Origin: a virus
Length of the DNA: 64,000 nucleotides
Strand: one strand, 5' to 3'
Virus record (IMG/VR): IMGVR_UViG_3300004463_001172
Location: 1 to 64,000 of that record
Of this stretch, positions 1 to 64,000 are shown piece after piece. Both the position numbers and the translations under genes were made by a program. Below the pieces are notes generated by a model. The model was given only the letters and a program-made list of their open reading frames with translations. It made no database searches and had not been told where the DNA came from. Numbering within the stretch: the first letter of the stretch is position 1; each line of letters starts with the position of its first letter.

Positions 1-570
1 ATGGCATATCAATCCCAGAAATACCGACTTACCGGCGTGGCACCCATGATCCTTCACAATGGGCAAACACGCGACCCACTCAACGTATTTTCCAAAGCCT
101 TGAAGAAGGTCTCCGGCAAGCGCAACAAGACCGACGCTGACTACGAAGAGATGGCAAAGATTGAATTTTTTGCGTCGGTCTATCTCTCTGATGGGAAAGT
201 CTGTCTGCCTGGAGAAAACCTGGAGCGTATGCTCCTTGATGCCGCTCGTAAGATGAAGCTTGGAAAACAGGTTCAGGCTGGTGTGTTTTGTCCTGGAGTT
301 GCATTTATCGAGTATGATGGTCCTCAGACGGTTGAGGATCTGTGGGAAGATGAGCGGTTTCGCTTTACACATGCTGTGAAAGTGAATGGTTCTGCGATCA
401 TGCGAACCCGTGCTCGGTTTGATCAGTGGTCTTTTGTGATGGAGGTCCGATATGACCCGGAGATGATTGACCTTGGGCAACTGCACCAGATTATGACCAT
501 TGCTGCTGATGCGATTGGGTGTGGGGAGTGGCGACCGAAGTTTGGGCGCTTCGAGGTTCAACCGCTGTAA
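1..570 (+). CDS. Stand-alone Cas7/RAMP-like RNA-binding protein (189 aa)
   Basis: RAMP-like motifs: beta1 YRLTGVAPMILHN, LPGENLERMLLDAA (cf. the iPgssikG.lr motif of RAMPs), C-terminal Gly-rich loop IGCGEWRPKFGRFEV; no other cas genes in the window. Confidence 0.8.
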   Translation: MAYQSQKYRLTGVAPMILHNGQTRDPLNVFSKALKKVSGKRNKTDADYEEMAKIEFFASVYLSDGKVCLPGENLERMLLDAARKMKLGKQVQAGVFCPGVAFIEYDGPQTVEDLWEDERFRFTHAVKVNGSAIMRTRARFDQWSFVMEVRYDPEMIDLGQLHQIMTIAADAIGCGEWRPKFGRFEVQPL

Positions 571-686
571 CAGGGCTTGGCATGGCACGGATCGCCTGGG
601 CAGGGATCGGAGCGGCGCGGACTGGCTTAGCGGTGACCGGCACGGCCTGACTCGACGCGACAGGGATTGGCTTGGCATGGGTTTTT
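571..686 (+). ncRNA. Pentamer-periodic array 1 (22 units of GGM-NN), putative guide RNA
   Basis: Triplets in exact 5-nt phase from 574 to 679: 10 GGC, 5 GGA, 1 GGG, 3 GAC, 3 other; ends GGCATGGGTTTTT. The repeat is certain, the RNA role is inferred. Confidence 0.8.
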
Positions 687-711
687 CTTGCCGTCTTAAT
701 TGATTAATATT

Positions 712-813
712 TAACATGGCGTGGCATGGATAAGAAGTGACTGGACCGGCAAGGCATCCAAGGGCATGGCAGTGAACGGCATTGCATGGCACGTCACGGA
801 ATGGCATGGGTTT
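712..813 (+). ncRNA. Pentamer-periodic array 2 (19 units of GGM-NN), putative guide RNA
   Basis: Triplets in 5-nt phase from 718 to 808, 13 of 19 start with GG; starts TAACAT-GGC and ends GGCATGGGTTT like array 1. Confidence 0.8.
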
Positions 814-814
814 C

Positions 815-958
815 CTACCGTAAGAGAAGTAGCACTAGTGCAATAATCACGAGCAATCCAAGTAATCCACTGGGGCCATACCCATATTTATGTAGGCCCC
901 AGTGAGGGGCAGACCCAAACATGAGTAGTATTAAGATGATTAAGGCGACGAGTAACAT
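815..958 (-). CDS. Small membrane protein, DUF3309-like (47 aa)
   Basis: MLLVALIILILLMFGSAPHWGLHKYGYGPSGLLGLLVIIALVLLLLR; GGAGA RBS before ATG 958. Confidence 0.75.
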   Translation of the reverse strand: MLLVALIILILLMFGSAPHWGLHKYGYGPSGLLGLLVIIALVLLLLR

Positions 959-966
959 CGTGTCTC

Positions 967-1140
967 CTACGCTATTGTCTCTCGTTTGGCGTCGACTTGC
1001 TCTTCTAGCGCTTGCTGAGACGCGCCCCGCAGCCCCTTCCAATTGATCTCTGCGCCTCGGCCTTCGCGAATGGCCTCAAGCACCCATGGCGCATTGGCTT
1101 GTACTAGCGCTAGTAATTGGATAATGAGTTGGATTTCCAC
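967..1140 (-). CDS. Hypothetical protein (~57 aa), overlaps the lipoprotein gene
   Basis: GTG start after GGAGG; amphipathic VEIQLIIQLLALV. Confidence 0.5.
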   Translation of the reverse strand: MEIQLIIQLLALVQANAPWVLEAIREGRGAEINWKGLRGASQQALEEQVDAKRETIA

Positions 1141-1466
1141 GGTGGTCCCTCCACCTGCTCGGCAATGGTCATCAGGATACAGAGTTGGCGCTGCATGATG
1201 AGCGCCTGCGATAGGTCTGATTTCCCGGCTTCTGCTGCCGTCAGATAGGCATCCTGACTCTGCGCCCATCGCGCATAGGCCTTCCGTGCGATGTCCAAGT
1301 TTTCCGGCGGGAGTGTGCCCTGTTGCGCCGCGCCATAGATCGTGCGATAGAGGTGCTCGGCGGTCGTTTTACTCATCTGCGCATACTCCTGCCGCGCCTG
1401 CGGCCCTGAAGCCGCACAACCAATCACGAGGCCTACACTGAGGAGGATGAGTGCCATCCGTTTCAT
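1110..1466 (-). CDS. Lipoprotein (possible spanin-like lysis component)
   Basis: Signal peptide with lipobox LVIG-C. Confidence 0.6.
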   Translation of the reverse strand: MKRMALILLSVGLVIGCAASGPQARQEYAQMSKTTAEHLYRTIYGAAQQGTLPPENLDIARKAYARWAQSQDAYLTAAEAGKSDLSQALIMQRQLCILMTIAEQVEGPPWKSNSLSNY

Positions 1467-1475
1467 AGAGAATCC

Positions 1476-1751
1476 CTAGTCCTCGCTGGCATCCAGTAAC
1501 GGGTTGGGTCCATGCTCCATGGGTGGCAAGGGCTGCGCCATCTGAGGAGCAGGATCACGGTCTGGGATCTGGCGGGGTTCGACCCGCGCATGTCCTTTAG
1601 CCTGGCCTTCGCGATAGGCGGCTTCTGTGCGCGACTCCTCGAAGATGGCTGCCCAGACCTCATCGCTGATGTCGAGGTACTCGACGCTCTCCCCGTACTT
1701 CGTCACCAGGTAGCAGCCATCGTCTGGACACATGGGGCCTCTCCCTTTCAC
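1476..1751 (-). CDS. Hypothetical protein
   Basis: ORF packed in the operon, overlapping the upstream stop. Confidence 0.45.
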   Translation of the reverse strand: MKGRGPMCPDDGCYLVTKYGESVEYLDISDEVWAAIFEESRTEAAYREGQAKGHARVEPRQIPDRDPAPQMAQPLPPMEHGPNPLLDASED

Positions 1752-2479
1752 TGAATTTTCATGATTAACACCACAATTCCACCTATCACCCCGACCGCAG
1801 AGATAATGCCGAACATCAGGGCAATCATGGCCCCCTGGCCGATGGTTCGCCCTTCGCCGCGATCCCCTCGGGTGCGCTCGCCAGTGATTTGTGGGAGCAA
1901 TTCCGCGCGCAGCGCCGCAATCGCGGCTTCCGACCGGAGGGCCACGGAATTAATGGCAGCTTCCAATCGGTCTTTCAAATCGGTGATTTTGCTATCTAAG
2001 GACTGACTGACCGTATGCCCCTGAAGCCCGAGCTGGTCGATTTGCTTGGCAAACGCCACCTCGGATTTTTCCACCGCTTCTTTGGCGGAACTGAGGGCCG
2101 CTGCCGTAGAGCGCATCTGCGCGGCGAGGGCGGTATCCAGGGCCGTTTTGGCGTCGTTGGACCCTTGCTCAAAGCGCTTATCGCGTTCGAGGAGCCGACC
2201 TTCCACGCTGTGAAACTTTTCCAGATACACCGCCGCCAGTGCCGCGAGCTTTTGATCGATCTCCGAGGGCAACCGCTCGGCTTGGCGTTGCAGCAGCTCC
2301 GTGGCTTTCTCCGTGCCATCCAGCTGCATGCTGATCTTGGCATCGAGTGCCTTGATCTGGCCCTCCAAGATTTCACGCAGGCCGGCAATTTCCCGCTGCA
2401 GCGACAGGGTGGTCAGCCGTGTCGGATCGGGCCGCGGGGTCCACTCCCCGTCGCGGTCTTCTGGCTGTTCCTCGCTCAT
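1748..2479 (-). CDS. Coiled-coil protein with C-terminal transmembrane anchor
   Basis: Heptad-rich body; C-terminal MIALMFGIISAVGVIGGIVVLIMK. Confidence 0.7.
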   Translation of the reverse strand: MSEEQPEDRDGEWTPRPDPTRLTTLSLQREIAGLREILEGQIKALDAKISMQLDGTEKATELLQRQAERLPSEIDQKLAALAAVYLEKFHSVEGRLLERDKRFEQGSNDAKTALDTALAAQMRSTAAALSSAKEAVEKSEVAFAKQIDQLGLQGHTVSQSLDSKITDLKDRLEAAINSVALRSEAAIAALRAELLPQITGERTRGDRGEGRTIGQGAMIALMFGIISAVGVIGGIVVLIMKIQ

Positions 2480-2823
2480 TCGGATGCGTCCTCATGGCCA
2501 GCGGTGATATGCTCACGGAAGATCCGCCAGCATTGCCAGCTACAGCCGAGGAGGCCCCAACCCCCGATATTGGTCAGCATAATGCGGGCGGGCACACTCA
2601 AGAGCACCTGGACCAGCAGGGAACTCTCGGCGGTGAGGCCACTGAGCACCAGGGCATTCCGCAGAAAGAGGATACCAATACTGACGTTCGTCAGCATGAG
2701 GCCGATCCAGGCCAGCCGCCAGTTGCGATACCGGCCGGCCGGCACGTACAACAGCCGGAGCGCAAAGAAGAGACTGCCGAGCATCCACAGGACTGGCCCC
2801 CAGGCCATGAGGATCCACATCAT
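2476..2823 (-). CDS. Multi-pass membrane protein (holin-like candidate)
   Basis: About 3 hydrophobic segments; ATGA-coupled to its neighbours. Confidence 0.55.
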   Translation of the reverse strand: MMWILMAWGPVLWMLGSLFFALRLLYVPAGRYRNWRLAWIGLMLTNVSIGILFLRNALVLSGLTAESSLLVQVLLSVPARIMLTNIGGWGLLGCSWQCWRIFREHITAGHEDASE

Positions 2824-3338
2824 GGGTGCGTCCGTCCACAGAGGATTGCCCACCAGCGTCTCCACCACGGCTCGTCGACAACGGACGTGGTCTCCTGTTC
2901 GCGTTCCTGGCGTTGACGGCGCCGGACATGTCGACGGCCATCCAGCATGGCTAAATACAGCGTGGCCGCGAGGGCTTCAGAGAAGTCTTCGCGCCGCGAC
3001 CCGCGTTTGGCCCGTTCGTAAATGGCCCGAATGCCAGCCGTCAGTTCGACTAATTCGGCATCAGTGAGGCTGTCCGGATCCCGCCGATATTTCTCGATAT
3101 GGGCGTCGAGCCCCTCGGCATCGGTATCTTGATGAAACATGTCGGCCAGCCGCTTATCCATCACGGTCAGCAATGGATTGAGCCGGAGCTTGAGGAGTTC
3201 CACCTCATTCTTGAGCGCACTAAAGGCTTGCTGGCTGTCTTTCGTGCGGCCCTGCAGCCGCACCATTTCGGTGCGGATGGCGACGTAGAGGGCGACACTG
3301 ACGCCGAGCGGCGCGACATACCGGAGCCACTCATCCAT
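2820..3338 (-). CDS. Membrane-anchored hypothetical protein
   Basis: N-terminal TM segment followed by coiled coil. Confidence 0.6.
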   Translation of the reverse strand: MDEWLRYVAPLGVSVALYVAIRTEMVRLQGRTKDSQQAFSALKNEVELLKLRLNPLLTVMDKRLADMFHQDTDAEGLDAHIEKYRRDPDSLTDAELVELTAGIRAIYERAKRGSRREDFSEALAATLYLAMLDGRRHVRRRQRQEREQETTSVVDEPWWRRWWAILCGRTHP

Positions 3339-3762
3339 CCGTCCCCTCCAGCGGCTGTCCGGCTTGCGCCAGGCGGACTTCGAGACTCCACAGAGTCAAC
3401 AAGCGTGGGAAGGTGAGATCGGGGCGTTCATCACCGGCCAGTTGCAATTCGGTGCTGCGCTCGCGAATCAGGCGGTGTAACGTCTTGGCGTCCTCCAGGC
3501 TAATCACGTCGTCGGCCAGTTCTTGTAACAACCGGTCGAGATCATGATGCGTCGGCGCATGGAGCCGCCCGGCCAGACTATGTTCGATGACCCGCGAGAA
3601 TATGCGGATTTGATGTTCCAGTTGTTCGACTCGTGGGCCTATCTGCTGCTGTGCCTGGCGCGTGGGTGGACACCCACGCGCCAGGGTGAGGGTCATGGCC
3701 ACGGCACTCACCAGCAACGCGGCTAGTGCAATCAGTAGCCCAGGGATGTCCCACGGCATCAT
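3331..3762 (-). CDS. Membrane-anchored hypothetical protein (similar layout to 2820-3338)
   Basis: N-terminal TM segment; LAGRLHAPTHHDLDRLL resembles LADMFHQDTDAEGLDAHI. Confidence 0.6.
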   Translation of the reverse strand: MMPWDIPGLLIALAALLVSAVAMTLTLARGCPPTRQAQQQIGPRVEQLEHQIRIFSRVIEHSLAGRLHAPTHHDLDRLLQELADDVISLEDAKTLHRLIRERSTELQLAGDERPDLTFPRLLTLWSLEVRLAQAGQPLEGTDG

Positions 3763-3837
3763 GATCGTTTGATTCCCTCTACGCTTATTGCACCCTCTAC
3801 CTGCGTGTGCCCTTGTCGTGCCATGCGGCTTAATGCC

Positions 3838-6800
3838 TTAGTATCCACCCGGCAGTGTGGCATCGACTACGCCTAACCTGTTGGCAAAGCCTACGCAGGA
3901 ATTGGCGGGTGTGTCATTCAGGCCGGCCACGATCGCGCCGCAACCCCGGAAATATCGCTGAAAACTGGTGCCAGAATAGCCGCTGGGTGGTGTGGTGACC
4001 CACAGTTTCGTGGTGGTCAAGACGCCGTTCTGATACGCGAATATAATCTCTGCGCCCGTGGTGAGCCCGGTCCAGACGGTCTTCGCGCCAATCGACGGAT
4101 TGGTGGTCACGACGTTGGTACAGTTGCCACACACGCCCCCCATGGCAGAGCTATAGTTGGTGCCATTACCGAAGATGCGCAAGCCATCTAAGCTCCAGAC
4201 ATCAGCGGTGATGCCGAGCGCCGTCCCAGGATTATTGACGAGGAGAATATCTTCGCCAAACCAACTAAAGAACGCCGAATCGGGCATCACCGAGGGTTTT
4301 TTGGTGTATAAGGCGGTTTTCCCTAAACCGGCCCCAATGATAGTACTCCGCCGCACCAGCGTATTTTCGTTGGCTGAATATTGCAGGCCCGCTGCCCCGC
4401 CGGGGGTGGTTGAGAGTCCTACCACGAGCATATGGTCGATGGTATTATCTAGCGGTCGAGAGCCTGGATCACTTTCATTGGTGGGATTCGCAGGGTGAAT
4501 ACTCATACCAATCAAGGTGTCATAGGCGATATTGCCTAACCAATGGTTATCGTGGCAATGTTTCCCGCTCGTGCGGGTATAGGAGGCACAGCTAAACCCG
4601 GTCGCATTGGTTGGATTCGCCCAGATATGATCCGCGATATTGTTTTCTACGATCCAATTCGCGGCGGGATAGAGCGCATAGGCGGTGTGGCCAACTCCAC
4701 TGGCGCAGTTATCTTCTTTTCCAGAGGAGCTACGATCATGGGCGTAATTCCGCCGCATGATCCCTCCGCTGTTGTATTTCACCACTGGATGGTCGCGTAA
4801 GCTGCCGTAAAACTCATTCTCTTCAATCAGCGCGTTGTCGCTATTATCCCGAATGGCCAACGGCGCACTGGTGCAATCAGAATCGCCCGGCACGGCGAGA
4901 AAAATATTGCGGCGCACCGTCGTATTTGGAGAGTATTTAATGTCTGTGTTGTATCCGGTGGTGCCAATGATATCATCATCGCCACTGAGCGATGTGCGGG
5001 CCCAGACAATGCCCTCAATTTTCCAGTTCGAGCAATTCCAGAGCTTCAGCGCGTTTTTCCCAACACCCGTTGCATTGACCCGTGCTGCCCGCTCGTTCTT
5101 GGCTTTAAGGACAACGGGCTGTGCGGCCGTGCCATTCGTATAGCCTGTCGTACAGTCGATGTTGGGTAAGCCGGTGGTGGCGTCGGTATAGACACCATCC
5201 GCGAGTTGCACCGTATAGCCTTTGAGCGCCTTCTTCAGCGTATAGGCAAAGGTCTTACAGGGGGTGCCTTCCGTTTGACAGTTATTGGCCGAGCCATCCG
5301 ATCCGCTGGGGCTCATATAGAGGGTTGTCCCCGCCGCAGGGGTACTGGTGGCCTGTGCAGCGGAGGCACTGTCGCCACTGAGCCCGGCTTGATCGATGCC
5401 CCGCATGCGCACGTTATAGGTGGTCGCTGGGGTGAGGCCACTCAAGCCGATGTTACACACGCCGCCGGTCGCGACCGTCACGCTGCTACAGGACACCCCA
5501 GACGCCCCGCAGACAAACGCCGCGCCCACGGTGCCTGTGCTATAGCCCGCTTGGCACTGACAGGGCGGTGAGCCGGTTTCGGTGCAGGTGGAGGAGGCCG
5601 AGAACCCACCCGTGGTGATGTTGGTAAAGCTCACGGTCCCCATGACTGGCGCAGTGGTATCGGCTGGGGTCGACATGATGGTGGAGGAAATCTTCGCAAT
5701 GCCAGCATTGGCGATGCTGAGGCTGGCACCTCGAAAATACTGATAGGTGGCTGAACTCCCAGTGACTTGCTCCTGAATCAGCCCGTTAAAGAGGATATAG
5801 GTATCGGGGACTAAGGTTTCTGTGGGCTCAATAAAGCCTTCAATGACCAGGTTATTGGCGCTGTAAATCGCCGTGCAGCGCCCGCTCCCAGCGAAGTCGT
5901 AGGCTTTATCCGACACGCCACTCGGATAATTGGCATCCCAGACAAACCCCCCATTATCACAACTGAATTTGTAGGTGCTGGCGTCGAGCACTTTATTCAA
6001 ATTTACGAAGCGGAACAACATCTCCACCCGATTGCCCACGAGCGAGCCATCATCGCCGGTGTTCGTGGTGGGCGCTAAACTGGCGAGCGTGACGCCGGTT
6101 TTAAAGTAAATCCGATTCGTACTATCCTTCCAGGCCATGCGCGTGACCCATATGCCCGTGGGTGGCACCGCGCTGGTGTTGCCCGTCATGGCGATAGCGT
6201 TGGCCTGAGTCCAATAGGCATCTGAGATGCCATCGGCATTGGGACTGTTGGCGCCAAACTCTTTGACGAGATAATCTTCGGTGATGCCCCCGCCGCCAGA
6301 GGGACACTGTGGGACGGCGGTGGATGAGGTGTGGAAGAACAAGCAATCGATGCGTAGCCCGGCTTTCGCGACCAAATGGAGTTGATCGCCGGTGGCGACG
6401 ACAAATGCCGTCTGCGGTGTGCCATTGAGCCCGTTTTTGGCATTCTCCAGCGTGCCAGCCCGCCCCAAGGGGAGCCAAGTCCAGCCACTGGTGGGCAGCC
6501 CCGAGTTGAGCGTGTTTAACTCGCGGTTATCGGGGGGATTTTTAAAGGGGGTCGTGCCAATCGTGGTCCACAGGCCGGCCGCGCTACTGGTGGGAATATC
6601 GACTAAGGCCCAGCCGTAGTAGGTGCCGGCGGTGAGCCCCGCTTGCGCGATCTCGCCAGCAAAGGGATTGCCGCCAATGGCAATGCGGACAAAGGCGGAG
6701 CCATTCGCCGTAGTGTCGGTGACTTGTTCCCACTCCCCACTCCTGAGCAGATTTTCGGCTTGGGCGGCAAAGCCTCCACCGGCGGCGGCAAAGGCGGGTC

Positions 6801-6981
6801 CGGCACCGCAGTTGATGCTCCCCACGGCATCAGTGGCATCGACTAAGGTGTTGAGATTGTTATCGGCGAGATCAGCGCAGACGACGGCGCCGGTGGGGCC
6901 TTCGGGTTGTGGGGTGCGGGCATCCGTGGTGAGGCTGAGCAGACTCAAGAGGAGTCCTAGGAGCAGATACCGATACGTCAT
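3838..6981 (-). CDS. Secreted-type multidomain protein with FN3-like and right-handed beta-helix (pectate-lyase-like) domains (1047 aa)
   Basis: Signal peptide MTYRYLLLGLLLSLLSL; LTPATTYNVRMRGID (FN3-like); TLYMSPSGSD..PCKTFAY and repeated I/V-xx-N motifs. Confidence 0.75.
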   Translation of the reverse strand: MTYRYLLLGLLLSLLSLTTDARTPQPEGPTGAVVCADLADNNLNTLVDATDAVGSINCGAGPAFAAAGGGFAAQAENLLRSGEWEQVTDTTANGSAFVRIAIGGNPFAGEIAQAGLTAGTYYGWALVDIPTSSAAGLWTTIGTTPFKNPPDNRELNTLNSGLPTSGWTWLPLGRAGTLENAKNGLNGTPQTAFVVATGDQLHLVAKAGLRIDCLFFHTSSTAVPQCPSGGGGITEDYLVKEFGANSPNADGISDAYWTQANAIAMTGNTSAVPPTGIWVTRMAWKDSTNRIYFKTGVTLASLAPTTNTGDDGSLVGNRVEMLFRFVNLNKVLDASTYKFSCDNGGFVWDANYPSGVSDKAYDFAGSGRCTAIYSANNLVIEGFIEPTETLVPDTYILFNGLIQEQVTGSSATYQYFRGASLSIANAGIAKISSTIMSTPADTTAPVMGTVSFTNITTGGFSASSTCTETGSPPCQCQAGYSTGTVGAAFVCGASGVSCSSVTVATGGVCNIGLSGLTPATTYNVRMRGIDQAGLSGDSASAAQATSTPAAGTTLYMSPSGSDGSANNCQTEGTPCKTFAYTLKKALKGYTVQLADGVYTDATTGLPNIDCTTGYTNGTAAQPVVLKAKNERAARVNATGVGKNALKLWNCSNWKIEGIVWARTSLSGDDDIIGTTGYNTDIKYSPNTTVRRNIFLAVPGDSDCTSAPLAIRDNSDNALIEENEFYGSLRDHPVVKYNSGGIMRRNYAHDRSSSGKEDNCASGVGHTAYALYPAANWIVENNIADHIWANPTNATGFSCASYTRTSGKHCHDNHWLGNIAYDTLIGMSIHPANPTNESDPGSRPLDNTIDHMLVVGLSTTPGGAAGLQYSANENTLVRRSTIIGAGLGKTALYTKKPSVMPDSAFFSWFGEDILLVNNPGTALGITADVWSLDGLRIFGNGTNYSSAMGGVCGNCTNVVTTNPSIGAKTVWTGLTTGAEIIFAYQNGVLTTTKLWVTTPPSGYSGTSFQRYFRGCGAIVAGLNDTPANSCVGFANRLGVVDATLPGGY

Positions 6982-7012
6982 AATGACTCCTCTGCTGGCT
7001 CGGCCAGCGGGC

Positions 7013-7606
7013 TTACCAGCCCTGAGCAGTTTTCAGGGTCTGCGCGTCAGCCCAGAGTTGGGCCGTTTCATCGGACAGTGTGTCCAAGGCGATCTCACTA
7101 ATCGTGATGGTCGCCAAGGCGGCTCGCGCGGCCACACAATGGGCGCTATTGTTACTCTCGGGGCAGCGGGTCGCCGCTTGCCCATTCATCCGACTGGTGG
7201 AGGGTACCGAGCCGACGGCTAGCAGCCCTGCACTCGCCACTTCGTCAATACGCTGGACCAGATCGGCCCAACTATTCACCTGCCAGCACTCCGTTTGCAG
7301 CGTCGAGGTACTGGAGAACCACACCAAGTCCGTGCGGGTCGCCATCCCCGTACCATCGACCGCGACGGTGCCAGGACTGGTAATGCGCGTCCAGGCGGCT
7401 TGTCCAGCCGTACAACCGCTGGGAACCGGCCAGACGATGGCGCTGGCGGCTTCGGCAATGGTCACAACATCGTAGTCCGCCACGGCGGCTATGGCGCTCT
7501 CACTCACGCCTGAGACGCGCCCGCCTGTGGTGACATATTGAATCGAGGCGGCGGTGGCCGGCGTGAGGCTCACGAGTAGGAGCAGGAGACTCCACCCCCA
7601 GGACAT
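7013..7606 (-). CDS. Hypothetical exported protein
   Basis: Signal peptide MSWGWSLLLLLVSLTPATAA. Confidence 0.65.
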   Translation of the reverse strand: MSWGWSLLLLLVSLTPATAASIQYVTTGGRVSGVSESAIAAVADYDVVTIAEAASAIVWPVPSGCTAGQAAWTRITSPGTVAVDGTGMATRTDLVWFSSTSTLQTECWQVNSWADLVQRIDEVASAGLLAVGSVPSTSRMNGQAATRCPESNNSAHCVAARAALATITISEIALDTLSDETAQLWADAQTLKTAQGW

Positions 7607-8691
7607 TACGGCACCTCCATTTCCACAGCGCATTGATGGTCATGGGCGGCGGTCGCCGCGGTGATATTCAACTCAACACTGAATTTGACGCCTGCGGCAA
7701 TCGCTTGCGATTGGCCGGTGAGACTACAGGTGAGGGCTGAGGCCCCGGCAATTGGACAGGTGATCGGCGTGCTCACTGCATTGATGCGCACGGTATAGGT
7801 ATTCGTCACGCCGGCCCCTGGGGGGATATCGGTTTCACAATACAGCGCCGTCAGGGTGCCGGCCCGCCCCGCCTTGATCACCGTGCCATCGTTGATCGTC
7901 TCCGGGTTGGCCGTGCCGCAAGCGTTGGAGAGGACCGCACTGCGCAAATAGCGCAGGCCAGTCGTGGTGGTATTGATGCAGCCAAAATTAAAATTCAGGA
8001 CTTTTGCCCCACCGGCAATTAGATCTGTGCCATTACTGGTGAGGGTCGAGCGGATCGGCCCCAGCGGCACGCGCTCCCAGGTACTGGCCCCTCGGCGAAT
8101 CACATCGCCCCGCGCCTGGCTGGTGAAAAAGAGATTCGGTGTGACCGTGGCCACAGGCATGGTGCCCCCCACGGTCATACGCACGCCATCGCCGGTGGGG
8201 TAGGATTGGGTGCAATCTTGGCCCGCAATACAGGTGCGGGCATTGCCCTGCCCATCAGTGAGCTGGTCAAATTTCGCCACATAGGGCTCCACCAGAATAT
8301 TGCTCCCAACGCCCCCAGGGCAAAAGCCCGCGCGGTATTTCTCATTCGTTTGCGAGGTATCGATCCAGATATGGTTAGTGCCACGACACGCTCCTACGGG
8401 CGCGACGGTGGAAAACTCTTCGGGGTCGGGCATCAGATTGCCGATGAGCTTGTCCGTGCCGGGATCAATGACTTGCTCACCCGTAATGCAGGAGGTCCAC
8501 GAGCCCAGGGTGCCCCCAACCGAAATGCCCCAGTCAATTAGGTCGGGATTGGTGCTACAGTCGGGCTCGCCTTCGGCTTCCGTCCAAAATTTCGGCATCA
8601 ATGAGGCCCGCTCACGCTTCCAGCCACTGACGGCCCCGAAGCTGAGGCTGGGGAGGATGAGGATCAGGACGATTAACCATCGTGTGCGCAC
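7606..8691 (-). CDS. Exported Cys-rich protein with a tail-fibre-like segment
   Basis: Signal peptide; GDVIRRGASTWERVPLG is typical of phage fibre repeats. Confidence 0.6.
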   Translation of the reverse strand: MRTRWLIVLILILPSLSFGAVSGWKRERASLMPKFWTEAEGEPDCSTNPDLIDWGISVGGTLGSWTSCITGEQVIDPGTDKLIGNLMPDPEEFSTVAPVGACRGTNHIWIDTSQTNEKYRAGFCPGGVGSNILVEPYVAKFDQLTDGQGNARTCIAGQDCTQSYPTGDGVRMTVGGTMPVATVTPNLFFTSQARGDVIRRGASTWERVPLGPIRSTLTSNGTDLIAGGAKVLNFNFGCINTTTTGLRYLRSAVLSNACGTANPETINDGTVIKAGRAGTLTALYCETDIPPGAGVTNTYTVRINAVSTPITCPIAGASALTCSLTGQSQAIAAGVKFSVELNITAATAAHDHQCAVEMEVP

Positions 8692-8700
8692 AGCGTCTCC

Positions 8701-9111
8701 TTACGGCTGCGCCGGTTGTAGGGTTTCCCAGACCTGTGTTCCGGTGGGGGGACACGGCGAGCTCGGGGGCACCAACTCAAAGGCCATTTCAGCACTGGGG
8801 CTGCTCACCTGCCCTTTGGCATTTATTGACGTCATCATCACATAGTATTGTCCGGGAACGGTGAGCTTCATATCGACACACGGCACCGACGCTACACTCG
8901 CCAGGACAGTGGCTTGAGGAATTGTTGGATAGGTACCGGCCGTCTGGCTATAGAAAATCTGATAGCCAGCCAAATCCATCAGATGGCTGTTGGCAGGCGG
9001 CACCCACGAGAGCTTACAGGCTGCCGTGACTTTGGGGCCGACGGCCCAGGCCATCAGGGGTAGGCTGAGCCCGAGGAGGATGGAGATAAGGATTCGTGTC
9101 ATCTGTCGCAT
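8701..9111 (-). CDS. Exported FN3-like protein
   Basis: Signal peptide; LSWVPP..DLAGYQIFYSQTAGTY. Confidence 0.7.
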   Translation of the reverse strand: MRQMTRILISILLGLSLPLMAWAVGPKVTAACKLSWVPPANSHLMDLAGYQIFYSQTAGTYPTIPQATVLASVASVPCVDMKLTVPGQYYVMMTSINAKGQVSSPSAEMAFELVPPSSPCPPTGTQVWETLQPAQP

Positions 9112-9290
9112 ATCCGCTCCTATGGCACTTTCACTACGATGGGCGGTGCTGTGCCGATGTATAATTTCCCGCGAGATTCGGCTATACTGTTCTGCGCGGT
9201 CCTAGGGTGTCGACCCCGAAAACCTGGCCTCCCTGGGCCAGTTGGGCCGCACACATCTCCAGGGGTCTTCCAACCTTCAGGGAGGTTGTC

Positions 9291-10112
9291 ATGCCTATTT
9301 GGATTGATCTGACTGGCCAACGTTTTGGTCGATTGCGGGTTCTGTCTTATAATACTCATGGCCCACGGTACACTTGGCGGTGTCAGTGTGATTGTGGGTC
9401 TTACTGTATTGTCCATCGTGGCGATCTGCGTAGTGGGCATACTCAGAGCTGTGGATGTCTGCATATTGGTAGCCAATTGATTGACCTTACGGGCCAGGTT
9501 TTTGGTCGTTGGACTGTTCTTCGGTTTGACAAATCGGTTGCTGGTTCTCAGCGCGGCAGCACCAAAGCTTTGTGGGTGTGTCAGTGTATGTGCGGCACTG
9601 TCAGGTCTGTTGATGGTGCTGGTTTGCGGTCGGGCAAGTCGAAGAGTTGTGGATGCTATAGTCGTGAACTTACTCGTAGTCGTTCCAGCGGTTGCAAGAG
9701 TTTTCCAGAGTATATTGTATGGCAGGGCATGCGCAGTCGTTGTTTGAATCCGAATACCGCGAGCTATCATAATTATGGCGGTCGTGGAATTGTTATTGAT
9801 CCGCGATGGGATTCTTTCCAAACCTTCTACATGGATATGGGTCCACGGCCGAGCCCATCGCATACACTTGAACGTAAGAACAACGATCTTGGCTACGACG
9901 CGGAGAATTGTATTTGGGCACCAAGAAGTATTCAAACCCGTAACACCCGTCAAAATCATTGGATTACCTTTAATGGAATCACTTTATGCATTTCTGATTG
10001 GGATCGTCTATTGTGCTTTACACGAGGCACTATTTATAATCGGCTCTCTAGACATTGGTCTATTATTCGCGCTCTTTCTACCCCAATATCTACTAAGGTA
10101 CTTTTACGGTAA
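9291..10112 (+). CDS. Free-standing HNH homing endonuclease with DLTGQRFGRL/CxC-SCGC repeats (273 aa)
   Basis: GGAGG RBS; two DLTGQxFGR..CQCxCG..SCGC repeats; YGGRGI..TLERKNNDLGYDAENC nuclease domain. Confidence 0.85.
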   Translation: MPIWIDLTGQRFGRLRVLSYNTHGPRYTWRCQCDCGSYCIVHRGDLRSGHTQSCGCLHIGSQLIDLTGQVFGRWTVLRFDKSVAGSQRGSTKALWVCQCMCGTVRSVDGAGLRSGKSKSCGCYSRELTRSRSSGCKSFPEYIVWQGMRSRCLNPNTASYHNYGGRGIVIDPRWDSFQTFYMDMGPRPSPSHTLERKNNDLGYDAENCIWAPRSIQTRNTRQNHWITFNGITLCISDWDRLLCFTRGTIYNRLSRHWSIIRALSTPISTKVLLR

Positions 10113-10707
10113 CCGAAGGAGAACTTCCGATATTCCCCGCTGCATCCCGCGCCATGGCTTCCAAAATATATTTTTTATGCTTGCCTGCTGGGACTTTCCA
10201 GGGGCAGCTATAGGGTTTCTGGTTGCGCGTACACAGCACATTGGCGTTCTGTCCGTCCCCCCCCGTGACGGTGATCTCTACGGACACGACGCCTAAGTTG
10301 TCGGTGGCCTCCACCGCAATCGTGACCTGGCTCTTCGGAGTCATCGTGCTGTCATGGCTGGGGCTGGTGATGAGCACGATGGGCAGTTCGGTATCCACCA
10401 TCGGTGTCGGGGTCGTCAGGCTCGCTTCTGTGGCATACACGGACTCGCCCGCCTTGTTGAACGCGGTCGCGCTGAAATAGTAGGTGACGTCATAGGCAAA
10501 CCCCCCGAGCGTTACCTGGTTGATGTAGCCCACTTCCTGATGATTCGGGTAGTTGTGGGAGGTGGTGCCCCAATAGACGATATAGCCATCGACATTAGGC
10601 GGCGTGACGGCATGGGTCCAACTCACCGTAATATTCAGTGCCTGTGCGGAGCCGATGAGGGACATCAGGGTCAGAGCTATGACGACGAGTCGGCTAGCGA
10701 TGCACAT
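10093..10707 (-). CDS. Exported FN3 + Ig-like (Big) domain protein
   Basis: Signal peptide; GYIVYWGT..TYYFSATAFN; ATDNLGVVSVE..ARDAAGNIG. Confidence 0.8.
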   Translation of the reverse strand: MCIASRLVVIALTLMSLIGSAQALNITVSWTHAVTPPNVDGYIVYWGTTSHNYPNHQEVGYINQVTLGGFAYDVTYYFSATAFNKAGESVYATEASLTTPTPMVDTELPIVLITSPSHDSTMTPKSQVTIAVEATDNLGVVSVEITVTGGDGQNANVLCTRNQKPYSCPWKVPAGKHKKYILEAMARDAAGNIGSSPSVTVKVP

Positions 10708-13700
10708 ATTGGGGACCTCCCACGGTCATCACGGCTGGGATACAGGTCTCCAGTTCGGTGGTATCGCCGAACCGTTCACAGCAGGTAAAGGTCGTGCCAG
10801 GGGTGAGGCCTTCTCGCACCCGCAGGACGTGCAGATATTCGGCTTGACTGGCATCGGGAATCACGATGCTGGGCGCTGGGGTTCCGGCGCGTTTCGCATA
10901 GCCCAAGGCCCAGTTGGTCCCTCCTCGGGGTAAGTACGGTTGCAAGAGGGGCAGGCTACTACTGACAAAGGTATCGTCGCCGTAGCAAATATTGGCATCG
11001 GTACACGTGCGATCTTGGATATTGATAAATGGGCCACTCCCCTCCTGACACCATAAGTTGTGGGCGCTCGCCGGTACGGCGCCCCCAGAGTTGTTCCGTA
11101 AGCCGGTGTGTAAGCGGAAGGCACTGGGGGATGGCACGCGACAAGTGGCGTTGACATCACTTTTGGGTAACAACGTGGTTAGGGGCCGATCCGGAAACGC
11201 GCACTGGAATACTGCTTGGACGATTCCCGGCCCGACTGGTGTACCAGCGCCCGTGGCGAGGTACTGTGTGGTCGATTTGGCTCCTTCATTGTTGTTGAGG
11301 TCGACTGCACTGACCGCGATGCCATACATGGTCGCGGGCGTGAGCGGTGTGGCGAGATAAGTGGTGCCGGGTCCCACTTGTATCTCGCGCAGGGTGGTCG
11401 GCACCGTCGGCGAACTGATGGCATCAAGGTAAATCTTGTAGCTGCCATGATCGGTGTAGGGGATCGTGCCGCCGACATTGAACGCCGGAGCGGTCCACGA
11501 GAGAGTGATATCCGTGGCTGGATTGGCGCCAGCGCCCAGGGTTAATCCCGTCGGTGCGAGAGGTGCCAGCGTATCGGCCGCGCTCCAGGCGATATTGAGA
11601 GTGGGGGCGGTGCCCAAACCCGCATCGAAGCTATCGGCGGTGCGTGTGCCGCTGGGGCCATTGATGAGCAGCACGATATCTTTGCCGGGGGTCCAGTTCA
11701 CATCATTGACTAGGGGTTGTAAGAGGCTGGAGATATCTGGGCTCAAAGCGGCGGCATTCGCGGTGGCTTGGGTCCAGGTGCCTGGCGTCCAGGGCACGGA
11801 CTCGGGCCGGAGCGTCCGGTTACTCAAATCGTTGGTAGTGCCGGTAAAGGTGGCCGGGGTCAGACTACTTTGCGCCCGGATGGCCAGCACAGGTGCGGTG
11901 GTCGTGCTGTGCTGCAGGAGAAAATTATCGAAAATGGCTTGGCCGGGGGTGGGCGTACTCCCATAGGTGCCCGCTTCAATGCCCACCCGCACCGCCGTGA
12001 GGGCAAAGCCGGTGGCGGTGAGGCTATGCTGCTGCGTCCAATTTTGGCCATCGGGGGAGGTGTCGAAGACGATCAAATTACCTGTGGTGCGATGCCGAAT
12101 GCGCCACCAGCGATGCGTACTGTTACTGTAGGTCACATCAACGGTAGTAAACACGCCACCCACGATGGATTGAAATGAGAGAGTGCCGCCATCGGTGGCA
12201 ATGCGATAGTCGTCCGTATCGCTGAGCCCGATGGCGAGAATGGCATCGGCTGGACTACTCGTGATGTTTTGAACCAGTTCGACGAGCACCGCCCCATCCG
12301 TAAAATCCACTGTATTGAGGCTGCGATAGCCGTTGTAATGATTATTCGGCTGACTCGCCCGTGGGGTGATAGTCACCCGTCCCCCGGTTTCCACCACCGT
12401 CACAAGTGTATCTGTGGACGAAGAAATGATGCTATTCAGCGTCCATTTGGCGGCATCGAAGGTATTGTCATCGAAATTATCACTGAGCAGGGCTGCCCAG
12501 GTGTTCGGCGTTTGATTGGCGCGCCCGGTGAATTGCAGCTTAGTGGTATTACTGAGGGTCACCCCCTGGGGCACTTGCACATTGGCAAACCGCAGCCCCA
12601 CGAGGTTCAAGGCCGCTGGCCCCATGGCCCGATCAACGATGTCCAGGCCAGGGGTCGTCAGCGTCACCGCGCCGGTGGCCACATTCTGTGTCGCGTCATC
12701 ACTACTACTACTCACCGCGCCGACCCATGGGCTACTGATGGCGCTCGTGGTCGCGTATTGCACGGGTGTGGATGGCGTGGAGTAGTTCGGGACTTCGTCT
12801 TTCGCTTCGATCCGATAGCCATAGACTTGGCTGGCGGTGAGTCCGGTGTGGCTCGTGGTCGTGACGAGCCCCAGGTCTCCGCTGGGCAGCGCGGTGATGG
12901 GGGTACAGCCATTCCCGAGACAATAAGTGATCCGATAGCCGGCGAGGTCGGCATCTGCGGGTGGGGTCCAGGCCAGATCGATCCGACTGGAGGAAATAAC
13001 GGTTGGGGTCAGACCCGTCGGCGGCGCGGGTGGGGTGGTATCCCCTCCCGTCAAGGTATAGGGATCGACGATATTTTCTTGGTTCCCGAACATAAATAAG
13101 ACATTGGGGAAGATGCCCCAGGGCGGCCCACTGCAATTCCCCACCCCACACGCGGGCGGTGCGTTGGCGGCGCGCTGATACGACGTCGTGACCTCGGCAT
13201 TCTTGTAGAAAATGTTCGACATGGCCGAGACAAAATCTTCCGAATGGTTGCCTTCGCTGGGGGGCTGTTGCCAGTAAATGAGATGCGCGGCATCGAGTTG
13301 CGAGGAACTCGTCGTCCCATATTTTTGGATGGTGCCGTTGGCCATGCGGGCAAAGAGGAGCATCCCCGATAACAGCGAAATATTATTGCCATCGGTTCCC
13401 GCCGGCGCATAGCCGCCTGGCGAGGTAAAGGTATACAGGGAGGTATCCCCGGTACGGGCCAGCGCATCGGCCATCACCAGCCCTGAGCCTAATTGAAACG
13501 CGCCATGCCCCCAGGCGCTCCCACTCCCCGATGGGAGTCCAATGCCATCGGTTTTCCACCGATAGAGATCCGTCACCGCCCCATCGCTGAACATGGCAAA
13601 CCGGACTAACTCTTGTGCCATGGACTTACAATCCAACATGGTTTGCGCGTCGGATACGCCATTGATGCCGCGAATGGCGGCGGGCATCCCGAACATACAG

Positions 13701-14575
13701 GCGGTGACGATGCGATTCCCCCAGCGCTGGGTGAAGTCATATACCGGACTTCCCCCAAAGTAGACAATCCCCTGATTTGTGGTGTTTCCTGGACATACCG
13801 CCCCCCCCATGACCGATCCACTACAGGTACTGTAGTTGGGGGTTCCGCCGACCGCCGGGCGGGCATTAGCAAAGGCCCAGGCGGTGACGCTGCGATTCGA
13901 CCGCCCTACCACATACCGTGAGGCATTCTGGAACCAGGTTTCGATGTTGGTTTTCTCCGTGGGCGAGAACCCGGTATAGCCGCCGGCGATCAGATAGTCG
14001 TAGGCATATAAGAGGTGGCTCAACCACGAGATGATGACCATCAGATTGCCATCGAAGGCCCCGGTGATTTGATTACAGCCACTGGCCCCTGCCCACTTCG
14101 TACTATTGGCAAAATTGGTTCCGGGGAGGGTGATTTGATTGAGCAAGTCGGTGCGCACCGGTGTGGCATAACTGACATCGCCGAGGATCATGTAATGAAA
14201 CGCCGAGGCCATCATCTGGCGGCCATTGGTATAAAACATCCACCCCGGCGGGCCGTCGACATCCGGGAAGCAGGTGGAGCCGTAGGAGGCCGCCAGGGCA
14301 TCTGTCCATCCGGCCCAATAGCCATCAGTACTCGAGGAGGGATGCGCCGCGCTGCGGTAGGTATTCGCGGGATTCAGGATATCTGTGGTATACATCGTGG
14401 CATAACTGACGCCCCCGATGGTCGTACTACTTGTCCGACGGGCTCTCCAAATCGTCAGTTCCTCTTGCGTGACATGCAGCCCGAGTCTCGTAGCAGCGAG
14501 GCTTGGCCCCACGCCGCTGAGGAGGCCGAGCAGGAGGAACCCGAGTAGGCGTTGCACCGATCGCATAAGGCTCAC
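10694..14575 (-). CDS. Large exported protein: polysaccharide-lyase-like N-terminal region, FN3 repeats, lectin-like module (1293 aa)
   Basis: Signal peptide; LLYAYDYL..IETWF helical region; DTTPPAPPTGL..DLAGYRI FN3 starts. Confidence 0.65.
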   Translation of the reverse strand: MSLMRSVQRLLGFLLLGLLSGVGPSLAATRLGLHVTQEELTIWRARRTSSTTIGGVSYATMYTTDILNPANTYRSAAHPSSSTDGYWAGWTDALAASYGSTCFPDVDGPPGWMFYTNGRQMMASAFHYMILGDVSYATPVRTDLLNQITLPGTNFANSTKWAGASGCNQITGAFDGNLMVIISWLSHLLYAYDYLIAGGYTGFSPTEKTNIETWFQNASRYVVGRSNRSVTAWAFANARPAVGGTPNYSTCSGSVMGGAVCPGNTTNQGIVYFGGSPVYDFTQRWGNRIVTACMFGMPAAIRGINGVSDAQTMLDCKSMAQELVRFAMFSDGAVTDLYRWKTDGIGLPSGSGSAWGHGAFQLGSGLVMADALARTGDTSLYTFTSPGGYAPAGTDGNNISLLSGMLLFARMANGTIQKYGTTSSSQLDAAHLIYWQQPPSEGNHSEDFVSAMSNIFYKNAEVTTSYQRAANAPPACGVGNCSGPPWGIFPNVLFMFGNQENIVDPYTLTGGDTTPPAPPTGLTPTVISSSRIDLAWTPPADADLAGYRITYCLGNGCTPITALPSGDLGLVTTTSHTGLTASQVYGYRIEAKDEVPNYSTPSTPVQYATTSAISSPWVGAVSSSSDDATQNVATGAVTLTTPGLDIVDRAMGPAALNLVGLRFANVQVPQGVTLSNTTKLQFTGRANQTPNTWAALLSDNFDDNTFDAAKWTLNSIISSSTDTLVTVVETGGRVTITPRASQPNNHYNGYRSLNTVDFTDGAVLVELVQNITSSPADAILAIGLSDTDDYRIATDGGTLSFQSIVGGVFTTVDVTYSNSTHRWWRIRHRTTGNLIVFDTSPDGQNWTQQHSLTATGFALTAVRVGIEAGTYGSTPTPGQAIFDNFLLQHSTTTAPVLAIRAQSSLTPATFTGTTNDLSNRTLRPESVPWTPGTWTQATANAAALSPDISSLLQPLVNDVNWTPGKDIVLLINGPSGTRTADSFDAGLGTAPTLNIAWSAADTLAPLAPTGLTLGAGANPATDITLSWTAPAFNVGGTIPYTDHGSYKIYLDAISSPTVPTTLREIQVGPGTTYLATPLTPATMYGIAVSAVDLNNNEGAKSTTQYLATGAGTPVGPGIVQAVFQCAFPDRPLTTLLPKSDVNATCRVPSPSAFRLHTGLRNNSGGAVPASAHNLWCQEGSGPFINIQDRTCTDANICYGDDTFVSSSLPLLQPYLPRGGTNWALGYAKRAGTPAPSIVIPDASQAEYLHVLRVREGLTPGTTFTCCERFGDTTELETCIPAVMTVGGPQYVHR

Positions 14576-15261
14576 CTATACCGTGGGCGGTGGAGCAGAT
14601 GCGCCATGACTTCGGCTGGGCTGGCCGCATGGCTCAGCATCATGGCCTCATCGATCCGTCCGCTATAACTCGCGGCCCCCAGAAAACTGACACAAAAGCG
14701 CTGCCCCGTAGGCGCATTGAGCATCGGCCCTTGCGCCCCCGAGGCTTGCTCCACGGCATTGACGTAGATTTTCGAGGTATCGGTCGTGCTGTTGTACGTC
14801 CACACCACATGGTTCCAGGCGCTGAACGTAATGAGCCCCGTACTACTGGTGGGTAAATCATTGCCAAAGTAGCCAAGGGTGACTGAACCATTGGCATTGA
14901 TCCGAGCATGCACGCTGTTTTGCGTCGACCCGGCATTATGAATGCCCGCCACATCTTGCGCGGCGGCATTGCTGGTGGGAAAGATCCAGACCAGCACACT
15001 AAAGCTCGTATTCGCGATATTGACCGGCGTGGCAATATCCACGTAATCACTGCCTCCGCCTGGACAACTGAGGGCACTGGCCCCAAACTTAGCGGCTCCC
15101 CAAGTCGCCCCGGTAATCAGCGCGCCGGCATGAACGCCGGTCACATCGGCCGCTGTCGTCCCGGTGCCTTCATTGAAGCGCCATTGCGCGGAGAGCCCCG
15201 CGTGGGCGAGCAGTGGACTGAGCAGCAGGGCCAGCAAGAGGCATCGGTTAGGGTTGCGCAA
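14572..15261 (-). CDS. Exported LamG/concanavalin-A-like domain protein
   Basis: WRFNEGTGTTAAD, WNHVVWTY, YSGRIDE; TTG start inferred. Confidence 0.8.
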   Translation of the reverse strand: MRNPNRCLLLALLLSPLLAHAGLSAQWRFNEGTGTTAADVTGVHAGALITGATWGAAKFGASALSCPGGGSDYVDIATPVNIANTSFSVLVWIFPTSNAAAQDVAGIHNAGSTQNSVHARINANGSVTLGYFGNDLPTSSTGLITFSAWNHVVWTYNSTTDTSKIYVNAVEQASGAQGPMLNAPTGQRFCVSFLGAASYSGRIDEAMMLSHAASPAEVMAHLLHRPRYR

Positions 15262-18160
15262 TGGTGACTCCGAGGAGGCGGCTTGAAGCCGCCGTGGTAG
15301 TATAGTTGGCGCCATCGATCACGAGTCGCCAGAACAGCATCGTGCTGCCCGTCGTACAGGTGCCATTCGGGGTGACACTGGCCGTGCCGGTTTCGATCTC
15401 ATGTGCGGTCCACGTCAAACTAATGAGCGCTTGTGCCGCCGTGCCCCAGGTACTGTTGACCACATCACTACTGCTCCAGCGCCGATACATCGCTGAAAAA
15501 TCGGCATCATAGACCACGGCTTCCGAGACCGCGTGATAGACATGGATCGACATATTCAGCGTACTGGTGGGACAGCCGCCCACATCAGACATACGGATTT
15601 TGCCGTAGACGACTGAGCTACTGGCCGTATCCGCACAGGTGATTACGTCCGTGAGTGGCCCGCCATTGAGCTGAACCACGCCCGAGACGCAGTTCGTGCC
15701 ATCTGGGACTAAATTCACGGCATCGAGATACCGGCTGGACACGCCTCCTGGCCAGGGTTTAGCCGCATTGATCAGCAGCTTATCGGCGCTCGGTTCGGTA
15801 AAGACGCCGGTCGTATCGCCCGTGGTGGCGATTTCACTCAGGGCGACCGAGTCATTACCCGCATCATCGCCGAGGTCAAGGGTGAGGGCCGAGCCGCCTC
15901 CCGCACCGAATGGTCCCACGACGCCGGTATCGGTGCGGGCATACAGGCCATCGTTTTTGCAGTAGAGTTTGGCGCGGTCAGGATCGGTGGATGCTAGCGG
16001 ATCGGTGGTGCGGCATTTCAGGTCCCAGGTTTCCGGCTCCGCATAGGCGATGCGCATGGTTTCTTCGGCTGTGGGGGTGCCGAGTGAGAATTTCTTCCCT
16101 GGGGCGATTTCAAAGACGTGGTCGCAGAGTGTGCCATCGGACAAGCGACAGGTAAAAAACATATCCCCGCCGGATTCGAAGAGTTCAAATCGCGACCCCA
16201 GAATGGCATTGCCTGCGAGGATTAACGGCCTGGCCGCGTTCAATCCGGTAATGGTACCCGTCGCGGCATCCACGAGACTTTGGAGCGTCGGGGCCGGCGC
16301 ACTGGAGCGGAGATTGATGCCGATCTTCTGGAGCGGGCCTGGCGTGATTTCATTGGTATTCAGCGCAATGCTGCCATCATCGGACTGGAATTCCAGCGTG
16401 GCCCCATTGACCACCGCAATCGCATCGGCGGTATTGTTGCTGGAGGTAATTGTATCGCTAATCGTGGAGATCACGCCCCCGCCCGCCCCGGCAATGCTAA
16501 TGGTGTTCAAGGTGGTATAGATGGCGGAGAGCTTGACACTGCCTCCGCTAAATGCCGTCCCATTGGCGGTCACCACCACATCGGTCGCCACCCGGTAATT
16601 TTGGGGGGCGCCTTCGGGGAAATCGGGGATATCACTGACATAGCCTAACGTGCCTGGAATCGCGTTGCCCCAGCGTGTCGGATCATCAACCGTGCCCACA
16701 GAAAACGTCGTGGGGCCAGTGATCGCTAGGGTGACTTCCACGCGAATGCCCCAGACGAACGAGCCGGCTGGGATCAAGGCCGCAGCGGTTTGGGACGCGC
16801 CCACGAGATTCGATAGGGTGGCTGAGGGCGGGGCCCCTCCCGTGCCGGTGACATCGGCGGTGCACTCGATATTGCCAGCGGTATCCACTCCGACCATGTA
16901 CGGGGTCGCCGGATTGGCAGCGGCGCAATTCTTGGAATACAAGGTTCCCAGGGTACTCACCCCTGGTGTGGGGAGCCTGGCGGCGGGCACGGTGCCACTC
17001 AAGAGCTTATCAGCGTTGAGCGAGAGAATGAGCGTATCGGTGATGCAGGCGGCGGTGATGCTCACCGTATCGGCCCCGGCGGTGATACAAGTGCCTGCGC
17101 CCACATCCAGGGTGTTGCCGGTCTTGGTGAGGCCATTCCCCGCAATGATGCTGCCGCCGCCGGAAAATTGGGAAAAGGTGAGAGTCGTGGTGCCGATGGT
17201 GATGGGGTTGTTAGTGATGAGCACCCAACCACTATCCCCGAGTGTTGTGCCTTGCTCGATAAAGGTAAAGAGGCCAGCTGTCACCTCGGCGGCACTATCG
17301 CTATCCGTGCGCCGGGTGAGGACGAAGGGGTTGGACCCATCACCCACAGTGGTCAGAGTATAGATGCCATTGCGCGCCCCCGTGGGCTCATCTTTGACCA
17401 GGAGCGCTTGGTTGATGGTGAGGGTAATGCCATCGGTGAAGCCCGAGGTCAAGGCGCCATTCGCCGTGCCGGTAATTGTGGCCCCTACGCCTGCGGCACC
17501 GTTGCTGTACGTACTGGAGGGCAGTGCGACAGTGGTGGCAGCGACGACGGAGAGCTTGACGTCCAAGCCCTGGGAAATGGCATCGGCATAGGCTTTGGTG
17601 GCGTAAGTGGCACTGATATCATCGGGCTGTCCTGGGCTATGGGAGGCCGCATGCGCCAAGGTGGTGCGATTAGTCACTTGCGCCCAATCGAGTTGCGCGT
17701 CATCCCAGGTGGTGCCATTATCCCGAGCCCAGCCAATGGGCGCGTCCGTATAGAAGTAAATCCGGCCCGCAACTCCAGCGGCGGGGCGACTAGCATGATT
17801 GCCGCGCATGATGATGCCGGTACCAAGGAGTTGCGCGTTGGGCAGGGAAGCATGCGGCTGGGTGAGGACGTAAAAGGCACCGGAGGTGGCAGAGCCGATC
17901 TCACAGGTAGGGCCAGTGGTAGAGTTGATGGAGGTGACGAATTGTCCGGCCGGACACACCCCCGCGGCCCGGTTATCTAGGACAACCTGCCCATTTTGCT
18001 GGAGAATCGGCACATCGACGGTATCCCCGGCACTGAACAGCACACTATCGCCGGGAGCATAGGTTGCCGCTTGGGGGAGACTAGGCCAGATCAGCCCCAA
18101 GCTGAGCAAGAGCCAGAGCGCATAGATGCGTCGTGGATGTGTCCTCACTTGGCTCCTCAT
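15248..18160 (-). CDS. Tail-fibre-like protein with an N-terminal signal peptide (970 aa)
   Basis: ATKAYAD..DVKLSVVAATT..NGIY..LTRRTD..FTFIEQGT phage fibre module; hydrophobic N-terminus. Confidence 0.65.
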   Translation of the reverse strand: MRSQVRTHPRRIYALWLLLSLGLIWPSLPQAATYAPGDSVLFSAGDTVDVPILQQNGQVVLDNRAAGVCPAGQFVTSINSTTGPTCEIGSATSGAFYVLTQPHASLPNAQLLGTGIIMRGNHASRPAAGVAGRIYFYTDAPIGWARDNGTTWDDAQLDWAQVTNRTTLAHAASHSPGQPDDISATYATKAYADAISQGLDVKLSVVAATTVALPSSTYSNGAAGVGATITGTANGALTSGFTDGITLTINQALLVKDEPTGARNGIYTLTTVGDGSNPFVLTRRTDSDSAAEVTAGLFTFIEQGTTLGDSGWVLITNNPITIGTTTLTFSQFSGGGSIIAGNGLTKTGNTLDVGAGTCITAGADTVSITAACITDTLILSLNADKLLSGTVPAARLPTPGVSTLGTLYSKNCAAANPATPYMVGVDTAGNIECTADVTGTGGAPPSATLSNLVGASQTAAALIPAGSFVWGIRVEVTLAITGPTTFSVGTVDDPTRWGNAIPGTLGYVSDIPDFPEGAPQNYRVATDVVVTANGTAFSGGSVKLSAIYTTLNTISIAGAGGGVISTISDTITSSNNTADAIAVVNGATLEFQSDDGSIALNTNEITPGPLQKIGINLRSSAPAPTLQSLVDAATGTITGLNAARPLILAGNAILGSRFELFESGGDMFFTCRLSDGTLCDHVFEIAPGKKFSLGTPTAEETMRIAYAEPETWDLKCRTTDPLASTDPDRAKLYCKNDGLYARTDTGVVGPFGAGGGSALTLDLGDDAGNDSVALSEIATTGDTTGVFTEPSADKLLINAAKPWPGGVSSRYLDAVNLVPDGTNCVSGVVQLNGGPLTDVITCADTASSSVVYGKIRMSDVGGCPTSTLNMSIHVYHAVSEAVVYDADFSAMYRRWSSSDVVNSTWGTAAQALISLTWTAHEIETGTASVTPNGTCTTGSTMLFWRLVIDGANYTTTAASSRLLGVTIAQP

Positions 18161-18525
18161 GCGGGGCGCACGATCAGGATCAGCGATTGGCGATAATGCC
18201 CAGCCGCCGTGTCATAGAAATCCAGAAAGATTTTATAGCGATGTCCCACCACTCCAGCCTTCACGGTTAGTGTCCCAACAAAGCCACTGAGCGTGCCGGT
18301 AGTGCTGACAAGAATGGCTGCCGCACTATTGTCAGCCAGATCGATTGCACTCCCCACCACACGGCTGAGCGTGCGTCCTGGCGGCAATTGTCGCGTCCAG
18401 TCCACGCCGATCGGAAATTGCTCTACCGGGTCTTTGCCAATCGAGCCACAGGGCATTCCATCCTCCCGTGCTGGAAACACATAGCGTCGTGGTGGTGCGG
18501 CGAAGATGTGCCCGTTCGCCAGCAT
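18157..18525 (-). CDS. Phage structural/adaptor-like protein
   Basis: KDPxE..VDW motif typical of phage fibre-tail adaptor proteins. Confidence 0.55.
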   Translation of the reverse strand: MLANGHIFAAPPRRYVFPAREDGMPCGSIGKDPVEQFPIGVDWTRQLPPGRTLSRVVGSAIDLADNSAAAILVSTTGTLSGFVGTLTVKAGVVGHRYKIFLDFYDTAAGHYRQSLILIVRPA

Positions 18526-18539
18526 GGCCGACTTCCTCG

Positions 18540-18941
18540 TTACGCGATGGCGTCTGTCACCCCGTCGATAGTCGTAATGGTGCCGACTTCCGGAGTCTCG
18601 ATACGGGTGCTGGCATCGGTCATGGTAATGAGCAGTTGGATATCGTAGGCATATGGTATTTGGGGAGTGAGTAAGATGGTATCCGCACTGATCAAGTTAA
18701 AAAACCCGGTGGCTACATTACCGACGGCTCCTGTGTTCGTGATATGCCCTTCATTTAGGTCTAAGGTTGTCGTGATTTCTTTCTGAAACTTCGCATCCAC
18801 ATCAGGATCTGCGGCATCTTCTTTGACGGTGAGCCAGGCTTTCGTGACCGACCCGTTGGCGGGCACATTAGTCACCTGCCAGGGCAGTTGACGAAAATCT
18901 CCTGCTACTAAGCTTTCTATGACCCCTGCATAATTGGGCAT
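18540..18941 (-). CDS. BppU-like/structural protein
   Basis: GDFRQL..WLTVK..DT..L..YAYDIQL pattern. Confidence 0.55.
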   Translation of the reverse strand: MPNYAGVIESLVAGDFRQLPWQVTNVPANGSVTKAWLTVKEDAADPDVDAKFQKEITTTLDLNEGHITNTGAVGNVATGFFNLISADTILLTPQIPYAYDIQLLITMTDASTRIETPEVGTITTIDGVTDAIA

Positions 18942-18965
18942 CCGTGGTTTCCTTCCCTAGCCCCC

Positions 18966-19008
18966 AAAAGAAAAGAGCCCATCGCCGAGATCTCGATGGG
19001 CTCTTTTC
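18966..19008 (-). terminator. Intrinsic terminator (possibly bidirectional)
   Basis: 15-bp stem GAAAAGAGCCCATCG/CGATGGGCTCTTTTC with T-tracts. Confidence 0.8.
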
Positions 19009-19097
19009 GATCCCTGAAACCGCCGTCGCGGCCAGGGTTTGGGGTGAAATCGTTAATTATGGTTAAGATATCAGGTTTTGGGGGCTCTCGCTTCCCT

Positions 19098-19745
19098 CTA
19101 ATCGAGTGGTTCTCGGGTGAGGACCATCGTATGCGTCGGTTCTTCCGCCAAGCCGAGACTCCGCATCGGCGTACTGGCCAGCGTGAGCATCAGCAATGCC
19201 GTGGTGGCGCGTGTCAGGGTATGCATGGGGGGGCTGACGAGCGCTAGGGTCTGGCTGGCTTCTACGATGGTTAGCAGATGGATGGACGAGCTGCCAAGCG
19301 TCAGGAGATGGAGCGGTTCCACCCTAACGTTCAGATCACGCGGCACCTCTAGCAGGCCTTCTGGATCTGTACCGACCCATCCCGTCTCGACCCAGTCGTT
19401 TTCCACCCATCCCATGGGGAGTTGCGCCCCACCCATCTGGATCACGATGGCGTCAACGACCTGCCCATCGAATACGAGCGCGTGCATGGGCGTACTTGCG
19501 AGCGTGAGACTGGTCATCGCTGTACTCGCCAGCGTATTGGTATGCATCGGTGTGGCGGCCACGCTGAGCACGCGCGGCGTTTCCCCGCAGATCAGGAGAT
19601 GCAGTGGGGAACTGGCGAGGGTCAAGAGATGCGGCGACTCAGTCGCCAGCGTGAAGGTTCTTGGGGGTTCGAGCGCTGGGGTAATCGGCAGTATGTGGGG
19701 TGAGCCGCCAAAATTCAAAAATGCCAGCCACGCCAATGCGCCCAT
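19098..19745 (-). CDS. Repeat-containing hypothetical virion protein
   Basis: Many ~10-aa TLASTPMHTL-like repeats; WVENDWVETGWV motif. Confidence 0.6.
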   Translation of the reverse strand: MGALAWLAFLNFGGSPHILPITPALEPPRTFTLATESPHLLTLASSPLHLLICGETPRVLSVAATPMHTNTLASTAMTSLTLASTPMHALVFDGQVVDAIVIQMGGAQLPMGWVENDWVETGWVGTDPEGLLEVPRDLNVRVEPLHLLTLGSSSIHLLTIVEASQTLALVSPPMHTLTRATTALLMLTLASTPMRSLGLAEEPTHTMVLTREPLD

Positions 19746-19901
19746 CTAGGTCAACCACCTCAGCACCTGATACGTCAGAGAGACGAGCCACCAGCAGCGG
19801 CCGATGCCCATCATCAAGATACTATTCCGGCTGGGATTCGGCCCGCCGACCACCGCCCCGACTTCCGACGCCCCATGCCCTAAATTTGTCGTCCAGACCA
19901 T
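19746..19901 (-). CDS. Small hypothetical protein (51 aa; not in the ORF track)
   Basis: MVWTTNLGHGASEVGAVVGGPNPSRNSILMMGIGR...; stop abuts the next ATG. Confidence 0.4.
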   Translation of the reverse strand: MVWTTNLGHGASEVGAVVGGPNPSRNSILMMGIGRCWWLVSLTYQVLRWLT

Positions 19902-20001
19902 AGCTTACCCCTGCACGCTGGCTCCATGGGTAATCTACCCATTGGTGCTGGCTGGCACTTGGGCTCTGATCCGATTGAGTTCTAATCCGAGCCCACGATT
20001 C

Positions 20002-20280
20002 TCATCCGTCAAGGTCTTCACCTGCTGATTGAGGTCGATCACTTCCTGCATCAATTGGGTAGCCAGGTTCAACACGGCTTTGAGATCGTAATTGGTCAGT
20101 TGCATGGTCTGTCGCTCCTTGGAGGTGCCGTAGTTCGCGAATCATCTGGCATAACAACGGCTCCAGGGTCATGTTGTGGAGTCCGAAGGCTTCCTGAATG
20201 TCGGGATCACAGTGCTCCAGAATCGCCCGTTTGACTTCCGCGAGGGCGAGCGCTTTATTCGGTTTGGCAACGATTTGCAT
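20002..20280 (-). CDS. Hypothetical protein
   Basis: ORF coupled to the upstream gene (TAATG). Confidence 0.5.
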   Translation of the reverse strand: MQIVAKPNKALALAEVKRAILEHCDPDIQEAFGLHNMTLEPLLCQMIRELRHLQGATDHATDQLRSQSRVEPGYPIDAGSDRPQSAGEDLDG

Positions 20281-20513
20281 TAGTGGGACTCCAAAGCTTT
20301 TCGGAGCTGTTGGACATCTTGGAGAAACTGGATCAGCTGCGTCTGTGGGCCGGTCCAGGTCGCGATTCGGCGCATCAACCGTTGGATATCTCGAGTGAGT
20401 TGTATGTGTAGGATATTTCTGAGTGCGCCAGCGCCTGCGCCCTGCGCTACGCCTTGTAAATCTTCATCAAAGCAATCGATGTCGATTGTTGGATTGAACT
20501 GTATCTCAGGCAT
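20280..20513 (-). CDS. Hypothetical protein
   Basis: ORF with AAGGG RBS. Confidence 0.5.
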   Translation of the reverse strand: MPEIQFNPTIDIDCFDEDLQGVAQGAGAGALRNILHIQLTRDIQRLMRRIATWTGPQTQLIQFLQDVQQLRKALESH

Positions 20514-20569
20514 TTCTTACCCTTACGTTCTACGTTATGCACCTTTTATGTATTTGTCACACTGATCTG

Positions 20570-22982
20570 TTAAACATTTTTAATTGCTTGAACTGTAAGA
20601 TAGACACTACTTACGCCTGCACTAAGTTGTGCCGTCCAATTCGTATTGATTGTTGTTTGTTTAAATGGTACAGGCCATGATTTAGAAATTCCCCCACCAT
20701 CTGACGCTAAATCTATACTCCACACGACTGAACCGCCTGTCGTATCGCGTAAATCTACGCGAACCTCTGTACTGCTCTCATTCGTGATTTCCAGTGAGGT
20801 TAAATCAAGAAAGTGACTGGCGACTTGGGCAAGAAGAGTCGTTTCCGACGTCGTGGTTAGGACAATGCGATTTTGAACCACTAAGTCTCGCGGCCCATGA
20901 GGTACGGTAATCAAGCGCCCTAGATCGTCGCACACGACATTGGCCCGGTCCGCATCGGCTACGGCCGCTTGCCAGGTTTGACGGGCCTGTGCCCCGAATT
21001 TCACCGGATTGCCTGAATCCACCGCGTCATGGGCGAGATCCCCGCCCGAGATAAAGGTTCCCGTGCCTGCATTTGCGGTAATCGTCCCATCGACGGTATG
21101 CGACCCGCCACCATCGAAGATTTCAACCTTGAGATAACCGTTGGCATCCACCAGTAAGGGTGCCCAATCGCCGGTAGTGCCAACCAAGGAGGTATCCGCA
21201 TCGCGCCTCACCGCCAAGGCTCCTACTGCGGTATCTGTAGCCCCCGCCACGGCATCAATGGCTTTCCCGAGGTTAGTGGCTGCCACGCCTGGGACAATGG
21301 CGGTGGTAATCGATCCCACCGAGGCTAACACTCCTGTCGAATCGTTTGCTAAGGTGACCCGCTGGGCCGTCGCTTGTGCGCCACCGCCGACGACGTTGAG
21401 GACGGTGTTGGACACGGGTTGCGTGACGGCTGATCCATCGACGGTTAACGCGTTGGCCGCCGTCACAGCAGCGGAGCGTTCAGCGGTGAGATCGCGTATC
21501 TGTATGTACAGGTTCCGGTTGGCCGACATGCGCAGCGCCCCGGCATCGCCCTCATCGACACTATCTGGGCCTGTATCGTCAAACTGGGCCCCGGCCATCA
21601 TGACTTTGCTGGTGCCTGGGGTAAACGCGGCATCATCGGCAATCACCGGGTCATCGATGAGCTGTAAGGCGGTGAGCGCCGCGCCATCCACTTGTGTAGC
21701 AAAGGTACCCGCGTTCGTCACCGCATGCGCTGCAACCGTGACGGTTCCCTGAATCCGGGTGACATCGACATCAAGGCCATTGGACCCATCACCCGTAATC
21801 AGTGTGCCCCCTGCCGCCAGATTGACCACCTGTGAGCCATTACGGAGCGACCAGAGCCGCACGACATCGGCATCACCACTGACATCACTGGGCGCCGCTG
21901 CGGAGGCATACGCCCCTTGGAGAACGGGATTCCCTGCGGCCACCGCGTCATGCGCCGCATCTCCGACCACTTCAATCGTGTTGGTGCTGGCTGGCAGGGA
22001 GCCGACTGTGACGGTACCACTGATCGGTTGCGTAACCCCTGACCCGTCAACGACGACGGTGCCGCTGGGAATGACCCATAAGGCTCCGGTACTGTTGGTG
22101 CGGGCGGGCACATAATCGCCATCGACGGGCGTTAAAGCGCTGAGCGCATCATCACGCACGGCTAAGAGCGCCACCCCAGTATCCGTTGCGCCTTGGGCGC
22201 TATCAATCGCCTTGCCGAGGTTCGTGGCTGCCACGCCAGGCACCACGCTGGTAGTAATGGAGCCGAGCGAGGTGAGCACCCCATCGACCGTGAGCGAGCC
22301 GCCATTATCATCGATACTAAGCACGCCGGTTGAGTCGGTCGCGATGGTCACTCGTAAGGCTGTCGCTTCCGCACCGCCACCCACTACGGCCAGCGTTGCG
22401 TTGTCCATGGTGAGTGACCCGCCATTGTCGTCGACCGAGAGCACCCCTGTTGAATCGGTGGCTAAGGTCACGCGCTGCGCGGTTGCTTCGGTTCCACTCC
22501 CCACGACATTCAATGGCGCTGGTACGGAGGCCACCGCCACATCAAGGTTGCCGCCGAGGTTATCCGAGCGCAGATCAACGGGGATGGGGTCGGTGGTGGA
22601 GACTAGATTGGCGGTGCCAAGGGCACCCCAGGCCAATTTGGAAATCTGGAAGTGCACGAGTGAGATTTCATCAGTAGCAAGAATCGCTCCACCTGTTCCA
22701 CTCACTCTGTTATCGCTCAGGCTCTTTATCCTGAGCTTCTCTACATCGCTGTAGAGGTCGGACTATTTCATCATCCTCTGTGTAGGATGCCGGGCGCTCG
22801 TGGGTGGGTTATTGGGTTGGCTCCTCACCACCTAGTCTCTAGACCGTCGTGAGTACGTGTCGCCATTCCTCACGCTTGGTACGGCGTTACCTCAAGGAGG
22901 CTTTCACCGTTTCACCCGGTTTGCGCTATGCCGTTACCAGCATAGGGAACTATGGTTAATTCAGCTCGATATTGTCGGCCAA
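20570..22982 (-). CDS. Intron-split virion/tail-fibre-like repeat protein; exons 22959-22982 and 20570-22702 (~718 aa)
   Basis: GGAGG + TTG gives MADNIELN, which joins in frame to SGTGGAILATDEI after intron removal; internal repeats RVTLATDSTGVLS and VPGVAATNLGKAID. Confidence 0.8.
22703..22958 (-). mobile_element. Group I self-splicing intron, ORF-less (256 nt)
   Basis: Exon ends in U, intron ends in G; P1 GAAU|UA-ACCA-UA-GUUC with U.G at the splice site; R-like AGAGACUAG and S-like GAAAUAGUCC elements; P9-type hairpins. Confidence 0.85.
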
Positions 22983-22996
22983 CTAATTATCCCTCC

Positions 22997-23025
22997 TTGC
23001 AATACTTGACATTATCTGCTATACT
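22997..23025 (+). promoter_or_regulatory. Sigma70-type promoter of the HNH gene
   Basis: TTGCAA-17-TATACT with an extended -10 TG. Confidence 0.6.
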
Positions 23026-23050
23026 CCTTTTCACAGAAAGGAGCGCGGAT

Positions 23051-24193
23051 ATGGCAAGACTGGTTGATTTGAGTGGCCAACGATTCGGCCGCTTGCTGGT
23101 CCTGAAGCATGCGGAAAAACATGGAACAAAGTGGCGCTGGGAGTGCTTGTGTACCTGTGGACAACTGTCGTATGCATATACATCTGATTTGCTGTCTGGC
23201 AAACATACATCCTGTGGCTGTTATCATCGAGAGCGTGTAACAAAGCATGGCGCGTTGGTCAAACCGCGAGTGGAGATCGGTGCAAGATTTGGACGGTTGA
23301 CGGTCAGTAGCCGTCTTCTTGATCACCCTGACCGTCCATGGTACTGTCAGTGTGATTGCGGCCACATGGCCACTGTCGCTGCAGGGGATTTGCTGAATAG
23401 GCACGTGAAGAGTTGTGGATGTTTGCGGCGAGATATGGGTTCTGTCAAGCGGACTCGGCAGTTGCAAGGCCAACGTTTTGGCCGCTTGCTGGTCCTGAAG
23501 CGAGGGGAACCTATTTCTCGTGTGGCGACGTGGTTGTGTCAATGTGATTGTGGCAACGAAACGACCGTCCGCACGTATTGTTTGACGAGCGGTATGACGC
23601 AGAGTTGTGGGTGTCTGAGGCGTGATAACGTTTCGAAGCGTTCCTTGCATGAGTTGACTGGACAGACGTTTCACTATTTGACTGTCATCTGTCGAGGTCC
23701 AGATACAGGGACTGGTCGACATGTCCATGTTCAGTGGGTCTGTCAGTGCCGATGCAAAACGATTTGTATTATTGAAGCATCTAAACTGACGAGCGGTTGG
23801 ACCAAGAGTTGTGGGTGTATCCGTTCGGATATTTTGGTTCCGGAAGATCAGCGCCGTTTGTTGCGCTCGACACATAACTCGTGGAACAGCATGAAACAAC
23901 GGTGTACAAATCCCAATACCCCTGGATATCACTATTATGGCGGGCGTGGGATTACGTTCTATGAGCCGTGGCGCCAGTTTAAAGCTTTTCTTCATGATGT
24001 TGGCATTAAGCCATCTGATGGGCATAGCCTCGACCGCTATCCTAATCCGAACGGCAATTATGAACCAGGCAATGTTCGGTGGGCCACAAAACTTGAACAA
24101 GCCTTAAATCGTAAGATTCCTGATACGATTAGGTTTCCAGAACGTCATCTTTCAACTGGTCGTTTTATCACTGGGGAGCCTCACCACAGATAG
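23051..24193 (+). CDS. Free-standing HNH homing endonuclease with 4 Cys-rich repeats (380 aa)
   Basis: AAGGAG RBS; 4 repeats of G-x-x-F-x-x-L..CxC..SCGC; YGGRGI..SLDRYPNPNGNYEPGNVRWAT. Confidence 0.85.
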   Translation: MARLVDLSGQRFGRLLVLKHAEKHGTKWRWECLCTCGQLSYAYTSDLLSGKHTSCGCYHRERVTKHGALVKPRVEIGARFGRLTVSSRLLDHPDRPWYCQCDCGHMATVAAGDLLNRHVKSCGCLRRDMGSVKRTRQLQGQRFGRLLVLKRGEPISRVATWLCQCDCGNETTVRTYCLTSGMTQSCGCLRRDNVSKRSLHELTGQTFHYLTVICRGPDTGTGRHVHVQWVCQCRCKTICIIEASKLTSGWTKSCGCIRSDILVPEDQRRLLRSTHNSWNSMKQRCTNPNTPGYHYYGGRGITFYEPWRQFKAFLHDVGIKPSDGHSLDRYPNPNGNYEPGNVRWATKLEQALNRKIPDTIRFPERHLSTGRFITGEPHHR

Positions 24194-24221
24194 ACCCACA
24201 TCATCCTGCATAACTCTGGGG

Positions 24222-26150
24222 TTATCGCCCCAGCCCTAGCAGCAACAAGCTATTGACTAATGGCCCCACGCCTCCACCCACCGCTGGCGCTTCGGGCACC
24301 TCGAATTCCAGCCAGGACACTTGCGCCCGTCGCGTGGCTTTGGGATGCACCGCGACCGTATAGGCGGTCCAATCGGACAGCGTACCGGTAACATCCCACA
24401 CCGAGGGGTCTTCGGTGGCCCCTGTAGCTTGGCGCCAAGCCCCACCGACCACGCAGTTCAGACCAACGGCCCCCGCGGTGAGGGAGGTAATAAACGCTTG
24501 CCCCAGGGTATAACTCGTCGGATAGGCGGTAATCCCCGTTTGCTCCCCCGCCATACCAAAGAGCGCGCCAAAGAGATAGGTTTTTGACCCACCCGTCGGT
24601 GTGACCGTGGTCGAGTTCGGTTCTGTGGCGCTCCCTGTGGCCACCGTTGAGAGCTGTGGTGGATTGACGGTAATATCCTCCGCCCCGGAGATTTGCCAAG
24701 CAATGGCGGCAAAGCGCCCACTGCCGGATGAGAGCGTGATGGTCGAGCCTTCGGCGCCCGTGACGGTATGATAGGCCAAGGCCATTTGATCATCCGCCGC
24801 GTCATCGCTGGCATCGAACAATTCCACCCAACTGGCATCAGGCCAGCCGATGGCCCCTGCCGACGCATTGCGAATCAACACGACCAGCAGGTTTCCTGCC
24901 ACGAGGCTCCCTGGCAGGTTCACCACGGGCGTGGTCGTCGCCGTCGAGCCACTAGTGGTGGCACTATTAACGATGGCCGGGTTGCTAGGAACCACCGGAC
25001 AATCGGCCACCAACCGCGTATAGAGGCTGCTATAGGCGGTAATGGCATCGGCTTCGGCACCTGAGAGCGTGTAACTGCCTGCGGTCCAGCCGGCGCCGAT
25101 ATCGGTGAGGGTCGCGGCCGTGGCAATCAACGTGCCCTGACTGCCCTCGTTGGTATAGCCTTCGCGCAGCTCGACGGTGAGGCTGATGGCGGCCCCGCCT
25201 GCGGTATCCTTGCCATAGCGCCAGCGTAGAGTATGGCCACTCGATGAGACCGGATCGGTGAGGCTCCCGAGCTGAGCGACATACACATCAAGGGTAGGGG
25301 TGAGTTGGGTGCGGATATAGTCGGCATCATCGGCGACCGTTTCATCGAGCTGATCGTAAATCGTGGTGGTGGTTCCATCGTCCTCTTCCCAATTATCCCG
25401 CGTCGTGTCGGCCATCGGCCGTGCCAGTTGGGGTGTCGTGATGATGGTGTCAAGGAAGGGGAGACTCCGCCAGCATGGAGAAAAGAGCCCGACCGGGGCA
25501 CTGGTGGGGCTCAAGGTGGTGCCGGTGAGGGTTACAGCGTTCCCGTTCCCACTGAGGTCTTGGATCGGGCTGTCATTCCAGAAGAGCCAATAGCCTTTGA
25601 GGGTACTGGAGCGGGGCAGGCGTCCCGTGACCGCCCAGCCGACAAATTCATTGTCGGTCGGGCGGCCTTGCAGGATCGCGATGCGGTCAATATCCCCGAT
25701 AAAGCTATTTTGATTCGTGGCGGAGAGCCAATTCCCAATCCGTCCCGCATCCGTGCTTGGCGCGGCGAGTGTGTTAGTATCGGCATTCGTCTCGGTGGCC
25801 AGCACCCCACTGCTATAGGTGTATTTCTTGAAGGTCGCGGCCGCGCCAGTAGAGCAGAAGAGGCACAATGCGGTCCACTCGTTCAAGGCCAGGGCTGTAG
25901 TTGAGGTGCCGTTGGAGTTGGCAATCCCTGTATGGGTGAGGTCGAGAATGCCATTGATATCACTCACGCCGATCCCATAGCCTCGTGCGGCGGTGCCGAC
26001 GACGAGAATCTGCTCATTATTCCCAGCACTGCGATACGTGGGCAGCCGGACCACGGCCATCAGACAGACATCGGTATTGAAATTCCACACCGCCGAGGCG
26101 GGAATAGTGAGGTAATCGACCGATGTATTACCAGGCCAGGCGCGTGCCAT
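24222..26150 (-). CDS. LamG-like virion/tail-associated protein (642 aa)
   Basis: FIGDIDRIAI, LKGYW..QDLSGNGN; Thr/Gly/Ala-rich. Confidence 0.65.
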   Translation of the reverse strand: MARAWPGNTSVDYLTIPASAVWNFNTDVCLMAVVRLPTYRSAGNNEQILVVGTAARGYGIGVSDINGILDLTHTGIANSNGTSTTALALNEWTALCLFCSTGAAATFKKYTYSSGVLATETNADTNTLAAPSTDAGRIGNWLSATNQNSFIGDIDRIAILQGRPTDNEFVGWAVTGRLPRSSTLKGYWLFWNDSPIQDLSGNGNAVTLTGTTLSPTSAPVGLFSPCWRSLPFLDTIITTPQLARPMADTTRDNWEEDDGTTTTIYDQLDETVADDADYIRTQLTPTLDVYVAQLGSLTDPVSSSGHTLRWRYGKDTAGGAAISLTVELREGYTNEGSQGTLIATAATLTDIGAGWTAGSYTLSGAEADAITAYSSLYTRLVADCPVVPSNPAIVNSATTSGSTATTTPVVNLPGSLVAGNLLVVLIRNASAGAIGWPDASWVELFDASDDAADDQMALAYHTVTGAEGSTITLSSGSGRFAAIAWQISGAEDITVNPPQLSTVATGSATEPNSTTVTPTGGSKTYLFGALFGMAGEQTGITAYPTSYTLGQAFITSLTAGAVGLNCVVGGAWRQATGATEDPSVWDVTGTLSDWTAYTVAVHPKATRRAQVSWLEFEVPEAPAVGGGVGPLVNSLLLLGLGR

Positions 26151-26435
26151 CTAGAGCAATCCTGTTTCCTGAAACGCCCAAATCATTAAGGCAATGGCTT
26201 TTTGCTGTGTCGTCGCCGTGGACTTGAATGGTTCCGGCAACCGGGCGAGGAAGTTTTGCTTGATCGTACTCCCAGCAGTGAGCGCGGCTGGCAGCGCATC
26301 CATGGTGTCGTCGATCGAGCCAATCGCCGCGGTGAAATCCGCGACGGTCATGGTGGCGGTAATATTGGCGCTGGTATACAGCCGCCGGGCGAGTTCCCGT
26401 GCGGCATTGGCGCGTTCTCCAGCGGTTTGTGACAT
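26151..26435 (-). CDS. Hypothetical protein
   Basis: Packed ORF in the tail region. Confidence 0.55.
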   Translation of the reverse strand: MSQTAGERANAARELARRLYTSANITATMTVADFTAAIGSIDDTMDALPAALTAGSTIKQNFLARLPEPFKSTATTQQKAIALMIWAFQETGLL

Positions 26436-26445
26436 CAGGGGCTCC

Positions 26446-26967
26446 TTAGACGAAGAGAATACTCGGGATCCACGTACTCACCTGTGCGAGAGACCAGGAG
26501 GCGGTCTCAAAGGTAAGATCCATCACGATAATCTCCCCGGCCACCACCGTATCGGCATCCATCGTCCAGCGTGCCTCGACATATTGATCAGCGTCCCCCG
26601 TGCCCCAGGTCAGCGTGGCCCCCGAGCCCCCGGCCTGTCCGGCTTGACTGGTGGGGGTCACCGATTCGGCGAGAGGCGTGGCCGCTGAGGGACTTTCCCC
26701 AACCGCCACACTCACCCATTTCGGATTGACCCGTGCCACCCCAGCGGTCGCGTTGGCGAGGGCGAGGAGCCGGAAGGTGGCGGTGCCGGTTGGGAGGGTC
26801 GTGGGCATCTGAAAGCGTAAGCGCCAGATCGTATCCGCGCCCAAGCTCGCGGCCACCCCGAGACCTTCCTCATGCTTGCTATTGGCCCCGCCGCCCACAT
26901 AAATATTCGGAAAGGCATTGCTGGTGGTTGGATACGCGGAGTTCGGAAAGAAGGGACCGCCCGCCAT
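26446..26967 (-). CDS. Hypothetical virion protein
   Basis: Packed ORF with GGAG RBS. Confidence 0.55.
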   Translation of the reverse strand: MAGGPFFPNSAYPTTSNAFPNIYVGGGANSKHEEGLGVAASLGADTIWRLRFQMPTTLPTGTATFRLLALANATAGVARVNPKWVSVAVGESPSAATPLAESVTPTSQAGQAGGSGATLTWGTGDADQYVEARWTMDADTVVAGEIIVMDLTFETASWSLAQVSTWIPSILFV

Positions 26968-26982
26968 ACTGACTCATCTCCT

Positions 26983-27402
26983 TTACGGTAAGGCGTCCAA
27001 CGCTAACGGCACATTGGCCGCCATCGCTTCATCGCGCACGGTGTTGTAAACCGTATCGTCGATATCGTCGCGGGTATGGGCGGTCACCACCAGTTCAGCC
27101 GCCAGCGCCCAATCGCCAGCGGTCACCCGCGGCACAAATAGGGGGTACTTCGCGGCAAAATCGTTGGCGGCCACATTGGTCATGGCGGCATCCAAGGCGG
27201 CGAGAAATCCCGCGATATCTGGCCCGGCGGGTGGGGTGTAGGGCTCCCAGTCGCCATCAGGATCAGGGAGATACCATTCCCCTTGCCGGAGATGGAAGCT
27301 TTCAGGCTCATCCCGCACCAGATCGCCGTCTTCATTGAGGTCCATGTGGCCCCAGCATTTCAGTACGTTGGTGGCTGGGTCACGAAAGCTGTGTTTCGCC
27401 AC
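26983..27402 (-). CDS. Hypothetical protein (tail-fibre assembly-like position)
   Basis: Directly follows the fibre-like gene. Confidence 0.5.
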   Translation of the reverse strand: MAKHSFRDPATNVLKCWGHMDLNEDGDLVRDEPESFHLRQGEWYLPDPDGDWEPYTPPAGPDIAGFLAALDAAMTNVAANDFAAKYPLFVPRVTAGDWALAAELVVTAHTRDDIDDTVYNTVRDEAMAANVPLALDALP

Positions 27403-28265
27403 TAGCTGTCTCCATTTACAAAGCTAAAGCCGAGGATACTAATAAAGGCTTGGCGTGCGGTGATAAACGCGGTGCCACTCACATCCACCCATTGATAGGC
27501 CATGAATTGGCCGGTATTGGGGTGCACCCCCAGGGTTGACCCCGTGCTCTGCTGGTTGGCTTGCGCGGTCAATGAGATTTCAGCTTGAACACCCGCGACT
27601 CCACTAAAGACGCGCAGGAGACTTTGCGCCGTGCCAGCCGCGTTGGTCAGGAGGGCCGCCGAGGTTTGCGTATACACCAATAAGCAATTGGGGGGGACGA
27701 AACTCCCAATACTAAAGCCGGTGGGCACCGTCGCCCCCCCACCCCCTACCGCTCCTTGCACCGTCCGGTAGATGACCGTATTCCCCCGCACGTCGTGCGC
27801 CACGAGCTGGCTGGAGGCATTCAGCCGAGCGGGCGCGGCCACCGCCCAATGGGTATAGGTGGCCGGCAGGGTGGGGCCGGTGGGGGGGGGATTCTGCGAG
27901 GCAATTGTCCGGAGCGGGAGCCCCCCGTTGGAGATGAAATAGGTGTAAATCCAGACGTTGGCGGGGAACACCGCCGCTTGATCGCGGCCATTGATGATGG
28001 GCCCGGCTAAGCTGAGATTGCAGGTGATCGGGGTAAATTGACTGGTGATGTGGGGTAAGATCAGCCCTGTACTACTCTGCAGTCGAATATGACTCGCCGA
28101 AATATCCAGTTGCGTGAGGGGATTCGCCGCATTGACCCCGCCGATGAGGCCCTGCACCCGGCTGATATTCGTCTGTGCCCGGAGATCGGTATCGTGGGTG
28201 CGATGATCGCCGTTATAAACCCCTTCGGTGAGGGTCAAGCCTTCGGGTCGGTCAACGTGTGGCAT
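27402..28265 (-). CDS. Tail-fibre/receptor-binding-like protein
   Basis: GPIINGRDQ..WIYTYFI..GPTLPATYT motif seen in phage tail fibres. Confidence 0.6.
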   Translation of the reverse strand: MPHVDRPEGLTLTEGVYNGDHRTHDTDLRAQTNISRVQGLIGGVNAANPLTQLDISASHIRLQSSTGLILPHITSQFTPITCNLSLAGPIINGRDQAAVFPANVWIYTYFISNGGLPLRTIASQNPPPTGPTLPATYTHWAVAAPARLNASSQLVAHDVRGNTVIYRTVQGAVGGGGATVPTGFSIGSFVPPNCLLVYTQTSAALLTNAAGTAQSLLRVFSGVAGVQAEISLTAQANQQSTGSTLGVHPNTGQFMAYQWVDVSGTAFITARQAFISILGFSFVNGDS

Positions 28266-28274
28266 CTCGCCTCG

Positions 28275-29816
28275 CTATGCCAGCTGGTGATAGCCTAACC
28301 GGAATTGTCCAATGACACTAGTGAGTAAGACTTTCCCGCCAAACGGTAATTGCCGGGGCTCTGTGAGAAAAAAGACTTCGCCCGTGTTGGTAATCGCCAA
28401 GCGCCATCGGGTCGACTGCCGCGAGACGAGAACCACGGGCGCGGTGGTGCCGGTGCCGGCTGGTTGGGTGAGGCTGACCACCCATACCCCTCCCGCAGTG
28501 GCCGGACGCACATAATAGACCGTGCTATTAGCACTGACCAGGCGAATCCAGCTCCACGTACTCGCATTCACCGCGTTGATGCCGGGGTTGAATGAGCTGA
28601 GGAGAAACGTGCTCTCCTCATCGACCGACAAGTACCACGTCGCACTACTGGCATCTTGCAGGAGCGCATAGGTTGCGGCCTCATAGTCCAACCCCGTGTC
28701 CAAGCATTCAAGGTCCGTTTGGTGCGCTTCGGTCTTGAAGTTCACATTCAGAACTTTCAGGAGTCGATTCTGCCAGCCTGTGCCGGTAGGCTCTGGTCCC
28801 CCACGCCAGGTCAAGGTAAGGTAATTCGAGGGCATGAGTGAGGGATAGCGCACGGTTTTCACGGGAAAGCGCACCATGGCTGGGAGCAAGGCATATCTAG
28901 CAAAGAAAAGGCTCTCCCACGCCTTGAGATGGACTTCGGTCCGAATGCCCGGTAATAGCATCTCTTTCGGTTGCTTGCCTCCATACAGGCTGATGGAGCG
29001 GTTATGCGTGGCCGAATCCGGGGCAGTAAAGTCTCCCCGCGACCAGCTGTATTGATAGCGGACGGTGAGGGCATTACAGAGATTACGTCGGTCTAAATCC
29101 CACTCGACCGAGAGCTCTGGGGCTTCCCCGACCAGATCGGTGCGCGCATCAAGTTGGGCCATAATACGCGAGGGATCGACCCGCAGGACCTCATCTAGAG
29201 CAATGGCCAATGTGCCGACGGAGGTGAGCAAATGATCGCCAAAGTAGTGGATCATTAGCTCCGTCAGCCATTCCTTGTAGGTCCGGTGCTCCCCGAACAC
29301 CCAATGAATCGTGTAGCCATGCCCTTCACAGCGTCGCCGCGATTCGTTCACCGTGGCGCGGTCGAAATCCCCCATCAGCCAATCGCCATAGGTTGTGAAC
29401 ACATACTCAACCGCCGTGATGGGATTGGTGATCAGTGCTCCGGTGCCATCGGCTAAGCCGAGCCCCCGCCAGGCCACCTGCCGGCCCCCAGGATCGGTGT
29501 TGAACGTGACCGTCGTAATTAGCCCCTTGCCCTCATAGTTATTGGCCAGGTCGATGGTGTAGACGATGGGGTTTTGCTTCACATCCTCGACATAGATTTC
29601 TGAGATCTGCGCGGCAGACCGCCCATTATTCAGGCAATATGTCCAGGTCGTCACATCGATCAGCACGGCGGGGAGCATCCCCCCAGCTTCGGGATCGGAG
29701 CTATTGACCGCAGCGGTGAGAAAATCCCCACAGACGACGGGCAAAATCGCCCCAGGATCGCCGGGGTGCAGATACTTGGCGGCCGTTTCAAGGAGGAGCG
29801 TATCGTTGAGCTTCAC
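28275..29816 (-). CDS. Tail tip/baseplate hub-like protein (513 aa)
   Basis: Position after the tape measure; LPVVCGD, ITNPITAV, SISLYG motifs. Confidence 0.6.
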   Translation of the reverse strand: MKLNDTLLLETAAKYLHPGDPGAILPVVCGDFLTAAVNSSDPEAGGMLPAVLIDVTTWTYCLNNGRSAAQISEIYVEDVKQNPIVYTIDLANNYEGKGLITTVTFNTDPGGRQVAWRGLGLADGTGALITNPITAVEYVFTTYGDWLMGDFDRATVNESRRRCEGHGYTIHWVFGEHRTYKEWLTELMIHYFGDHLLTSVGTLAIALDEVLRVDPSRIMAQLDARTDLVGEAPELSVEWDLDRRNLCNALTVRYQYSWSRGDFTAPDSATHNRSISLYGGKQPKEMLLPGIRTEVHLKAWESLFFARYALLPAMVRFPVKTVRYPSLMPSNYLTLTWRGGPEPTGTGWQNRLLKVLNVNFKTEAHQTDLECLDTGLDYEAATYALLQDASSATWYLSVDEESTFLLSSFNPGINAVNASTWSWIRLVSANSTVYYVRPATAGGVWVVSLTQPAGTGTTAPVVLVSRQSTRWRLAITNTGEVFFLTEPRQLPFGGKVLLTSVIGQFRLGYHQLA

Positions 29817-29853
29817 TGATAATGGTTCCTATCGCAATTTTGTGATACGTTGA

Positions 29854-30408
29854 TCAGGGTTCTCCGTATTCGAGTGTCACCTGCGAGAGTCGAATCACCA
29901 CGCGCTCGACTTGCCCTTGCAGGAGCAGATGCGTATCCCCCCCGCCATAATGTAGCCAGCGCCCCGCTGGCATGGCTAGTAAGGGCTCGGTGACCACTAG
30001 CTGACTCCAGAAGCGCCGATCATGCCGTAAGGTCTCTGTGGCGCGTGGGCGTTCGGTGGTGCCGATAGAACCCACGAGATCGTTGCCCAAGGGTACGGTG
30101 GTTATAGCCACATCACTACTGGTTACCAGGCTATCGAAACGCCCCAGATCATCAGCCAGCACCGCATCGGGTGGGATTTTGTGCCCAAAGAGCCGTTGGC
30201 CCGACCAGGTTTTCAGAATGAAAATCGCCTCATCGCTATAGGGGCCAGGATTTTGGTGATAGATCAGTTCCAGCGCATGGGGATCGCCGTAACAGGTGGC
30301 CCCGCGGACTTCGCCGGGATTGGGCAGCACGATGGGCGTGCCGGTAACCGCCACATCACTTTCGACCCAACCTTCCTGCACCCAATCACTTTCCACCCAC
30401 CCGGCCAT
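29854..30408 (-). CDS. Tail-associated protein
   Basis: Position; N-terminal WVESDWVQEGWVE motif. Confidence 0.5.
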   Translation of the reverse strand: MAGWVESDWVQEGWVESDVAVTGTPIVLPNPGEVRGATCYGDPHALELIYHQNPGPYSDEAIFILKTWSGQRLFGHKIPPDAVLADDLGRFDSLVTSSDVAITTVPLGNDLVGSIGTTERPRATETLRHDRRFWSQLVVTEPLLAMPAGRWLHYGGGDTHLLLQGQVERVVIRLSQVTLEYGEP

Positions 30409-30417
30409 AGCCGATTC

Positions 30418-30789
30418 CTAGCGCAAGGGGAACTCGACTAAGACGTCGCTCCCGTAGGAGCGCAGGGTCAAAATGTCGTAGATCGAGTTCAAGGTCGCAT
30501 TCGCGTCATTGCGTAGCTTGAGATTCGCGCCATGCACGACGGTGATGATCCGCGCCGGATCGGCGGGCCGAATGGACACCACTTCGCCCTCGGCCACACC
30601 ATTGATGCGCGTGAGATTGTCGGCTCCAATCCCATTGGTATCCACGATGTACCACCCAGCCCCATTGAGCGTGATGATCCCTGAGCTGATGATGACCGTT
30701 TGTGGTGTGCTTTTGAGCCAGTTAAAATTATTGTCTGCTTCCGCGGGTGTGAGCAGCCGTCCGACTTCAAAGCGTTTGATAATCCCCAT
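30418..30789 (-). CDS. Tail-associated protein
   Basis: GRLLTPAEADNNF fibre N-terminal motif. Confidence 0.55.
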   Translation of the reverse strand: MGIIKRFEVGRLLTPAEADNNFNWLKSTPQTVIISSGIITLNGAGWYIVDTNGIGADNLTRINGVAEGEVVSIRPADPARIITVVHGANLKLRNDANATLNSIYDILTLRSYGSDVLVEFPLR

Positions 30790-31877
30790 TAGCTGAGGCT
30801 CCGGGCCAGACCTGCAAAAGTCGCGTGCACGTCATATCGGTTAATGACCCGATGACTGGCGTCAAACTCGTTCACCCAATGATAGAGCCCAAACTTGGCC
30901 AGATCGGTATCATTGGTGATGAGGTAGCATGGCCGTAAATCCCCATTGGGCTGATCATTCAGGGTTTGCCAAGTGGTATGGAGTTTCTGGTAATCCCCGC
31001 CAGCGATGTCTTGAACGTGCGGGAAGATGACATCGAGTCCTTCACTAGTGGGACTACTCACACCTTGGCCGGCGGTGAGCCCCGCGAGATCGAGTGGATT
31101 ACTGAGTCGTACTTCGTTTGCTCCGAAGCCAATTTGGTATGCCTCGACGGTGATGCGAGGTCCGAGGTACCATTCACTCAGCCGGATATCGCCCTGCCCC
31201 ACGCCGATGGTAAGCCGCAGCCGCCAATACTGCGCGGCACTGGCGGCCGGAAAGATGACTTTTTTTCCCGCCTGCCAGGGGATTAGTTCGTTATGCATGA
31301 GCGACGCAAAGTTGCTGGCATTGCTCGATTGCAACCGGGTGACTGTCGTGGCTAGCAAGTTATGGTCATAGAGCACACACGCTTCTGGGGTCAGGGCACT
31401 GCCGAGATTGGCGATCAGATCGAAGGTACTGCCATCAGCCACAGTGGCACTGCGAAACTCGGTATTGCGGCTCCAGTCGACTAAGGCCGCCACACCCCAT
31501 TTGCGAATGGCGGGGAAGGTCCAGGTATCGCCCGCGACGACATAGGGCAGGCTCACACCGTTGGTGAAACGAATTTGGAGGCCATTATTCAACGTGACGA
31601 AGGTTCCAGGCACGGGTACCACATTTTCCGCATTCCAGCTGGCGCCCCCGCTATCACTCCAGCGGTAGGTGGAGCCAGTGAGCGTGCCGGTCCCATCGAC
31701 ATTCTGCATCTGCACCACATAGAAGGCATTGAGGATGCCGGTATAGGCCCCCTGGACGCTAAACACGACACTGCCGGCTTGGCTGGGCGTCACCCCGGCC
31801 GCACTGGCCGCGGCATAGGAGGTGGCTGAGAGCATGCTGGGCGTTAAGAAATTCTGGTAGAGGAGGCTCGCGCTCAT
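30789..31877 (-). CDS. Distal tail-like protein
   Basis: Directly downstream of the tape measure; QYWRLRL motif. Confidence 0.55.
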   Translation of the reverse strand: MSASLLYQNFLTPSMLSATSYAAASAAGVTPSQAGSVVFSVQGAYTGILNAFYVVQMQNVDGTGTLTGSTYRWSDSGGASWNAENVVPVPGTFVTLNNGLQIRFTNGVSLPYVVAGDTWTFPAIRKWGVAALVDWSRNTEFRSATVADGSTFDLIANLGSALTPEACVLYDHNLLATTVTRLQSSNASNFASLMHNELIPWQAGKKVIFPAASAAQYWRLRLTIGVGQGDIRLSEWYLGPRITVEAYQIGFGANEVRLSNPLDLAGLTAGQGVSSPTSEGLDVIFPHVQDIAGGDYQKLHTTWQTLNDQPNGDLRPCYLITNDTDLAKFGLYHWVNEFDASHRVINRYDVHATFAGLARSLS

Positions 31878-34800
31878 CGCCGTCGCCCTAATTGCGTCGT
31901 CAGTTGCCGCTCAACATGCCGCGAGAGTTCATTGGCGAAGCTGCGGATATCGCGCTCATCCTTAATCACTGCATTGACGATGACATTCACTGTAATGGTG
32001 ATGGGCGCACCAGTCGGCTCCACTGTGCCGCCGCTCTGATACCCCCCACTGATGAGGGCTTTCGAGGCTTTGCGATTCATTACGAATGAGCCGGTGGGCA
32101 CGCGCAGGGGTACGCTATCGCCATCACCTGAGCCGCCTACCATGAAGCGCGGCCAGGTATCGTTGACCGTGGCGAGTGCGCCCAGTTGATGCCCTGACAA
32201 TGGCCCTTTGAATACCAGCTCTCCCGGCTCCGCCATGATGTGCGTCATGCCACCCATGGCAAAACGCTGCATTGGTACCAAATCCTGGGGCTGCATGGCG
32301 CGGAGCGGACCGCCCCATTGCAAGCCGGAGACGAGTCCACCGAGCTGTTCCTGTTGATCCGCGCCCCCGCCTGTACTAATGCTGGCCACGACATTCACCG
32401 GGAGCGGTAAGGGCTGGACACTGGTGGCTTGCACGGCTGGTGGGGGTTGCGCGGTTAGATTGACAAGTTCGAGATTGGAGAGATAGAGCGCTTGGATTTG
32501 GCTTTCGAGGGCCTGCAAGCTGCTGAGCGTGGCTTCCTGAATGGCTTTGATCTGCTCATTCAGAGTTGTCGTATCTTGCGCCTCGGTCAGTTGTTCATTT
32601 AGCGCATCCAAGAGCGCTTGCTCGGCTTCCAATTGCGCGAAGAACACGTCCATTTGCGCGGTGAAGCGGGCATTCTCCGCGTCTTCTTGGATTTGCAGCG
32701 CATCATATTGTGCCTGGAGCGCGTCATAGGCGACATCAAGCGTTTCTTGCTGGGCTGCCAGCGCTTCCAGTTGGGCGTCAATGCCTTCTTGCTGGAGGTC
32801 TAAGGCGTCTTGTTGCAGCGCCACGGCATCGCGTTGGGCATCAATGCCTTGTTGCTGCAAGTCGATCCCTGCACGTTGCGCATCAATGCCTTGCTGTTGG
32901 AGGTCGATGCTTTCGCGCTGGGCGTCAATGCCTTGTTGCTGCAGCTCCAGTGCTTCAATTTGGGCGTCAATGCCTTGTTGCTGCAGCTCCAGCGCTGCTA
33001 ATTGCGTGTCAATCCCTTGTTGCTGGAGGTCCAGCGCGGCTTCTTGTGTACTGAGGGAACTTTCCATCGCCGCGAGTTGCGCTTCCTCGGTACTGAGTTG
33101 GTTGGCCGTGAGTTGGAGCTGCTGATCGATCTGCTGTTGCAATTGGATCAGACCATCATTGCCTTCTTTCTGCAGGTCGAGTTGGTTGGTCGATTGCCCC
33201 AGGGCTACGAGTTCGTTGTTCAGTTCCACGAGCTGATTCAGCGTATCGATCTGTTGTTCGCCAGTTTGGCCAGACAATTGGGCTTGCAGCTCCGCGATTC
33301 GACTGCGCAGTGCCCCCGCCGCCACCGCTGGTGCTTGTCCACCTCGCACGAGCCCTTGGACTTGCTGGCTGAGTTGGGTCAAACTCTCGACGGATTGCTG
33401 TAGGCTCTGGACGGAGTCCTGCCGCGCGGCAATTTCATCACGGAGTCCCTGGAGTTCTTCGCGCTGTTGATTGAGCGCGTCTTGTTGCAGCCCAATCGCT
33501 TCGCGCTGTTGATTGAGCGCTTTTTGCTGGAGGTCAATGGCTTTCGTTTGTTGATCTAGGGCTTTCTGTTGGAGGTCAATCACTTTCGTCTGCTGATCCA
33601 GGGCGGTTTGTTGGAGGTCAATGGCTTTCGTCTGCTGATCGAGGGCTTTTTGCTGACCATCAATCGCTTTCGTTTGTTGGTCTAAGGCTTTTTGCTGCAG
33701 GTCGAGGAGTTTCTGCTGATCGTCCACCGCATCACGCGCGGCATCAATGCGTGCTTGCTCCACATCGAGTACTGCTTTCTGCGCATCGAGCAGATCGCGT
33801 TGGGCTTGAATGGCGTCTAGGGCTGCTTCATGGGCTTCTTCGGCGGCGTCTTGCACCTCGGCATAGGCGTCGAGCACGTCTTGCTGCGCATCCACCGCGG
33901 CCTGCGCTGTTTCAATGAATTGGGCATGCTGCTCTTGCAGCAATTGGATTTGCAGCGCCGCATTGGCGATGATGTCCTGCCGCATCACTTCAAAGAGCGG
34001 AATGACCAGCGTCAAGCTATCGCTCAGCCGCAGGATTTCCTCAGCGGTCTCGTCCATGTGCTCTTTCACATCAGCTAACTTATCGGCGGTCGGGGTTAAC
34101 GTCGCGGTGAGGCTATCGATATCCTTCACTAGCGCACTCAGCACCGGGGCCAACTGTTGCGCGGCAATGACGATGCCGGCCAATTCCGGGGTCAAGGCCG
34201 CGACTTCTTGGGGGATGGCGGCCGCGAGTACAATCCCCTTGAAAAAGTTCTCCTGTGGACCGGTGAGGGCTGCTTTGAGGCTATTGGTCAAATCATTGGC
34301 GAAGTTTTGCATAAAGGCGGTGACACGGGTCTTGACCGGACTGAGATTGCGCTCGACATCATCATTGGCGACTTTTTCTAACTCGGCAATCGCCACGTTG
34401 AAGGTTTTGAGCACGTTGACCATGCCTTGGGAGGCTGCGGGGAGGAGCCGAATCTGTGTGTCGAGATCGGCCGTGGTGAGCTGCTGAAAGGCTTCGTTCA
34501 ATGGCGCTAAGAAACTAGAGCCGATTTGAATGGGAATAAAAGCTAGTTGCTCTTTAATGTCCTCCTCTAACCTCTTCGCATTGGCGCTATTCAGCGTGAG
34601 CGCGCCCGCGATGCCTTCTTCCAACGCTTGTTGTGTCGAGCCGAGGAGCGCTTCTGGATCAATAGCGACTTCGTTGATGGCCTTCAGCATGGCGTCAATC
34701 ATCTGATCGACGCCTGTACTGAGTGCATCCGCGGTTTTTGTCGCGACATCATCCCCGAGTTTTTCAGATTCTACGGTCGAGGCTGAACTCGTCCCCTGCC

Positions 34801-37800
34801 GAACCAATTGGCCGCTCTCGACGCCGATGCTGGAGCCCTGGAGTTGCCCGACGACCAGGCGTGGTCCCCCAGGTTTGATAAACTGGTCGAGAATCATGCC
34901 AATGGCCGCCAAGACGGCCGCGGCAATCAAGCCATAGCCGGTAAACCCCGTGGTCGTGGCGGTCCCAATGGCGGCTGCCATGAGTCCTGATGCGGACGCG
35001 GCGGCGAACGCTCCAGCCGCGGATGATGCGGCGTAGGCGGCCTGCGCGGCGCTGTTATTCGCATTGAGCGCGCCATAGATACCGCCCCCGACGGCAGCTA
35101 AGCCACCAGCCACACCCAAAGTAGAGAAGGCTGGACTCGCGGCTGAGCCTGTTGGAATGCCGACGTCGAATGAGAGGGCGGCGGCATCTACGGAGCTTTG
35201 CAATCCTTCGACGCCATAGAGGAGACTCGTCATGGTGTTATCGAGGGAACTGATGGTCGAGCTGAAGCCTCGCAGGAGTGAGGAACTATCGCCATAGAGG
35301 TTATACGCTTGCTTGCCTAAGCTTAAGAGAGTCGAGAGGTCGAAGCCCCCCCCAGCGGCTCCACCTCCCGCTCCTCCGGCCGCCCCCCCTGCGGCCGTGC
35401 CAAAGGCTCCTAAGAATTGTGTGGCCACGGAGATGATAATCGGCCGCAGCACCGCATAGGCGATCATGTCGGCAATGGTTTTGAAGAAAAATTGCTTGAG
35501 GCTGGTGAGCAGGTCTTTGATGCCGGTGATCTGCCCATCGAAGAGATTAAAAAGAAAATCCCCAGCCACATCGGTAGCACGTTCGACAAAGTGCCGTAGC
35601 CCTTCGCTTTCTTCGTTGAGGAGCTGCTGGCGCTCGGTTTGCTGCCGAATCTCTAAGGCTTGTTTGTCTGCGGCAAATCGGTTATCGACCTCTTGGAGTC
35701 GTGTGTATTTCAGTTCTTCATCCGTGACATTCTGCTCGATATCTTTTCTTCGTGCCTCTGCCAGACTTTCCATGCGGCGTATTTGGTTTTCAAAGTCTTT
35801 CTCTTGCAGGGCTTTGAAGCGATTCAAGCCTTCCTGCTTTGTGATGACTTCCCCTTCGACCTGCGCTTGAATCAGGCCCTTTTCTGCATCAATGACTTGC
35901 TGACGTCCCTCTAGCGTCGATTGCAGCGCTTTGACGGCTTGTTCTTCGAGTTTGAGGCGTTTGGCTTGTTCGGCCTCTTGGACTTTTGTACGCTGTGCTT
36001 CCAGCGCTGTTTGTTTTTGGTACAGATCGGTATCGAGTGCTAACTGTTTGGTGTTGGTGCTGGCTTGAGACTCTAAGAGTTGGGCTTGGATCACCGCCCG
36101 TTGGGCCGCAGCTTGCTCCGCAGAAATCAGTCCCGCTTGGACTTGCCGATCAAGACTCGCTTTCTCGGCATTGAGTTCCGCTTCTCGGAGTTTTTGGATT
36201 TGTGGGAGTGCGGCCTGTTGGGCTTCCACGCGCTTTTGCTCAGTCTCTACGGCAATCTCGGCTCGGCGAATCCCCGCCCGTTCATCAATCTGCTGTATCG
36301 CCGCCGCATTCCCTTCCGCGGCGCTGACATGCTGATTTCGCTGCTGTTCGAGCGCGTGGAGTTCCGCTGCTTCGGCATTACTAATCTGCTGCAAGCGCTG
36401 CTGGAGCGCGGATTCTGCCTGTTGGAGCCGTTGTTGCGCCCCTGCTTGTTCGAGTTGCGCGCGGGCTTGTTCAGTTTGTGTGGTAATGCCCAGAGTTTCG
36501 CTTTGCGCTTTGCGTAGCGCTTGGGCCATATTCTTGGCCACGATTTGGGCGCGTTTCTCGGCATCCTCGAGGAGTTTCCCTTGGGCATCGACAAACCCAA
36601 ACTCTTTCAGTTGTTGGGCGCGGCTCACCCCGGCAATCGGTTCGGTTAACACTCGCAGCGCCATACGATATTGCTCGACTTTCCCCTGGAGCTTGGTTAC
36701 GTCAAATGACGACTCAGCTTGGTTAAATTGGGCAATAAAGAGTTTGAGTTCGTTGAGGGAAATCGCGGCAAAATCCTGGATCGGCGCTAAGTCTCCGGCG
36801 ATTTCTCCGACCCCGACGTTGACCTTTGCTTGGGCGGCCTTCTGGACTGAGAGGATGTCTGCGCCCGTGACTGTGCCTTTGAGCCCTTCAAAAATATTGC
36901 TGGGGTTGATGGATTTCAGGGCATTCCAAGCTTTGGTGAGGAGTCCGACCTGCGCTTCCTGCTTGGCCAGTTCTGCGGTGAAATCTTGCGTGCGTTTCAC
37001 ATTATCTTGAAAGGTTTGTCCGGTCTGGTCGGAGGCTTGCCGGAGTTCGGGGAAGCGTTGTTGCAATTCGCGCATGGCCGCTGCTAAAAAACTTGTCTCG
37101 CCGACGGTGCGGTTCGTTTTGGCGGCGACCTCAGTAAAGGCTTTTCCGAGGTCGGCTGTGGTACCTTGTAAGGTGGTAAAGAGCCGCTGCAGCGGGGACA
37201 TCTCTTTGAAGGCTTGGCGCTGGGCTTCGGTACTGCGATCCACGGCGCTGGTATACGCCACATAGCCCCCGACCAGTGTTGCGAGCGCGAGTATAATGAT
37301 CCCAATCGGTCCTGTCGCTAACTTGACGAGTGTTGCACCTAATGCAATGCCCTGTGCATTGATGAGCCCCACCGCCACCGCGCCAGCGCTCGCAATCGCT
37401 GAGAGGGTGACAATCGCGGCGCCCATCGCCACGACGGTACTGATGGCACTTTGCATCGCAGGCGATAAGGCATTCACAGCGATGAGGAGTTCGGTCACCG
37501 CCGAGACGCCCGCGCGAAGCCCTGGTAAAAAGGCGCGACCGAGGGCATTGGCTGCTTCCTCTTGGAAGCGCGCCATGGATAGGAGTTGTTTCCCCGCGTC
37601 ACCCATCGCTGCCGTATAGACCCCAGCGATTCGTGCACCTTGTGTGAGCGTTTGGGTCAGTGCCACTTGCTGTTTTTCAGCGAGCGTGAGGCTCTCTACA
37701 GTTCGGCCTGTTTGCTGCGCAAAACTCCGATAGGCCTGTTCAAGGTTGACTGTCAGCCCATAGGTCCGGAAGATCTCTGGTTGGAGGGTGAGCACGGCAT

Positions 37801-38758
37801 GGAGCAAGCCTTGGAGGGCTTCCGAGCTGTTTTGTCCACTAATCGCCGCGGCATCTTGGGCCACGCGGGCGAGCTGCGTGGCTTTCGTGAGATCGAGGTT
37901 GTTTTGGATAAACCGGGTAATGACGGTACTGGCTTCTTGGGTGGTAATCCCCAGGGCTTTGACTTGGGCCACATACTTTTGTGATTCTTGCGTTGAGATG
38001 CCAGCGGTACGGGCCACTTGTCCCAGGACTGTTCCTAAGACTTCGGTCCGGGCTGCGGTCAGCGTAACTTCTTGAATAAAATTGACGAGCCCCCCGGTCA
38101 CGCGAAACGCCACAAAAAACGCGCTCACCGCAGCGGTCATTTCGCCAAATCCTGCGGTGATGACTTTTTTACTCGTTTCGGCTTCGGCGCGGAACTGCCG
38201 CTCGGCCTCGCCAATGGCGACGAGCGCTTGCTGATATTGCACCCCGGCCTTGTAGGCTTGCTGGAGGGATTGCACGGACTCGGCGCCCGCGCCCGTCAGA
38301 CTGGCGCCGCCGAGATTGGACCCTGACCGTTGTGAGGCCACTTTTTTAGCGGATGCCTCTATAGAGGCTAAGGATTGCGCGTAACTGGTATTGGCGCGAA
38401 TCGCCTCCTGAAGGCTCGCGATGGACTCTCGCTCTGCCCCCGTCATGGCGTTTACTCCCACCACGACTTTTTGGCTCGCACCCTGAACCGTCCCAAGCGT
38501 TTGCGTATATGCGGTGTTCGCTTGCCCAGCTTGCAGCCATACCGTATTGAGTGTTCCCTGGGCTGTCACGGCTTTGATGGTCTGGTCAGCCAGCTGTTGT
38601 AACCCTCGAATCAGTGTCGTATTGCCCGTACTCGTTTTCGCTTGCAGTGCGGTCATGTCGGCTGAGATCTTCGCAAATGCCTGTACTAAGGCTTCCGGAA
38701 TGCGCTTGATCTCATCCAAGCGGTTCACACTGATATTGACCGAGAGTTCAATGGCCAA
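31874..38758 (-). CDS. Tape measure protein (2294 aa)
   Basis: Very long Ala/Gln/Leu-rich helical protein with hydrophobic patches, downstream of the tail chaperones. Confidence 0.9.
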   Translation of the reverse strand: MAIELSVNISVNRLDEIKRIPEALVQAFAKISADMTALQAKTSTGNTTLIRGLQQLADQTIKAVTAQGTLNTVWLQAGQANTAYTQTLGTVQGASQKVVVGVNAMTGAERESIASLQEAIRANTSYAQSLASIEASAKKVASQRSGSNLGGASLTGAGAESVQSLQQAYKAGVQYQQALVAIGEAERQFRAEAETSKKVITAGFGEMTAAVSAFFVAFRVTGGLVNFIQEVTLTAARTEVLGTVLGQVARTAGISTQESQKYVAQVKALGITTQEASTVITRFIQNNLDLTKATQLARVAQDAAAISGQNSSEALQGLLHAVLTLQPEIFRTYGLTVNLEQAYRSFAQQTGRTVESLTLAEKQQVALTQTLTQGARIAGVYTAAMGDAGKQLLSMARFQEEAANALGRAFLPGLRAGVSAVTELLIAVNALSPAMQSAISTVVAMGAAIVTLSAIASAGAVAVGLINAQGIALGATLVKLATGPIGIIILALATLVGGYVAYTSAVDRSTEAQRQAFKEMSPLQRLFTTLQGTTADLGKAFTEVAAKTNRTVGETSFLAAAMRELQQRFPELRQASDQTGQTFQDNVKRTQDFTAELAKQEAQVGLLTKAWNALKSINPSNIFEGLKGTVTGADILSVQKAAQAKVNVGVGEIAGDLAPIQDFAAISLNELKLFIAQFNQAESSFDVTKLQGKVEQYRMALRVLTEPIAGVSRAQQLKEFGFVDAQGKLLEDAEKRAQIVAKNMAQALRKAQSETLGITTQTEQARAQLEQAGAQQRLQQAESALQQRLQQISNAEAAELHALEQQRNQHVSAAEGNAAAIQQIDERAGIRRAEIAVETEQKRVEAQQAALPQIQKLREAELNAEKASLDRQVQAGLISAEQAAAQRAVIQAQLLESQASTNTKQLALDTDLYQKQTALEAQRTKVQEAEQAKRLKLEEQAVKALQSTLEGRQQVIDAEKGLIQAQVEGEVITKQEGLNRFKALQEKDFENQIRRMESLAEARRKDIEQNVTDEELKYTRLQEVDNRFAADKQALEIRQQTERQQLLNEESEGLRHFVERATDVAGDFLFNLFDGQITGIKDLLTSLKQFFFKTIADMIAYAVLRPIIISVATQFLGAFGTAAGGAAGGAGGGAAGGGFDLSTLLSLGKQAYNLYGDSSSLLRGFSSTISSLDNTMTSLLYGVEGLQSSVDAAALSFDVGIPTGSAASPAFSTLGVAGGLAAVGGGIYGALNANNSAAQAAYAASSAAGAFAAASASGLMAAAIGTATTTGFTGYGLIAAAVLAAIGMILDQFIKPGGPRLVVGQLQGSSIGVESGQLVRQGTSSASTVESEKLGDDVATKTADALSTGVDQMIDAMLKAINEVAIDPEALLGSTQQALEEGIAGALTLNSANAKRLEEDIKEQLAFIPIQIGSSFLAPLNEAFQQLTTADLDTQIRLLPAASQGMVNVLKTFNVAIAELEKVANDDVERNLSPVKTRVTAFMQNFANDLTNSLKAALTGPQENFFKGIVLAAAIPQEVAALTPELAGIVIAAQQLAPVLSALVKDIDSLTATLTPTADKLADVKEHMDETAEEILRLSDSLTLVIPLFEVMRQDIIANAALQIQLLQEQHAQFIETAQAAVDAQQDVLDAYAEVQDAAEEAHEAALDAIQAQRDLLDAQKAVLDVEQARIDAARDAVDDQQKLLDLQQKALDQQTKAIDGQQKALDQQTKAIDLQQTALDQQTKVIDLQQKALDQQTKAIDLQQKALNQQREAIGLQQDALNQQREELQGLRDEIAARQDSVQSLQQSVESLTQLSQQVQGLVRGGQAPAVAAGALRSRIAELQAQLSGQTGEQQIDTLNQLVELNNELVALGQSTNQLDLQKEGNDGLIQLQQQIDQQLQLTANQLSTEEAQLAAMESSLSTQEAALDLQQQGIDTQLAALELQQQGIDAQIEALELQQQGIDAQRESIDLQQQGIDAQRAGIDLQQQGIDAQRDAVALQQDALDLQQEGIDAQLEALAAQQETLDVAYDALQAQYDALQIQEDAENARFTAQMDVFFAQLEAEQALLDALNEQLTEAQDTTTLNEQIKAIQEATLSSLQALESQIQALYLSNLELVNLTAQPPPAVQATSVQPLPLPVNVVASISTGGGADQQEQLGGLVSGLQWGGPLRAMQPQDLVPMQRFAMGGMTHIMAEPGELVFKGPLSGHQLGALATVNDTWPRFMVGGSGDGDSVPLRVPTGSFVMNRKASKALISGGYQSGGTVEPTGAPITITVNVIVNAVIKDERDIRSFANELSRHVERQLTTQLGRRR

Positions 38759-38764
38759 GAGGTC

Positions 38765-39136
38765 TTATCCCTCTGACAGGCTCGGGTTTTTCACGACCTT
38801 TAACTTTTCCGGCTGGAGTGAGTCCTTATGCTCTCGCTCAAGCTTGGCCCATTGGCCGATGCGCTCATAGATCGCCCGTTGCTTCCAGCGATCAGTGACG
38901 CCAACTAAGCGTAAGAGAAACCCCCAATCAATGGGGTGATCTGGGATGGGGTGCAAGGATGCGAGATGCATCACTTCTCGCGCCAGCATGGACACCTCAC
39001 CGCTCTGTTGTAAGAGGAGATTAGGACAGGCCTCACAGGGGAAGTTGAACACGTCTGGGTGCTGCGCGGCCTCGGCCCGGCAATTCTCACAATTCAGCCA
39101 CGGCATGTCGAGCCGTCGTTTCACCCACGCCTCGAA
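38765..39136 (-). CDS. Tail assembly chaperone GT extension (+1 frame)
   Basis: Overlaps the chaperone 3' end in the +1 frame; CENC..CEAC; lies just before the tape measure. Confidence 0.6.
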   Translation of the reverse strand, partial: FEAWVKRRLDMPWLNCENCRAEAAQHPDVFNFPCEACPNLLLQQSGEVSMLAREVMHLASLHPIPDHPIDWGFLLRLVGVTDRWKQRAIYERIGQWAKLEREHKDSLQPEKLKVVKNPSLSEG

Positions 39137-39512
39137 AGCTCTCTTGCTCCTGAATCTGCCGCTGCGCCTCGTCATTGGCCAGATCGATCGCCATATCAAC
39201 GATCCAATTCGCCCGCTTCCCTGAGAGGCCAGCCAGTTTCAGCTTGTTTTCCAGGTTGCATGGCACCGGTTGCCCATTGGCCGTCACTCCTTCCCATGCT
39301 TCGAGGAGATAGTCATAGAGCAGTTCCCGGTGCCGCTCCTCGTCAGCTTTCTCGACTTCTTGCCCCGCGCGATCTCGCACCTTCCGTGTCGTGAGCTTCG
39401 TAAAATGGCGGATTTTGTCGGGGGTCAGCGGTTTGATGCAATACTTTTCCCCCTCCCCCCAGGGATATTCAATCCATGTCCCTTCCTCGGTACGTCCCAG
39501 ATCGAATGGCAT
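39087..39512 (-). CDS. Tail assembly chaperone (gpG-like)
   Basis: GGAGG RBS; LLEAWEGV..PVPC..ENKLKL; between tube and tape measure. Confidence 0.75.
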   Translation of the reverse strand: MPFDLGRTEEGTWIEYPWGEGEKYCIKPLTPDKIRHFTKLTTRKVRDRAGQEVEKADEERHRELLYDYLLEAWEGVTANGQPVPCNLENKLKLAGLSGKRANWIVDMAIDLANDEAQRQIQEQESFRGVGETTARHAVAEL

Positions 39513-39542
39513 ATAACCTCCATATCTATTGGATACCAATAA

Positions 39543-40604
39543 CTAAAATGGACTCGTAGCTATATTATTTACGAGCCGAATGGCATATCCGCCACCCCCG
39601 ACAAACGCTGGGAAGCCTGTTGGTACAGATGAGGTACTTTTCCCAGTAATCGTCGTTTCCACAGGAATGGCCGCTGGCCCGGCAATGGCCGCTGAAGCAG
39701 TTTGCACAAACGCATTTGGAAAGTAGACGTCTAGCCTATACCGCTGACTGGTACCGGGAATCGTCGGCCCGATGGCCCGGAGCCACATTTTCAGCGCCAC
39801 ATTGTTCTGAGCAGATTCGAAGAAGAAGTTCCCTGGAGTGCCGGCGGGCGCGGTCGCATAGCGAGGAAACGTCAAACGCATGGTCGCTTGTGGCGCCCCG
39901 TCGATGATGGGCTCAATCATCTGATCTGAATTATTCATCACCCAATGCTGGGATAACGGACGGTCTGAGGTGAGTTCGGCAGACGATGGTTGATACGAAT
40001 CCGCGATAAACGAGGGGGCTCCCGTCCCTCTCGCTTGGATCGCCATTTTCATTTCGCGCCACAGCACATGCAGTCCTTCCGTGCGGAAGGTGGCCGCCGT
40101 AAGGCTCGTATTCCGTTGACCGGTGGTTTTTGAATCCGTTCCAAACCCACGGGTTTGAATTTCCGTCGGGCGTCCCGCTTGCATCGTGACGGTATACCCC
40201 GAGAGTTTGGCGCTGGGAATTTCGTGGATGCTGACGCCTTTATTCACGGCGAGGGTGGCCATGACGCCGGTAATGTCGGCAGTATAGGTGTATTTATGGG
40301 CGTAGACGCCGGTGGCAATCGCAGAGACTTGCGCAGCGCCTAAGACTTGTGCGAGGACGTATTCAAAGCCGAGATAGCGGAGGTAAGCACGGAAGGCGAC
40401 ATTGACCATGCGATTGCCGTAGATGGGATTTCCCGGCCATGAGCGAGAAACGGAAGCATCATCGATAAATTCTGGGATGGCGACGCCGAAATCCTCAGAG
40501 AGATACTCGATTCCGGCGAGCGGTTTGTTACAAAGAGTCGCAACCCCCCACTGGGTTGCCCGAGCCAACGCCATCTTGGAACCAATACCTGCACCTCTTG
40601 CCAT
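39543..40604 (-). CDS. Major tail tube protein
   Basis: E..DDAS..G, YAHKYT, LDVYFPNA motifs; position. Confidence 0.75.
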   Translation of the reverse strand: MARGAGIGSKMALARATQWGVATLCNKPLAGIEYLSEDFGVAIPEFIDDASVSRSWPGNPIYGNRMVNVAFRAYLRYLGFEYVLAQVLGAAQVSAIATGVYAHKYTYTADITGVMATLAVNKGVSIHEIPSAKLSGYTVTMQAGRPTEIQTRGFGTDSKTTGQRNTSLTAATFRTEGLHVLWREMKMAIQARGTGAPSFIADSYQPSSAELTSDRPLSQHWVMNNSDQMIEPIIDGAPQATMRLTFPRYATAPAGTPGNFFFESAQNNVALKMWLRAIGPTIPGTSQRYRLDVYFPNAFVQTASAAIAGPAAIPVETTITGKSTSSVPTGFPAFVGGGGYAIRLVNNIATSPF

Positions 40605-40674
40605 AGCGTGACTCCCTTATTGACGCGTCCCGAAGCATACTTCCTACTGACACGTTGCTATGGTGAACGGCCGG

Positions 40675-40703
40675 TTGACATTCCTCGCATTGTTGTCTAC
40701 AAT
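40675..40703 (+). promoter_or_regulatory. Sigma70 promoter
   Basis: TTGACA-17-TACAAT, ending 6 nt before ATG 40710 (leaderless). Confidence 0.7.
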
Positions 40704-40709
40704 AGCGAT

Positions 40710-40892
40710 ATGTCAGCGATACAAAAGCCCTCCAAGAAACTCACGAGTTTCCGATTCAATCCAGATGCTGATGCGTTGTTGGACGCCTTAGCGCAGGATA
40801 TGAACTTACCGCGAGTGTACGTCGTGGAGTTACTCATTAAAGATCGGGCGAAGCGCCGAGGATTATGTCTTCCACCAAAGGAATCACCGTAA
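40710..40892 (+). CDS. Ribbon-helix-helix (CopG-like) regulator (60 aa)
   Basis: KKLTSFRFNPDADALLDALAQDMNLPRVYVVELLI. Confidence 0.7.
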   Translation: MSAIQKPSKKLTSFRFNPDADALLDALAQDMNLPRVYVVELLIKDRAKRRGLCLPPKESP

Positions 40893-41641
40893 TGTCGATT
40901 ATGCGGTTGCCTGTGGAACAGCGATTTTGGTCTAAAGTGAATAAAGAAACCTGTGTCGGTGATGCTTGTGGGTGCCATCAAGGTATCGATCACTGTTGGC
41001 CATGGACCGCTGGTCTGGCTCAAAACGGTTATGGGAAGTTCAAAGTCTGGGTTGACGATCATTGGACTCATGAACTTGCCCATCGAACTTCTTATCGCTT
41101 GACGCATGGGTCTATTCCTGAAGGTCTTTGGGTCTGTCATGCTTGTGATTACAAACCATGCTGTCGTCCATTACATCTTTGGCCTGGCACGGTCGCTGAT
41201 AATACCCGCGATGCCTACAACAAGGGCCGTCTTGATATGGAGGCATTATGGGCTCGTGGCTGTACTCCAGAAGTCTGGGCTCAAATCTCTGGAGAGAAAC
41301 ATTACAACGCGAAGTTGACTGAACCGCAGGTCAGAGAAATTATTGCTCTGACAGGCACTATGAGATGTCGTGATATTGCTGACCGGTATTCTGTCAGCGC
41401 TGCAACTGTGTGCTATATCCAAACCGGAAAGAAATGGAAGCATCTTACTGGCCTCGACCCATTAAATCCTCGAAGAAATCGAGGTACTCCTAAAAAACTC
41501 ACCACCGCTCAGGCGCTCGAAATCATCAAGCTTAAAGGTGTTATGACCTGTAAAGCTGTTGGTGTACGATATGGTGTCAGCCCTTCGACTGTTGCAAATA
41601 TTCAAACTGGAAAAGATTGGAAACATCTCCACGCATCCTAA
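40892..41641 (+). CDS. HNH homing endonuclease with two C-terminal HTH repeats
   Basis: RFWSKV..CWPWT..GYGKF..AHR..VCHACD..CCRPLHL; two KLT..I..A/G.RY.VS..IQTGK.WKHL repeats. Confidence 0.85.
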   Translation: MSIMRLPVEQRFWSKVNKETCVGDACGCHQGIDHCWPWTAGLAQNGYGKFKVWVDDHWTHELAHRTSYRLTHGSIPEGLWVCHACDYKPCCRPLHLWPGTVADNTRDAYNKGRLDMEALWARGCTPEVWAQISGEKHYNAKLTEPQVREIIALTGTMRCRDIADRYSVSAATVCYIQTGKKWKHLTGLDPLNPRRNRGTPKKLTTAQALEIIKLKGVMTCKAVGVRYGVSPSTVANIQTGKDWKHLHAS

Positions 41642-42165
41642 TCCGCCAGCCCCTCTGGCGTCTCCTGCACTCCTAAATTCAGTTGGCACCAATGGACGAG
41701 CTTGGAATGAAGGTTCCGATGCTCGATGTTTTCGACTTGTATCCCCCCGCGTGCCCCGAGCAGTTCTGATGTCGCGGCGAGTGCTCCCATATACGGTGCT
41801 GTGCTTTCTACGATGCTGTCGATCCCGAGCCCCCACATGGTACGACTCCGGAAACGGTTGGCCACGCGCTCAACTAACGCCTGAAATGTGCGCTCCGTGG
41901 CATCTGAATCCATCAGTCCATAAGCGCCATAAATGGCAATGGTATGCGTCCGCCAGACCTGTCCTGTGGTCAGCCAGCGCTCTTCCGTATTGAGCCGGGT
42001 GATTTGCCAGAGATTGACGACATTCCCCGACACCCCCAGCGTTTCAAAGTTGGCGTCACTGATCGCCCACCGTAGGTAGTTATGGACCTGCCCAATCCCC
42101 GTGACCCCGCGCACAGCCGTGGCGACTGCGCTGATAATCATCTGGAGCCGTGTCTCAGACGCCAT
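41638..42165 (-). CDS. Tail completion/terminator-like protein
   Basis: Position between the gp10-like and tube genes. Confidence 0.5.
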   Translation of the reverse strand: MASETRLQMIISAVATAVRGVTGIGQVHNYLRWAISDANFETLGVSGNVVNLWQITRLNTEERWLTTGQVWRTHTIAIYGAYGLMDSDATERTFQALVERVANRFRSRTMWGLGIDSIVESTAPYMGALAATSELLGARGGIQVENIEHRNLHSKLVHWCQLNLGVQETPEGLAD

Positions 42166-42445
42166 GTAACGTTCCTGGCAGCGGTGGATGATCAAACTGG
42201 TTCAACATATCCATCCCACGAAGCCACGCTTTATCGATCGTACCTTGGCAGTCTCGTTGAATGGCTTGAGAATCGGTATCTAACGACACCGCATCGGCAT
42301 TGATGTCATTAATAAACTTCTGGTTGGCTAAACAATTGAGCAAGTGTTCAAAAAACTCTCGCGGCACGGCGATAAGGCCTTCAATTGTTCCGGTCCCAAA
42401 CTCACTATTGTTCAATGGCTCCATGACGCCTCTCTCACCGATCAC
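42155..42445 (-). CDS. Hypothetical inserted protein
   Basis: ORF between two conserved tail genes. Confidence 0.4.
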   Translation of the reverse strand: MIGERGVMEPLNNSEFGTGTIEGLIAVPREFFEHLLNCLANQKFINDINADAVSLDTDSQAIQRDCQGTIDKAWLRGMDMLNQFDHPPLPGTLHGV

Positions 42446-42926
42446 TCAACGTTTGCTCGACACGTCGCACCGCCGCTTCAATGAAGCGTGGTCCGACGCG
42501 CTCGGCCATTTCGAGCCCCCGGGTAAACATAAAATGCCCATAGCCGCCGCGTTTACTAATGGCTCGTGCTACTAAGAAGGCGATGCGCATCATGGCCTTT
42601 CCACTGACGCCGAACGTGCGATGCACCCATGATTCAATCGGTGCGCGGGGTGGCCAGTGTGGACGGCTGCCATACTCGACCGGCTCCGCATAGGCGAGCG
42701 GTGAGCCGAGAAGTCCAGTAATCTTCGGCCATTGATCCACGACGCGGCCATACACGCTTGCCCGGAGAATGCCTTGATCCACCGGCGTATACTTCACCAC
42801 CTCGGCTTCGGCCGCCGCCATGGTCAATTCCATTCCAGCAATTAGCGCGGGTTTCAGCTCTTCATCGAAGTGGTACAGCAGCCGCTCGGTCTGCCGATCG
42901 ATCTGAATCGTCACGCTTTGCGTCAT
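42435..42926 (-). CDS. HK97 gp10-like head-tail protein
   Basis: TPVDQGILRASV, YAEPVEYGSRPHWPP. Confidence 0.85.
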   Translation of the reverse strand: MTQSVTIQIDRQTERLLYHFDEELKPALIAGMELTMAAAEAEVVKYTPVDQGILRASVYGRVVDQWPKITGLLGSPLAYAEPVEYGSRPHWPPRAPIESWVHRTFGVSGKAMMRIAFLVARAISKRGGYGHFMFTRGLEMAERVGPRFIEAAVRRVEQTLSDR

Positions 42927-42934
42927 GCCGTCGC

Positions 42935-43312
42935 CCCAATAGGAATCTCTGCCAGCAGGCGCTCTAACTCGGTCTGCGGGAGTGGCAGAATCTGAGTTGC
43001 CATAGGCAGGTCTGGTGACCATTCCTGGACGTTCCTACTCGAAATGTTGTATACTACGTCGTACCTCGAAAAGGGGCTGTGCCCGGTATCAAGAGCATGA
43101 GACATGTGGTGCGGGCACGACCGGAGCTGCCCAGAGCGGATCAACACCGCCATGTATGGCTATCGGCTCAGCGTTAAACGAAGGCGTCGCTACACGCCAA
43201 CCTTTTCGGGGTATCCTCCTATAGAAATCTCTGCTAATAGGCGTTCAAGTTCTGCCTGTGGTAACGGCAGGATCTGTGTTGCCATGGGCAAGTCTGGCGA
43301 CAATTCCTGCAC
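42935..43312 (-). repeat. Diverged 96-bp direct repeat of the glycosyltransferase 3' end (42935-43030 vs 43217-43312)
   Basis: 32 codons: 29 identical amino acids, 16 synonymous codon differences. Confidence 0.9.
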
Positions 43313-44491
43313 ACTACCGCTTGCCTGATCATCAGGGCCATTGACTTCGGCCTGCTGTCGCATCTCCGCCACTTGCGCTTCGAGTACCCGACAGGCCGTT
43401 TCAATCTCCGGTGAGGGTCGCCACTGATAAGCCCGTTGCGCATGCACAAAGGCTTTCTCGGGCATCCCTAGCCGGTCATAGAGTAGGGTTAAGCGCCAAT
43501 GCGGCCAGTAGGTATAGATCGGGCCTTGCAGAAAGAGGCTCGAGACCGGCGGCGGCATCTCCCCGGCGATACTGTACCAATGCAGCGCTTCCCCGAGACG
43601 GCCATCGGCTAAGGCACAATCGCCCAGGTGGGCATAGGCTTCGGCCCGCTGCCATTGGCCGGGCTCGCGTAAGGCTTGCCAGACATACTCTTGCGCGTGT
43701 GGAATATCGCCCGCGAGGCACCGGAGGAGCGAGAGATGAATCAAGGCTTGATAGCGCTCCTCTGGCCAGGTCGAGCGTTCAAGGTAGGCGAGATAGGCGG
43801 CTTCGGCGCCGGCGAAATCACCGCTGTCCTGTAATGTATTTCCCTTATAAAACAATGGTCTAGCGTCATTTATGTTGGCATCAGCGGCAGCGGTTAAATT
43901 GGGGATATTCATATCGATCCGCTGTTGCTCACGGAAGGCTCTTTTACGGGGCTTCTGTCGATGATGGACGATGAGTGTATGTACCAGGAGTTGCTTGTCG
44001 GCTGGACATTGCAGGACGTTATGGGAAGCTCCTTCATAACGAATCTTCGGGTCATTCTTGATGAGAAACGCGCGAGGATAAAACATCGCGGGAATCCCAA
44101 ATTCGCACTCGTCCAAATAGACGACACTGTTCACGAGCGCGAACGGTTCATGGGGCTGATCTAGCCAACTTTGGACGATACTTCGGCTTCGAACGTCGAG
44201 AACGTCGTCTCCATCAAGGCTGATAGCCCAGGTCGCATCAGGGAAATGGTCGAGTGCAATGTCTAAAACCGTGTTCCGAGCGAAGGCAAACGAGTTTTCC
44301 CACTGAAAGTAGAAGTAGTAACCGGGTTGGTCTTTGAGGAAATCTCTCACAAGAGTTTCGGTGTTATCCGTGGTGGCGAGGTCAAAGCCAATGCAGTAAT
44401 AGTCAAATAACCCCCACACGCTCGTTAGCGCACGGATAATATTTTCCGATTCGTCGCGTAAGATCATACAGAGCGTTGATTTTACTGGCAT
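43190..44491 (-). CDS. GT2 glycosyltransferase with TPR domain
   Basis: LCMILRDE..FAFARN..SLDGDD; TPR-like C-terminal half. Confidence 0.85.
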   Translation of the reverse strand: MPVKSTLCMILRDESENIIRALTSVWGLFDYYCIGFDLATTDNTETLVRDFLKDQPGYYFYFQWENSFAFARNTVLDIALDHFPDATWAISLDGDDVLDVRSRSIVQSWLDQPHEPFALVNSVVYLDECEFGIPAMFYPRAFLIKNDPKIRYEGASHNVLQCPADKQLLVHTLIVHHRQKPRKRAFREQQRIDMNIPNLTAAADANINDARPLFYKGNTLQDSGDFAGAEAAYLAYLERSTWPEERYQALIHLSLLRCLAGDIPHAQEYVWQALREPGQWQRAEAYAHLGDCALADGRLGEALHWYSIAGEMPPPVSSLFLQGPIYTYWPHWRLTLLYDRLGMPEKAFVHAQRAYQWRPSPEIETACRVLEAQVAEMRQQAEVNGPDDQASGSVQELSPDLPMATQILPLPQAELERLLAEISIGGYPEKVGV

Positions 44492-44524
44492 TATTTCCTC
44501 TATTAATCGTTCCCGTCTAAGCCC

Positions 44525-44569
44525 AAAAAGAAAGCGCCGTTCCCCTTGTACAAGGAAGGGCGCTTTCTT
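44525..44569 (-). terminator. Intrinsic terminator
   Basis: AAGAAAGCGCC/GGCGCTTTCTT stem followed by a T-tract on the minus strand. Confidence 0.7.
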
Positions 44570-44650
44570 ATGGCTTTCACCCGAGCAGCTCATGACTTCT
44601 GCTCGTTGGGCGCGTCAAATGTCTTACGTCGTTAACTAGGAGAAAGCATC

Positions 44651-45064
44651 ATGTACATACCGAGTGGCGTAGCGATTGAAGATAAGATTGTTGCTCATCT
44701 CTCCTCATTTCGTCAGGAGGTTCAGCTACTCTTCCCCTACGATCTAAGCATTCGTTGTTGTGACCGGATGATTCCGACGAATCATATGTGTGATGAGCGT
44801 TTCCGGTCGATTGAATTAATCGGCCCCCATCAGGTCGCGTATGCCTGGCACGTAATCCCCTATCCACGCCGACCTCGTATCCTCGCTATCCAGTTTTCTA
44901 CGGCGCTGATTGTACATACCGAACTATGGATCACATTAGCGGACCCACGACTCCTCTCCCAGACCCGTGACCTGTTACATCGTCTCCAAGAGATGCTCCA
45001 CATCACAGATGGTAATGATTATGCTCTCCAGTGTCTCTTTCCTGATCCTGCGCTCAACGTGTAA
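44651..45064 (+). CDS. Hypothetical protein (antisense insert)
   Basis: AGGAGA RBS; 137-aa ORF. Confidence 0.55.
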   Translation: MYIPSGVAIEDKIVAHLSSFRQEVQLLFPYDLSIRCCDRMIPTNHMCDERFRSIELIGPHQVAYAWHVIPYPRRPRILAIQFSTALIVHTELWITLADPRLLSQTRDLLHRLQEMLHITDGNDYALQCLFPDPALNV

Positions 45065-45078
45065 ATAACTTTAAGACC

Positions 45079-45315
45079 CTAACACCACATGTCTTCAGGG
45101 GCTGGCGCTTCATGCGCTTCAAAACTCACCCCGACAACAAATTCTTGTGTAGTGCGGTTCCAGGCCGTGGTATGCACGTGCCACCGCGTCTGCTGACAGA
45201 CAATCCGTGCGCCCGGCATATAGGTCTCGTAGAGGGCTAAGCGCTCTTCTGCCGCAAACTCTTGGGTTTCAATCGTGTGACCATTGTCGCGGTTGCGGAT
45301 TGTGAGGTGTGCCAT
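45079..45315 (-). CDS. Hypothetical protein
   Basis: Packed ORF after the radical SAM gene. Confidence 0.5.
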   Translation of the reverse strand: MAHLTIRNRDNGHTIETQEFAAEERLALYETYMPGARIVCQQTRWHVHTTAWNRTTQEFVVGVSFEAHEAPAPEDMWC

Positions 45316-45325
45316 CGCATCCTAC

Positions 45326-46435
45326 TTAGACAAAGTTCACGTGGGCCGGCGCCGGGTGAATAGCGTCAACAATCGCCCGATTCTTTTGATTGAACTGGCA
45401 GACCTGACAACTCGTGGCCTTGAAGTCGCCATAGGCGGCGTGTTTTTGCTCGGAATGAAACCAGTCGATGAAGCGCTGGTGCGTAAGGTCGCCGACTTCG
45501 CCATGCTTGGTATAGGCGGTTGAGCAGCACCTATAAATTCGTAAATCTCCACCGATATACATATTGAATTGCTGATACCCGCAGAACTCGTAATCGGGGG
45601 CATGTTGCTGGAGGTCGCGAATCCGGTCGCCAAACATATTCACGAGACGAAAGGTATCATCCTGCAGTGTCATGGCCTTCTCAATCGCTTCGCCAATCAC
45701 GGCAATCATCTCGCCATAGTACGCATCTCCCGCCTGGCTAAACATGGCCGAGAGCCGCACATTATGCGCGCCAGCGTCCTTCATCTGCCGTACTCCGTCG
45801 CACAACTCAGCCCAGTTTTCCAGCGTAATCACGTACCCACAGCCCAGGAGACAGGGACTGTGCGCCAAGTCAATTTGGGTTCGGATCGCCATCACATGGC
45901 GCAAGGCCGTGCTAAAGTATCGTGGGTTGACCTGGCGGATGGCGGCATAGGTCTCGGGGCTTCCCGCATCAATCGAGACGCGAATCCACGCCATTGCGGC
46001 ATAGACCGATTCCCAACCTGGTCGTAAGACCACCCCATTGGTCACAAGCGCTGTTTCCATCCCTAACCGCTGTGCGTTGGTAAAGAGGTGTAAGTGGTCC
46101 GGATGGACGGTCGGCTCCCCACCACCCGTAAATTGGATCGCCTTGACACCCAGTGTGGCGCAATCCTGAAGAATTTCGAGGGCCTTAACCGTCGGAATCA
46201 TCCGGTTCGGATTGACATTGAGCTGGCCATGTTCATAGACGCCAAACTGTTCCGAGGATAGGCCATCTGGACGCCTGTACGCACAGAAACGGCAGCTTTG
46301 CTGGCAAAAATCGCTCAAAATTATTTGACATTGCGTCGGAATGATTTGTTGTCCTTGACGTAATTCAGCAATCTTCTCTATATGCCATAACGCTTTCTCG
46401 CTTGAATAGGCTTGATCGGATCGAGAAATACTCAT
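45326..46435 (-). CDS. Radical SAM protein with SPASM/twitch domain
   Basis: CQQSCRFC, FTGGGEP, C-terminal C..CC..CQVC. Confidence 0.9.
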   Translation of the reverse strand: MSISRSDQAYSSEKALWHIEKIAELRQGQQIIPTQCQIILSDFCQQSCRFCAYRRPDGLSSEQFGVYEHGQLNVNPNRMIPTVKALEILQDCATLGVKAIQFTGGGEPTVHPDHLHLFTNAQRLGMETALVTNGVVLRPGWESVYAAMAWIRVSIDAGSPETYAAIRQVNPRYFSTALRHVMAIRTQIDLAHSPCLLGCGYVITLENWAELCDGVRQMKDAGAHNVRLSAMFSQAGDAYYGEMIAVIGEAIEKAMTLQDDTFRLVNMFGDRIRDLQQHAPDYEFCGYQQFNMYIGGDLRIYRCCSTAYTKHGEVGDLTHQRFIDWFHSEQKHAAYGDFKATSCQVCQFNQKNRAIVDAIHPAPAHVNFV

Positions 46436-46448
46436 CTATCCCTCAAAG

Positions 46449-46518
46449 AGGCTAGTCAAGCGGAGCGGTGCTTAGCTGAGTCAAGCCAAGTCGAGCAAAG
46501 CCCAGCATAGCAAAGGAT
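46449..46518 (+). repeat. Orphan pentamer-periodic array (14 units of AGY-NN)
   Basis: 13 of 14 in-phase triplets start with AG (8 AGC, 3 AGT, 2 AGG, 1 TGC). Confidence 0.8.
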
Positions 46519-46521
46519 ATT

Positions 46522-46560
46522 ACGTATAGGCTGGCAATCGGTATTTGCTAGCCTATACGT
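46522..46560. terminator. 16-bp hairpin directly after the orphan array
   Basis: ACGTATAGGCTGGCAA-7nt-TTGCTAGCCTATACGT (one G.U pair on the + strand). Confidence 0.65.
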
Positions 46561-46561
46561 T

Positions 46562-47143
46562 TCATGTCCTAGTCCAAATAGCATAAAAAGCACCAAACGG
46601 CTCTACCTTTCGCCCATGGTCATCGGTATCATGATATTTTTCACAGCAAAGACATACCCACTTATCACCATTAAAATCATTTGGCTCCCAGCCACTTAGA
46701 TGATTTTGCCAGTGACCTCCGCCCATACCCCACGCATCTGGACGACCATCATAATTCTGTTCATGAAACCCTAATGGTGTAAACACACAAATTTGTTGTC
46801 GTGCCAGGCGTTCGGCTTCACGGAGTAACCGTCGACCCTCGGGTTTCTCTAAATGCTCAATCACATCACCTGCCACGACCGTATCCACCGACTGATCGGG
46901 AAAGATCCGCATCACCTGATCCCATGTTCCATGTAACAACACATGATGTGGGACATCGGGGCAGGCCTCGCGCAGCCGAGCAATATACGGCGCATACGGC
47001 TCAATGCCGATATGGAGTTGACAGCGCACCAGCTGCTGGGGGCGAATGCCAATGCCCACATCAAGCACTACTGGCGCTGGCCGCAACTGCGCTTGCGCCG
47101 CATCTACCAATGCATCTGCCGAATACCAGGTTATGGCCGACAT
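46562..47143 (-). CDS. Class I SAM-dependent methyltransferase
   Basis: VLDVGIG, DTVVAGDVIEHL. Confidence 0.85.
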   Translation of the reverse strand: MSAITWYSADALVDAAQAQLRPAPVVLDVGIGIRPQQLVRCQLHIGIEPYAPYIARLREACPDVPHHVLLHGTWDQVMRIFPDQSVDTVVAGDVIEHLEKPEGRRLLREAERLARQQICVFTPLGFHEQNYDGRPDAWGMGGGHWQNHLSGWEPNDFNGDKWVCLCCEKYHDTDDHGRKVEPFGAFYAIWTRT

Positions 47144-47730
47144 CTACCTTTCTCTAGATCCACCAGGCACACATGCATCGGGCGGTCCTGCCGTGCGCCG
47201 AGGCGTGAGGTGAGCCCGGTTAGCAACGGCTCTTTGCGTTCACAGGTGGCCCCGAGCCAATCTTCTAAGACCGGAATACTGACCGATGGCCCATACAGCC
47301 GCTCGACATCACACGTGATCATCAGTCGGCCGCCCGGTTCGACTTGCGCCCACAGATGGTTCAACACGGTCGGATGCCATGCGGGTGGAATCTCTTCCAG
47401 GTAACTAATGGCGAGTACCATCGCAAAGGCTTGGTGAAAGGGCTGACGGATGTCATGCTGACGAAAGTTGGGCATCACTGAAAAGGTTGGCGTGGCCTGA
47501 CTATCGCTATGCAGCACTTGCGGTACGAGAGCTTCGATGGCCTCAGCAAAGGGGCGCTGAAAGGCTTCAAAGCCACACCCGGTATTATGGAGGCTGTGAG
47601 GCTTCACCGCTTCAATGACCGCGAGTGCGTAGGGCCACTCATAGGCCCGTGACCAATCCTGCCACTGTGGGTCAAAGAGGTCATCTGAGCGAAGTAATCG
47701 AAAGGCGTGAATCATGGCATCAGTCGGCAT
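47131..47730 (-). CDS. Methyltransferase-like protein
   Basis: SRAYEWPY, NTGCG, VLAISYLEEI, VEPGGRLMITCD. Confidence 0.7.
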   Translation of the reverse strand: MPTDAMIHAFRLLRSDDLFDPQWQDWSRAYEWPYALAVIEAVKPHSLHNTGCGFEAFQRPFAEAIEALVPQVLHSDSQATPTFSVMPNFRQHDIRQPFHQAFAMVLAISYLEEIPPAWHPTVLNHLWAQVEPGGRLMITCDVERLYGPSVSIPVLEDWLGATCERKEPLLTGLTSRLGARQDRPMHVCLVDLEKGRCRP

Positions 47731-48551
47731 TAATCTTCATAGCTCCCCAGCGGTAATTGGCCCCAGCTCTGGTGGTTGCGTACTACATCTTCCGGACGGC
47801 CGTCATAGGTCGCCCCCGCATGGGGCCATGTGCCCGATTTCGTCCAGAGTGGACAGGGACATCCGCGATAACACAGCGGATCGTGTTGGTCGTGGTATTG
47901 ATGGGCTCCCCAGATATCAGGCGCATTGATGGCATAGACACCTTGGGTCTGTAATCTGACCCACGCATCCTCGTCCTCTGGCCAGGGCTCCGTGTAGCTT
48001 TCATCATATCCGCCAATCTCTAGCAGGCGCTGTTTGTGAATCGCAGCGAGCATCGGCACATGCCAGTAGCTGGAATGATGAAAGGGCGAGACAAATAACT
48101 CCTCAATCCGCGAAAAATCCTGCGTCCAGGGAATATGATCCAGGAGCGCTTCCGTCATTGGTGAATGCACCCGGTAGCAATTGGCGAAGATATACGCCTG
48201 CACGTCTGCATCCGCGAGATAACTGGCAAACAGTTCCAAGGCATTCGGCGCGGCCATGACATCAGCCCCCTGAAAGACGAGGATTTCCGCCTGGGCTCGC
48301 TGAATCCCCACGTTCCAGGCTAATGCTGGGTTGCAGTAATAGGGTCGATGGAGATAGATATAGCGCAGCGGGAAGGCATCTGACTTTCGGGCCTCATCCA
48401 CCACACGCTTGGTGTCATCGGTCGAGCCGTCATCGATCACGATGGCCTCAAAACGGCTGTGTGCGTAGGTCTGCACGCTCAGTGACAAGAGATTCCGTCG
48501 TAGGTGCGCCGCCCGATTAAAGCTTGGAATAATGACGGAAAAGTCCGGCAT
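47730..48551 (-). CDS. GT2 glycosyltransferase
   Basis: FSVIIPSFNR, VIDDGSTD, IGGYDE..EDEDAW. Confidence 0.9.
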   Translation of the reverse strand: MPDFSVIIPSFNRAAHLRRNLLSLSVQTYAHSRFEAIVIDDGSTDDTKRVVDEARKSDAFPLRYIYLHRPYYCNPALAWNVGIQRAQAEILVFQGADVMAAPNALELFASYLADADVQAYIFANCYRVHSPMTEALLDHIPWTQDFSRIEELFVSPFHHSSYWHVPMLAAIHKQRLLEIGGYDESYTEPWPEDEDAWVRLQTQGVYAINAPDIWGAHQYHDQHDPLCYRGCPCPLWTKSGTWPHAGATYDGRPEDVVRNHQSWGQLPLGSYED

Positions 48552-48988
48552 TACGTTGCGTCCTCCCCCTCTGCTTCCGTCGGTGGCTCCGGGATCGGCA
48601 GGGTCATCGGGTCTGCACTATACTGCGCCTGGCGGGAGCGAAAGAGATTACCGACGACGTTTAATTCATCGGTTACTTGATCGGCCTGGGCTTTAACTTG
48701 CTCTCGGTTCGTCTCAAGCCATTCCTGGATTTCCTGCTGCACCAGCTCCGACGGTTCCACCAGCATCTCTGGGTAGCCATCGGCTTCCAGCGCGTCATAG
48801 GCTTGCACCATCGTATCCATTAGGGCTAAGCGCGTGCGATGGCGGCCGATCTGCGCATTCACTGTGGCCTTGGCCTCATCGCTGATATTCATGGTTAAGA
48901 GGCGTTGCAAGCCATTGAGCTGGGCCAGCATCTGCGCCCGGTCCTGCTCGACGTGCTCATAATTACGTGGGTGGCGCTCCTGCTCCAT
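48551..48988 (-). CDS. Hypothetical coiled-coil protein
   Basis: GGAGG RBS; packed ORF. Confidence 0.55.
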   Translation of the reverse strand: MEQERHPRNYEHVEQDRAQMLAQLNGLQRLLTMNISDEAKATVNAQIGRHRTRLALMDTMVQAYDALEADGYPEMLVEPSELVQQEIQEWLETNREQVKAQADQVTDELNVVGNLFRSRQAQYSADPMTLPIPEPPTEAEGEDAT

Positions 48989-49005
48989 CGTGCACTCCTC
49001 CCGGG

Positions 49006-49356
49006 CTAGGTTCGTCGAATGGTGACTAAGGCGCGTTCGCCGATAATGCGTGCCGTATCCTCGCCATACGCGGCTTTGATCCGGCTCAACTCGGCAATCA
49101 CCATGTTGAGCGCTGCGGCCACATCAGCATCCCGGTCAGGGGGTTCTGGCGCGGCTGGGGCGTCTGGTGTCTCAACCGGCCAATCGAGAGTATCTGTGCT
49201 GAGCGTGGCATCAGGCATGGGTTCCCCATGGCCTACGGCGTGAATCGTGGCGAGGTCTGGTGTCACGCCTTCTGACACCTCTGGTTCATCGCCTTTACTG
49301 CGGTCGCGTGATCCGGGGTCTCTCATGAATTCACCTCCGTTAAGGTGTTTGGACAT
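49006..49356 (-). CDS. Hypothetical acidic protein
   Basis: Packed ORF. Confidence 0.5.
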   Translation of the reverse strand: MSKHLNGGEFMRDPGSRDRSKGDEPEVSEGVTPDLATIHAVGHGEPMPDATLSTDTLDWPVETPDAPAAPEPPDRDADVAAALNMVIAELSRIKAAYGEDTARIIGERALVTIRRT

Positions 49357-50654
49357 TGTACCGATGGCTGCTTTGTGGCATAAAACGCTTCAATCCAGGC
49401 GAGGAGTTCATCGCGGAGGACCAACGTCTCATCGGTCCACCACGGCAACCTCTGATCGCCGCCTTTCCCTTGTACTCCGTTATGGTACAACTGCTCGTAG
49501 TGCGGTACCCAGCCGAGGTCAATAGCACGCTGGTAGATGGGCGTGCCTGGCAGTGGGATGAGGGTAGAAATCTGTGCGGAATCGGGCTGGGCGTCTTCAA
49601 TCCAGCGCCTCGTGGCTTCCATACTCTGCCGATCATCCCCTTCCATGCCAAAGATGAGATAGGCTTTCACGGCAATGCCCACGTCATGGCAGGCCTGCAC
49701 CGCTTTGGTATTCAGCTCAACCGTATTTTTGCTAATGGCGTCGAGGATCCGCTGGTCTCCGCTTTCAAACCCGAACGAAATGCAATCAATTCCCGCCCGT
49801 TTCATCTCAGGTAACAGATCATAGTGCAACACATTCGCTCGCATGTTGACTCGGAAATGATATGACTCTTTAGCCAACACACGGCAAAACTCTTCCACCC
49901 ACGACCGCTTCAAACCCCAGAGATCATCAACCGCGACAAACCGTTTCAATCCATAGGTACATTCCAGGTCTTGTAGTTCTTCAACCACCAAGCGTACAGA
50001 CCGCACGCGAAGCTTCCGGGCCGCGTCCCCCAATGTCCTGACGCAATATGCGCAATTGAACGGACAGCCTCTTGAGCATAACAGTGTGCTACTGAAGCCG
50101 TTTCCAACTGTCAAATTACTGCAATAACTACTGAGATCCACTAAATCTCTGGCCGGCAGCGGTAACACATCAAGGTTCTGCGGTGCCGACGCATGGAACA
50201 CCCCAGGCGACCCGCCTTCCTGAATCCAGCGCGGGAGCACATGATCGGCTTCCCCGACAAACACGGCGTCAAAGCCATCCTGCAGGCATTCATGCGGTAG
50301 TGCACTGGCATGGGGCCCACCAATAATGATTCTCCAATGTGGATTCTTCCATTTAAGAGCTGTCTGAACGTTGATAGCACTGGAATATTGGGCCGAGGTA
50401 CAGGTCAAACCAAATACTGTATTATCTGGCTGCTCTTCAATCCATGCTGGCAACCTGAGATAGCCTTGTCGGACAAAAGCGTCTGGCATGACCCCGAACT
50501 GTCGTGCGAGAAAGTCATCCCCTGTCATATCCCAGAATGCCACATCTCCACCAGAGGCCCGGACTTCCGCCGCGAGCATGAGTAGCCCTAATGGCGGTGC
50601 TCCCTTATCTGAGACCAAGAACGGCGAACATGGGTTAATAAAAATGATGCGCAA
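49323..50654 (-). CDS. B12-binding (class B-type) radical SAM protein
   Basis: PPLGLLMLAA, IIGGPHAS, SRGCPFNCAYC, FGFESG, PLPGTP. Confidence 0.9.
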   Translation of the reverse strand: MRIIFINPCSPFLVSDKGAPPLGLLMLAAEVRASGGDVAFWDMTGDDFLARQFGVMPDAFVRQGYLRLPAWIEEQPDNTVFGLTCTSAQYSSAINVQTALKWKNPHWRIIIGGPHASALPHECLQDGFDAVFVGEADHVLPRWIQEGGSPGVFHASAPQNLDVLPLPARDLVDLSSYCSNLTVGNGFSSTLLCSRGCPFNCAYCVRTLGDAARKLRVRSVRLVVEELQDLECTYGLKRFVAVDDLWGLKRSWVEEFCRVLAKESYHFRVNMRANVLHYDLLPEMKRAGIDCISFGFESGDQRILDAISKNTVELNTKAVQACHDVGIAVKAYLIFGMEGDDRQSMEATRRWIEDAQPDSAQISTLIPLPGTPIYQRAIDLGWVPHYEQLYHNGVQGKGGDQRLPWWTDETLVLRDELLAWIEAFYATKQPSVQCPNTLTEVNS

Positions 50655-50674
50655 TGCTTCTTATCCTCGTTTAG

Positions 50675-51589
50675 TCATGCCAGCGCCTTCGCCACGACGT
50701 CGAGGAACGTGGCACATTGGGTTTGGTACTGGTACTGTTGATGCACCAGTCGATACCCTGTATCCGCGAAGTCCTGATATGCATCTGCCGCCAGTCCCAG
50801 AATCGTTTCCATCTGTGTGGCCAAGGCTTCCGGTGTCTCCCCATACGCGACCCCTCGCCCGATGGGGAAGAGTTCCGGCATGCTAATCGGTTCACTCACC
50901 ACCGGCACGCCACACCCCAAGGCTTCGTACAAGCGGGTCTCGGTATTTGGGCTGCTGGAATAGTGGCAATTGAGCACCACCCGACAGCGGTTGAGGTACT
51001 GCACGAGCGCCGCCCCATAACACCGATCAGCAATCGCATCGGGCCAGGCCCACCGAAACCCGCGTGGCAGGCAGGCGAGTGTATCTTGAATCCACTGAAT
51101 CCGCCGCGCGCTGGCATAGCCATACACACCGATATCGATCTCCTTCTCGACCGCGAGTCGCCGATGAACGGTGGCATCGACCCCACTACTCGGACACCAG
51201 GCCACCCGGCGCGCGCCTAATGCTGTCACCGTGGACAGACAGCAGGAGCAATGGTGCACAACGAGATCAAACGCTGCGGCATTGCGGCTTAGCGCATTGG
51301 CTTTGGCGAGCACCACTTCATCCATTGTTGGCCACTCCGGCGACATGACCTCGGCGTGCCAACAAATCGTGGGGGCTCCCGTGGTCTTGCGGAGGTGCTG
51401 AATCGCCACACGGCTCAAGCCATACCCTTGTGATATGACATTCAGGTCTGCCGGTGGCAGTCCAGTGAGGTCTTCATCACGCATATTGGCAAAGGTGACC
51501 TGATGCCCCAAGGTCTCGAAGCCCCGGTGCATCATGGACTCACAGCCCCACGCAAGATTTGCTGCTTTGCCAATCAGGTTGATCTTCAT
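50675..51589 (-). CDS. CgeB-like (GT-B fold) glycosyltransferase
   Basis: YLNRCRVVLN..RLYEALGCG..VVSE. Confidence 0.8.
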   Translation of the reverse strand: MKINLIGKAANLAWGCESMMHRGFETLGHQVTFANMRDEDLTGLPPADLNVISQGYGLSRVAIQHLRKTTGAPTICWHAEVMSPEWPTMDEVVLAKANALSRNAAAFDLVVHHCSCCLSTVTALGARRVAWCPSSGVDATVHRRLAVEKEIDIGVYGYASARRIQWIQDTLACLPRGFRWAWPDAIADRCYGAALVQYLNRCRVVLNCHYSSSPNTETRLYEALGCGVPVVSEPISMPELFPIGRGVAYGETPEALATQMETILGLAADAYQDFADTGYRLVHQQYQYQTQCATFLDVVAKALA

Positions 51590-51782
51590 TTCACTCTCTG
51601 TGCCCGTTTGAGCGCAGGCGTTCGCTGGAGTGCTTCAGCCAAATATTCTGCAACAGGATAAAGATCATCTGAATGCAGCAGATAAATTATCTCTGTGTCT
51701 TCATACGCGGGACGTTTATACGCCGGTAAGCAGAGCTTGAGCCATTCATAGAGTGAGTTCACTAAGTCTCTATCCAAGTCCA
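51586..51782 (-). CDS. Small hypothetical inserted protein
   Basis: Fills the gap between two GT genes; start uncertain. Confidence 0.35.
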
Positions 51783-52876
51783 ATCCTCTCCAACCCTGTT
51801 GCGAGCCGCTGGGTAAAGCCCTGCCAGTGGAAGTGCGAGGTGGCTCGTCTGAGCGCCTGCAGGGCTTTCTCATGCACGATGTCATCACACGTGGCCTGGG
51901 CTTCTTGCATGGTCTTCCAAAGGATTTCCGGCCGAATGATCGCTTGCTGGTAACAACTGCCATCCGGGTGTGGCTTGGAACCCTCTGGGTCAATCATCCA
52001 CCCGCAGGACGAATCCACCCACTCATTCATCGGTGCAGCATTGAGGGTGATCACGGGTCGGCCATTGACGAGCGCCTCAATAAGGCTCAACCCTAAACCT
52101 TCCATTTTACTCGGCTGTACCACGACACGCCCTAATCCATAGACCCCTCGCGGCGGTGGATAATCCCCTGATTCCCAGACGATATGTGGTGGGAGGGGCT
52201 GCTCCCAGCCAATGATCTTCACCGCCACCTCTTGGGGGAGTTGGCAATGGATCAACACTTCAGGCGGATTCCCCTCCAGCGGTTGACAGGCCAGCGCCGC
52301 GAGCAGCGTATCCAACCCTTTCCTGGCGTCGATGCCAATCCACCCTTGCGAACTGACAAAATCAAACCGCCGGTCCAGGGTCAGCGTTGAGGCCTCGACC
52401 AAGTGCTCATCCGGCACGCCCCAGCCGATATAGTGTGTCTGGGCCTCCTTCCCCCACTCTTGTAAGAGGGTGTACGCTCGTGCCGTGACACAGAGGAGCA
52501 GGTCATTAAAGCGTAGATAGGGCTTCTGGGGGAAGCTCAGGTAATTATCGATTTGTTGAACCGTTTTGATCCCAGCCTTTTGCAACGTCATAGGGAGCTC
52601 GGCTTGCAGCTCTTCGACAAACACCACCGCCTCAAGTCGGTGAAAACTGGCCCATTGCAAGAGCGCCAACGGTGGAATGACCGCATCGGGATAGTCCGTG
52701 CGGTTCGGCCAGTCCCATTCCCCAGTGGTTTCCCGCATGGGCTGCCCGTAAATCATCCCCTGCCGCACAAACATGAAACACTCGTGATGGAGGTCGACAC
52801 AGGCCCGACGTAGTGTCTGGGTAACATAGGGAACCCCACGCGCAAATGAGGTCGTGACAAATCCAAGCCTCGCCAT
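51770..52876 (-). CDS. GT4 glycosyltransferase
   Basis: RKGLD, PSKMEGLGLSLIEAL..G.PVI. Confidence 0.9.
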   Translation of the reverse strand: MARLGFVTTSFARGVPYVTQTLRRACVDLHHECFMFVRQGMIYGQPMRETTGEWDWPNRTDYPDAVIPPLALLQWASFHRLEAVVFVEELQAELPMTLQKAGIKTVQQIDNYLSFPQKPYLRFNDLLLCVTARAYTLLQEWGKEAQTHYIGWGVPDEHLVEASTLTLDRRFDFVSSQGWIGIDARKGLDTLLAALACQPLEGNPPEVLIHCQLPQEVAVKIIGWEQPLPPHIVWESGDYPPPRGVYGLGRVVVQPSKMEGLGLSLIEALVNGRPVITLNAAPMNEWVDSSCGWMIDPEGSKPHPDGSCYQQAIIRPEILWKTMQEAQATCDDIVHEKALQALRRATSHFHWQGFTQRLATGLERIGLG

Positions 52877-53209
52877 TTACCAGCGCCTCCGGGTCCAGGG
52901 GTGTGTTTCTTTGAGTCTGTGTATCTCTGCGAGCGCTCGAAAGGGGCAGATATCTGATACCGTATCAGCTGCGATCTGGGCTCCTATGGTATGGACATGC
53001 TGTACTGGCTGTTCATATGTCACTGTATTTCTATTGAAATCATAAGTGGCCGTAATCGGTGGCGGCTCAAGACAGAGATCAAACCCATGTGCAATGTAGA
53101 TCTCTTCATAACAGAGATATTGATCGATGCTATACGGGTGGCCGTAGGGTCGGAGTGAGAGTGTCGCAGATTTCATCACGGGCGCCATTTACCAGCGCCT
53201 CCGGGTCCA
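52871..53209. repeat. 27-bp perfect direct repeats (52871-52897, 53183-53209) flanking a 312-bp gene
   Basis: CGCCATTTACCAGCGCCTCCGGGTCCA occurs twice, 312 bp apart. Confidence 0.9.
52877..53188 (-). CDS. Inserted hypothetical protein (103 aa)
   Basis: Ends in HPWTRRRW, the same as the upstream gene. Confidence 0.55.
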   Translation of the reverse strand: MAPVMKSATLSLRPYGHPYSIDQYLCYEEIYIAHGFDLCLEPPPITATYDFNRNTVTYEQPVQHVHTIGAQIAADTVSDICPFRALAEIHRLKETHPWTRRRW

Positions 53210-53905
53210 TGGATGTAAAAGAAAGCGTTCACCCCACTGATAGGTTTGGCTCGGCACATCGGCGAACACGCCCGCCGCGATCACATCAGCGCCTTGGTCT
53301 TCAGGGCCTAACCCGATCATGAGTCGGTAGCGGCTCCGGTATTCCTTCGCCAGTTCTCGATAGTCGCGCGCTTTACTGGGGGCACTCTGCGAGTCAATGC
53401 TAATCATCGGGTCGCCAGATTGGGTGAAGTAGCCGGCCAGCGCGAGACAGGCATAGGACGCGCCCAGCGTAGCCACGGCCCGATAGATGGGATCTGCAAT
53501 CGTGCCTGTCGTTTCACTAACGACATGTGGTACAGTCCATTCCAGGTTCAGCCGTTGGCTCGTGGCAATGCTGCCGCCTAAGTAGCGAATCTGATAGGTG
53601 GTACTGCTGGTCGGACTACTGATCAGGAGCCAGTCTTCGGCCTCTAAGTAGTGCGGGATGTCTGCTCCGACCGGGTATTCGATCTGGCGCACGCTGGAGA
53701 ACTCATCCACCCAGCCGGTCGGTGTCCCCAGGACGGCGGTGCCACTCCCGGCTAAGGACCGTCGCCGGGTGAGGGGAAACAATCGGCTATGCTCCGCGAC
53801 GGCATTCTGGATGGCTTCTTGACGGGCCTCAATGGTCAGCTTCTGTGCGCTATCCTGAATTAAGGCCGCGAGCACGACTTCATAATCACTGAGGACCTTG
53901 GCCAT
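53189..53905 (-). CDS. Head-tail adaptor/connector-like protein
   Basis: Position; QIEYPVG..P.YL; AKEYRSRY. Confidence 0.6.
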   Translation of the reverse strand: MAKVLSDYEVVLAALIQDSAQKLTIEARQEAIQNAVAEHSRLFPLTRRRSLAGSGTAVLGTPTGWVDEFSSVRQIEYPVGADIPHYLEAEDWLLISSPTSSTTYQIRYLGGSIATSQRLNLEWTVPHVVSETTGTIADPIYRAVATLGASYACLALAGYFTQSGDPMISIDSQSAPSKARDYRELAKEYRSRYRLMIGLGPEDQGADVIAAGVFADVPSQTYQWGERFLLHPWTRRRW

Positions 53906-54261
53906 CAGTAACTACCCTTCCCAACAAAATAGGCGGAAAAATTCAGGTTCGGACTACTCCCAGCCAAGGTATAATTTAGGCGCCCCCATTTACCAAAAGG
54001 GGGTAACGTCAAGACGGCGAGCCCGGTTGCCGTGAGCGCCGCCATGCTTTTGAGGGTCAGGAACGCCCCGCCCGTGCCATAGGTGGCATTGGGGGACCAT
54101 TGCCAGCGCGGCGTCACGGATGCCCCCGTGCCAGATTTGCCCCGCACATAGATCCAGAGTTGTGCTTGGATGTACTCACCCACCGCGATATTCGCGCTGT
54201 TGCCAGAACTCGTGCGCGTGGCTTGACTCAACAGTGGAATACTATCGGCGCGTGAGGACAT
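53905..54261 (-). CDS. Small virion protein (paralog of 54242-54652)
   Basis: ATRTSSG..WSPN..GKWGRLNYTL. Confidence 0.55.
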   Translation of the reverse strand: MSSRADSIPLLSQATRTSSGNSANIAVGEYIQAQLWIYVRGKSGTGASVTPRWQWSPNATYGTGGAFLTLKSMAALTATGLAVLTLPPFGKWGRLNYTLAGSSPNLNFSAYFVGKGSY

Positions 54262-54652
54262 CCCCAGGGTTCTCCGGTCCTACGATATAGGATTTACCCA
54301 CCCATTCCATCCCAAAGGAAAGGCTCCCCTGAATGCGATAGGATACGCGCAGGAACGCCCCGAGATGACTGACGGGGATGCGATAAAATCCGATGTCGGT
54401 CAATGGCACTCCGACGACATGCTCGGCCCACCGCTGCACATCAGGGCTCACTTCCACGATGGGCCAGAGACAGGCGCCCTCGGGCCCGACCCCGTAGACA
54501 TCGAGAAACACGAGTCCTTCCGCCCAGGTGGTGACGTTGCGAGGGCTCGTGCAGCCATCCACTTGGCGCCACGCGAGATCGAGGAGGGTCACTCGTTCAC
54601 AGTGACCCTCCAGTCTCGGAGAGTGTCTGCGCAGCCGCCCCGGCCGATACAT
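54242..54652 (-). CDS. Small virion protein
   Basis: EVSPD..GAFLRVSYRI. Confidence 0.5.
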   Translation of the reverse strand: MYRPGRLRRHSPRLEGHCERVTLLDLAWRQVDGCTSPRNVTTWAEGLVFLDVYGVGPEGACLWPIVEVSPDVQRWAEHVVGVPLTDIGFYRIPVSHLGAFLRVSYRIQGSLSFGMEWVGKSYIVGPENPGDVLTRR

Positions 54653-54655
54653 GCG

Positions 54656-55096
54656 CTAGAGCGTCCAGCCGTGCTGATACATGGCGGCGAACGTCAACCC
54701 AGCGGGGAGACCCGTGGCGAGCCCTGCCGCACTCGTCATCACCCCCACGGTCCACCATGCATTAGCCGGCGCCGTCATGACGCCTGACAGCGTGTAGGCT
54801 TTGGCCTTAGTCGCCCCCGCAGGACAGGTCGCGGCCCCTTTGACGCTGCCATTGACCCAGACGCGCAGGCGCGGGGCATTGAGGGCGCCACCGGCTGTCG
54901 CGGCGTAATGCCGCAGCTGCAAGAGCCGCGATGGCTTCGCCACAAAGAATTTAAGAGCGCGCTCGGTCGCCGTTTGTGCGGCCAGCACCCCAGGTAAAGC
55001 GTTATAGACTTGAAACACATGCGAGGGGGCCCCGGTCGCCCCGGCGGCCATCCCAGGATACCCCGCTACGATTGGCCCAGAGAGATGTGTTGCCAT
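54656..55096 (-). CDS. Capsid decoration-like protein (paralog of 55111-55494)
   Basis: Shared RLRVWVN..KG and PAN motifs. Confidence 0.5.
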   Translation of the reverse strand: MATHLSGPIVAGYPGMAAGATGAPSHVFQVYNALPGVLAAQTATERALKFFVAKPSRLLQLRHYAATAGGALNAPRLRVWVNGSVKGAATCPAGATKAKAYTLSGVMTAPANAWWTVGVMTSAAGLATGLPAGLTFAAMYQHGWTL

Positions 55097-55110
55097 CGCG
55101 CCTCCTCCCC

Positions 55111-55494
55111 CTAAGCCTTAAAGCCATGATGATACCGATATTGAAAACGAATCCCCGCCCCTGCGGTGCCAGGGGCTGACGCCACCGACAGCCCTAGCAC
55201 GGAGTTAGCCGGGCCAGTAATGGCAAAGCGATTACCGACGCTGACCGCCCCACCCGCCCCAGGGGTCATGGTAATTTGCCCGGTGCCTTTGCGCACATCG
55301 TTCACCCAGACGCGCAGGCGTGCGGTCTGACCGGCTGGATACGTGGTCGCGCCATAGACCGCCACGCCTACGAGCGTAAAGGGCTTAAACATCAAGATCC
55401 GGGTCGTCGGTTGCTGCACCGTACTGGCCGCCGCCATCGTGGCTAGCGTGCCCCAGGTATCGGCGGTGCGAATCCCTGCAATGTCTTCAAACAT
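55111..55494 (-). CDS. Capsid decoration-like protein
   Basis: First minus-strand gene after the capsid gene; AAGGAG RBS. Confidence 0.5.
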   Translation of the reverse strand: MFEDIAGIRTADTWGTLATMAAASTVQQPTTRILMFKPFTLVGVAVYGATTYPAGQTARLRVWVNDVRKGTGQITMTPGAGGAVSVGNRFAITGPANSVLGLSVASAPGTAGAGIRFQYRYHHGFKA

Positions 55495-55559
55495 CGAGTC
55501 TCCTTTTCACGCCGGTTCTTTGTCCTGTCTGCCCGTAGCGTGAAGGATTGTGACTTGCC

Positions 55560-55588
55560 TTGACATTAGCAAATCTTTTAGGTATACT
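55560..55588 (+). promoter_or_regulatory. Near-consensus sigma70 promoter
   Basis: TTGACA-17-TATACT. Confidence 0.75.
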
Positions 55589-55628
55589 TATAACATCAAC
55601 TACTAAACTCACCATTCTGAGAGGGGTC

Positions 55629-55886
55629 ATGATGGAAACGAACTTCGACGTCACACGTGATGCCCGCCTACATCAGGCGGCTGATGCCCTGCTCAGTGCC
55701 GCTATGGCGTACTGGCAGGAATACCGACGGGTCACCGGTGGTGCCGCCGTCATTTGGGTATCCGATACGGATGGACGCTTGGTCATTCTCACCCGCGGGG
55801 AATACCGTGAAACGCTCTTCCGCAACATCGACGCACTCAAGCAGGACACCCAATTCCTCAAACCCTTTGAGGAGCCTACGTCATAA
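55629..55886 (+). CDS. Hypothetical protein
   Basis: GAGGGG RBS downstream of the promoter. Confidence 0.6.
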   Translation: MMETNFDVTRDARLHQAADALLSAAMAYWQEYRRVTGGAAVIWVSDTDGRLVILTRGEYRETLFRNIDALKQDTQFLKPFEEPTS

Positions 55887-56380
55887 TGGCAGCCAACTGG
55901 AGCGATGACACGAATCAGAAACGGAGTAAAGCCCTCAAAGGCCGTAAGCAGACGCCGAAGCATATTATGGCCCGTGTAGCAGCTCGGAAGGCCAAAGGTC
56001 CATGGTTTCCGAAGAAGATGAGTCCTCCATCGAGTGCCGATACCCCACCACGCACGGTGTGTGATATAGGATTTTATCGAGGACATCCCACGATCACGTT
56101 TAAAGAAGAGCAAGAATCTGAAGAGTACCCAGTGAAATGGCGTTACGCTGATACGTTGGAGCAGACGCCCCAAGATGGCGAGGGGATCGAGCGGCCCTGT
56201 ATTGCCTGTCATCGCCGGGCAGCAATTGATGGTCCTGATCCATGTCTGGGATGGATTCCAGAGGTGACCTTTGCCTGTTGTGGGCATGGGAATGTAAGCC
56301 AAGCGTATGTCGTGTTTGACGCCGGTCATTGCCTCAGAGGACCAGAGGCAGTCGCTTTCTTTGAAACGCTGCACGAATAA
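55886..56380 (+). CDS. Hypothetical protein with an N-terminal NUMOD3-like fragment and a DPCLG..ACCGHG domain
   Basis: Motifs in the translation; TAATG coupling. Confidence 0.6.
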   Translation: MAANWSDDTNQKRSKALKGRKQTPKHIMARVAARKAKGPWFPKKMSPPSSADTPPRTVCDIGFYRGHPTITFKEEQESEEYPVKWRYADTLEQTPQDGEGIERPCIACHRRAAIDGPDPCLGWIPEVTFACCGHGNVSQAYVVFDAGHCLRGPEAVAFFETLHE

Positions 56381-56389
56381 GGGAGCCCC

Positions 56390-57427
56390 ATGGCCAAACG
56401 AGTCTTTACCGACGAATGGCGTCGCAAGATTAGCGAGGCGGCGAAGGCCAGAGCGCAGACGCCCGAAGGGAAAGCCTTGCTGAGCCGGATGAGCAAGGGC
56501 AAGAGTCCCTTGGCTGAGACACGGCAGAAGATTAGTGACGCTGGGAAGGGTCGTGTGCAATCGGAGGAAACCAAGGCCAAGCGTGTGGCGTCGAGACAGG
56601 GGTATTCGCATTCGGAGGAGACCAAGCGTAAGATTAGTACGGCGAATAGTGGCAAAGTTCGAACCGACGAAACGCGGCAGAAGTTGAGTGCTGCGGGTAA
56701 GGGACGTCCGCATACGCTGGAGCATATTGCCGCTCAGGTCAACGCCAGAAAAACCAATGGTCCGTGGTTTAAAATCGATGACATCGGTGAGCGTATTAGT
56801 CATGGCAAGAAAGCTGCATTTGATGCTTTGAGCGAACCAGCAAAAGAGATGATCCGCGCCCATGCGAGAACTATCGGTAAAGCTCGACAAGTCTGGTCTG
56901 ATATCAACTGCGAGGTTTGTCATGCTGTTGTGCCTGGGCATTTGAAGCGCTTGCGCTTTTGCTCTGATGAGTGTAAAGCCCTCGGCTTGTCGGGTGCTGG
57001 TGCGCCGAATTGGCAAGGTGGGAAGACGGACGAAAGTACGAAACAACGCCATAGCTTTGAAGCAGGTATGTGGCGTTACCTCGTCTTGCACCGAGACGAG
57101 CTGCAATGTCAAATATGTGGGACTCGTGAAAATTTGCATGCACACCATATCAAATCGTGGAGTCAGTATCCCGATCTTCGCTTTGATCTAGAAAACGGGA
57201 TAACCCTCTGCATCGACTGTCATGAAACCACGCATGGCCGAAGCCTCAATGGTAAAAATACAGGCACGTATCAAGTACAATGTCAGTGTGCCTGGTGTGA
57301 TACGGTGTTCCCTCGTGAAAAGAACCGCGTCCGGGACTTGAACTATTGTGACCGGGTCTGCTCTGCACAACATATGCGTGTGAAAGCCCTACTTAAGCAT
57401 TATGGGAGGGCCAAGGCACTCGCTTGA
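56390..57427 (+). CDS. NUMOD3-repeat HNH homing endonuclease
   Basis: HSEETKRKIS repeats; RDELQCQICG..LHAHHIK..NGITLCIDCH. Confidence 0.9.
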   Translation: MAKRVFTDEWRRKISEAAKARAQTPEGKALLSRMSKGKSPLAETRQKISDAGKGRVQSEETKAKRVASRQGYSHSEETKRKISTANSGKVRTDETRQKLSAAGKGRPHTLEHIAAQVNARKTNGPWFKIDDIGERISHGKKAAFDALSEPAKEMIRAHARTIGKARQVWSDINCEVCHAVVPGHLKRLRFCSDECKALGLSGAGAPNWQGGKTDESTKQRHSFEAGMWRYLVLHRDELQCQICGTRENLHAHHIKSWSQYPDLRFDLENGITLCIDCHETTHGRSLNGKNTGTYQVQCQCAWCDTVFPREKNRVRDLNYCDRVCSAQHMRVKALLKHYGRAKALA

Positions 57428-57445
57428 CCCACCCATATTATTAGA

Positions 57446-59314
57446 CTATATAGTGAGAGAAGAAGCAGAAGTTGATGCAACAAATCCACGATAGTCTAAT
57501 ATTGATAAACCCCATATGTGCCGTATTTTATACGTTATTTTATCTGCGTCCATCATTGCAGATCCACTGACGTTCTCTTGATCGCTCACAAAGATTTCCG
57601 GGTCTTCGTTACCTCTGAAGAATCCGACTTCAAACGTGGGCACGTCCCGAGGGTCAGCAATGAGGTACCATCGGTTTCCGTTCGTCCAATAGGGGATTTG
57701 GACCGGTACCATGCCGAACCGTTGAAACAGGTTGGCATCGTTATCTGTGGTAAATGGCTCTCCCCGTGTGGTTTCAGTAAGCTTCCCTGCCGCTCTCCAG
57801 AGCTGCCGAGGATGAATCAGGAAGCGTGGGGTTAAGCCTAAGAGTTCCACGCTATTGCCATAGGCGGTTTGTCCACCCAAGAGCTGAATCGCGGCGTCGA
57901 GACCATCCGCATTCAGCGGGTTATTGACCGCCAAGTTCGCATGTCCTGTGGTAAATACAGAGGTCGTATCTCCGTCAAACGCCAGGGCAATATTCTGATC
58001 CAACATATCGAAGAACCCACGGAATAAGGTTTGTGCTGCCGCACGGCCTAGACGCTGAGGAATCCGACGAATGACTTGGATGTCGTCGTTCGCCATGGCT
58101 TCCATGGTGATGGTCTCTAGCCCACCACGTTTGACCAGCCGATAGGTGGACTCCTCATCATCAGGCGTCGGCAGTGGTGTGTAGCTGATCCCTTCAGGCA
58201 CGACGGGTAGTACCCCATAGCCCCCGAAGCGGAGCCGGCGTTGCAGCCGGAAATCATTGATGGTACTAATTTCCGAGGTGAGCTGGCGCCATAGCTGCAA
58301 TTCAGGAATGCGATACTCGGCGAGGACACGCCTGGTAATACTGTCCCCCATCATCTGCGCCCAGGTCGTGGTCGAGATCGCTTCTGTTAAGCGGCCATCC
58401 GCCTGTGCTCCATAGCGGCCATGAGAATCGTACTTGCCGCCTTCAATGGGCACCTGCATTTCGCGCATGACTCGTAGCGGATCCCACCGCTTGCCCATCA
58501 TGCGCTCATAGGCTTCTTGGAGCGACCGGAAGCGCTTGACCGCACTTCCATCCTTACCCTTTTGATCTTCACCTGCCCAGAAGCCGTCAAAGGCAGTACA
58601 GAGCTTATCGAACTCGCTCTCGATGATCTTTGCCCGCAGCCGCTCTTGCCCGGGGAGGTAGACTTCCCCATCGCCATTGGTGCCGAGGGGGCCAATCACG
58701 TCCCAGTAATCGTTGATCGCTTCTTCCAAGGCGGCTTCGCTAAAGACCTGCCCCTTGAATTGTTTCTCTAGCTTTTGCTGCGCCTTGGGAGGCAAGCCCG
58801 AGTCCATCAGCTTTTCCTTCAGCATGACGGTACACTCCGCGAGCTTGACCCGATGCTCCCAGCGCTCTTCAATCGCTTCAATGGCGGTTTGGCGGGTTTT
58901 ATTGGTTTGGGAAAGCTGTAAGTCTGCCACGGCTTCCGCCTCATCTTGTGTGGCACAATTGGCAATCAAGTTGCCTTCCTGCAAGACAATCCAGCGATCC
59001 TGGCGGGGTTTCACTTCGATACCGGCTTGCAAGCGGCTGAGATTCGGCGCGACGTCGTCTTCGCTGCGCTTGGCGGGTAGGGTTTCAGGCTTGGCCGATT
59101 CCTTGAGAGACTTCTCGGCTTCGGCAATGGCATCTTCGAGTTTGTCGAGATCAAAGGCTACGTCTTTGAAGGCCTTTTTGAGGGCTCGTTGGGTATCGAG
59201 CGGCAGGCTACTTTCGCGGAGCCGTTCGCTCATCAGCATCTGAGCGCGGAGCGCGTCTTGCTCGGTTTTCATCTGCTGCAACAGCTCTAAGACATTGGTA
59301 TCCGTTCCTGGCAT
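57446..59314 (-). CDS. Major capsid protein (Mu gpT-like) with N-terminal scaffold region
   Basis: INDFR..LPVVPEG..ITMEAMANDDI..LGRAAAQT..PRFLIHP..KIRHIWG..DYRG. Confidence 0.85.
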   Translation of the reverse strand: MPGTDTNVLELLQQMKTEQDALRAQMLMSERLRESSLPLDTQRALKKAFKDVAFDLDKLEDAIAEAEKSLKESAKPETLPAKRSEDDVAPNLSRLQAGIEVKPRQDRWIVLQEGNLIANCATQDEAEAVADLQLSQTNKTRQTAIEAIEERWEHRVKLAECTVMLKEKLMDSGLPPKAQQKLEKQFKGQVFSEAALEEAINDYWDVIGPLGTNGDGEVYLPGQERLRAKIIESEFDKLCTAFDGFWAGEDQKGKDGSAVKRFRSLQEAYERMMGKRWDPLRVMREMQVPIEGGKYDSHGRYGAQADGRLTEAISTTTWAQMMGDSITRRVLAEYRIPELQLWRQLTSEISTINDFRLQRRLRFGGYGVLPVVPEGISYTPLPTPDDEESTYRLVKRGGLETITMEAMANDDIQVIRRIPQRLGRAAAQTLFRGFFDMLDQNIALAFDGDTTSVFTTGHANLAVNNPLNADGLDAAIQLLGGQTAYGNSVELLGLTPRFLIHPRQLWRAAGKLTETTRGEPFTTDNDANLFQRFGMVPVQIPYWTNGNRWYLIADPRDVPTFEVGFFRGNEDPEIFVSDQENVSGSAMMDADKITYKIRHIWGLSILDYRGFVASTSASSLTI

Positions 59315-59543
59315 GTACGGCGATCCTCATGCATCGAGGACTGGTCAGCGACTGACAATGTGGCGCTCCGCTGACGAGCGCAGGGTAAAGAAAGGGGAGG
59401 GGCCTCTCCCTCTTCCCTAGTCACTACTTATGGATGTCTTCTCTTCCATTCTATGCCGTCCATGCTATAATCTTAGATAGCCAATGAGATGAGCTGCGGC
59501 ATGATGGCACAAACTGAGACATCTCATGATGAGACCTTACAAG

Positions 59544-61046
59544 CTAAGACCTGTTACCTTCTGGGATCACCGCGAGAATCCTGCTGGAGACGGCTCGTTT
59601 CTCCGCTGTGGTACCTGGAAGGTCATCGAGTGCTTCCTTGATCGTCATCTCAACTGTCATCCGCCGTAAATCTCTTCGTAGCCCTTCAATGAGTGCCATC
59701 TGTGTTTGCTCAGCTTCCCGCTCACGTTCAGCCTGGGCAATCGCTACACTTGCGACGATTCGTAGGAACTGTCCACCAGCTGCGGCGTGGGTTACGAGAT
59801 CGACACTATTGACCTGACGAATGGCATCGACATGCAAGACTTGCTTTCCACCCGATTCTGTATGATGGGCGTCCCCAGATGAATCAATACTCAGCCCGTA
59901 AGGGAAGACGTACCCTTTCTCCGCTAGGTAGCGTAAATTGTTGCGAAGCCAATCGGCGGAAGGTAAGAGCCGTAATGTCCCCACGAGTCGAGAGCCCTCA
60001 ATCATTGGTTGGGTGAGCACACCAATCAGGTCACGGCTATAACCTTTTGGATTGACACGATACTCTTCATCACTCAGATGATCAAAGACCGGCTTTCCCT
60101 TTAAAGTCCGGTCATACGCATAACAGCGTGCTCCTTCAAACAATGGCGCCGCTTTCCGCAGCACATCGAGTGAATACAGCCGATCATTCTTCGATATGCC
60201 TGCTTCGATAATCGCCACTTTCCACTCGCGGCCATCTGCACCAGACTCTTGCAGAATCGTCATCGTTTCATGGAGCGCTAACGGTTCGCCGTCGATATAG
60301 GATTCTGTAATACTGACCGTCTCGGCTGGCTCTCCATGATACCCTTGCAACATTTGCTGTTGCGGGTCATTTGCTTGGGCTTCTTCAGCTTGTTTCTGCT
60401 GTTCGGCCTGAATCTCTTTGGGTGACTGCCCGCGTAACCGCTTCAGAATATCTAAGACCGTATCAAACTCTTGATAATCCGAATCTTTATGGCGTTGTCC
60501 GGCCTCTTGAAGCGCATCCTCGACCTTTATGGCTTCGATCGCTTCTTGTATCGTATCGTACCGTACCGATTCCTCCATCTCCTGTGCCGCACCAATCTTT
60601 GGCACCAAGCGATTAATCAGGCTCGTCAAGGCATCACGCTCGCCCGAGGTCATTTCTAATTCCCGGCGTCCCAGGAGGTTCAGTGCTGAGTAAATGGCTT
60701 CCTTGTAGCACTCTTCATGGTGCTGCCTGACAGGTTCAGGCATGTCATACTGTTCGGTGAGCGGAACAGGATCTACCGCTGTCAGTGCCGCGACTGTTGC
60801 ATCCACCCATGCTTGCGCCGCCGCATCTAAGATCACATCTGGCTCGGACTCTTTGATCCGGTGCCACTTTCCCTCTTTGTCTTGTTCGTAGAGCTTCTTC
60901 ACGGCGGCGAATGCCACCGCAAATTGTCGAGACTCATCATCATACGACTTCGCCGCACTGTTAAAGGCCGCCATAAAAATACGCTTAGCATGCGCTGGCA
61001 TATCCTTTGTGCTGGCAGGAAGCTCTTTGACGCTTTTATAAGGCAT
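59544..61046 (-). CDS. ChaB domain fused to a prohead-protease-like domain
   Basis: N-terminal MPY....LP..AKRIFMAAFN..AFAAVKK..GKW (ChaB); C-terminal GISKNDRLYS..GLSID..SVDLVTHAAAGG. Confidence 0.8.
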   Translation of the reverse strand: MPYKSVKELPASTKDMPAHAKRIFMAAFNSAAKSYDDESRQFAVAFAAVKKLYEQDKEGKWHRIKESEPDVILDAAAQAWVDATVAALTAVDPVPLTEQYDMPEPVRQHHEECYKEAIYSALNLLGRRELEMTSGERDALTSLINRLVPKIGAAQEMEESVRYDTIQEAIEAIKVEDALQEAGQRHKDSDYQEFDTVLDILKRLRGQSPKEIQAEQQKQAEEAQANDPQQQMLQGYHGEPAETVSITESYIDGEPLALHETMTILQESGADGREWKVAIIEAGISKNDRLYSLDVLRKAAPLFEGARCYAYDRTLKGKPVFDHLSDEEYRVNPKGYSRDLIGVLTQPMIEGSRLVGTLRLLPSADWLRNNLRYLAEKGYVFPYGLSIDSSGDAHHTESGGKQVLHVDAIRQVNSVDLVTHAAAGGQFLRIVASVAIAQAEREREAEQTQMALIEGLRRDLRRMTVEMTIKEALDDLPGTTAEKRAVSSRILAVIPEGNRS

Positions 61047-61049
61047 ACG

Positions 61050-61178
61050 CTATGCCTCCACTTCTTCTTTCTCATCGTCGTCGGGCTTCTCGGCGGGTGT
61101 TTGCTCGGTATGCTCGACGTGATGCTCTTCATGATGCGTTTCGTGGGTTTCTTCCTGGGGATATTCGTGCTCAGGCAT
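61050..61178 (-). CDS. His/Glu-rich 42-aa peptide (not in the ORF track)
   Basis: AAGGAGG RBS; MPEHEYPQEETHETHHEEHHVEHTEQTPAEKPDDDEKEEVEA. Confidence 0.7.
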   Translation of the reverse strand: MPEHEYPQEETHETHHEEHHVEHTEQTPAEKPDDDEKEEVEA

Positions 61179-61204
61179 GAGCGGCCTCCTTACAGGCTAG
61201 ACAT

Positions 61205-61251
61205 AAAAAAAGGGGCGATGCGTCCTGATAACTCAGGAAAACATCGCCCCT
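61205..61251 (-). terminator. Intrinsic terminator at the head of the late operon
   Basis: AGGGGCGATG/CATCGCCCCT stem followed by a T-tract. Confidence 0.8.
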
Positions 61252-61275
61252 CGGTTCTTCCGTTAGGCGTGAAAG

Positions 61276-61455
61276 CTAATCGAATTTAATCGTTTGGGTC
61301 ACTTCCTCGACAAATGCCGGCAGTCCATCCCGAACCACCAGCCGCTGAATCGTGCCGAACCGGAGCTGCCGCACTAGTGCTAAGAGCTTCTGCTCCGCGG
61401 GATGCAGCCCCAAGACTTGCAATTCTAGCGGAATCTCGATTGGACACGGCTTCAG
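61276..61455 (-). CDS. YezD/DUF2292-like small protein (possible CTG start; not in the ORF track)
   Basis: LLALVRQLRFGTIQRLVVRDGLPAFVEEVTQTIKFD; AAGGGGA 6 nt before CTG. Confidence 0.65.
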   Translation of the reverse strand: MKPCPIEIPLELQVLGLHPAEQKLLALVRQLRFGTIQRLVVRDGLPAFVEEVTQTIKFD

Positions 61456-61520
61456 TGGATATCCCCTTTAGTAAAGAGGTATAACCGTTAATTTGTCAAG
61501 GAGTATTTTCAACAATACTC

Positions 61521-62426
61521 TTATGCTGCCTGAGAATGATCGATCTCGTCCTCTAAGGGAATCGGCAACCCTGATACGACAGGGAACCGTTCTGCGTTCG
61601 AAGCCGGCCAGCGTATCTGCCTCACATTTTCACCACAGAAATACGCATTCCACCCTTTGATCACCAACGCCCAGAGATATTTGGGCGGTAATTTTGCTGT
61701 AGCATTTGCATTATCTTGCAACCGTTCCCGCAGCGCATAAATGGCATTACCTTTTTGGAGATTTTCACCTGAGATCAGAAACTCGAAAAACTCATCTGCA
61801 AGTTCGGCATCGGCACGCTTAAACAAGTAATACAGAAAGGCTGCATGCGACGGTTGCAGAAGATGTTTTTTGGAGACAGCATACCCAATTCGAATACTCT
61901 CGTGGATGCTAGGATTCCCCCGTAAGCACTCAAATAACTGCGGGATACTCCCTCGCTGAAAGATATCTGGCCATGTGCCTTGCTTAAATGCCCATAAGAG
62001 CTTTGTCGCCGCTCCAGTTGGGCTTGCGTTATTATATCCCTGGATTGCAATTGCGTCGGCGAATGTCCGACTCTTCCCTGAATCAGCAATCAACCGAGCT
62101 TCAGATGGATAGCCACGCCCGACGAGCATTTCTACTTCAATACCAGGCTGCAACTTATCCGCTTCAGAGACAGCATTAAGGCGATGGAATCCATCAATCA
62201 ACTCTTCCTTCCCAGCGTCATCGAATGAGAACTTAATGATCGATTCATAGGGTACCCACGGCCCCTCCACCATCATTTCCGCTAGGCGTCTAACCCGTGC
62301 TTTCTCTAAATATCGATTCTTTCCTCCAGAGGTTAGATACTTTTGTGCAGTGGCTGCATTGATACGCTCTAGCTGTAGGTTTTGCAGGTTTTGTAACGCT
62401 TCTTGCGCATCGATTACTTTAGGCAT
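61521..62426 (-). CDS. ParB-N-like domain protein
   Basis: KNR..V..L...M..G.W..I.F..LIDGFHRLNAV..D.G..RTFAD. Confidence 0.65.
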   Translation of the reverse strand: MPKVIDAQEALQNLQNLQLERINAATAQKYLTSGGKNRYLEKARVRRLAEMMVEGPWVPYESIIKFSFDDAGKEELIDGFHRLNAVSEADKLQPGIEVEMLVGRGYPSEARLIADSGKSRTFADAIAIQGYNNASPTGAATKLLWAFKQGTWPDIFQRGSIPQLFECLRGNPSIHESIRIGYAVSKKHLLQPSHAAFLYYLFKRADAELADEFFEFLISGENLQKGNAIYALRERLQDNANATAKLPPKYLWALVIKGWNAYFCGENVRQIRWPASNAERFPVVSGLPIPLEDEIDHSQAA

Positions 62427-62474
62427 ATCTTTACCCTCACGCAACGAGTTTAACCCTTGAGCCCACTGAATGTG

Positions 62475-63065
62475 CTAGCATTCAATGGGCTCTCTTATTT
62501 TAGGGACTTCCTCTTCTAGGCTCATTAAGAACCCAAGGGTTGTTTCAAGTCTTGTATGCCCCATTTCCCTCTGTAATAGACGGAGTACTCTCAGCATAAA
62601 TTTGAGGTCCATGCCCTCCTTTCTCGCCAGCCGAATGGCTCGCGTTTTCAGTAGAGACATTGGCACCACGCGCCCAGATAACCCAGAAGCCTTCGCTGCA
62701 CTTGATACAATCTGCCATATCTGAGTTCGGCTTATAGGTGCCGAAAACCGGCCTTTACGGCTACCCGCCATAAACGTCTTTGGGCCAAACCCTGCACCAA
62801 CCCGTTTCCGTAACTCCGTAATCCATGTATGTGTTACAAGTATTCCATCCGGTGATAGTGTGACAAAAGGCTGCATGAGCCCATCAGTATTTATGACGTC
62901 TCCAACCTGAATTTTGGCTACCTCGCTATTCCGATATCCCAATTCCAGCATCACATGAATAATCCATTGATCTCGCCGCCAATATTCAGAAGACTTTACG
63001 CTTGAGAGAACTGACTTAACCTCTAGACGTGTAAGGCTTTTAGCTGGACCAGGAAGGTTCTTCAT
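62475..63065 (-). CDS. Tyrosine-recombinase-fold protein, apparently inactive
   Basis: LGYRNSEVAKIQVGDV; PMSLLKT; MGHTRLETTLGFL. Confidence 0.75.
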   Translation of the reverse strand: MKNLPGPAKSLTRLEVKSVLSSVKSSEYWRRDQWIIHVMLELGYRNSEVAKIQVGDVINTDGLMQPFVTLSPDGILVTHTWITELRKRVGAGFGPKTFMAGSRKGRFSAPISRTQIWQIVSSAAKASGLSGRVVPMSLLKTRAIRLARKEGMDLKFMLRVLRLLQREMGHTRLETTLGFLMSLEEEVPKIREPIEC

Positions 63066-63173
63066 GACATTTAGTTTCCTCCTATGTGTGATATAGGGCA
63101 ACTAGTTATATTCACAGCAAACCAGTAGAATAACCGTAATCTCATGCGCGTTGTACCGCACACTCACTGGCCT

Positions 63174-63488
63174 TTATCGCCCCTCACGTCGATAAGCCTG
63201 CTCTCGCCGCCACGCGGCTTCCATTTGCCGAAAGAGGGGTTGCGATACTAAGACATAGTCACCGACGGGCGTCCCAATGACACTGCTGGCATCCATCACC
63301 TCGACAAAGATCGGCCAGCCGAATTGCTGCGGGGGGTCCAAGAGGACTTGCGTGCGCTCGCTCGCGGCGGCCACGACCGTCAGGCGCCGCAGCCATAAGG
63401 GCTCCCCATCCAACTGAATGCTTGTGCGGGTTCCATAATTGCCAATCTGGATCCGGATGCATCCCTCAGCCATTATTCCCTCGGTCAT
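63174..63488 (-). CDS. Hypothetical protein
   Basis: ATGA-coupled ORF. Confidence 0.5.
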   Translation of the reverse strand: MTEGIMAEGCIRIQIGNYGTRTSIQLDGEPLWLRRLTVVAAASERTQVLLDPPQQFGWPIFVEVMDASSVIGTPVGDYVLVSQPLFRQMEAAWRREQAYRREGR

Positions 63489-63769
63489 GACGTAAAGAGT
63501 GTGTCGAGATCACCTTCCCCCAACCGGCTCAGATCTGGATTATATGCCACCAACCGGTTCCATTCGGGTCCTGGGCGTACAGCATCGGCTTTCATCAGGA
63601 GCCGTAAGTCTTCCTTCGCGTCTGGTCCCAATGGCGGTCCTATCGGGCGTACCTCCTCCCAGCGTGGCCCTACCTGAAGGATGCCTACCGCCAGGCAGTA
63701 ATGAAGGAGGAGCATCCCCTGATATGGAATATGGGGTATCGGCGTCTTCCACGTCGGATTCATCGCCAC
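63485..63769 (-). CDS. Hypothetical protein
   Basis: GAGGAG RBS, GTG start. Confidence 0.5.
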   Translation of the reverse strand: MAMNPTWKTPIPHIPYQGMLLLHYCLAVGILQVGPRWEEVRPIGPPLGPDAKEDLRLLMKADAVRPGPEWNRLVAYNPDLSRLGEGDLDTLFTS

Positions 63770-63799
63770 TCCTCTGCATAGTGCATAGAGCCTAGCCCT

Positions 63800-63982
63800 T
63801 CACATGCATCTCGCGTCAGGCGTCTTGGTGAGCGTGCAGGCCTTCTGGAGCTGATTCACGATCCGCAACAGGAACGTCACATCTTCCGCATAACATTGTG
63901 GCCAATTGCCATCGTCCGCTAACGCTCGTGCCTGAATCGCTAAGGCCTTTATCTCAGTTAAGCGCTGTACTTTATCCTTCAA
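63800..63982 (-). CDS. Hypothetical protein
   Basis: Short ORF at the window edge. Confidence 0.35.
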   Translation of the reverse strand: MKDKVQRLTEIKALAIQARALADDGNWPQCYAEDVTFLLRIVNQLQKACTLTKTPDARCM

Positions 63983-64000
63983 ACGGCCTATGACTAATGG

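What the first reader, a model, noticed from the sequence alone, without database searches (positions are those of the whole stretch)
568..813. The two arrays share 5' and 3' boundary motifs, behaving like discrete guide cassettes
Both begin TAACA(G/T)-GGC (568 and 712) and end GGC-AT-GGG-TTT, and they are separated by an AT-rich ~30-nt linker. The internal dinucleotides differ almost entirely. Conserved ends with variable cores and no indels argue for selection on register, not microsatellite slippage.
Basis: seen in the sequence. Interest (0 to 1): 0.75.

Follow-up and report, generated by a model that had tools for sequence, protein, structure and literature searches.

The report
Phage VIPR guide-RNA genes (known system)
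The two five-base-periodic arrays are guide-RNA genes (vrRNAs) of a phage VIPR system, a CRISPR-related RNA-guided DNA-binding system first described in 2026, sitting right after the gene of their Cas7-like Vipr protein; it is real and tidy, but it belongs to a published family.

Summary
Window 571-680 and 715-809 are 22 and 19 in-register pentamers [C/A]-N-N-G-G. Both start TAACA(G/T)GGC and both end GGCATGGGTTT. A 27-nt linker (74% A+T) separates them, and their NN dinucleotides agree only at chance level.

The arrays begin one base after the stop codon of a 189-aa ORF (1-570). That ORF folds as a minimal Cas7/Csm3-like RAMP and is homologous to the characterised Vipr of Escherichia phage SUSP1. 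It keeps the residues that grip the two G's.

In 166 related loci I found 269 such arrays on the vipr strand and 5 on the other.

Local peculiarities:
- The third scaffold base is C or A, never T.
- The arrays are long.
- No structured tail is predicted.
- The HNH accessory gene seen next to vipr in most relatives would lie just outside the record.

I found no targets for these two guides, and RNA data could not be reached. A third, GGT-type solo array elsewhere in the same genome decodes to the most conserved stretch of rival vipr genes.

This scan has already reported VIPR loci in many other genomes. Verdict: new member of a known kind.

The parts
1..570 (+). vipr gene: 189-aa minimal RAMP (Cas7/Csm3-like) protein, phrog_4652
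   Evidence: ORF. It has no Pfam family and matches phrog_4652 at E=2e-46. The AF2 model has pLDDT 95. VIA-align gives Z 10-11.8 to Csm3 and Cas7 chains of type III, VII and III-E over residues 1-189; Foldseek agrees. The family profile hits SUSP1 Vipr (ALH47069) at E=3.4e-50, and pairwise BLASTP gives 31% identity, E=1e-31. The GG-contact residues of SUSP1 (H17, K33, R138, D177, W178, R179) align to H19, K35, R137, E176, W177, R178.
3..140 (+). Frame open at the 5' edge of the record; possibly the 3' end of an upstream HNH accessory (vap) gene cut off by the provirus boundary (inferred)
   Evidence: The 5'-open ORF 3..140 is listed. An HNH gene (PF01844) ends within -120..+150 nt of the vipr start, on the same strand, in 104 of 147 related loci. 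The C-terminus of the L059 HNH protein aligns to window nt 3-50 (62% over 16 aa, E=0.16). This is weak evidence and not independent of vipr homology.
571..680 (+). vrRNA1 repeat tract: 22 pentamers [C/A]NNGG; the first unit follows the vipr stop codon (568-570) directly
   Evidence: Decoded NN string.
681..714 (+). 3' boundary of vrRNA1 (G + T-run), the 27-nt AT-rich linker, and the TAA before vrRNA2
   Evidence: No sigma-70-like promoter or intrinsic terminator was called here. No Rfam match.
715..809 (+). vrRNA2 repeat tract: 19 pentamers [C/A]NNGG, rich in the unit CATGG (5 of 19)
810..850 (+). 3' boundary (GTTT) and presumed short tail of vrRNA2; it overlaps the end of a convergent DUF3309 gene (815-958, minus strand)
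   Evidence: The shared stretch after the last GG is G-TTT..C.T.CCGT, read. No stable structure is predicted: the fold z-score of 560-910 is +1.6.

Best explanation
Window 1-813 is a VIPR (Viral Interference Programmable Repeat) locus of a temperate phage. It holds the vipr gene followed by two vrRNA genes.

By analogy with the characterised SUSP1 system, the proposed mechanism is as follows:
- The arrays are transcribed on the vipr strand, probably as a read-through of the vipr mRNA, since array 1 starts one base after the stop codon.
- Vipr protomers polymerise along each RNA, one per pentamer. Each protomer grips the two G's and the following base and presents the two variable bases.
- The 22 and 19 NN pairs then read double-stranded DNA with one base skipped between pairs (NNxNNx...), giving footprints of about 65 and 56 bp.
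- The result is silencing of the bound gene or, if the HNH partner seen in relatives is present upstream, cutting of it.

Shown here: the anatomy, the fold, the homology, the conserved contact residues, the family-wide linkage of gene and arrays, and the absence of self-targets.

Inferred from the papers: RNA expression and ends, filament formation and the DNA-reading rule for these two guides.

Local differences: the scaffold here is GG[C/A] rather than GGY, and no structured tail or ribozyme separates the guides.
For: (1) Protein. The ORF has a RAMP fold with a beta-hairpin thumb (strands 121-128 and 131-140) and the C-terminal G-loop GCGEWRPKFGRF. It is homologous to the experimentally studied SUSP1 Vipr. 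Five of the six GG- and backbone-contact residues named in the cryo-EM paper are identical, and the sixth is a D-to-E change.

(2) RNA genes. The period-5 GG phasing is far beyond chance. The NN positions agree only at chance level between the arrays. The region is predicted to be less structured than shuffles of it (z=+1.6), as expected for a protein-coated single strand.

(3) Linkage. Across 166 loci encoding relatives (858 kb) there are 269 arrays on the vipr strand and 5 on the opposite strand. 125 loci have at least one array. The first array starts a median of 15 nt after the stop codon.

(4) Published mechanism for the family.

(5) No self-target. Best own-genome matches are 26/44 and 23/38, at the level of shuffled guides. 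The paper reports the same for its systems.

(6) Independent support for the one-base-skip code in this genome. A third array, outside the window, matches one site of vipr genes under skip 1 only (28/34). Skips 0, 2 and 3 give 22-23, and none of 600 shuffles exceeds 25. All 24 hits of 24 or more lie in codon frame with the skipped base at the wobble position.
Against: No natural target was found for either guide. Four seed scans of viral contigs (10- and 8-unit seeds, all from array 1) gave no hits or only chance-level extensions of at most 27/44, and a mismatch-tolerant scan of both guides over about 1 Mb of fetched loci gave nothing.

6 of 22 and 6 of 19 units lack GG, so some decay is possible, although the paper calls internal degeneracy frequent.

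No accessory gene is visible because the record starts at the vipr ATG.

The conserved structured 3' tail of type II vrRNAs is not evident.

A at the third scaffold position conflicts with the purine-excluding pocket described for SUSP1, so loading rules here are inferred, not shown.
Confidence: 0.84

Rival explanations
1. It is a decaying or disarmed VIPR remnant at the edge of a prophage. The gene and arrays are of VIPR origin, but the guides are degenerate and no longer direct anything.
For: 27-32% of units lack GG. Array 2 is low in information, with CATGG in 5 of 19 units. No target was found. The partner HNH gene is not in the record.
Against: The vipr ORF is intact and keeps the invariant and contact residues. 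The register is unbroken over 110 and 95 nt, whereas neutral decay would bring indels. Position 1 of all 41 units is still C or A. The published systems also show internal degeneracy. A failed target search with exact seeds in one collection is weak evidence.
Confidence: 0.1
2. The arrays are decoy or sponge RNAs rather than guides for the phage's own use. They would soak up or misdirect Vipr proteins, their own or a rival's, as the solo vrRNAs of SUSP1 satellites do.
For: The third paper shows vrRNAs used to redirect another element's Vipr. This genome also carries a solo array of another scaffold type aimed at rival vipr genes.
Against: The arrays sit directly behind their own vipr gene, the standard arrangement in 90 of 139 loci. 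Their GG[C/A] scaffold is shared with the nearest Vipr relatives (L059, L060), which also share a small G-loop residue. This argues that they are matched to this protein.
Confidence: 0.05
3. It is not an RNA-guide element at all: a microsatellite or slippage product, a coding repeat, or a DNA-level site such as a G-quadruplex tract, a packaging site or an origin.
For: GG every 5 nt could in principle form two-tier G-quadruplexes. ORFs of 41-67 aa overlap the arrays.
Against: Slippage would give identical units, not fixed GG with free NN. A period of 5 cannot keep a reading frame. The strand bias is 269 to 5 and the arrays are linked to a RAMP gene across 166 loci. A DNA-level site would not be strand-specific relative to the gene.
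Confidence: 0.01

Closest known systems
VIPR type II of Escherichia phage SUSP1 (vipr ALH47069, vap1 ALH47068, four vrRNAs); bioRxiv 10.64898/2026.04.26.720920, .720927 and 10.64898/2026.10.15.759431
   Same: Both have a small RAMP protein (31% identical, E=1e-31) with the same GG-contact residues. Both have period-5 arrays with fixed GG and free NN on the gene's strand. The last unit is followed by an extra G in both (ATGGG-T in both). Both are phage-borne.
   Different: The third scaffold base is C/A here and T/C in SUSP1. This locus has 22 and 19 units against 9-16 reported. There is no vap1 homologue in the genome, and the arrays follow vipr directly rather than following vap1. The 5' hairpin handle and 3' pseudoknot tail of SUSP1 are not found here.
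Nuclease-associated VIPR types (types III-V of the discovery paper; HNH-domain vap shown in its fig. S21)
   Same: In the Vipr clade of this window an HNH gene sits immediately upstream of, and often overlapping, vipr in 104 of 147 loci, including the two nearest relatives.
   Different: The HNH gene cannot be seen here because the record begins at the vipr ATG. The paper describes nuclease types as enriched in cellular defence islands, whereas 54 of the loci I fetched, and this one, are viral or proviral records. I could not assign a type number because the paper's figures and tables are not held.
Class 1 CRISPR backbone: Cas7/Csm3 filament on crRNA
   Same: The fold is the same (Z about 11 over the whole protein). 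Both work as a one-protomer-per-repeat filament in which a thumb flips bases at a fixed period.
   Different: The period is 5 nt, not 6. Three of every five guide bases are sequestered, so pairing is gapped. There is no CRISPR repeat-spacer array and no Cas6, Cas5 or Cas10 nearby. The guides are hard-wired genes, not acquired spacers.
Solo (orphan) vrRNAs that target rival vipr genes in SUSP1-like phages (third VIPR paper, section read)
   Same: The third array of this genome (outside the window) is a stand-alone vrRNA. Its one-base-skip reading matches vipr genes of other lineages (up to 82%) and matches its own phage's vipr poorly (53%).
   Different: Here the carrier phage also has its own vipr, of another scaffold type. 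The phage is unrelated to SUSP1 (terminase at most 49% identical to any GenBank phage). The solo array follows a CopG-type ribbon-helix-helix gene inside the head-gene module.

Membership tests
VIPR system | Vipr protein: single-RRM RAMP with thumb hairpin and glycine-rich loop | tested here: met
   AF2 pLDDT 95. Z 10-11.8, rmsd 3.0-4.0 A, 133-156 residues aligned to Csm3 and Cas7 chains across residues 1-189. G-loop GCGEWRPKFGRF and a beta-hairpin at 121-140.
VIPR system | Sequence homology to an experimentally characterised Vipr | tested here: met
   Profile of 43 relatives against the SUSP1 genome: a single hit on ALH47069, E=3.4e-50. BLASTP gives 31% identity, E=1e-31.
VIPR system | Residues that hold G1 and G2 and contact the target backbone (SUSP1 H17, D177, R138, W178, R179, K33) | tested here: met
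   They align to H19, E176 (a conservative change), R137, W177, R178 and K35. These are invariant or nearly invariant in the family.
VIPR system | Tandem pentamers with fixed GG plus pyrimidine (GGY) and two free bases, at least 4 units, next to vipr on its strand | tested here: met
   22 and 19 units start 1 nt and 145 nt after the stop codon. The third base is C/A, not C/T. The paper allows related consensus forms such as NNNGG.
VIPR system | NN positions hypervariable while the scaffold is kept | tested here: met
   NN identity between the two arrays is 21-24%, against 63% for the scaffold. The arrays of L059 and L060 carry different NN strings on the same scaffold.
VIPR system | Invariable, structured 3' tail after the repeat tract | tested here: inconclusive
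   Only a short shared stretch (GGG-TTT, then ..CCGT) follows both arrays. No stable fold is predicted and there is no Rfam match. GGCATGGGTTT recurs in L060. Tails differ between VIPR types according to the paper.
VIPR system | Accessory vap gene in the operon | tested here: inconclusive
   None lies downstream, where the genes are convergent. Upstream is outside the record. An HNH gene is adjacent in 104 of 147 relatives.
VIPR system | Arrays expressed as discrete RNAs of about 100 nt that co-purify with Vipr | not testable with these tools
VIPR system | Guides match natural targets under the one-base-skip rule (at least 80% of NN) and do not match their own genome | tested here: inconclusive
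   No self-match above the shuffled-guide level. No external target for vrRNA1 or vrRNA2 was found with the limited searches possible. The rule does hold for the third array of the same genome (82%, skip 1 only).
CRISPR-Cas (class 1) | Repeat-spacer array of 25-40-nt repeats plus a multi-gene cas operon | tested here: not met
   Tandem-repeat and direct reading show only the pentamer tracts near the gene. Neighbouring genes are phage lysis and tail genes on the other strand. Only one RAMP gene is found in the 109-kb genome.

The most novel reading that the evidence does not exclude
The third scaffold base may work as a compatibility code between Vipr lineages. This phage's own Vipr, which has a small Cys in place of the bulky G-loop residue that helps exclude purines in SUSP1, would load only GG[C/A] guides. 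Its separate GGT-type solo vrRNA would then be a Trojan horse: loaded by a rival phage's GGY-type Vipr and turned against the most conserved stretch of that rival's own vipr gene. The carrier would be immune on both counts, by scaffold mismatch and by a diverged target site (53% match).
Probability: 0.2. Interest if true: 0.55.

Novelty: new member of a known kind. Interest (0 to 1): 0.3.

Why it matters
It adds one more well-resolved natural VIPR locus from an uncultured temperate phage unrelated to the model phage. It also shows how far the published rules stretch:
- Guides of 19-22 units here, and up to 60 units in relatives.
- A C/A (and elsewhere pure A) third scaffold base, where the structural paper describes a purine-excluding pocket.
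- No structured tail.
- An HNH partner in most relatives of viral origin.

These are useful boundary cases for anyone building vrRNA callers or engineering VIPR. The anti-vipr solo guide suggests that the VIPR-against-VIPR warfare reported for Enterobacteriaceae phages is general. None of this changes the basic picture established in 2026.

Tried and rejected
TRAP-like or other non-guide periodic RNA-binding scaffold: this was my first guess. I dropped it once the RAMP fold and the VIPR papers were in hand.

Rfam: nothing relevant in window 1-3000 at E up to 10, and nothing at gathering score in 20 related loci. The inter-array hairpins that looked like tRNA T-arms or hammerhead cores are therefore unconfirmed. 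No tRNA or tmRNA in the window.

Consensus promoter and terminator scan of 300-1100: one weak promoter-like site inside vipr (467-494), none in the linker, and no terminator.

Target hunting. The own genome gave nothing above shuffled guides. Two 10-unit exact patterns of vrRNA1 gave 0 hits in viral contigs. Two 8-unit seeds gave 17 and 4 hits, all extending only to chance level, at most 27/44. About 1 Mb of fetched loci gave no hit for vrRNA1 or vrRNA2. Two patterns of the third array gave 0 exact hits in viral contigs.

Peptide decoding of vrRNA1 (antisense) points to the C-terminus of an own 379-aa protein at G000 83.6-84.7 kb (26/44 at DNA level; peptide score 49 against shuffles 39.3 +/- 3.4, maximum 50). 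That is at the edge of the null. That C-terminal region has no detectable homologues and no Pfam family, so the lead could not be tested.

Host: not determined.

Single-protein scans for close relatives found none in viral or metagenome contigs; profile scans were needed.

No supplementary files of the discovery paper are held, so the VIPR type number could not be assigned.

Full report
**What is there**

The window is the first 64 kb of a 109-kb IMG/VR provirus record. It opens with an ATG-started ORF of 189 aa (1-570, plus strand).

One base after its TAA stop codon begins a tract of 22 pentamers (571-680). After a 27-nt linker that is 74% A+T comes a second tract of 19 pentamers (715-809). 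Each unit reads [C/A]-N-N-G-G.
- GG is present in 16 of 22 and 13 of 19 units.
- The first base is C or A in all 41 units and never T or G.
- There is no indel in either tract.
- The two tracts are out of register with each other.

TAACAGGGC is at 568 and TAACATGGC at 712. GGCATGGGTTT is at 674-684 and 803-813. Against a GG frequency of 7.7%, the in-phase counts have binomial P of 7e-14 and 6e-11. No shuffle of the region, no other period, and only one other place in the genome comes near them. The NN positions of the two arrays agree at 21-24%, which is chance, while the scaffold agrees at 63%.

**The protein**

The ORF has no Pfam family but belongs to phrog_4652, of unknown function. An alignment of 43 relatives shows a conserved C-terminal G-rich loop (consensus GLGDWRPKFGRF) and an invariant Arg in a hairpin.

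The AlphaFold model is confident (pLDDT 95). Its best structural matches are all Cas7-family backbone subunits (Csm3, type VII Cas7, Cas7-11 domains), with Z 10-11.8 over the full length.

**Linkage of gene and arrays**

I fetched 54 viral, 80 metagenomic and 30 genomic loci that encode relatives and scanned them with a simple period-5 GG caller.
- Including the window's own locus and the SUSP1 locus, the set is 166 loci (858 kb), which hold 269 arrays on the gene's strand and 5 on the other.
- 125 loci have at least one array.
- Where 300 nt of downstream sequence is available, 98 of 139 loci have a downstream array, and in 90 it starts within 150 nt of the stop codon (median 15 nt).
- Arrays run from 6 to 60 units, with a median of 13.

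The element is therefore a conserved, strand-specific partner of this gene.

**Identification**

A literature search turned up three 2026 preprints from one group describing exactly this:
- The VIPR system, made of a minimal RAMP called Vipr plus vrRNAs built of 9-16 YNNGG repeats with a 3' tail (10.64898/2026.04.26.720920).
- Cryo-EM structures showing one protomer per repeat. G1 is held by H17 and D177, G2 by R138 and W178, and the pyrimidine sits in a purine-excluding pocket. The NN bases pair with DNA while every third target base is skipped (10.64898/2026.04.26.720927).
- The biology of satellite silencing and of solo vrRNAs that target rival vipr genes (10.64898/2026.10.15.759431).

I checked membership rather than assuming it.
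- The profile of the window's family finds a single gene in the SUSP1 genome, the one flanked by the published arrays, at E=3.4e-50.
- Pairwise identity is 31%.
- The named contact residues align to H19, E176, R137, W177, R178 and K35.

This scan has also already followed up VIPR loci in many other genomes: 105 findings in at least 96 genomes match the search words.

**How this locus differs from the reference**

1. *Scaffold.* The third base is C/A here. Among 108 loci with enough units, 57 use C/T, 34 C and 8 T. Only the window, L059, L060 and (unreliably) L035 use A/C, and L012, L018 and L022 use A. At the G-loop position equivalent to SUSP1 residue 175, which is part of the pocket said to exclude purines, the three reliable A/C loci have Cys, Cys and Ala. 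All 98 C/T-type loci have Leu, Ile, Val or Phe (Fisher P=6e-6). The three loci form one clade, so this is a single evolutionary event, and the A-type loci keep Leu. The link between residue and base is an inference only.

2. *Length.* 22 and 19 units, against 9-16 reported.

3. *Ends.* No hairpin handle, pseudoknot tail or ribozyme is evident. The 560-910 RNA folds no better than shuffles (z=+1.6), and no promoter or terminator consensus lies in the linker. Co-transcription with vipr followed by cleavage in the AU-rich linker is my inference. The 3' motif GGCATGGGTTT recurs in the nearest locus, L060, and in SUSP1 the last unit is likewise followed by an extra G (ATGGGT). The 5' TAACA is not conserved, and for array 1 it is simply the stop codon.

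4. *Partner gene.* SUSP1's vap1 has no homologue in this genome. Instead an HNH endonuclease gene (PF01844) abuts or overlaps the vipr start in 104 of 147 relatives. Here the record begins at the vipr ATG, so it cannot be seen. A frame open at the 5' edge (3-140) is compatible with it but is not independent evidence.

**Targets**

Neither guide matches its own genome beyond shuffled-guide level, as the paper also reports for its systems. With only exact-pattern scans available I found no external target. That says little.

**A third array supports the code**

The genome-wide scan found one more array, outside the window at G000 66564-66635 on the minus strand. It has 17 units of TNNGG and fills the gap between a CopG-type ribbon-helix-helix gene and a head-morphogenesis gene.

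Read with one skipped base, it matches a single site in vipr genes of other lineages: codons of about 48-64, the ...ARLEWYGG.Y... stretch, which is the most conserved part of the protein.
- The best match is 28/34 (82%).
- 24 of 162 genes score at least 24, all in frame with the skip at the wobble position.
- Skips 0, 2 and 3 and the reversed guide give 22-23.
- None of 600 shuffles exceeds 25.
- The phage's own vipr scores 18/34.

The best-matched rivals use GGT or GGC scaffolds. This parallels the vipr-targeting solo vrRNAs reported in SUSP1-like phages. It is independent, in-genome evidence that period-5 arrays here are guides read by the published rule.

**Verdict**

This is a genuine VIPR locus and a new member of a known kind, with modest variant features. 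The guide interpretation is supported. Expression, processing, the partner nuclease and the targets of these two guides remain open.

Noticed in passing
G000:C1:66564-66635, minus strand (= L140:4565-4636), outside the window: A third period-5 array: 17 TNNGG units ending TAGGGGTTTT. It sits directly after a 51-aa CopG-type ribbon-helix-helix gene (L140:4632-4787, minus), between the portal and MuF-like head genes. Under the one-base-skip rule it matches the most conserved stretch of other lineages' vipr genes (up to 28/34; no shuffle exceeds 25) but matches its own vipr only 18/34. It is probably a solo anti-vipr vrRNA.
   Followed up: yes
L059:615-1031, L060:214-663 and 102 further loci: An HNH endonuclease gene abuts or overlaps the start of vipr in 104 of 147 related loci. 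In L059 and L061 an Arc-like RHH gene plus a further array precede it. In this Vipr clade HNH is therefore the usual partner, yet most of these loci are viral records.
   Followed up: partly
L012:3590-3970 and 4585-4730; L018:3800-3970, 4585-4775, 5235-5410; L022: Arrays built on GGA-NN (a purine at the third scaffold base) are separated by a conserved hairpin spacer (CCGCCGTC...GACGGCGG). This is at odds with the purine-excluding pocket described for SUSP1 Vipr.
   Followed up: partly
L008:4665-4730 and 4807-4870; L013:4920-4965: The spacers between arrays contain hairpins with a tRNA T-loop-like sequence (GTTCGAGTC or TGCAAGTC) inside a closing stem, suggesting tRNA-like processing signals. 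Rfam gave no match at gathering score.
   Followed up: partly
L013:4623-4919 and L014:2777-3073: Single uninterrupted arrays of 60 units (54 with GG), four times the length range given in the discovery paper.
   Followed up: no
G000:C1:83598-84737, minus strand (= L188:2599-3738), outside the window: The antisense peptide reading of vrRNA1 ([IM][KN][KN]LA[DE][RS]VGP...) best matches the C-terminus (..LRRLAKRVGTDAEVDVQ..) of a 379-aa protein of the same phage. The DNA match is 26/44 and the peptide score is at the upper edge of shuffles. This may be the phage's own diverged copy of the guide's target, or it may be chance. No homologues were found to test it.
   Followed up: partly
window 815-958, minus strand; hairpin 868-905: A convergent 47-aa DUF3309 membrane-protein gene ends two bases after the second array. 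A 10-bp GC-rich hairpin lies inside it with no U-run on either strand.
   Followed up: no
L058:2475-3062 (SUSP1 Vipr, KT454805.2): The GenBank protein has Val at residue 175, where the text of the cryo-EM preprint names T175 as a pocket residue. This is a numbering or construct difference and has no consequence here.
   Followed up: no

What the first reader, a model, noticed from the sequence alone, without database searches (positions are those of the whole stretch)
574..810. Decoded dinucleotide strings as candidate gapped target sequences
Array 1 NN: TT AT AC TC TG AG TC GC GC CT TT GG CC AC CT TC GC AG TT TT AT. Array 2 NN: GT AT TA AG CT CC AA AT AG AT AG AC AT AT AC AC AT AT. If one target base is skipped per unit (NNx), the guide could ignore codon wobble positions. 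The reverse complement of array 1 read that way is compatible with a stop-free peptide such as (M/I)KKLAERVGPKRAAELQEVIK, which is suggestive only. Array 2 is AT-rich and more promoter-like. I found no match in this window by eye, and that search was not exhaustive.
Basis: inference. Interest (0 to 1): 0.7.

Follow-up and report, generated by a model that had tools for sequence, protein, structure and literature searches.

The report
Phage VIPR guide-RNA arrays (known system)

Summary
Window 574-678 holds 21 GGH/NN pentamers and 718-807 holds 18. This is the strongest period-5 signal in the 109-kb provirus.

The gene just upstream (1-570) folds as a Cas7-like RAMP. It matches PDB chain 36pp_D, 'SUSP1 Vipr protein', at E 1e-48.

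Across 190 loci that encode relatives of this protein, 139 carry such arrays: 334 on the gene's strand and 2 on the other. GG is conserved and NN is free.

2026 preprints describe this system as VIPR. Vipr protomers bind each GGY, and the NN dinucleotides pair with double-stranded DNA while skipping one base per unit, usually the wobble base.

I found no target for arrays 1 and 2. I searched the provirus itself, 0.93 Mb of related loci, and IMG/VR with one exact sub-pattern per array.

A third array lies at genome 66,556-66,635, outside the window. At one-base skip it decodes in frame to the most conserved helix of rival vipr genes: 27/32 matched, 0 of 200 shuffles reached this, and the provirus's own vipr scores 18/32.

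Verdict: a new member of a known kind, probably from an HNH-linked clade. The record starts at the vipr ATG, so any accessory gene is unseen.

The parts
1..570 (+). vipr gene: 189-aa single-domain RAMP (Cas7-like), the protein that binds the repeat RNA
   Evidence: It matches phrog_4652 at E 2e-46 and has no Pfam, NCBIfam or PADLOC hit. The AF2 model has pLDDT 95.2. The best Foldseek PDB hits are type VII Cas7, Csm3 and Cmr4, with 56 hits at E<=1e-3. A profile of 54 homologs hits PDB 36pp_D 'SUSP1 Vipr protein' at E 9.7e-49; the single sequence gives E 3e-25. The residues that hold GG in SUSP1 Vipr (H17, R138, D177, W178, R179, K33) align to H19, R137, E176, W177, R178, K35.
574..678 (+). vrRNA 1 repeat tract: 21 pentamers GGH/NN. 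NN = TT AT AC TC TG AG TC GC GC CT TT GG CC AC CT TC GC AG TT TT AT
   Evidence: It starts 4 nt after the vipr stop codon, as in most relatives.
679..717 (+). 3' tail of vrRNA 1 and spacer: GGG, a T run, then an AT-rich stretch holding the 12-nt palindrome at 696-707
   Evidence: The same GGG-TTTT end closes array 1 of relative L090 and the third array of this genome. No conserved fold was shown. Whether this stretch holds a processing site, terminator or promoter is not known; the sigma-70 and terminator scan found nothing here.
718..807 (+). vrRNA 2 repeat tract: 18 pentamers, 12 with GG. NN = GT AT TA AG CT CC AA AT AG AT AG AC AT AT AC AC AT AT. One further NN (AT) may precede the first GG.
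   Evidence: It aligns unit for unit with the second arrays of L090 and L089.
808..830 (+). 3' end of vrRNA 2 (GGGTTTCC...), running into the 3' end of a convergent DUF3309 gene (815-1042, minus strand)
   Evidence: The extent of the tail is not determined.

Best explanation
Window 1-830 is a VIPR (Viral Interference Programmable Repeat) locus: a vipr gene followed by two guide RNAs (vrRNAs). By homology with the SUSP1 system, one Vipr protomer binds each pentamer. Two neighbouring protomers flip out and hold the GGH bases, leaving the two variable bases exposed. The resulting helical filament reads double-stranded DNA by pairing each NN with two target bases and skipping one target base per unit. 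In coding targets that skipped base is usually the wobble base. Binding silences the target; in clades with a nuclease partner it may lead to cutting. The targets are expected to be competing phages, satellites or prophages. Shown here: the protein homology, the conservation of the GG-binding residues, the strand-specific association of arrays with the gene, conserved GG with free NN, the absence of self-targets, and an in-frame gap-1 match of this genome's third array to rival vipr genes. Inferred from the literature and not tested on this locus: transcription, RNP assembly, DNA binding, silencing.
For: Protein. The AF2 model (pLDDT 95.2) is most like Cas7-family RAMPs. A profile of homologs hits the solved SUSP1 Vipr at E 9.7e-49. 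H19, R137, E176, W177, R178 and K35 align with the SUSP1 residues that bind G1, G2, Y3 and the target backbone.

Association. GG-period-5 arrays are present in 6 of 6 annotated phage loci, 64 of 80 IMG/VR loci (191 arrays on the vipr strand, 0 on the other), 51 of 80 metagenome loci (113 against 1) and 24 of 30 bacterial-genome loci (30 against 1).

Logo. Over 2,759 units the frequencies are G .94, G .93, C/T/A .55/.26/.16, then 0.04 and 0.01 bits at positions 4 and 5.

Divergence. Against L090 and L089, whose Vipr is 70% and 68% identical, the arrays keep positions 1-2 at 68-86% identity but positions 4-5 at only 21-43%. In 22 close array pairs, substitutions fall at positions 3-5 and almost never at positions 1-2.

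Skip rule. Across 262 arrays searched against 1.04 Mb, matches of at least 80% of NN positions occur only at gap 1: 5 real against 1 shuffled, with 0/0 at gap 0 and 0/0 at gap 2. No self-target: the best gap-1 scores on the provirus itself are 25/42 and 22/36, equal to shuffles, as the paper reports for its own systems.

Third array (genome 66,556-66,635, minus strand). At gap 1 it scores 27/32 on a vipr gene (L126), in frame; 0 of 200 order shuffles reach 27 (maximum 23). All top-30 per-locus best hits fall on the same vipr codons, and the provirus's own vipr scores 18/32.

Literature. VIPR definition, 1-nt skip rule, assays and natural targets; filament structure; vipr-targeting solo vrRNAs.
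Against: No natural target was found for array 1 or array 2. Both arrays are more degenerate than the published consensus: 6 of 21 and 6 of 18 units lack GG, and 5 + 4 units read GGA, whereas the SUSP1 pocket excludes purines. They are also longer than the published 9-16 units. No accessory (vap) gene is visible because the record starts at the vipr ATG. No RNA data exist for this element. The published tail structure (a pseudoknot in the SUSP1 clade) has no evident counterpart here. The GG columns of my logo are inflated because the detector selects on GG. The excess of >=80% matches at gap 1 is small (5 against 1) because my search space was mostly VIPR loci.
Confidence: 0.9

Rival explanations
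1. The arrays are decaying or decoy vrRNAs. They are still recognisable but no longer guide this provirus's Vipr to a real target, or they serve only to soak up Vipr from this or a rival element.
For: About a third of the units lack GG. No target was found. The literature describes satellite-borne vrRNAs that redirect a phage's VIPR to decoy sites (abstract).
Against: Internal degeneracy is described as frequent in functional vrRNAs. GG positions remain far better conserved than NN between this locus and L090/L089, which indicates continuing selection. My target search space was very small compared with the one used in the paper.
Confidence: 0.07
2. The repeats act as DNA, not RNA: binding sites for a phage protein (packaging, partition or operator arrays), or structure-forming G-rich DNA.
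For: The array sits at the very edge of the provirus record, and an AT-rich palindrome lies between the arrays.
Against: There is a total strand bias with respect to the neighbouring gene: 334 arrays against 2 over 894 kb. The adjacent protein is an RNA-binding RAMP. Some relatives have tRNA-like or hairpin punctuation between arrays. Published small-RNA sequencing and cryo-EM of homologous systems show RNA.
Confidence: 0.01
3. A TRAP-like or sponge RNA: a periodic RNA that merely titrates an RNA-binding protein or forms two-tier G-quadruplexes, with NN as meaningless spacers.
For: This was my own first working idea. The 5-nt spacing of a trinucleotide motif resembles TRAP sites (recalled, not tested), and NN carries no information at population level.
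Against: The third array's NN string decodes in frame to a conserved protein segment only at gap 1. The published reprogramming experiments show that NN sets specificity.
Confidence: 0.02

Closest known systems
VIPR type II of Escherichia phage SUSP1 and the Pseudomonas fulva prophage (bioRxiv 10.64898/2026.04.26.720920 and 10.64898/2026.04.26.720927)
   Same: The Vipr protein is homologous (E 1e-48 to the solved chain) and keeps the GG-binding residues. Tandem GGY/NN pentamers lie on the vipr strand in the flanking intergenic DNA. GG is conserved and NN is hypervariable. There is no self-target.
   Different: Protein identity is only about 31%. There is no winged-helix vap1 gene after vipr; that gene is present in the Felixounavirus, Pseudomonas, Gordonia and Mycobacterium phage loci. 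The arrays have 21 and 18 units rather than 9-16. A is tolerated at position 3, and the pocket residues differ (M72 to N, C173 to I). The tail is a short GGG-U-run with no evident pseudoknot.
Nuclease-associated VIPR types (III-V in the same paper)
   Same: An HNH endonuclease gene (PF01844) lies directly upstream of vipr and overlaps its start in 104 of 196 related loci, including the two closest relatives L089 and L090. Many bacterial-genome loci carry a single vrRNA right after vipr, an architecture the paper mentions.
   Different: The HNH gene cannot be seen here because the record begins at the vipr ATG. I could not assign a type, because types are defined in a figure and data files that I could not read. 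The paper places types III and V mainly in defence islands, whereas this copy is at the edge of a predicted provirus.
Solo vrRNAs that target rival vipr genes (bioRxiv 10.64898/2026.10.15.759431, section 8)
   Same: This genome's third array stands alone 66 kb from vipr, matches rival vipr genes at one-base skip, and matches its own vipr poorly.
   Different: The phage here still has its own vipr. The array is linked to a 51-aa ribbon-helix-helix gene and lies between head genes. The setting is a rhizosphere provirus, not an enterobacterial phage. The site targeted is the conserved helix at codons ~50-65, not the first or last codons.
Class 1 CRISPR Cas7 backbone (Csm3, Cmr4, type VII Cas7)
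   Same: The fold is the same (Foldseek E 2e-5 to 7e-4, TM 0.45-0.56). One protomer binds per RNA period, and a thumb breaks the guide-target duplex.
   Different: The period is 5 nt with sequence-specific GGY capture, not 6 nt with sequence-independent binding. There is no repeat-spacer array and no conserved cas neighbours. The guide is noncontiguous.

Membership tests
VIPR system | A small (~20 kDa) single-RRM RAMP protein homologous to Vipr | tested here: met
   189 aa. Profile hit to PDB 36pp_D 'SUSP1 Vipr protein' at E 9.7e-49 over residues 4-188; single sequence E 3e-25; Cas7-like fold at pLDDT 95.
VIPR system | Residues that capture G1, G2 and Y3 and contact the target backbone (SUSP1 H17, D177, R138, W178, R179, K33) | tested here: met
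   They align to H19, E176 (D to E), R137, W177, R178 and K35. These columns are invariant or nearly so in 54 homologs. The Y3-pocket residues differ (M72 to N73, C173 to I172).
VIPR system | Tandem GGY/NN (YNNGG) pentamer tracts flanking vipr on its strand | tested here: met
   Window 574-678 and 718-807. In relatives, 334 arrays lie on the vipr strand against 2 on the other. Deviations: 21 and 18 units against the published 9-16; GGA units; a third of units lack GG.
VIPR system | Conserved GGY with hypervariable NN | tested here: met
   Logo. Per-phase identity to L090 and L089. Per-phase substitutions in close pairs.
VIPR system | An invariable, structured 3' tail after the repeat tract | tested here: inconclusive
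   A GGG + U-run end is shared by vrRNA 1, the third array and L090 array 1. MFE folds are weak and dissimilar. No covariation analysis was done.
VIPR system | An accessory vap gene next to vipr (most types) | not testable with these tools
   The record starts at the vipr ATG and no gene follows vipr before the arrays. Relatives carry HNH upstream in 104 of 196 loci. A metagenome contig reaches 110 nt beyond position 1, but its letters were not available to me.
VIPR system | Expression of ~100-nt vrRNAs that co-purify with Vipr | not testable with these tools
   No RNA run holds the stretch.
VIPR system | A natural target with >=80% NN match under the 1-nt skip rule, gapless | tested here: inconclusive
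   For arrays 1 and 2 the best scores are 64% and 69% in 0.75 Mb of related loci and 60-61% in the provirus itself, with 0 exact hits in IMG/VR for one 11-unit sub-pattern each. The third array of the same genome scores 27/32 = 84% on a vipr gene, with 0 of 200 shuffles reaching this.
VIPR system | No self-target on the source contig | tested here: met
   Gap-1 best on the 109-kb record is 25/42, 22/36 and 19/30 for the three arrays, all within shuffles.
CRISPR-Cas (type III/VII Cas7) | A repeat-spacer CRISPR array and further cas genes beside the RAMP | tested here: not met
   Only period-5 repeats are found in window 1-6000. Rfam finds nothing. Clustering of all ORFs (86 loci) plus a tblastn scan of 196 loci found only the HNH and winged-helix genes recurring beside vipr. 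The rest of the window was not scanned for CRISPR arrays.

The most novel reading that the evidence does not exclude
HNH-linked VIPR cassettes may behave as RNA-guided homing or allele-exclusion elements. In the closest relative, L089, the whole cassette (RHH - vrRNA - HNH - vipr - two vrRNAs) is inserted between homologs of two genes that are adjacent in this provirus (47131-47730 and 47730-48551). Its second vrRNA matches, in frame, the 3' end of this provirus's copy of the flanking gene 40-90 nt from that junction: 26/34, with the best 11-unit block at 19/22 and 0 of 300 shuffles reaching it. It matches L089's own copy less well (23/34). A guide plus nuclease aimed at the cassette-free allele beside its own insertion site would spread the cassette the way a homing endonuclease does.
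Probability: 0.08. Interest if true: 0.8.

Novelty: new member of a known kind. Interest (0 to 1): 0.4.

Why it matters
VIPR is a newly described RNA-guided DNA-recognition system, proposed to predate CRISPR. This locus adds a member from a rhizosphere provirus whose Vipr is only about 31% identical to the characterised SUSP1 Vipr. It shows longer guides and tolerates A at the third repeat position. In the same genome, a separate guide appears aimed at the most conserved helix of rival Vipr genes, while the provirus's own gene is diverged at that site. That suggests VIPR-against-VIPR conflict also occurs outside enterobacterial phages. For the scan itself, it shows that a reader working from raw sequence alone reached the published decoding rule.

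Tried and rejected
1. Rfam, on window 1-3000 and on six phage loci: nothing relevant. ARAGORN: no tRNA in the window stretch.

2. Close-relative scans with the single protein found nothing in IMG/VR or metagenomes. Alignment-based scans worked.

3. Working ideas dropped once the PDB hit and the papers were found: a TRAP-like ring, a G-quadruplex, a CsrA-type sponge, and a pac or iteron DNA site.

4. Target search for arrays 1 and 2.
   - The provirus itself at gaps 0-3: equal to shuffles.
   - 0.75 Mb of related loci: array 1 is equal to shuffles. Array 2 at gap 1 scores 25/36, above 40 shuffles (maximum 24) but under the 80% criterion.
   - IMG/VR with one exact 11-unit NNx pattern per array: 0 hits each. 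Exact matching is far less sensitive than the paper's >=80% criterion.

5. Host identification: the nearest genomic Vipr relatives are <=49% identical (Alphaproteobacteria, Cyanobacteria), so no host pangenome could be chosen.

6. Sequencing runs: no RNA holder is listed. Five DNA rhizosphere metagenome runs hold parts of the stretch. Contigs laid from four of them show no differences and none spans the arrays except in the best holder, which may be the source sample.

7. A systematic test for vrRNAs resembling their own flanks gave only a slight excess: mean best match 0.578 against 0.569 for shuffles, Wilcoxon p 0.02, with no clustering next to the cassettes.

8. The 46.4-kb AGY/NN array has no target above shuffles on either reading.

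9. Literature searches with 'pentanucleotide repeat', 'Cas7-like', 'Cas7 homolog' or 'Felixounavirus' terms did not surface the VIPR papers. The name came from the PDB hit and then.

Full report
**Observation**

Read in five-base register, window 574-678 is 21 units of GGC/GGA + NN, with variants GCC, AGC, TGA and GAC, followed by GGG and a T run. Window 718-807 is 18 such units, followed by GGGTTTCC.

Period-5 autocorrelation reaches its genome-wide maximum here: 0.56 against a mean of 0.255, sd 0.051. Only two other places stand out, at 46428-46540 and 66540-66642. The window is the first 64 kb of a 109,136-bp IMG/VR provirus record, so there is no sequence upstream of position 1.

**The neighbouring gene**

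ORF 1-570 ends 4 nt before array 1. It matches only phrog_4652, of unknown function. An AlphaFold model built on 54 homologs is confident (pLDDT 95.2). It is most like Cas7-family RAMPs: type VII Cas7, Csm3 and Cmr4, with 56 hits at E<=1e-3.

A profile of the homologs hits one solved chain strongly: 36pp_D, 'SUSP1 Vipr protein', E 9.7e-49. The single sequence gives E 3e-25.

**Association of protein and arrays**

tblastn finds the protein in 130 phage records, from Felixounavirus, Gordonia, Mycobacterium and Pseudomonas phages, at 31-41% identity. All six loci I opened carry period-5 arrays next to it.

I then used a detector that requires GG in at least 8 of 10 successive pentamers. The results were:

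| Collection | Loci with arrays | Arrays on vipr strand | Arrays on other strand |
|---|---|---|---|
| IMG/VR | 64 of 80 | 191 | 0 |
| Metagenome contigs (many short) | 51 of 80 | 113 | 1 |
| Bacterial genomes | 24 of 30 | 30 | 1 |

The modal array length is 16 units, with a tail up to 60. On both strands of the 109-kb record itself, the detector fires only at array 1 and at 66.5 kb.

Some of the 16 IMG/VR loci without a call have weaker arrays (L066, L068, L069, L072). Others (L034, L058, the L075-L081 group) showed none in the DNA held.

**What is conserved**

Over 2,759 units the logo is G .94, G .93, then C .55 / T .26 / A .16, then 0.04 and 0.01 bits at positions 4 and 5. The GG columns are inflated because the detector selects on GG.

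The two closest loci, L090 and L089, have Vipr 70% and 68% identical and also carry two arrays after vipr. Aligned to the window, positions 1-2 stay 68-86% identical, and positions 4-5 only 21-43%. Among close array pairs (16 pairs at 85-95% identity and 6 at 95-99.9%), substitutions fall at positions 3-5 and almost never at positions 1-2.

**Identification**

The PDB name led to three 2026 preprints.

- bioRxiv 10.64898/2026.04.26.720920. I read the abstract, all Results, the Discussion, Methods sections 18, 20, 26 and 27, and passages. It defines VIPR systems as a Vipr RAMP plus vrRNAs of 9-16 YNNGG repeats with a 3' tail. The NN dinucleotides recognise dsDNA with one skipped base per unit. 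Skipped bases fall mostly on wobble positions. No PAM is needed and either strand can be targeted. The rule was verified by competition binding, GFP silencing and reprogramming. Natural targets are satellites, prophages and other VIPR systems. There are seven types with vap1-6 accessory genes.
- bioRxiv 10.64898/2026.04.26.720927. I read the abstract and sections 5-6. It gives the filament structure and the residues that hold G1, G2 and Y3. In the window's protein these align to H19, E176, R137, W177 and R178, and the backbone contact aligns to K35. The Y3-pocket residues differ, which may explain the GGA units seen in this clade (inference).
- bioRxiv 10.64898/2026.10.15.759431. I read the abstract and section 8. 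It describes solo vrRNAs, some aimed at rival vipr genes.

A fourth preprint, 10.64898/2026.10.21.760802 (passages only), recovers VIPR arrays by 5-nt entropy periodicity and reports non-canonical trinucleotides.

Gap sizes 0-3 on both strands of the 109-kb record give best scores equal to 100 order shuffles for both arrays; for example, at gap 1 the scores are 25/42 and 22/36. This is expected, since the paper also finds no self-targets.

- Against 0.75 Mb of related loci, array 1 is at shuffle level. Array 2 at gap 1 reaches 25/36, just above 40 shuffles but below the 80% criterion.
- One exact 11-unit NNx pattern per array found nothing in IMG/VR. That is a much blunter search than the paper's.
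- As a family-wide check, I searched 262 arrays against 1.04 Mb. Matches of >=80% occurred only at gap 1: 5 real against 1 shuffled, with 0/0 at gap 0 and 0/0 at gap 2. Gap 3 was not run for this set.

**A third guide**

At genome 66,556-66,635, on the minus strand and outside the window (L008 2556-2635), 16 GGT/GGC + NN units follow a 51-aa ribbon-helix-helix gene (PF01402, 23.3 bits). The array lies between head genes and ends in the same GGG-TTTT motif.

At one-base skip its NN string reads, in frame, E-[LF]-A-R-[LF]-E-[WC]-Y-G-G-[IM]-Y-... This is the conserved helix of Vipr proteins, around codons 50-65.

- The best score is 27/32 on L126, and 0 of 200 order shuffles reach it (maximum 23) in 932 kb.
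- With the 15-unit reading, the score is 25/30, with 0 of 300 shuffles reaching it. All top-30 per-locus best hits lie at the same vipr codons.
- The provirus's own vipr reads MAKIEFFASVY at that site and scores 18/32.

This mirrors the published vipr-targeting solo vrRNAs. It is a prediction from sequence only.

**Accessory gene**

In the Felixounavirus, Pseudomonas, Gordonia and Mycobacterium phage loci, a 146-188-aa protein follows vipr. This fits the published winged-helix vap1; I did not test the fold.

In the window's own clade the recurrent neighbour is instead an HNH endonuclease gene directly upstream, overlapping the vipr start. It gives a tblastn hit in 104 of 196 loci and a PF01844 hit for L090. 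L089 and L090 read RHH - (vrRNA) - HNH - vipr - vrRNA - vrRNA.

The window's record begins at the vipr ATG, so this cannot be checked here. A short frame-2 reading runs to a TGA at window 47-49, as the end of an overlapping upstream gene would (read; inference). The paper says nuclease-bearing types (III-V) probably destroy rather than silence targets. I could not assign a type, because types are defined in a figure and data files I could not see.

**Verdict**

The locus is a new member of a known kind. The open points are:

- the targets of arrays 1 and 2;
- the accessory gene;
- the tail structure;
- expression.

Noticed in passing
Outside the window: genome 66,556-66,635 minus strand (L008 2556-2635); RHH gene at L008 2631-2786 (-): A third, solo vrRNA (16 units) linked to a 51-aa ribbon-helix-helix gene lies between portal-like and head-morphogenesis-like genes. 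At one-base skip it decodes to the conserved helix of rival vipr genes (27/32; own vipr 18/32).
   Followed up: yes
window 46454-46518 (+), hairpin to ~46560: Thirteen pentamers read AGY/NN on the plus strand (RCT/NN on the minus strand). They are followed by a 16-bp hairpin, in the gap between a radical-SAM-like gene and a methyltransferase-like gene that both lie on the minus strand. This is possibly a non-canonical vrRNA-like array. No target above shuffles and no Vipr-like gene beside it was noticed.
   Followed up: partly
window 47770-47819 (-), inside ORF 47730-48551: The second vrRNA of the closest relative, L089, matches this site in frame at one-base skip (26/34; best block 19/22, 0 of 300 shuffles reach it) and matches L089's own copy less well (23/34). 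In L089 the whole VIPR cassette is inserted between homologs of window genes 47131-47730 and 47730-48551.
   Followed up: partly
L003 2741-2800, 2866-2935, 4326-4400; L004 3689-3745; L019 3667-3720, 3809-3860; also L002, L028, L036, L163: In actinophage and some metagenomic VIPR loci, 12 arrays in 7 of 166 loci are followed by a tRNA-like minihelix: an acceptor-like stem plus a T-arm with a GTTCGAnTC loop. ARAGORN and Rfam did not call them tRNA in L002-L004, the loci among these that were scanned. The word tRNA does not occur in the main VIPR preprint text. They may be tails or processing signals.
   Followed up: partly
L004 3582-4385 (Gordonia phage Trine gene 40): The annotated CDS runs over two vrRNA arrays and tRNA-like elements at its 5' end. 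The similarity to the accessory proteins of the other phages probably lies in its 3' part only (not mapped), so the annotated start is probably too far upstream.
   Followed up: no
L025 3623-3922 and 3964-4213; L026 likewise: There are very long uninterrupted arrays of 50-60 units, far beyond the 9-16 units of single vrRNAs. They may be the 'staggered' arrays the paper mentions.
   Followed up: no
window 815-1042 (-): A DUF3309 small membrane protein gene (PF11752, E 4e-10) converges on the end of vrRNA 2. The reverse-complement NNx reading of array 2 is hydrophobic and loosely resembles its transmembrane segment, but array 2's best score anywhere in the provirus is only 22/36.
   Followed up: partly

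Follow-up and report, generated by a model that had tools for sequence, protein, structure and literature searches.

VIPR systems and solo vrRNAs

A VIPR system combines a vap gene with Vipr, a RAMP protein of small size, and with guide RNAs (vrRNAs). Each vrRNA has 9-16 GGY/NN pentamers followed by a conserved 3' tail, and its NN pairs serve to read double-stranded DNA, with every third base skipped (bioRxiv 10.64898/2026.04.26.720920, 10.64898/2026.04.26.720927). By cryo-EM, one Vipr protomer holds each pentamer, with G1 recognized by H17 and D177, G2 by R138 and W178, and Y3 by a pocket with R179. GGY>AGY is among the substitutions tested on the vrRNA of Escherichia phage SUSP1, where perturbation of GGY abolished silencing according to the text, and 'YNNNG' alternative repeats appear in the Methods of the first preprint (bioRxiv 10.64898/2026.04.26.720920, 10.64898/2026.04.26.720927). 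Solo vrRNAs, described by Lopez et al. in 2026, a few months after VIPR itself, are carried by satellites and by phages and rely on the Vipr of a rival; they are recognized by a contig with no Vipr, or with the nearest one >20 kb away, and their published roles are to redirect or to attack the rival's VIPR. The survey of solo vrRNAs stayed with the GGY grammar (bioRxiv 10.64898/2026.10.15.759431).

The window analyzed here is a stretch of 64,000 nucleotides, positions 1 to 64,000 of the 109,136-bp record IMGVR_UViG_3300004463_001172. IMG/VR lists it as a provirus of 86% completeness, and the best match of its capsid is Microcystis phage Mae-JY22 (32%). At 46449-46560 the window carries a tract of AG-Y-NN pentamers with a terminal hairpin (the AG tract). 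Like the type II VIPR vrRNAs of SUSP1 and of a P. fulva prophage, the tract is a tandem array of pentamers, each a constant triplet plus a hypervariable dinucleotide, and has a putative structured tail after the repeats, and the Vipr homologue of the record keeps the RNA-contact residues. It differs from them in its constant triplet (AGY instead of GGY), in its tail (a plain 16-bp hairpin, where that of SUSP1 is a pseudoknot) and in its position, 46 kb from vipr and antisense inside a late structural/glycosylation operon.

Solo vrRNAs of F5 satellites and of VIPR-null phages offer the closest parallel in layout, being likewise a lone repeat tract with a tail >20 kb from vipr, with Vipr borrowed in trans; both their GGY grammar and their tail are those of the borrowed Vipr, and the phage cases sit at vipr-vap1 deletions (bioRxiv 10.64898/2026.10.15.759431). 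In the window, by contrast, the carrier is VIPR-positive, the guide would be in a dialect other than the carrier's own, and the site is an insertion between two late genes. A looser parallel is found in viral solitary CRISPR repeat units (RNA anti-CRISPRs) and viral mini-arrays, in which an element carries the RNA half only and exploits or blocks a protein encoded elsewhere. There the protein family and the RNA architecture are different, so that the parallel is an analogy only; 'dummy' crRNAs are cited in the solo vrRNA preprint (bioRxiv 10.64898/2026.10.15.759431).

The resident VIPR system

The first gene of the window (1-570, + strand) encodes a protein of 189 aa that belongs to phrog_4652 and has no Pfam match. 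Homologues, 31-41% identical, are found in Felixounavirus, mycobacteriophage LittleE, and Gordonia and Pseudomonas phages, and in all four loci that were opened GG period-5 arrays flank the vipr homologue on the same strand. Two GG-type vrRNA arrays of GGM-NN units follow the gene at 571-813 (+ strand), each ending GGCAT-GGGTT-T. Together with a further GG array at 66.5 kb, the gene and these arrays are a VIPR system, and as such known biology. H19, R, E176, W177 and R178 of the resident Vipr correspond to SUSP1 sites H17, R138, D177, W178 and R179 (the SUSP1 numbering was verified on the Felixounavirus homologue L001, which has H17, D177, W178 and R179 at those numbers), and the resident Vipr is predicted from these residues to read GGY. 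On a quick maximum-likelihood tree it falls in an all-GG group, adjoining L019 and L049; a single-sequence scan found no close relatives. Profile searches with all-type and AG-only models, filters off, found no second Vipr in the record.

A tblastn search found no vap homologue in the record, and none follows the resident vipr, unlike in the four reference phages; a 78-aa Cys-rich ORF at the last base of the record (record end 108900-109133) would directly precede vipr if the ends were joined. The 571-813 arrays contain off-consensus units (GCC, AGC, TGA and three consecutive GAC). Array 1 has 22 units, compared with the published 9-16, and may hold two staggered guides. The array at 66.5 kb, which lies outside the window (66548-66640, - strand), has 17 GGT-NN units, ends GGGGTTTT and begins at the stop codon that closes a small ribbon-helix-helix gene; it counts as solo under the >20 kb rule, though it is in the resident GG dialect. 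The window also contains a group I intron at 22739-22972 on the - strand (Rfam RF00028, full model, 60.5 bits).

An AG-phased tract with a terminal hairpin

The putative guide region of the tract, a candidate solo vrRNA, spans 46449-46518 on the + strand and consists of 14 pentamers: AGGCT, AGTCA, AGCGG, AGCGG, TGCTT, AGCTG, AGTCA, AGCCA, AGTCG, AGCAA, AGCCC, AGCAT, AGCAA and AGGAT. AG occupies positions 1-2 in 13 of the 14 units, TGC being the single exception, and position 3 is C or T in 12, with AGG at the first and last units. The NN positions take 10 distinct values over the 14 units, and the register is unbroken. The 3' tail (46519-46560) begins with a 3-nt linker, ATT, and continues into a hairpin with arms at 46522-46537 and 46545-46560 and a 7-nt loop, TCGGTAT; the fold of the tail has a z of -5.15. 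Read as + strand RNA, the hairpin has 16 bp, one of them a G.U pair in an otherwise perfect helix; read as - strand RNA, the G.U position becomes a mismatch. The G.U pair thus weakly favors the + strand.

A phased-dinucleotide scan of the 109,136-bp record recovered four period-5 chains of at least 8 units (574-625, 743-809, 46449-46515 and 66554-66635). The AG chain scores 13 of 14, while 30 Markov shuffles of the whole record gave 8 at most, and an information-content scan at period 5 ranks the tract first (2.99 bits, background at most 1.92). Chance is excluded as its source. An earlier note on this DNA had read the same 14 pentamers and the 16-bp hairpin, exactly as the sequence has them, and had placed the tract, correctly, 46 kb from the Cas7-like gene; the genome-wide scan for 5-nt periodicity that it proposed is the one in which the tract comes out on top. 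It had further remarked that the tract has the 3+2 grammar and strand sense of the 571-813 arrays with another constant triplet, and that AGC occurs once in array 1. Both remarks hold: the shared grammar is that of VIPR vrRNAs, and AGCGG is present once in array 1.

No second copy of the 130-nt insert exists elsewhere in the record, and Rfam gave no match at the tract on either strand, at gathering thresholds or at E up to 10. Neither the phased-dinucleotide nor the information-content scan gave a strong period-5 signal for a tract at 59481-59550. Other sources of such a repeat were considered and rejected: a slippage microsatellite, as the units differ; coding periodicity, as the period is 5 and not 3; and a CsrA-type sponge, as there are no GGA loops. 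TRAP binds (G/U)AG-NN repeats in Bacillus trp leaders, with two-base spacing and at least 11 copies. A TRAP-binding leader was rejected as well: the AG sense of the tract is antisense to mRNA, to both flanking genes, with no leader context; GAG or UAG makes up 6 of the 14 triplets when these are read as NAG; and, as in vrRNAs, the constant part of the tract includes the pyrimidine that follows AG.

AGY-NN arrays in other viral genomes

Viral contigs were scanned for eight AGY-NN units, which gave at least 120 loci where ~0.1 were expected (an estimate); most of these are plain microsatellites. NN is variable in 32 of the AGY loci, and a Vipr homologue lies within the fetched stretch in 19 of these 32, compared with 3 of the 88 microsatellite loci. 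Classified by array type, 21 loci are AG-only and 79 GG-only, and none is a true mix; at the single locus where both chain types occur, the AG chain is a plain AGCCC microsatellite distant from the GG arrays. On the maximum-likelihood tree the AG label requires 3 changes, compared with 18.6 when labels are shuffled, and forms about three AG-type clades. The AG-type VIPR loci are on IMG/VR contigs (L134, L139, L183, L184 and L207; L110, L161, L169, L170 and L200; L312/L313), and their arrays run co-oriented with vipr when read as AGY. They probably fall under the 'YNNNG' repeats of the first preprint. By these associations, AGY-NN is a real second vrRNA dialect.

The AG-type arrays at L164:6526-7087 and L175:2200-2480 have an AGCAGG boundary that shifts the register by one base between guides, apparently much as in the 'staggered' architecture of GG arrays in the preprint.

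The AG tract shares with the AG-type VIPR loci its AGY-NN units, the variable NN and an AGCAA-AGG(A/C)T end, and with clade iii (L134, L139, L183, L184, L207) also the hairpin after the last unit. All guides of clade iii end AGCA(A/C)-AGGCT-A, then a hairpin; at L312/L313, a contig of 63% GC, five of five guides end AGCAA-AGGA(T/G/C). The tract ends AGCAT-AGCAA-AGGAT-AT, of which 12 nt, AGCAAAGGATAT, are identical to one L313 guide, and a pattern of (AGYNN)x4 followed by AGCAAAGGAT has matches only at L312/L313 in the collection. The loci differ from the tract in carrying tandem guides beside a vipr with a changed G1 pocket (Asn/Ser, Thr/Gly), whereas the window carries one copy, lacks such a vipr and shows another hairpin sequence.

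For the tail, a covariance model was built from ten clade iii tails and run without filters on both strands of the window, with rough calibration. Its best match is the tract (46509-46567, + strand, full model, 14.9 bits, E ~0.04), with the two terminal units contributing to the score, and the runner-up in the window has an E of 1.7. This match weakly supports an AG-type kinship of the tail. Beyond the last two units the likeness to known AG-type tails is weak, and a pattern taken from the tail (AAAGGATATTACG, a gap, CGGTATT) retrieved only an unrelated coding family and no relatives of the tail.

With 14 units, the tract is within the published range of 9-16 for vrRNAs. The canonical GGY triplet is absent, A replacing the first G in 13 of the 14 units, and we therefore file the tract as an AG-type variant and not as a canonical vrRNA. 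A VIPR guide is expected to be a discrete RNA of ~100 nt that co-purifies with Vipr, and to have its Vipr in the same element or in trans; the one in the same element is the 1-570 protein, which is GG-type. In the layout of the record, 46 kb separate the tract from vipr, beyond the >20 kb that defines solo vrRNAs. It has the RNA features of the AG-type dialect, and the matching Vipr, with Asn/Ser and Thr/Gly, is absent from the record. On balance, we think it likely that the tract is an AG-type vrRNA by descent.

Vipr pocket residues and array type

AG-type and GG-type Viprs are best told apart by two alignment columns, those of H19 and E176 of the resident Vipr. They were picked before comparison with the cryo-EM assignments, and they are the G1-recognition sites, H17 and D177. 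Counted over distinct sequences (72 GG-type, 18 AG-type), the H17 site is His in 69 of 72 GG-type proteins and Asn, Ser or Ala in 16 of 18 AG-type proteins, while the D177 site is Asp or Glu in 70 of 72 and Gly, Thr, Asn or Ala in 17 of 18, respectively. The G2 contact R138 and the Y3-pocket residue R179 are Arg in both types (71 and 70 of 72 GG-type, and 18 of 18 AG-type at either site). In the Vipr of L312/L313 (188 aa), Asn takes the H17 site and positions 177-179 are Thr-Tyr-Arg; a vap-like gene follows.

The resident Vipr, the only one in the record, keeps His and Glu at the two sites and is predicted, from this correlation and the published structure, not to be the reader of the AG RNA. 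The earlier note had proposed a guide for a second paralogue with other triplet specificity. The idea of another specificity stands, in that AGY loci have Viprs with an altered G1 pocket; the paralogue is not in the record, where the profile searches recovered one Vipr. Given that one Vipr, a reader of the AG RNA would come from another element. With the record 86% complete, a cognate vipr could sit in the missing part.

The tract might instead be an ordinary extra guide of the resident system, with vrRNA genes dispersed over the genome and a resident Vipr that tolerates A at the first constant position. The resident arrays do contain scattered non-GG units, AGCGG included, a second dispersed array is known (GG, at 66.5 kb), the grammar and + strand sense of the tract are those of arrays 1 and 2, and the record encodes no other reader. 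Set against this, the resident Vipr retains the His and acidic residue that read G1, and its relatives are GG-only. At 80 Vipr loci of this family (586 kb), no AG-constant array lies within 4 kb of vipr; there are 205 GG chains on the vipr strand and no array with another constant; ten further records of phages with GG-type VIPR (893 kb) have no AGY array either, by a pattern that does recover the AG array of the window. The tail of the tract does not end in GGGTT-T as the three resident arrays do, and in SUSP1 silencing was reportedly abolished by perturbations that include GGY>AGY. We consider an extra resident guide improbable, and the earlier suggestion of a trans-encoded guide for the 1-570 protein, which retains the G-reading residues, is likewise disfavored. 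The preferred reading remains an AG-type guide for the Vipr of another element.

Genomic setting of the AG tract

The tract fills a gap of 126 nt (46436-46561) between two - strand genes, a class I methyltransferase gene (46562-47143), which is upstream of the insertion on the operon strand, and a radical SAM gene (45326-46435), which is downstream of it. The hairpin is 1 nt away from the stop codon of the methyltransferase gene; at its other end the tract meets the radical SAM ribosome-binding site, which on the - strand reads GAGGGA and is contained in the 5' flank of the array (46436-46448; + strand, CTATCCCTCAAAG). In the closest relative (L005/L006; radical SAM 81% identical), the 3' end of the methyltransferase gene overlaps the radical SAM start by ~20 nt; five relatives at greater distance have the upstream gene in an ATGA-type overlap with the radical SAM start or abutting it. 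Because the relatives overlap or abut at this junction, the cassette is an insertion in the provirus lineage: a lineage-specific insertion, antisense to the late operon. By the same comparison, it split an overlapping gene pair, with its left edge now providing the radical SAM ribosome-binding site. The sequence collections contain one close relative of the flanking genes.

The cassette is surrounded by a co-oriented cluster of glycosyltransferase, methyltransferase and radical SAM genes in the late region (43190-52876), partly common to the relative L005.

All genes neighboring the tract are on the - strand, and a scan of 46000-47000 called neither a promoter (sigma-70-like) nor an intrinsic terminator for the AG array on the + strand; transcription of the AG strand is therefore putative. 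The operon mRNA, antisense to the AG array, is the sole RNA that is sure to be made.

That mRNA suggests another function, unrelated to VIPR: GCU at every fifth nucleotide and a stem-loop in the - strand transcript could bind a TRAP-like protein with a 5-nt register, or stabilize or process the mRNA, and so set translation of the radical SAM gene. Its strand is the one surely transcribed, the element lies between the stop codon of the methyltransferase gene and the radical SAM ribosome-binding site, and its 3+2 spacing recalls TRAP sites. Such an element is missing, however, from all operon relatives, whose genes overlap or abut; Rfam is silent on either strand, the hairpin carries its mismatch on the - strand, and no TRAP-like gene is known in the record. 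Moreover, the AGY sense and the AGCAA-AGGAT end match the vrRNAs of AG-type VIPR loci, in which the arrays are co-oriented with vipr. We regard a - strand mRNA element as highly improbable, and return below to the tract as a + strand guide.

A TATCC motif is found just 5' of the AG array, and likewise before arrays in the AG-type VIPR loci L139, L161, L169, L110 and L313, where it takes the forms of TATCCCAAC separators, CTATCCA and GTTATCCGATAAC. In the window the motif also provides, on the opposite strand, the radical SAM ribosome-binding site. Noticed post hoc, it might mark the 5' boundary of arrays or be coincidental, and the hint is weak.

Target searches

A gapped-target search with the NN string of the tract, which the earlier note had called for, returned no target above chance. 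In the record itself, under the 1-nt skip rule, none of the four arrays gave anything above shuffled-order controls. Two exact 8-unit seeds gave 23 and 22 matches in viral contigs, about the chance number, and one exact 9-unit seed gave 34 matches in 185,579 GTDB genomes; none of these matches extends past the seed. The 215 fetched loci (1.9 Mb), AG-type VIPR loci included, gave no match above such controls at skips of 0-2, and the sole match at a skip of 3 is the array itself. L312/L313, searched for targets in both directions, gave nothing, and no REP-like, vipr or vrRNA target of the tract was found. With exact-match seeds and no known host, the null is uninformative.

The absence of a target in any search would fit a cassette that came from an AG-type VIPR element by illegitimate recombination, is not expressed, and is retained for its radical SAM ribosome-binding site. 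So would its lineage-specific insertion, its position antisense to the late operon with no recognizable promoter, and the left edge that doubles as GAGGGA ribosome-binding site. Set against this, the register is kept over 14 units with one off-consensus unit, and the 16-bp hairpin is intact and perfect on the + strand only. The intact register and hairpin suggest either recent capture or selection, and more relatives are needed to separate the two. We judge a dead passenger to be rather unlikely.

A proposed solo guide in a foreign dialect

The account that we favor is that a ~125-nt cassette, a solo VIPR guide-RNA gene in the AGY-NN dialect, entered the provirus antisense between late genes that formerly overlapped. 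If the AG RNA works as published for GGY systems, one Vipr protomer would grip each constant triplet and present the two variable bases, and the NN string would read double-stranded DNA, skipping every third base, and silence transcription. The reader would be an AG-type Vipr, with Asn/Ser and Thr/Gly at the two pocket sites, from a co-resident or incoming rival element, and the AG RNA would either steer this Vipr onto a target of the phage's choosing or soak it up. As a whole, a solo AGY-dialect vrRNA in a VIPR-positive provirus of the GG dialect is the best explanation that we have, and we hold it with roughly even confidence.

Its parts differ in strength. Transcription from the + strand, the binding protein and the biological role of the AG RNA are all points that we infer. 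By analogy with the published solo vrRNAs, the tract probably acts through the Vipr of a rival element, and the same precedent makes a decoy or borrowed-effector role possible; the earlier note had listed a decoy RNA against rival systems among its options. A stronger version, in which GGY and AGY are mutually orthogonal dialects set by two pocket residues and the provirus pirates or jams the AG Vipr of a competitor, we offer tentatively, as possible but less than probable. While the vrRNA is of a known kind, a heterotypic solo guide tied to a two-residue pocket switch is new relative to the VIPR preprints.

If this account is true, the first constant base may be a specificity switch tied to His17->Asn/Ser and Asp177->Thr/Gly, and a switch of this type would make orthogonal Vipr-guide pairs usable side by side as tools. 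Solo guides would not need to share the dialect of the element that carries them, and surveys limited to GGY would then undercount them. Guide cassettes could move as ~125-nt units into unrelated operons. With piracy, the provirus would have a counter-defence at a cost of ~125 nt and no misfire via its own Vipr; were the AG RNA silent, the locus would still be a dated example of vrRNA mobility.

Observations at other VIPR loci

The VIPR loci of actinophages have tRNA-like minihelices after their GG arrays (LittleE, L002:3690-3760 and 3850-3890; MakoManhole, L003:2975-3030 and 3085-3140), each with a T-arm, GGTTCGAnTCC, closed by a 6-bp acceptor-like stem. Rfam gave nothing for the arrays of the four reference phages, minihelices included, and 'tRNA' is absent from the main text of the first VIPR preprint (bioRxiv 10.64898/2026.04.26.720920, 10.64898/2026.04.26.720927). 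The minihelices may be an undescribed type of tail that recruits tRNA-processing enzymes. In LittleE, gp35 (L002:2060-2449, - strand) is annotated as a hypothetical CDS, and its opposite strand holds GG period-5 arrays at 2172-2238 and 2297-2363; gp35 is probably a vrRNA region misannotated as a gene.
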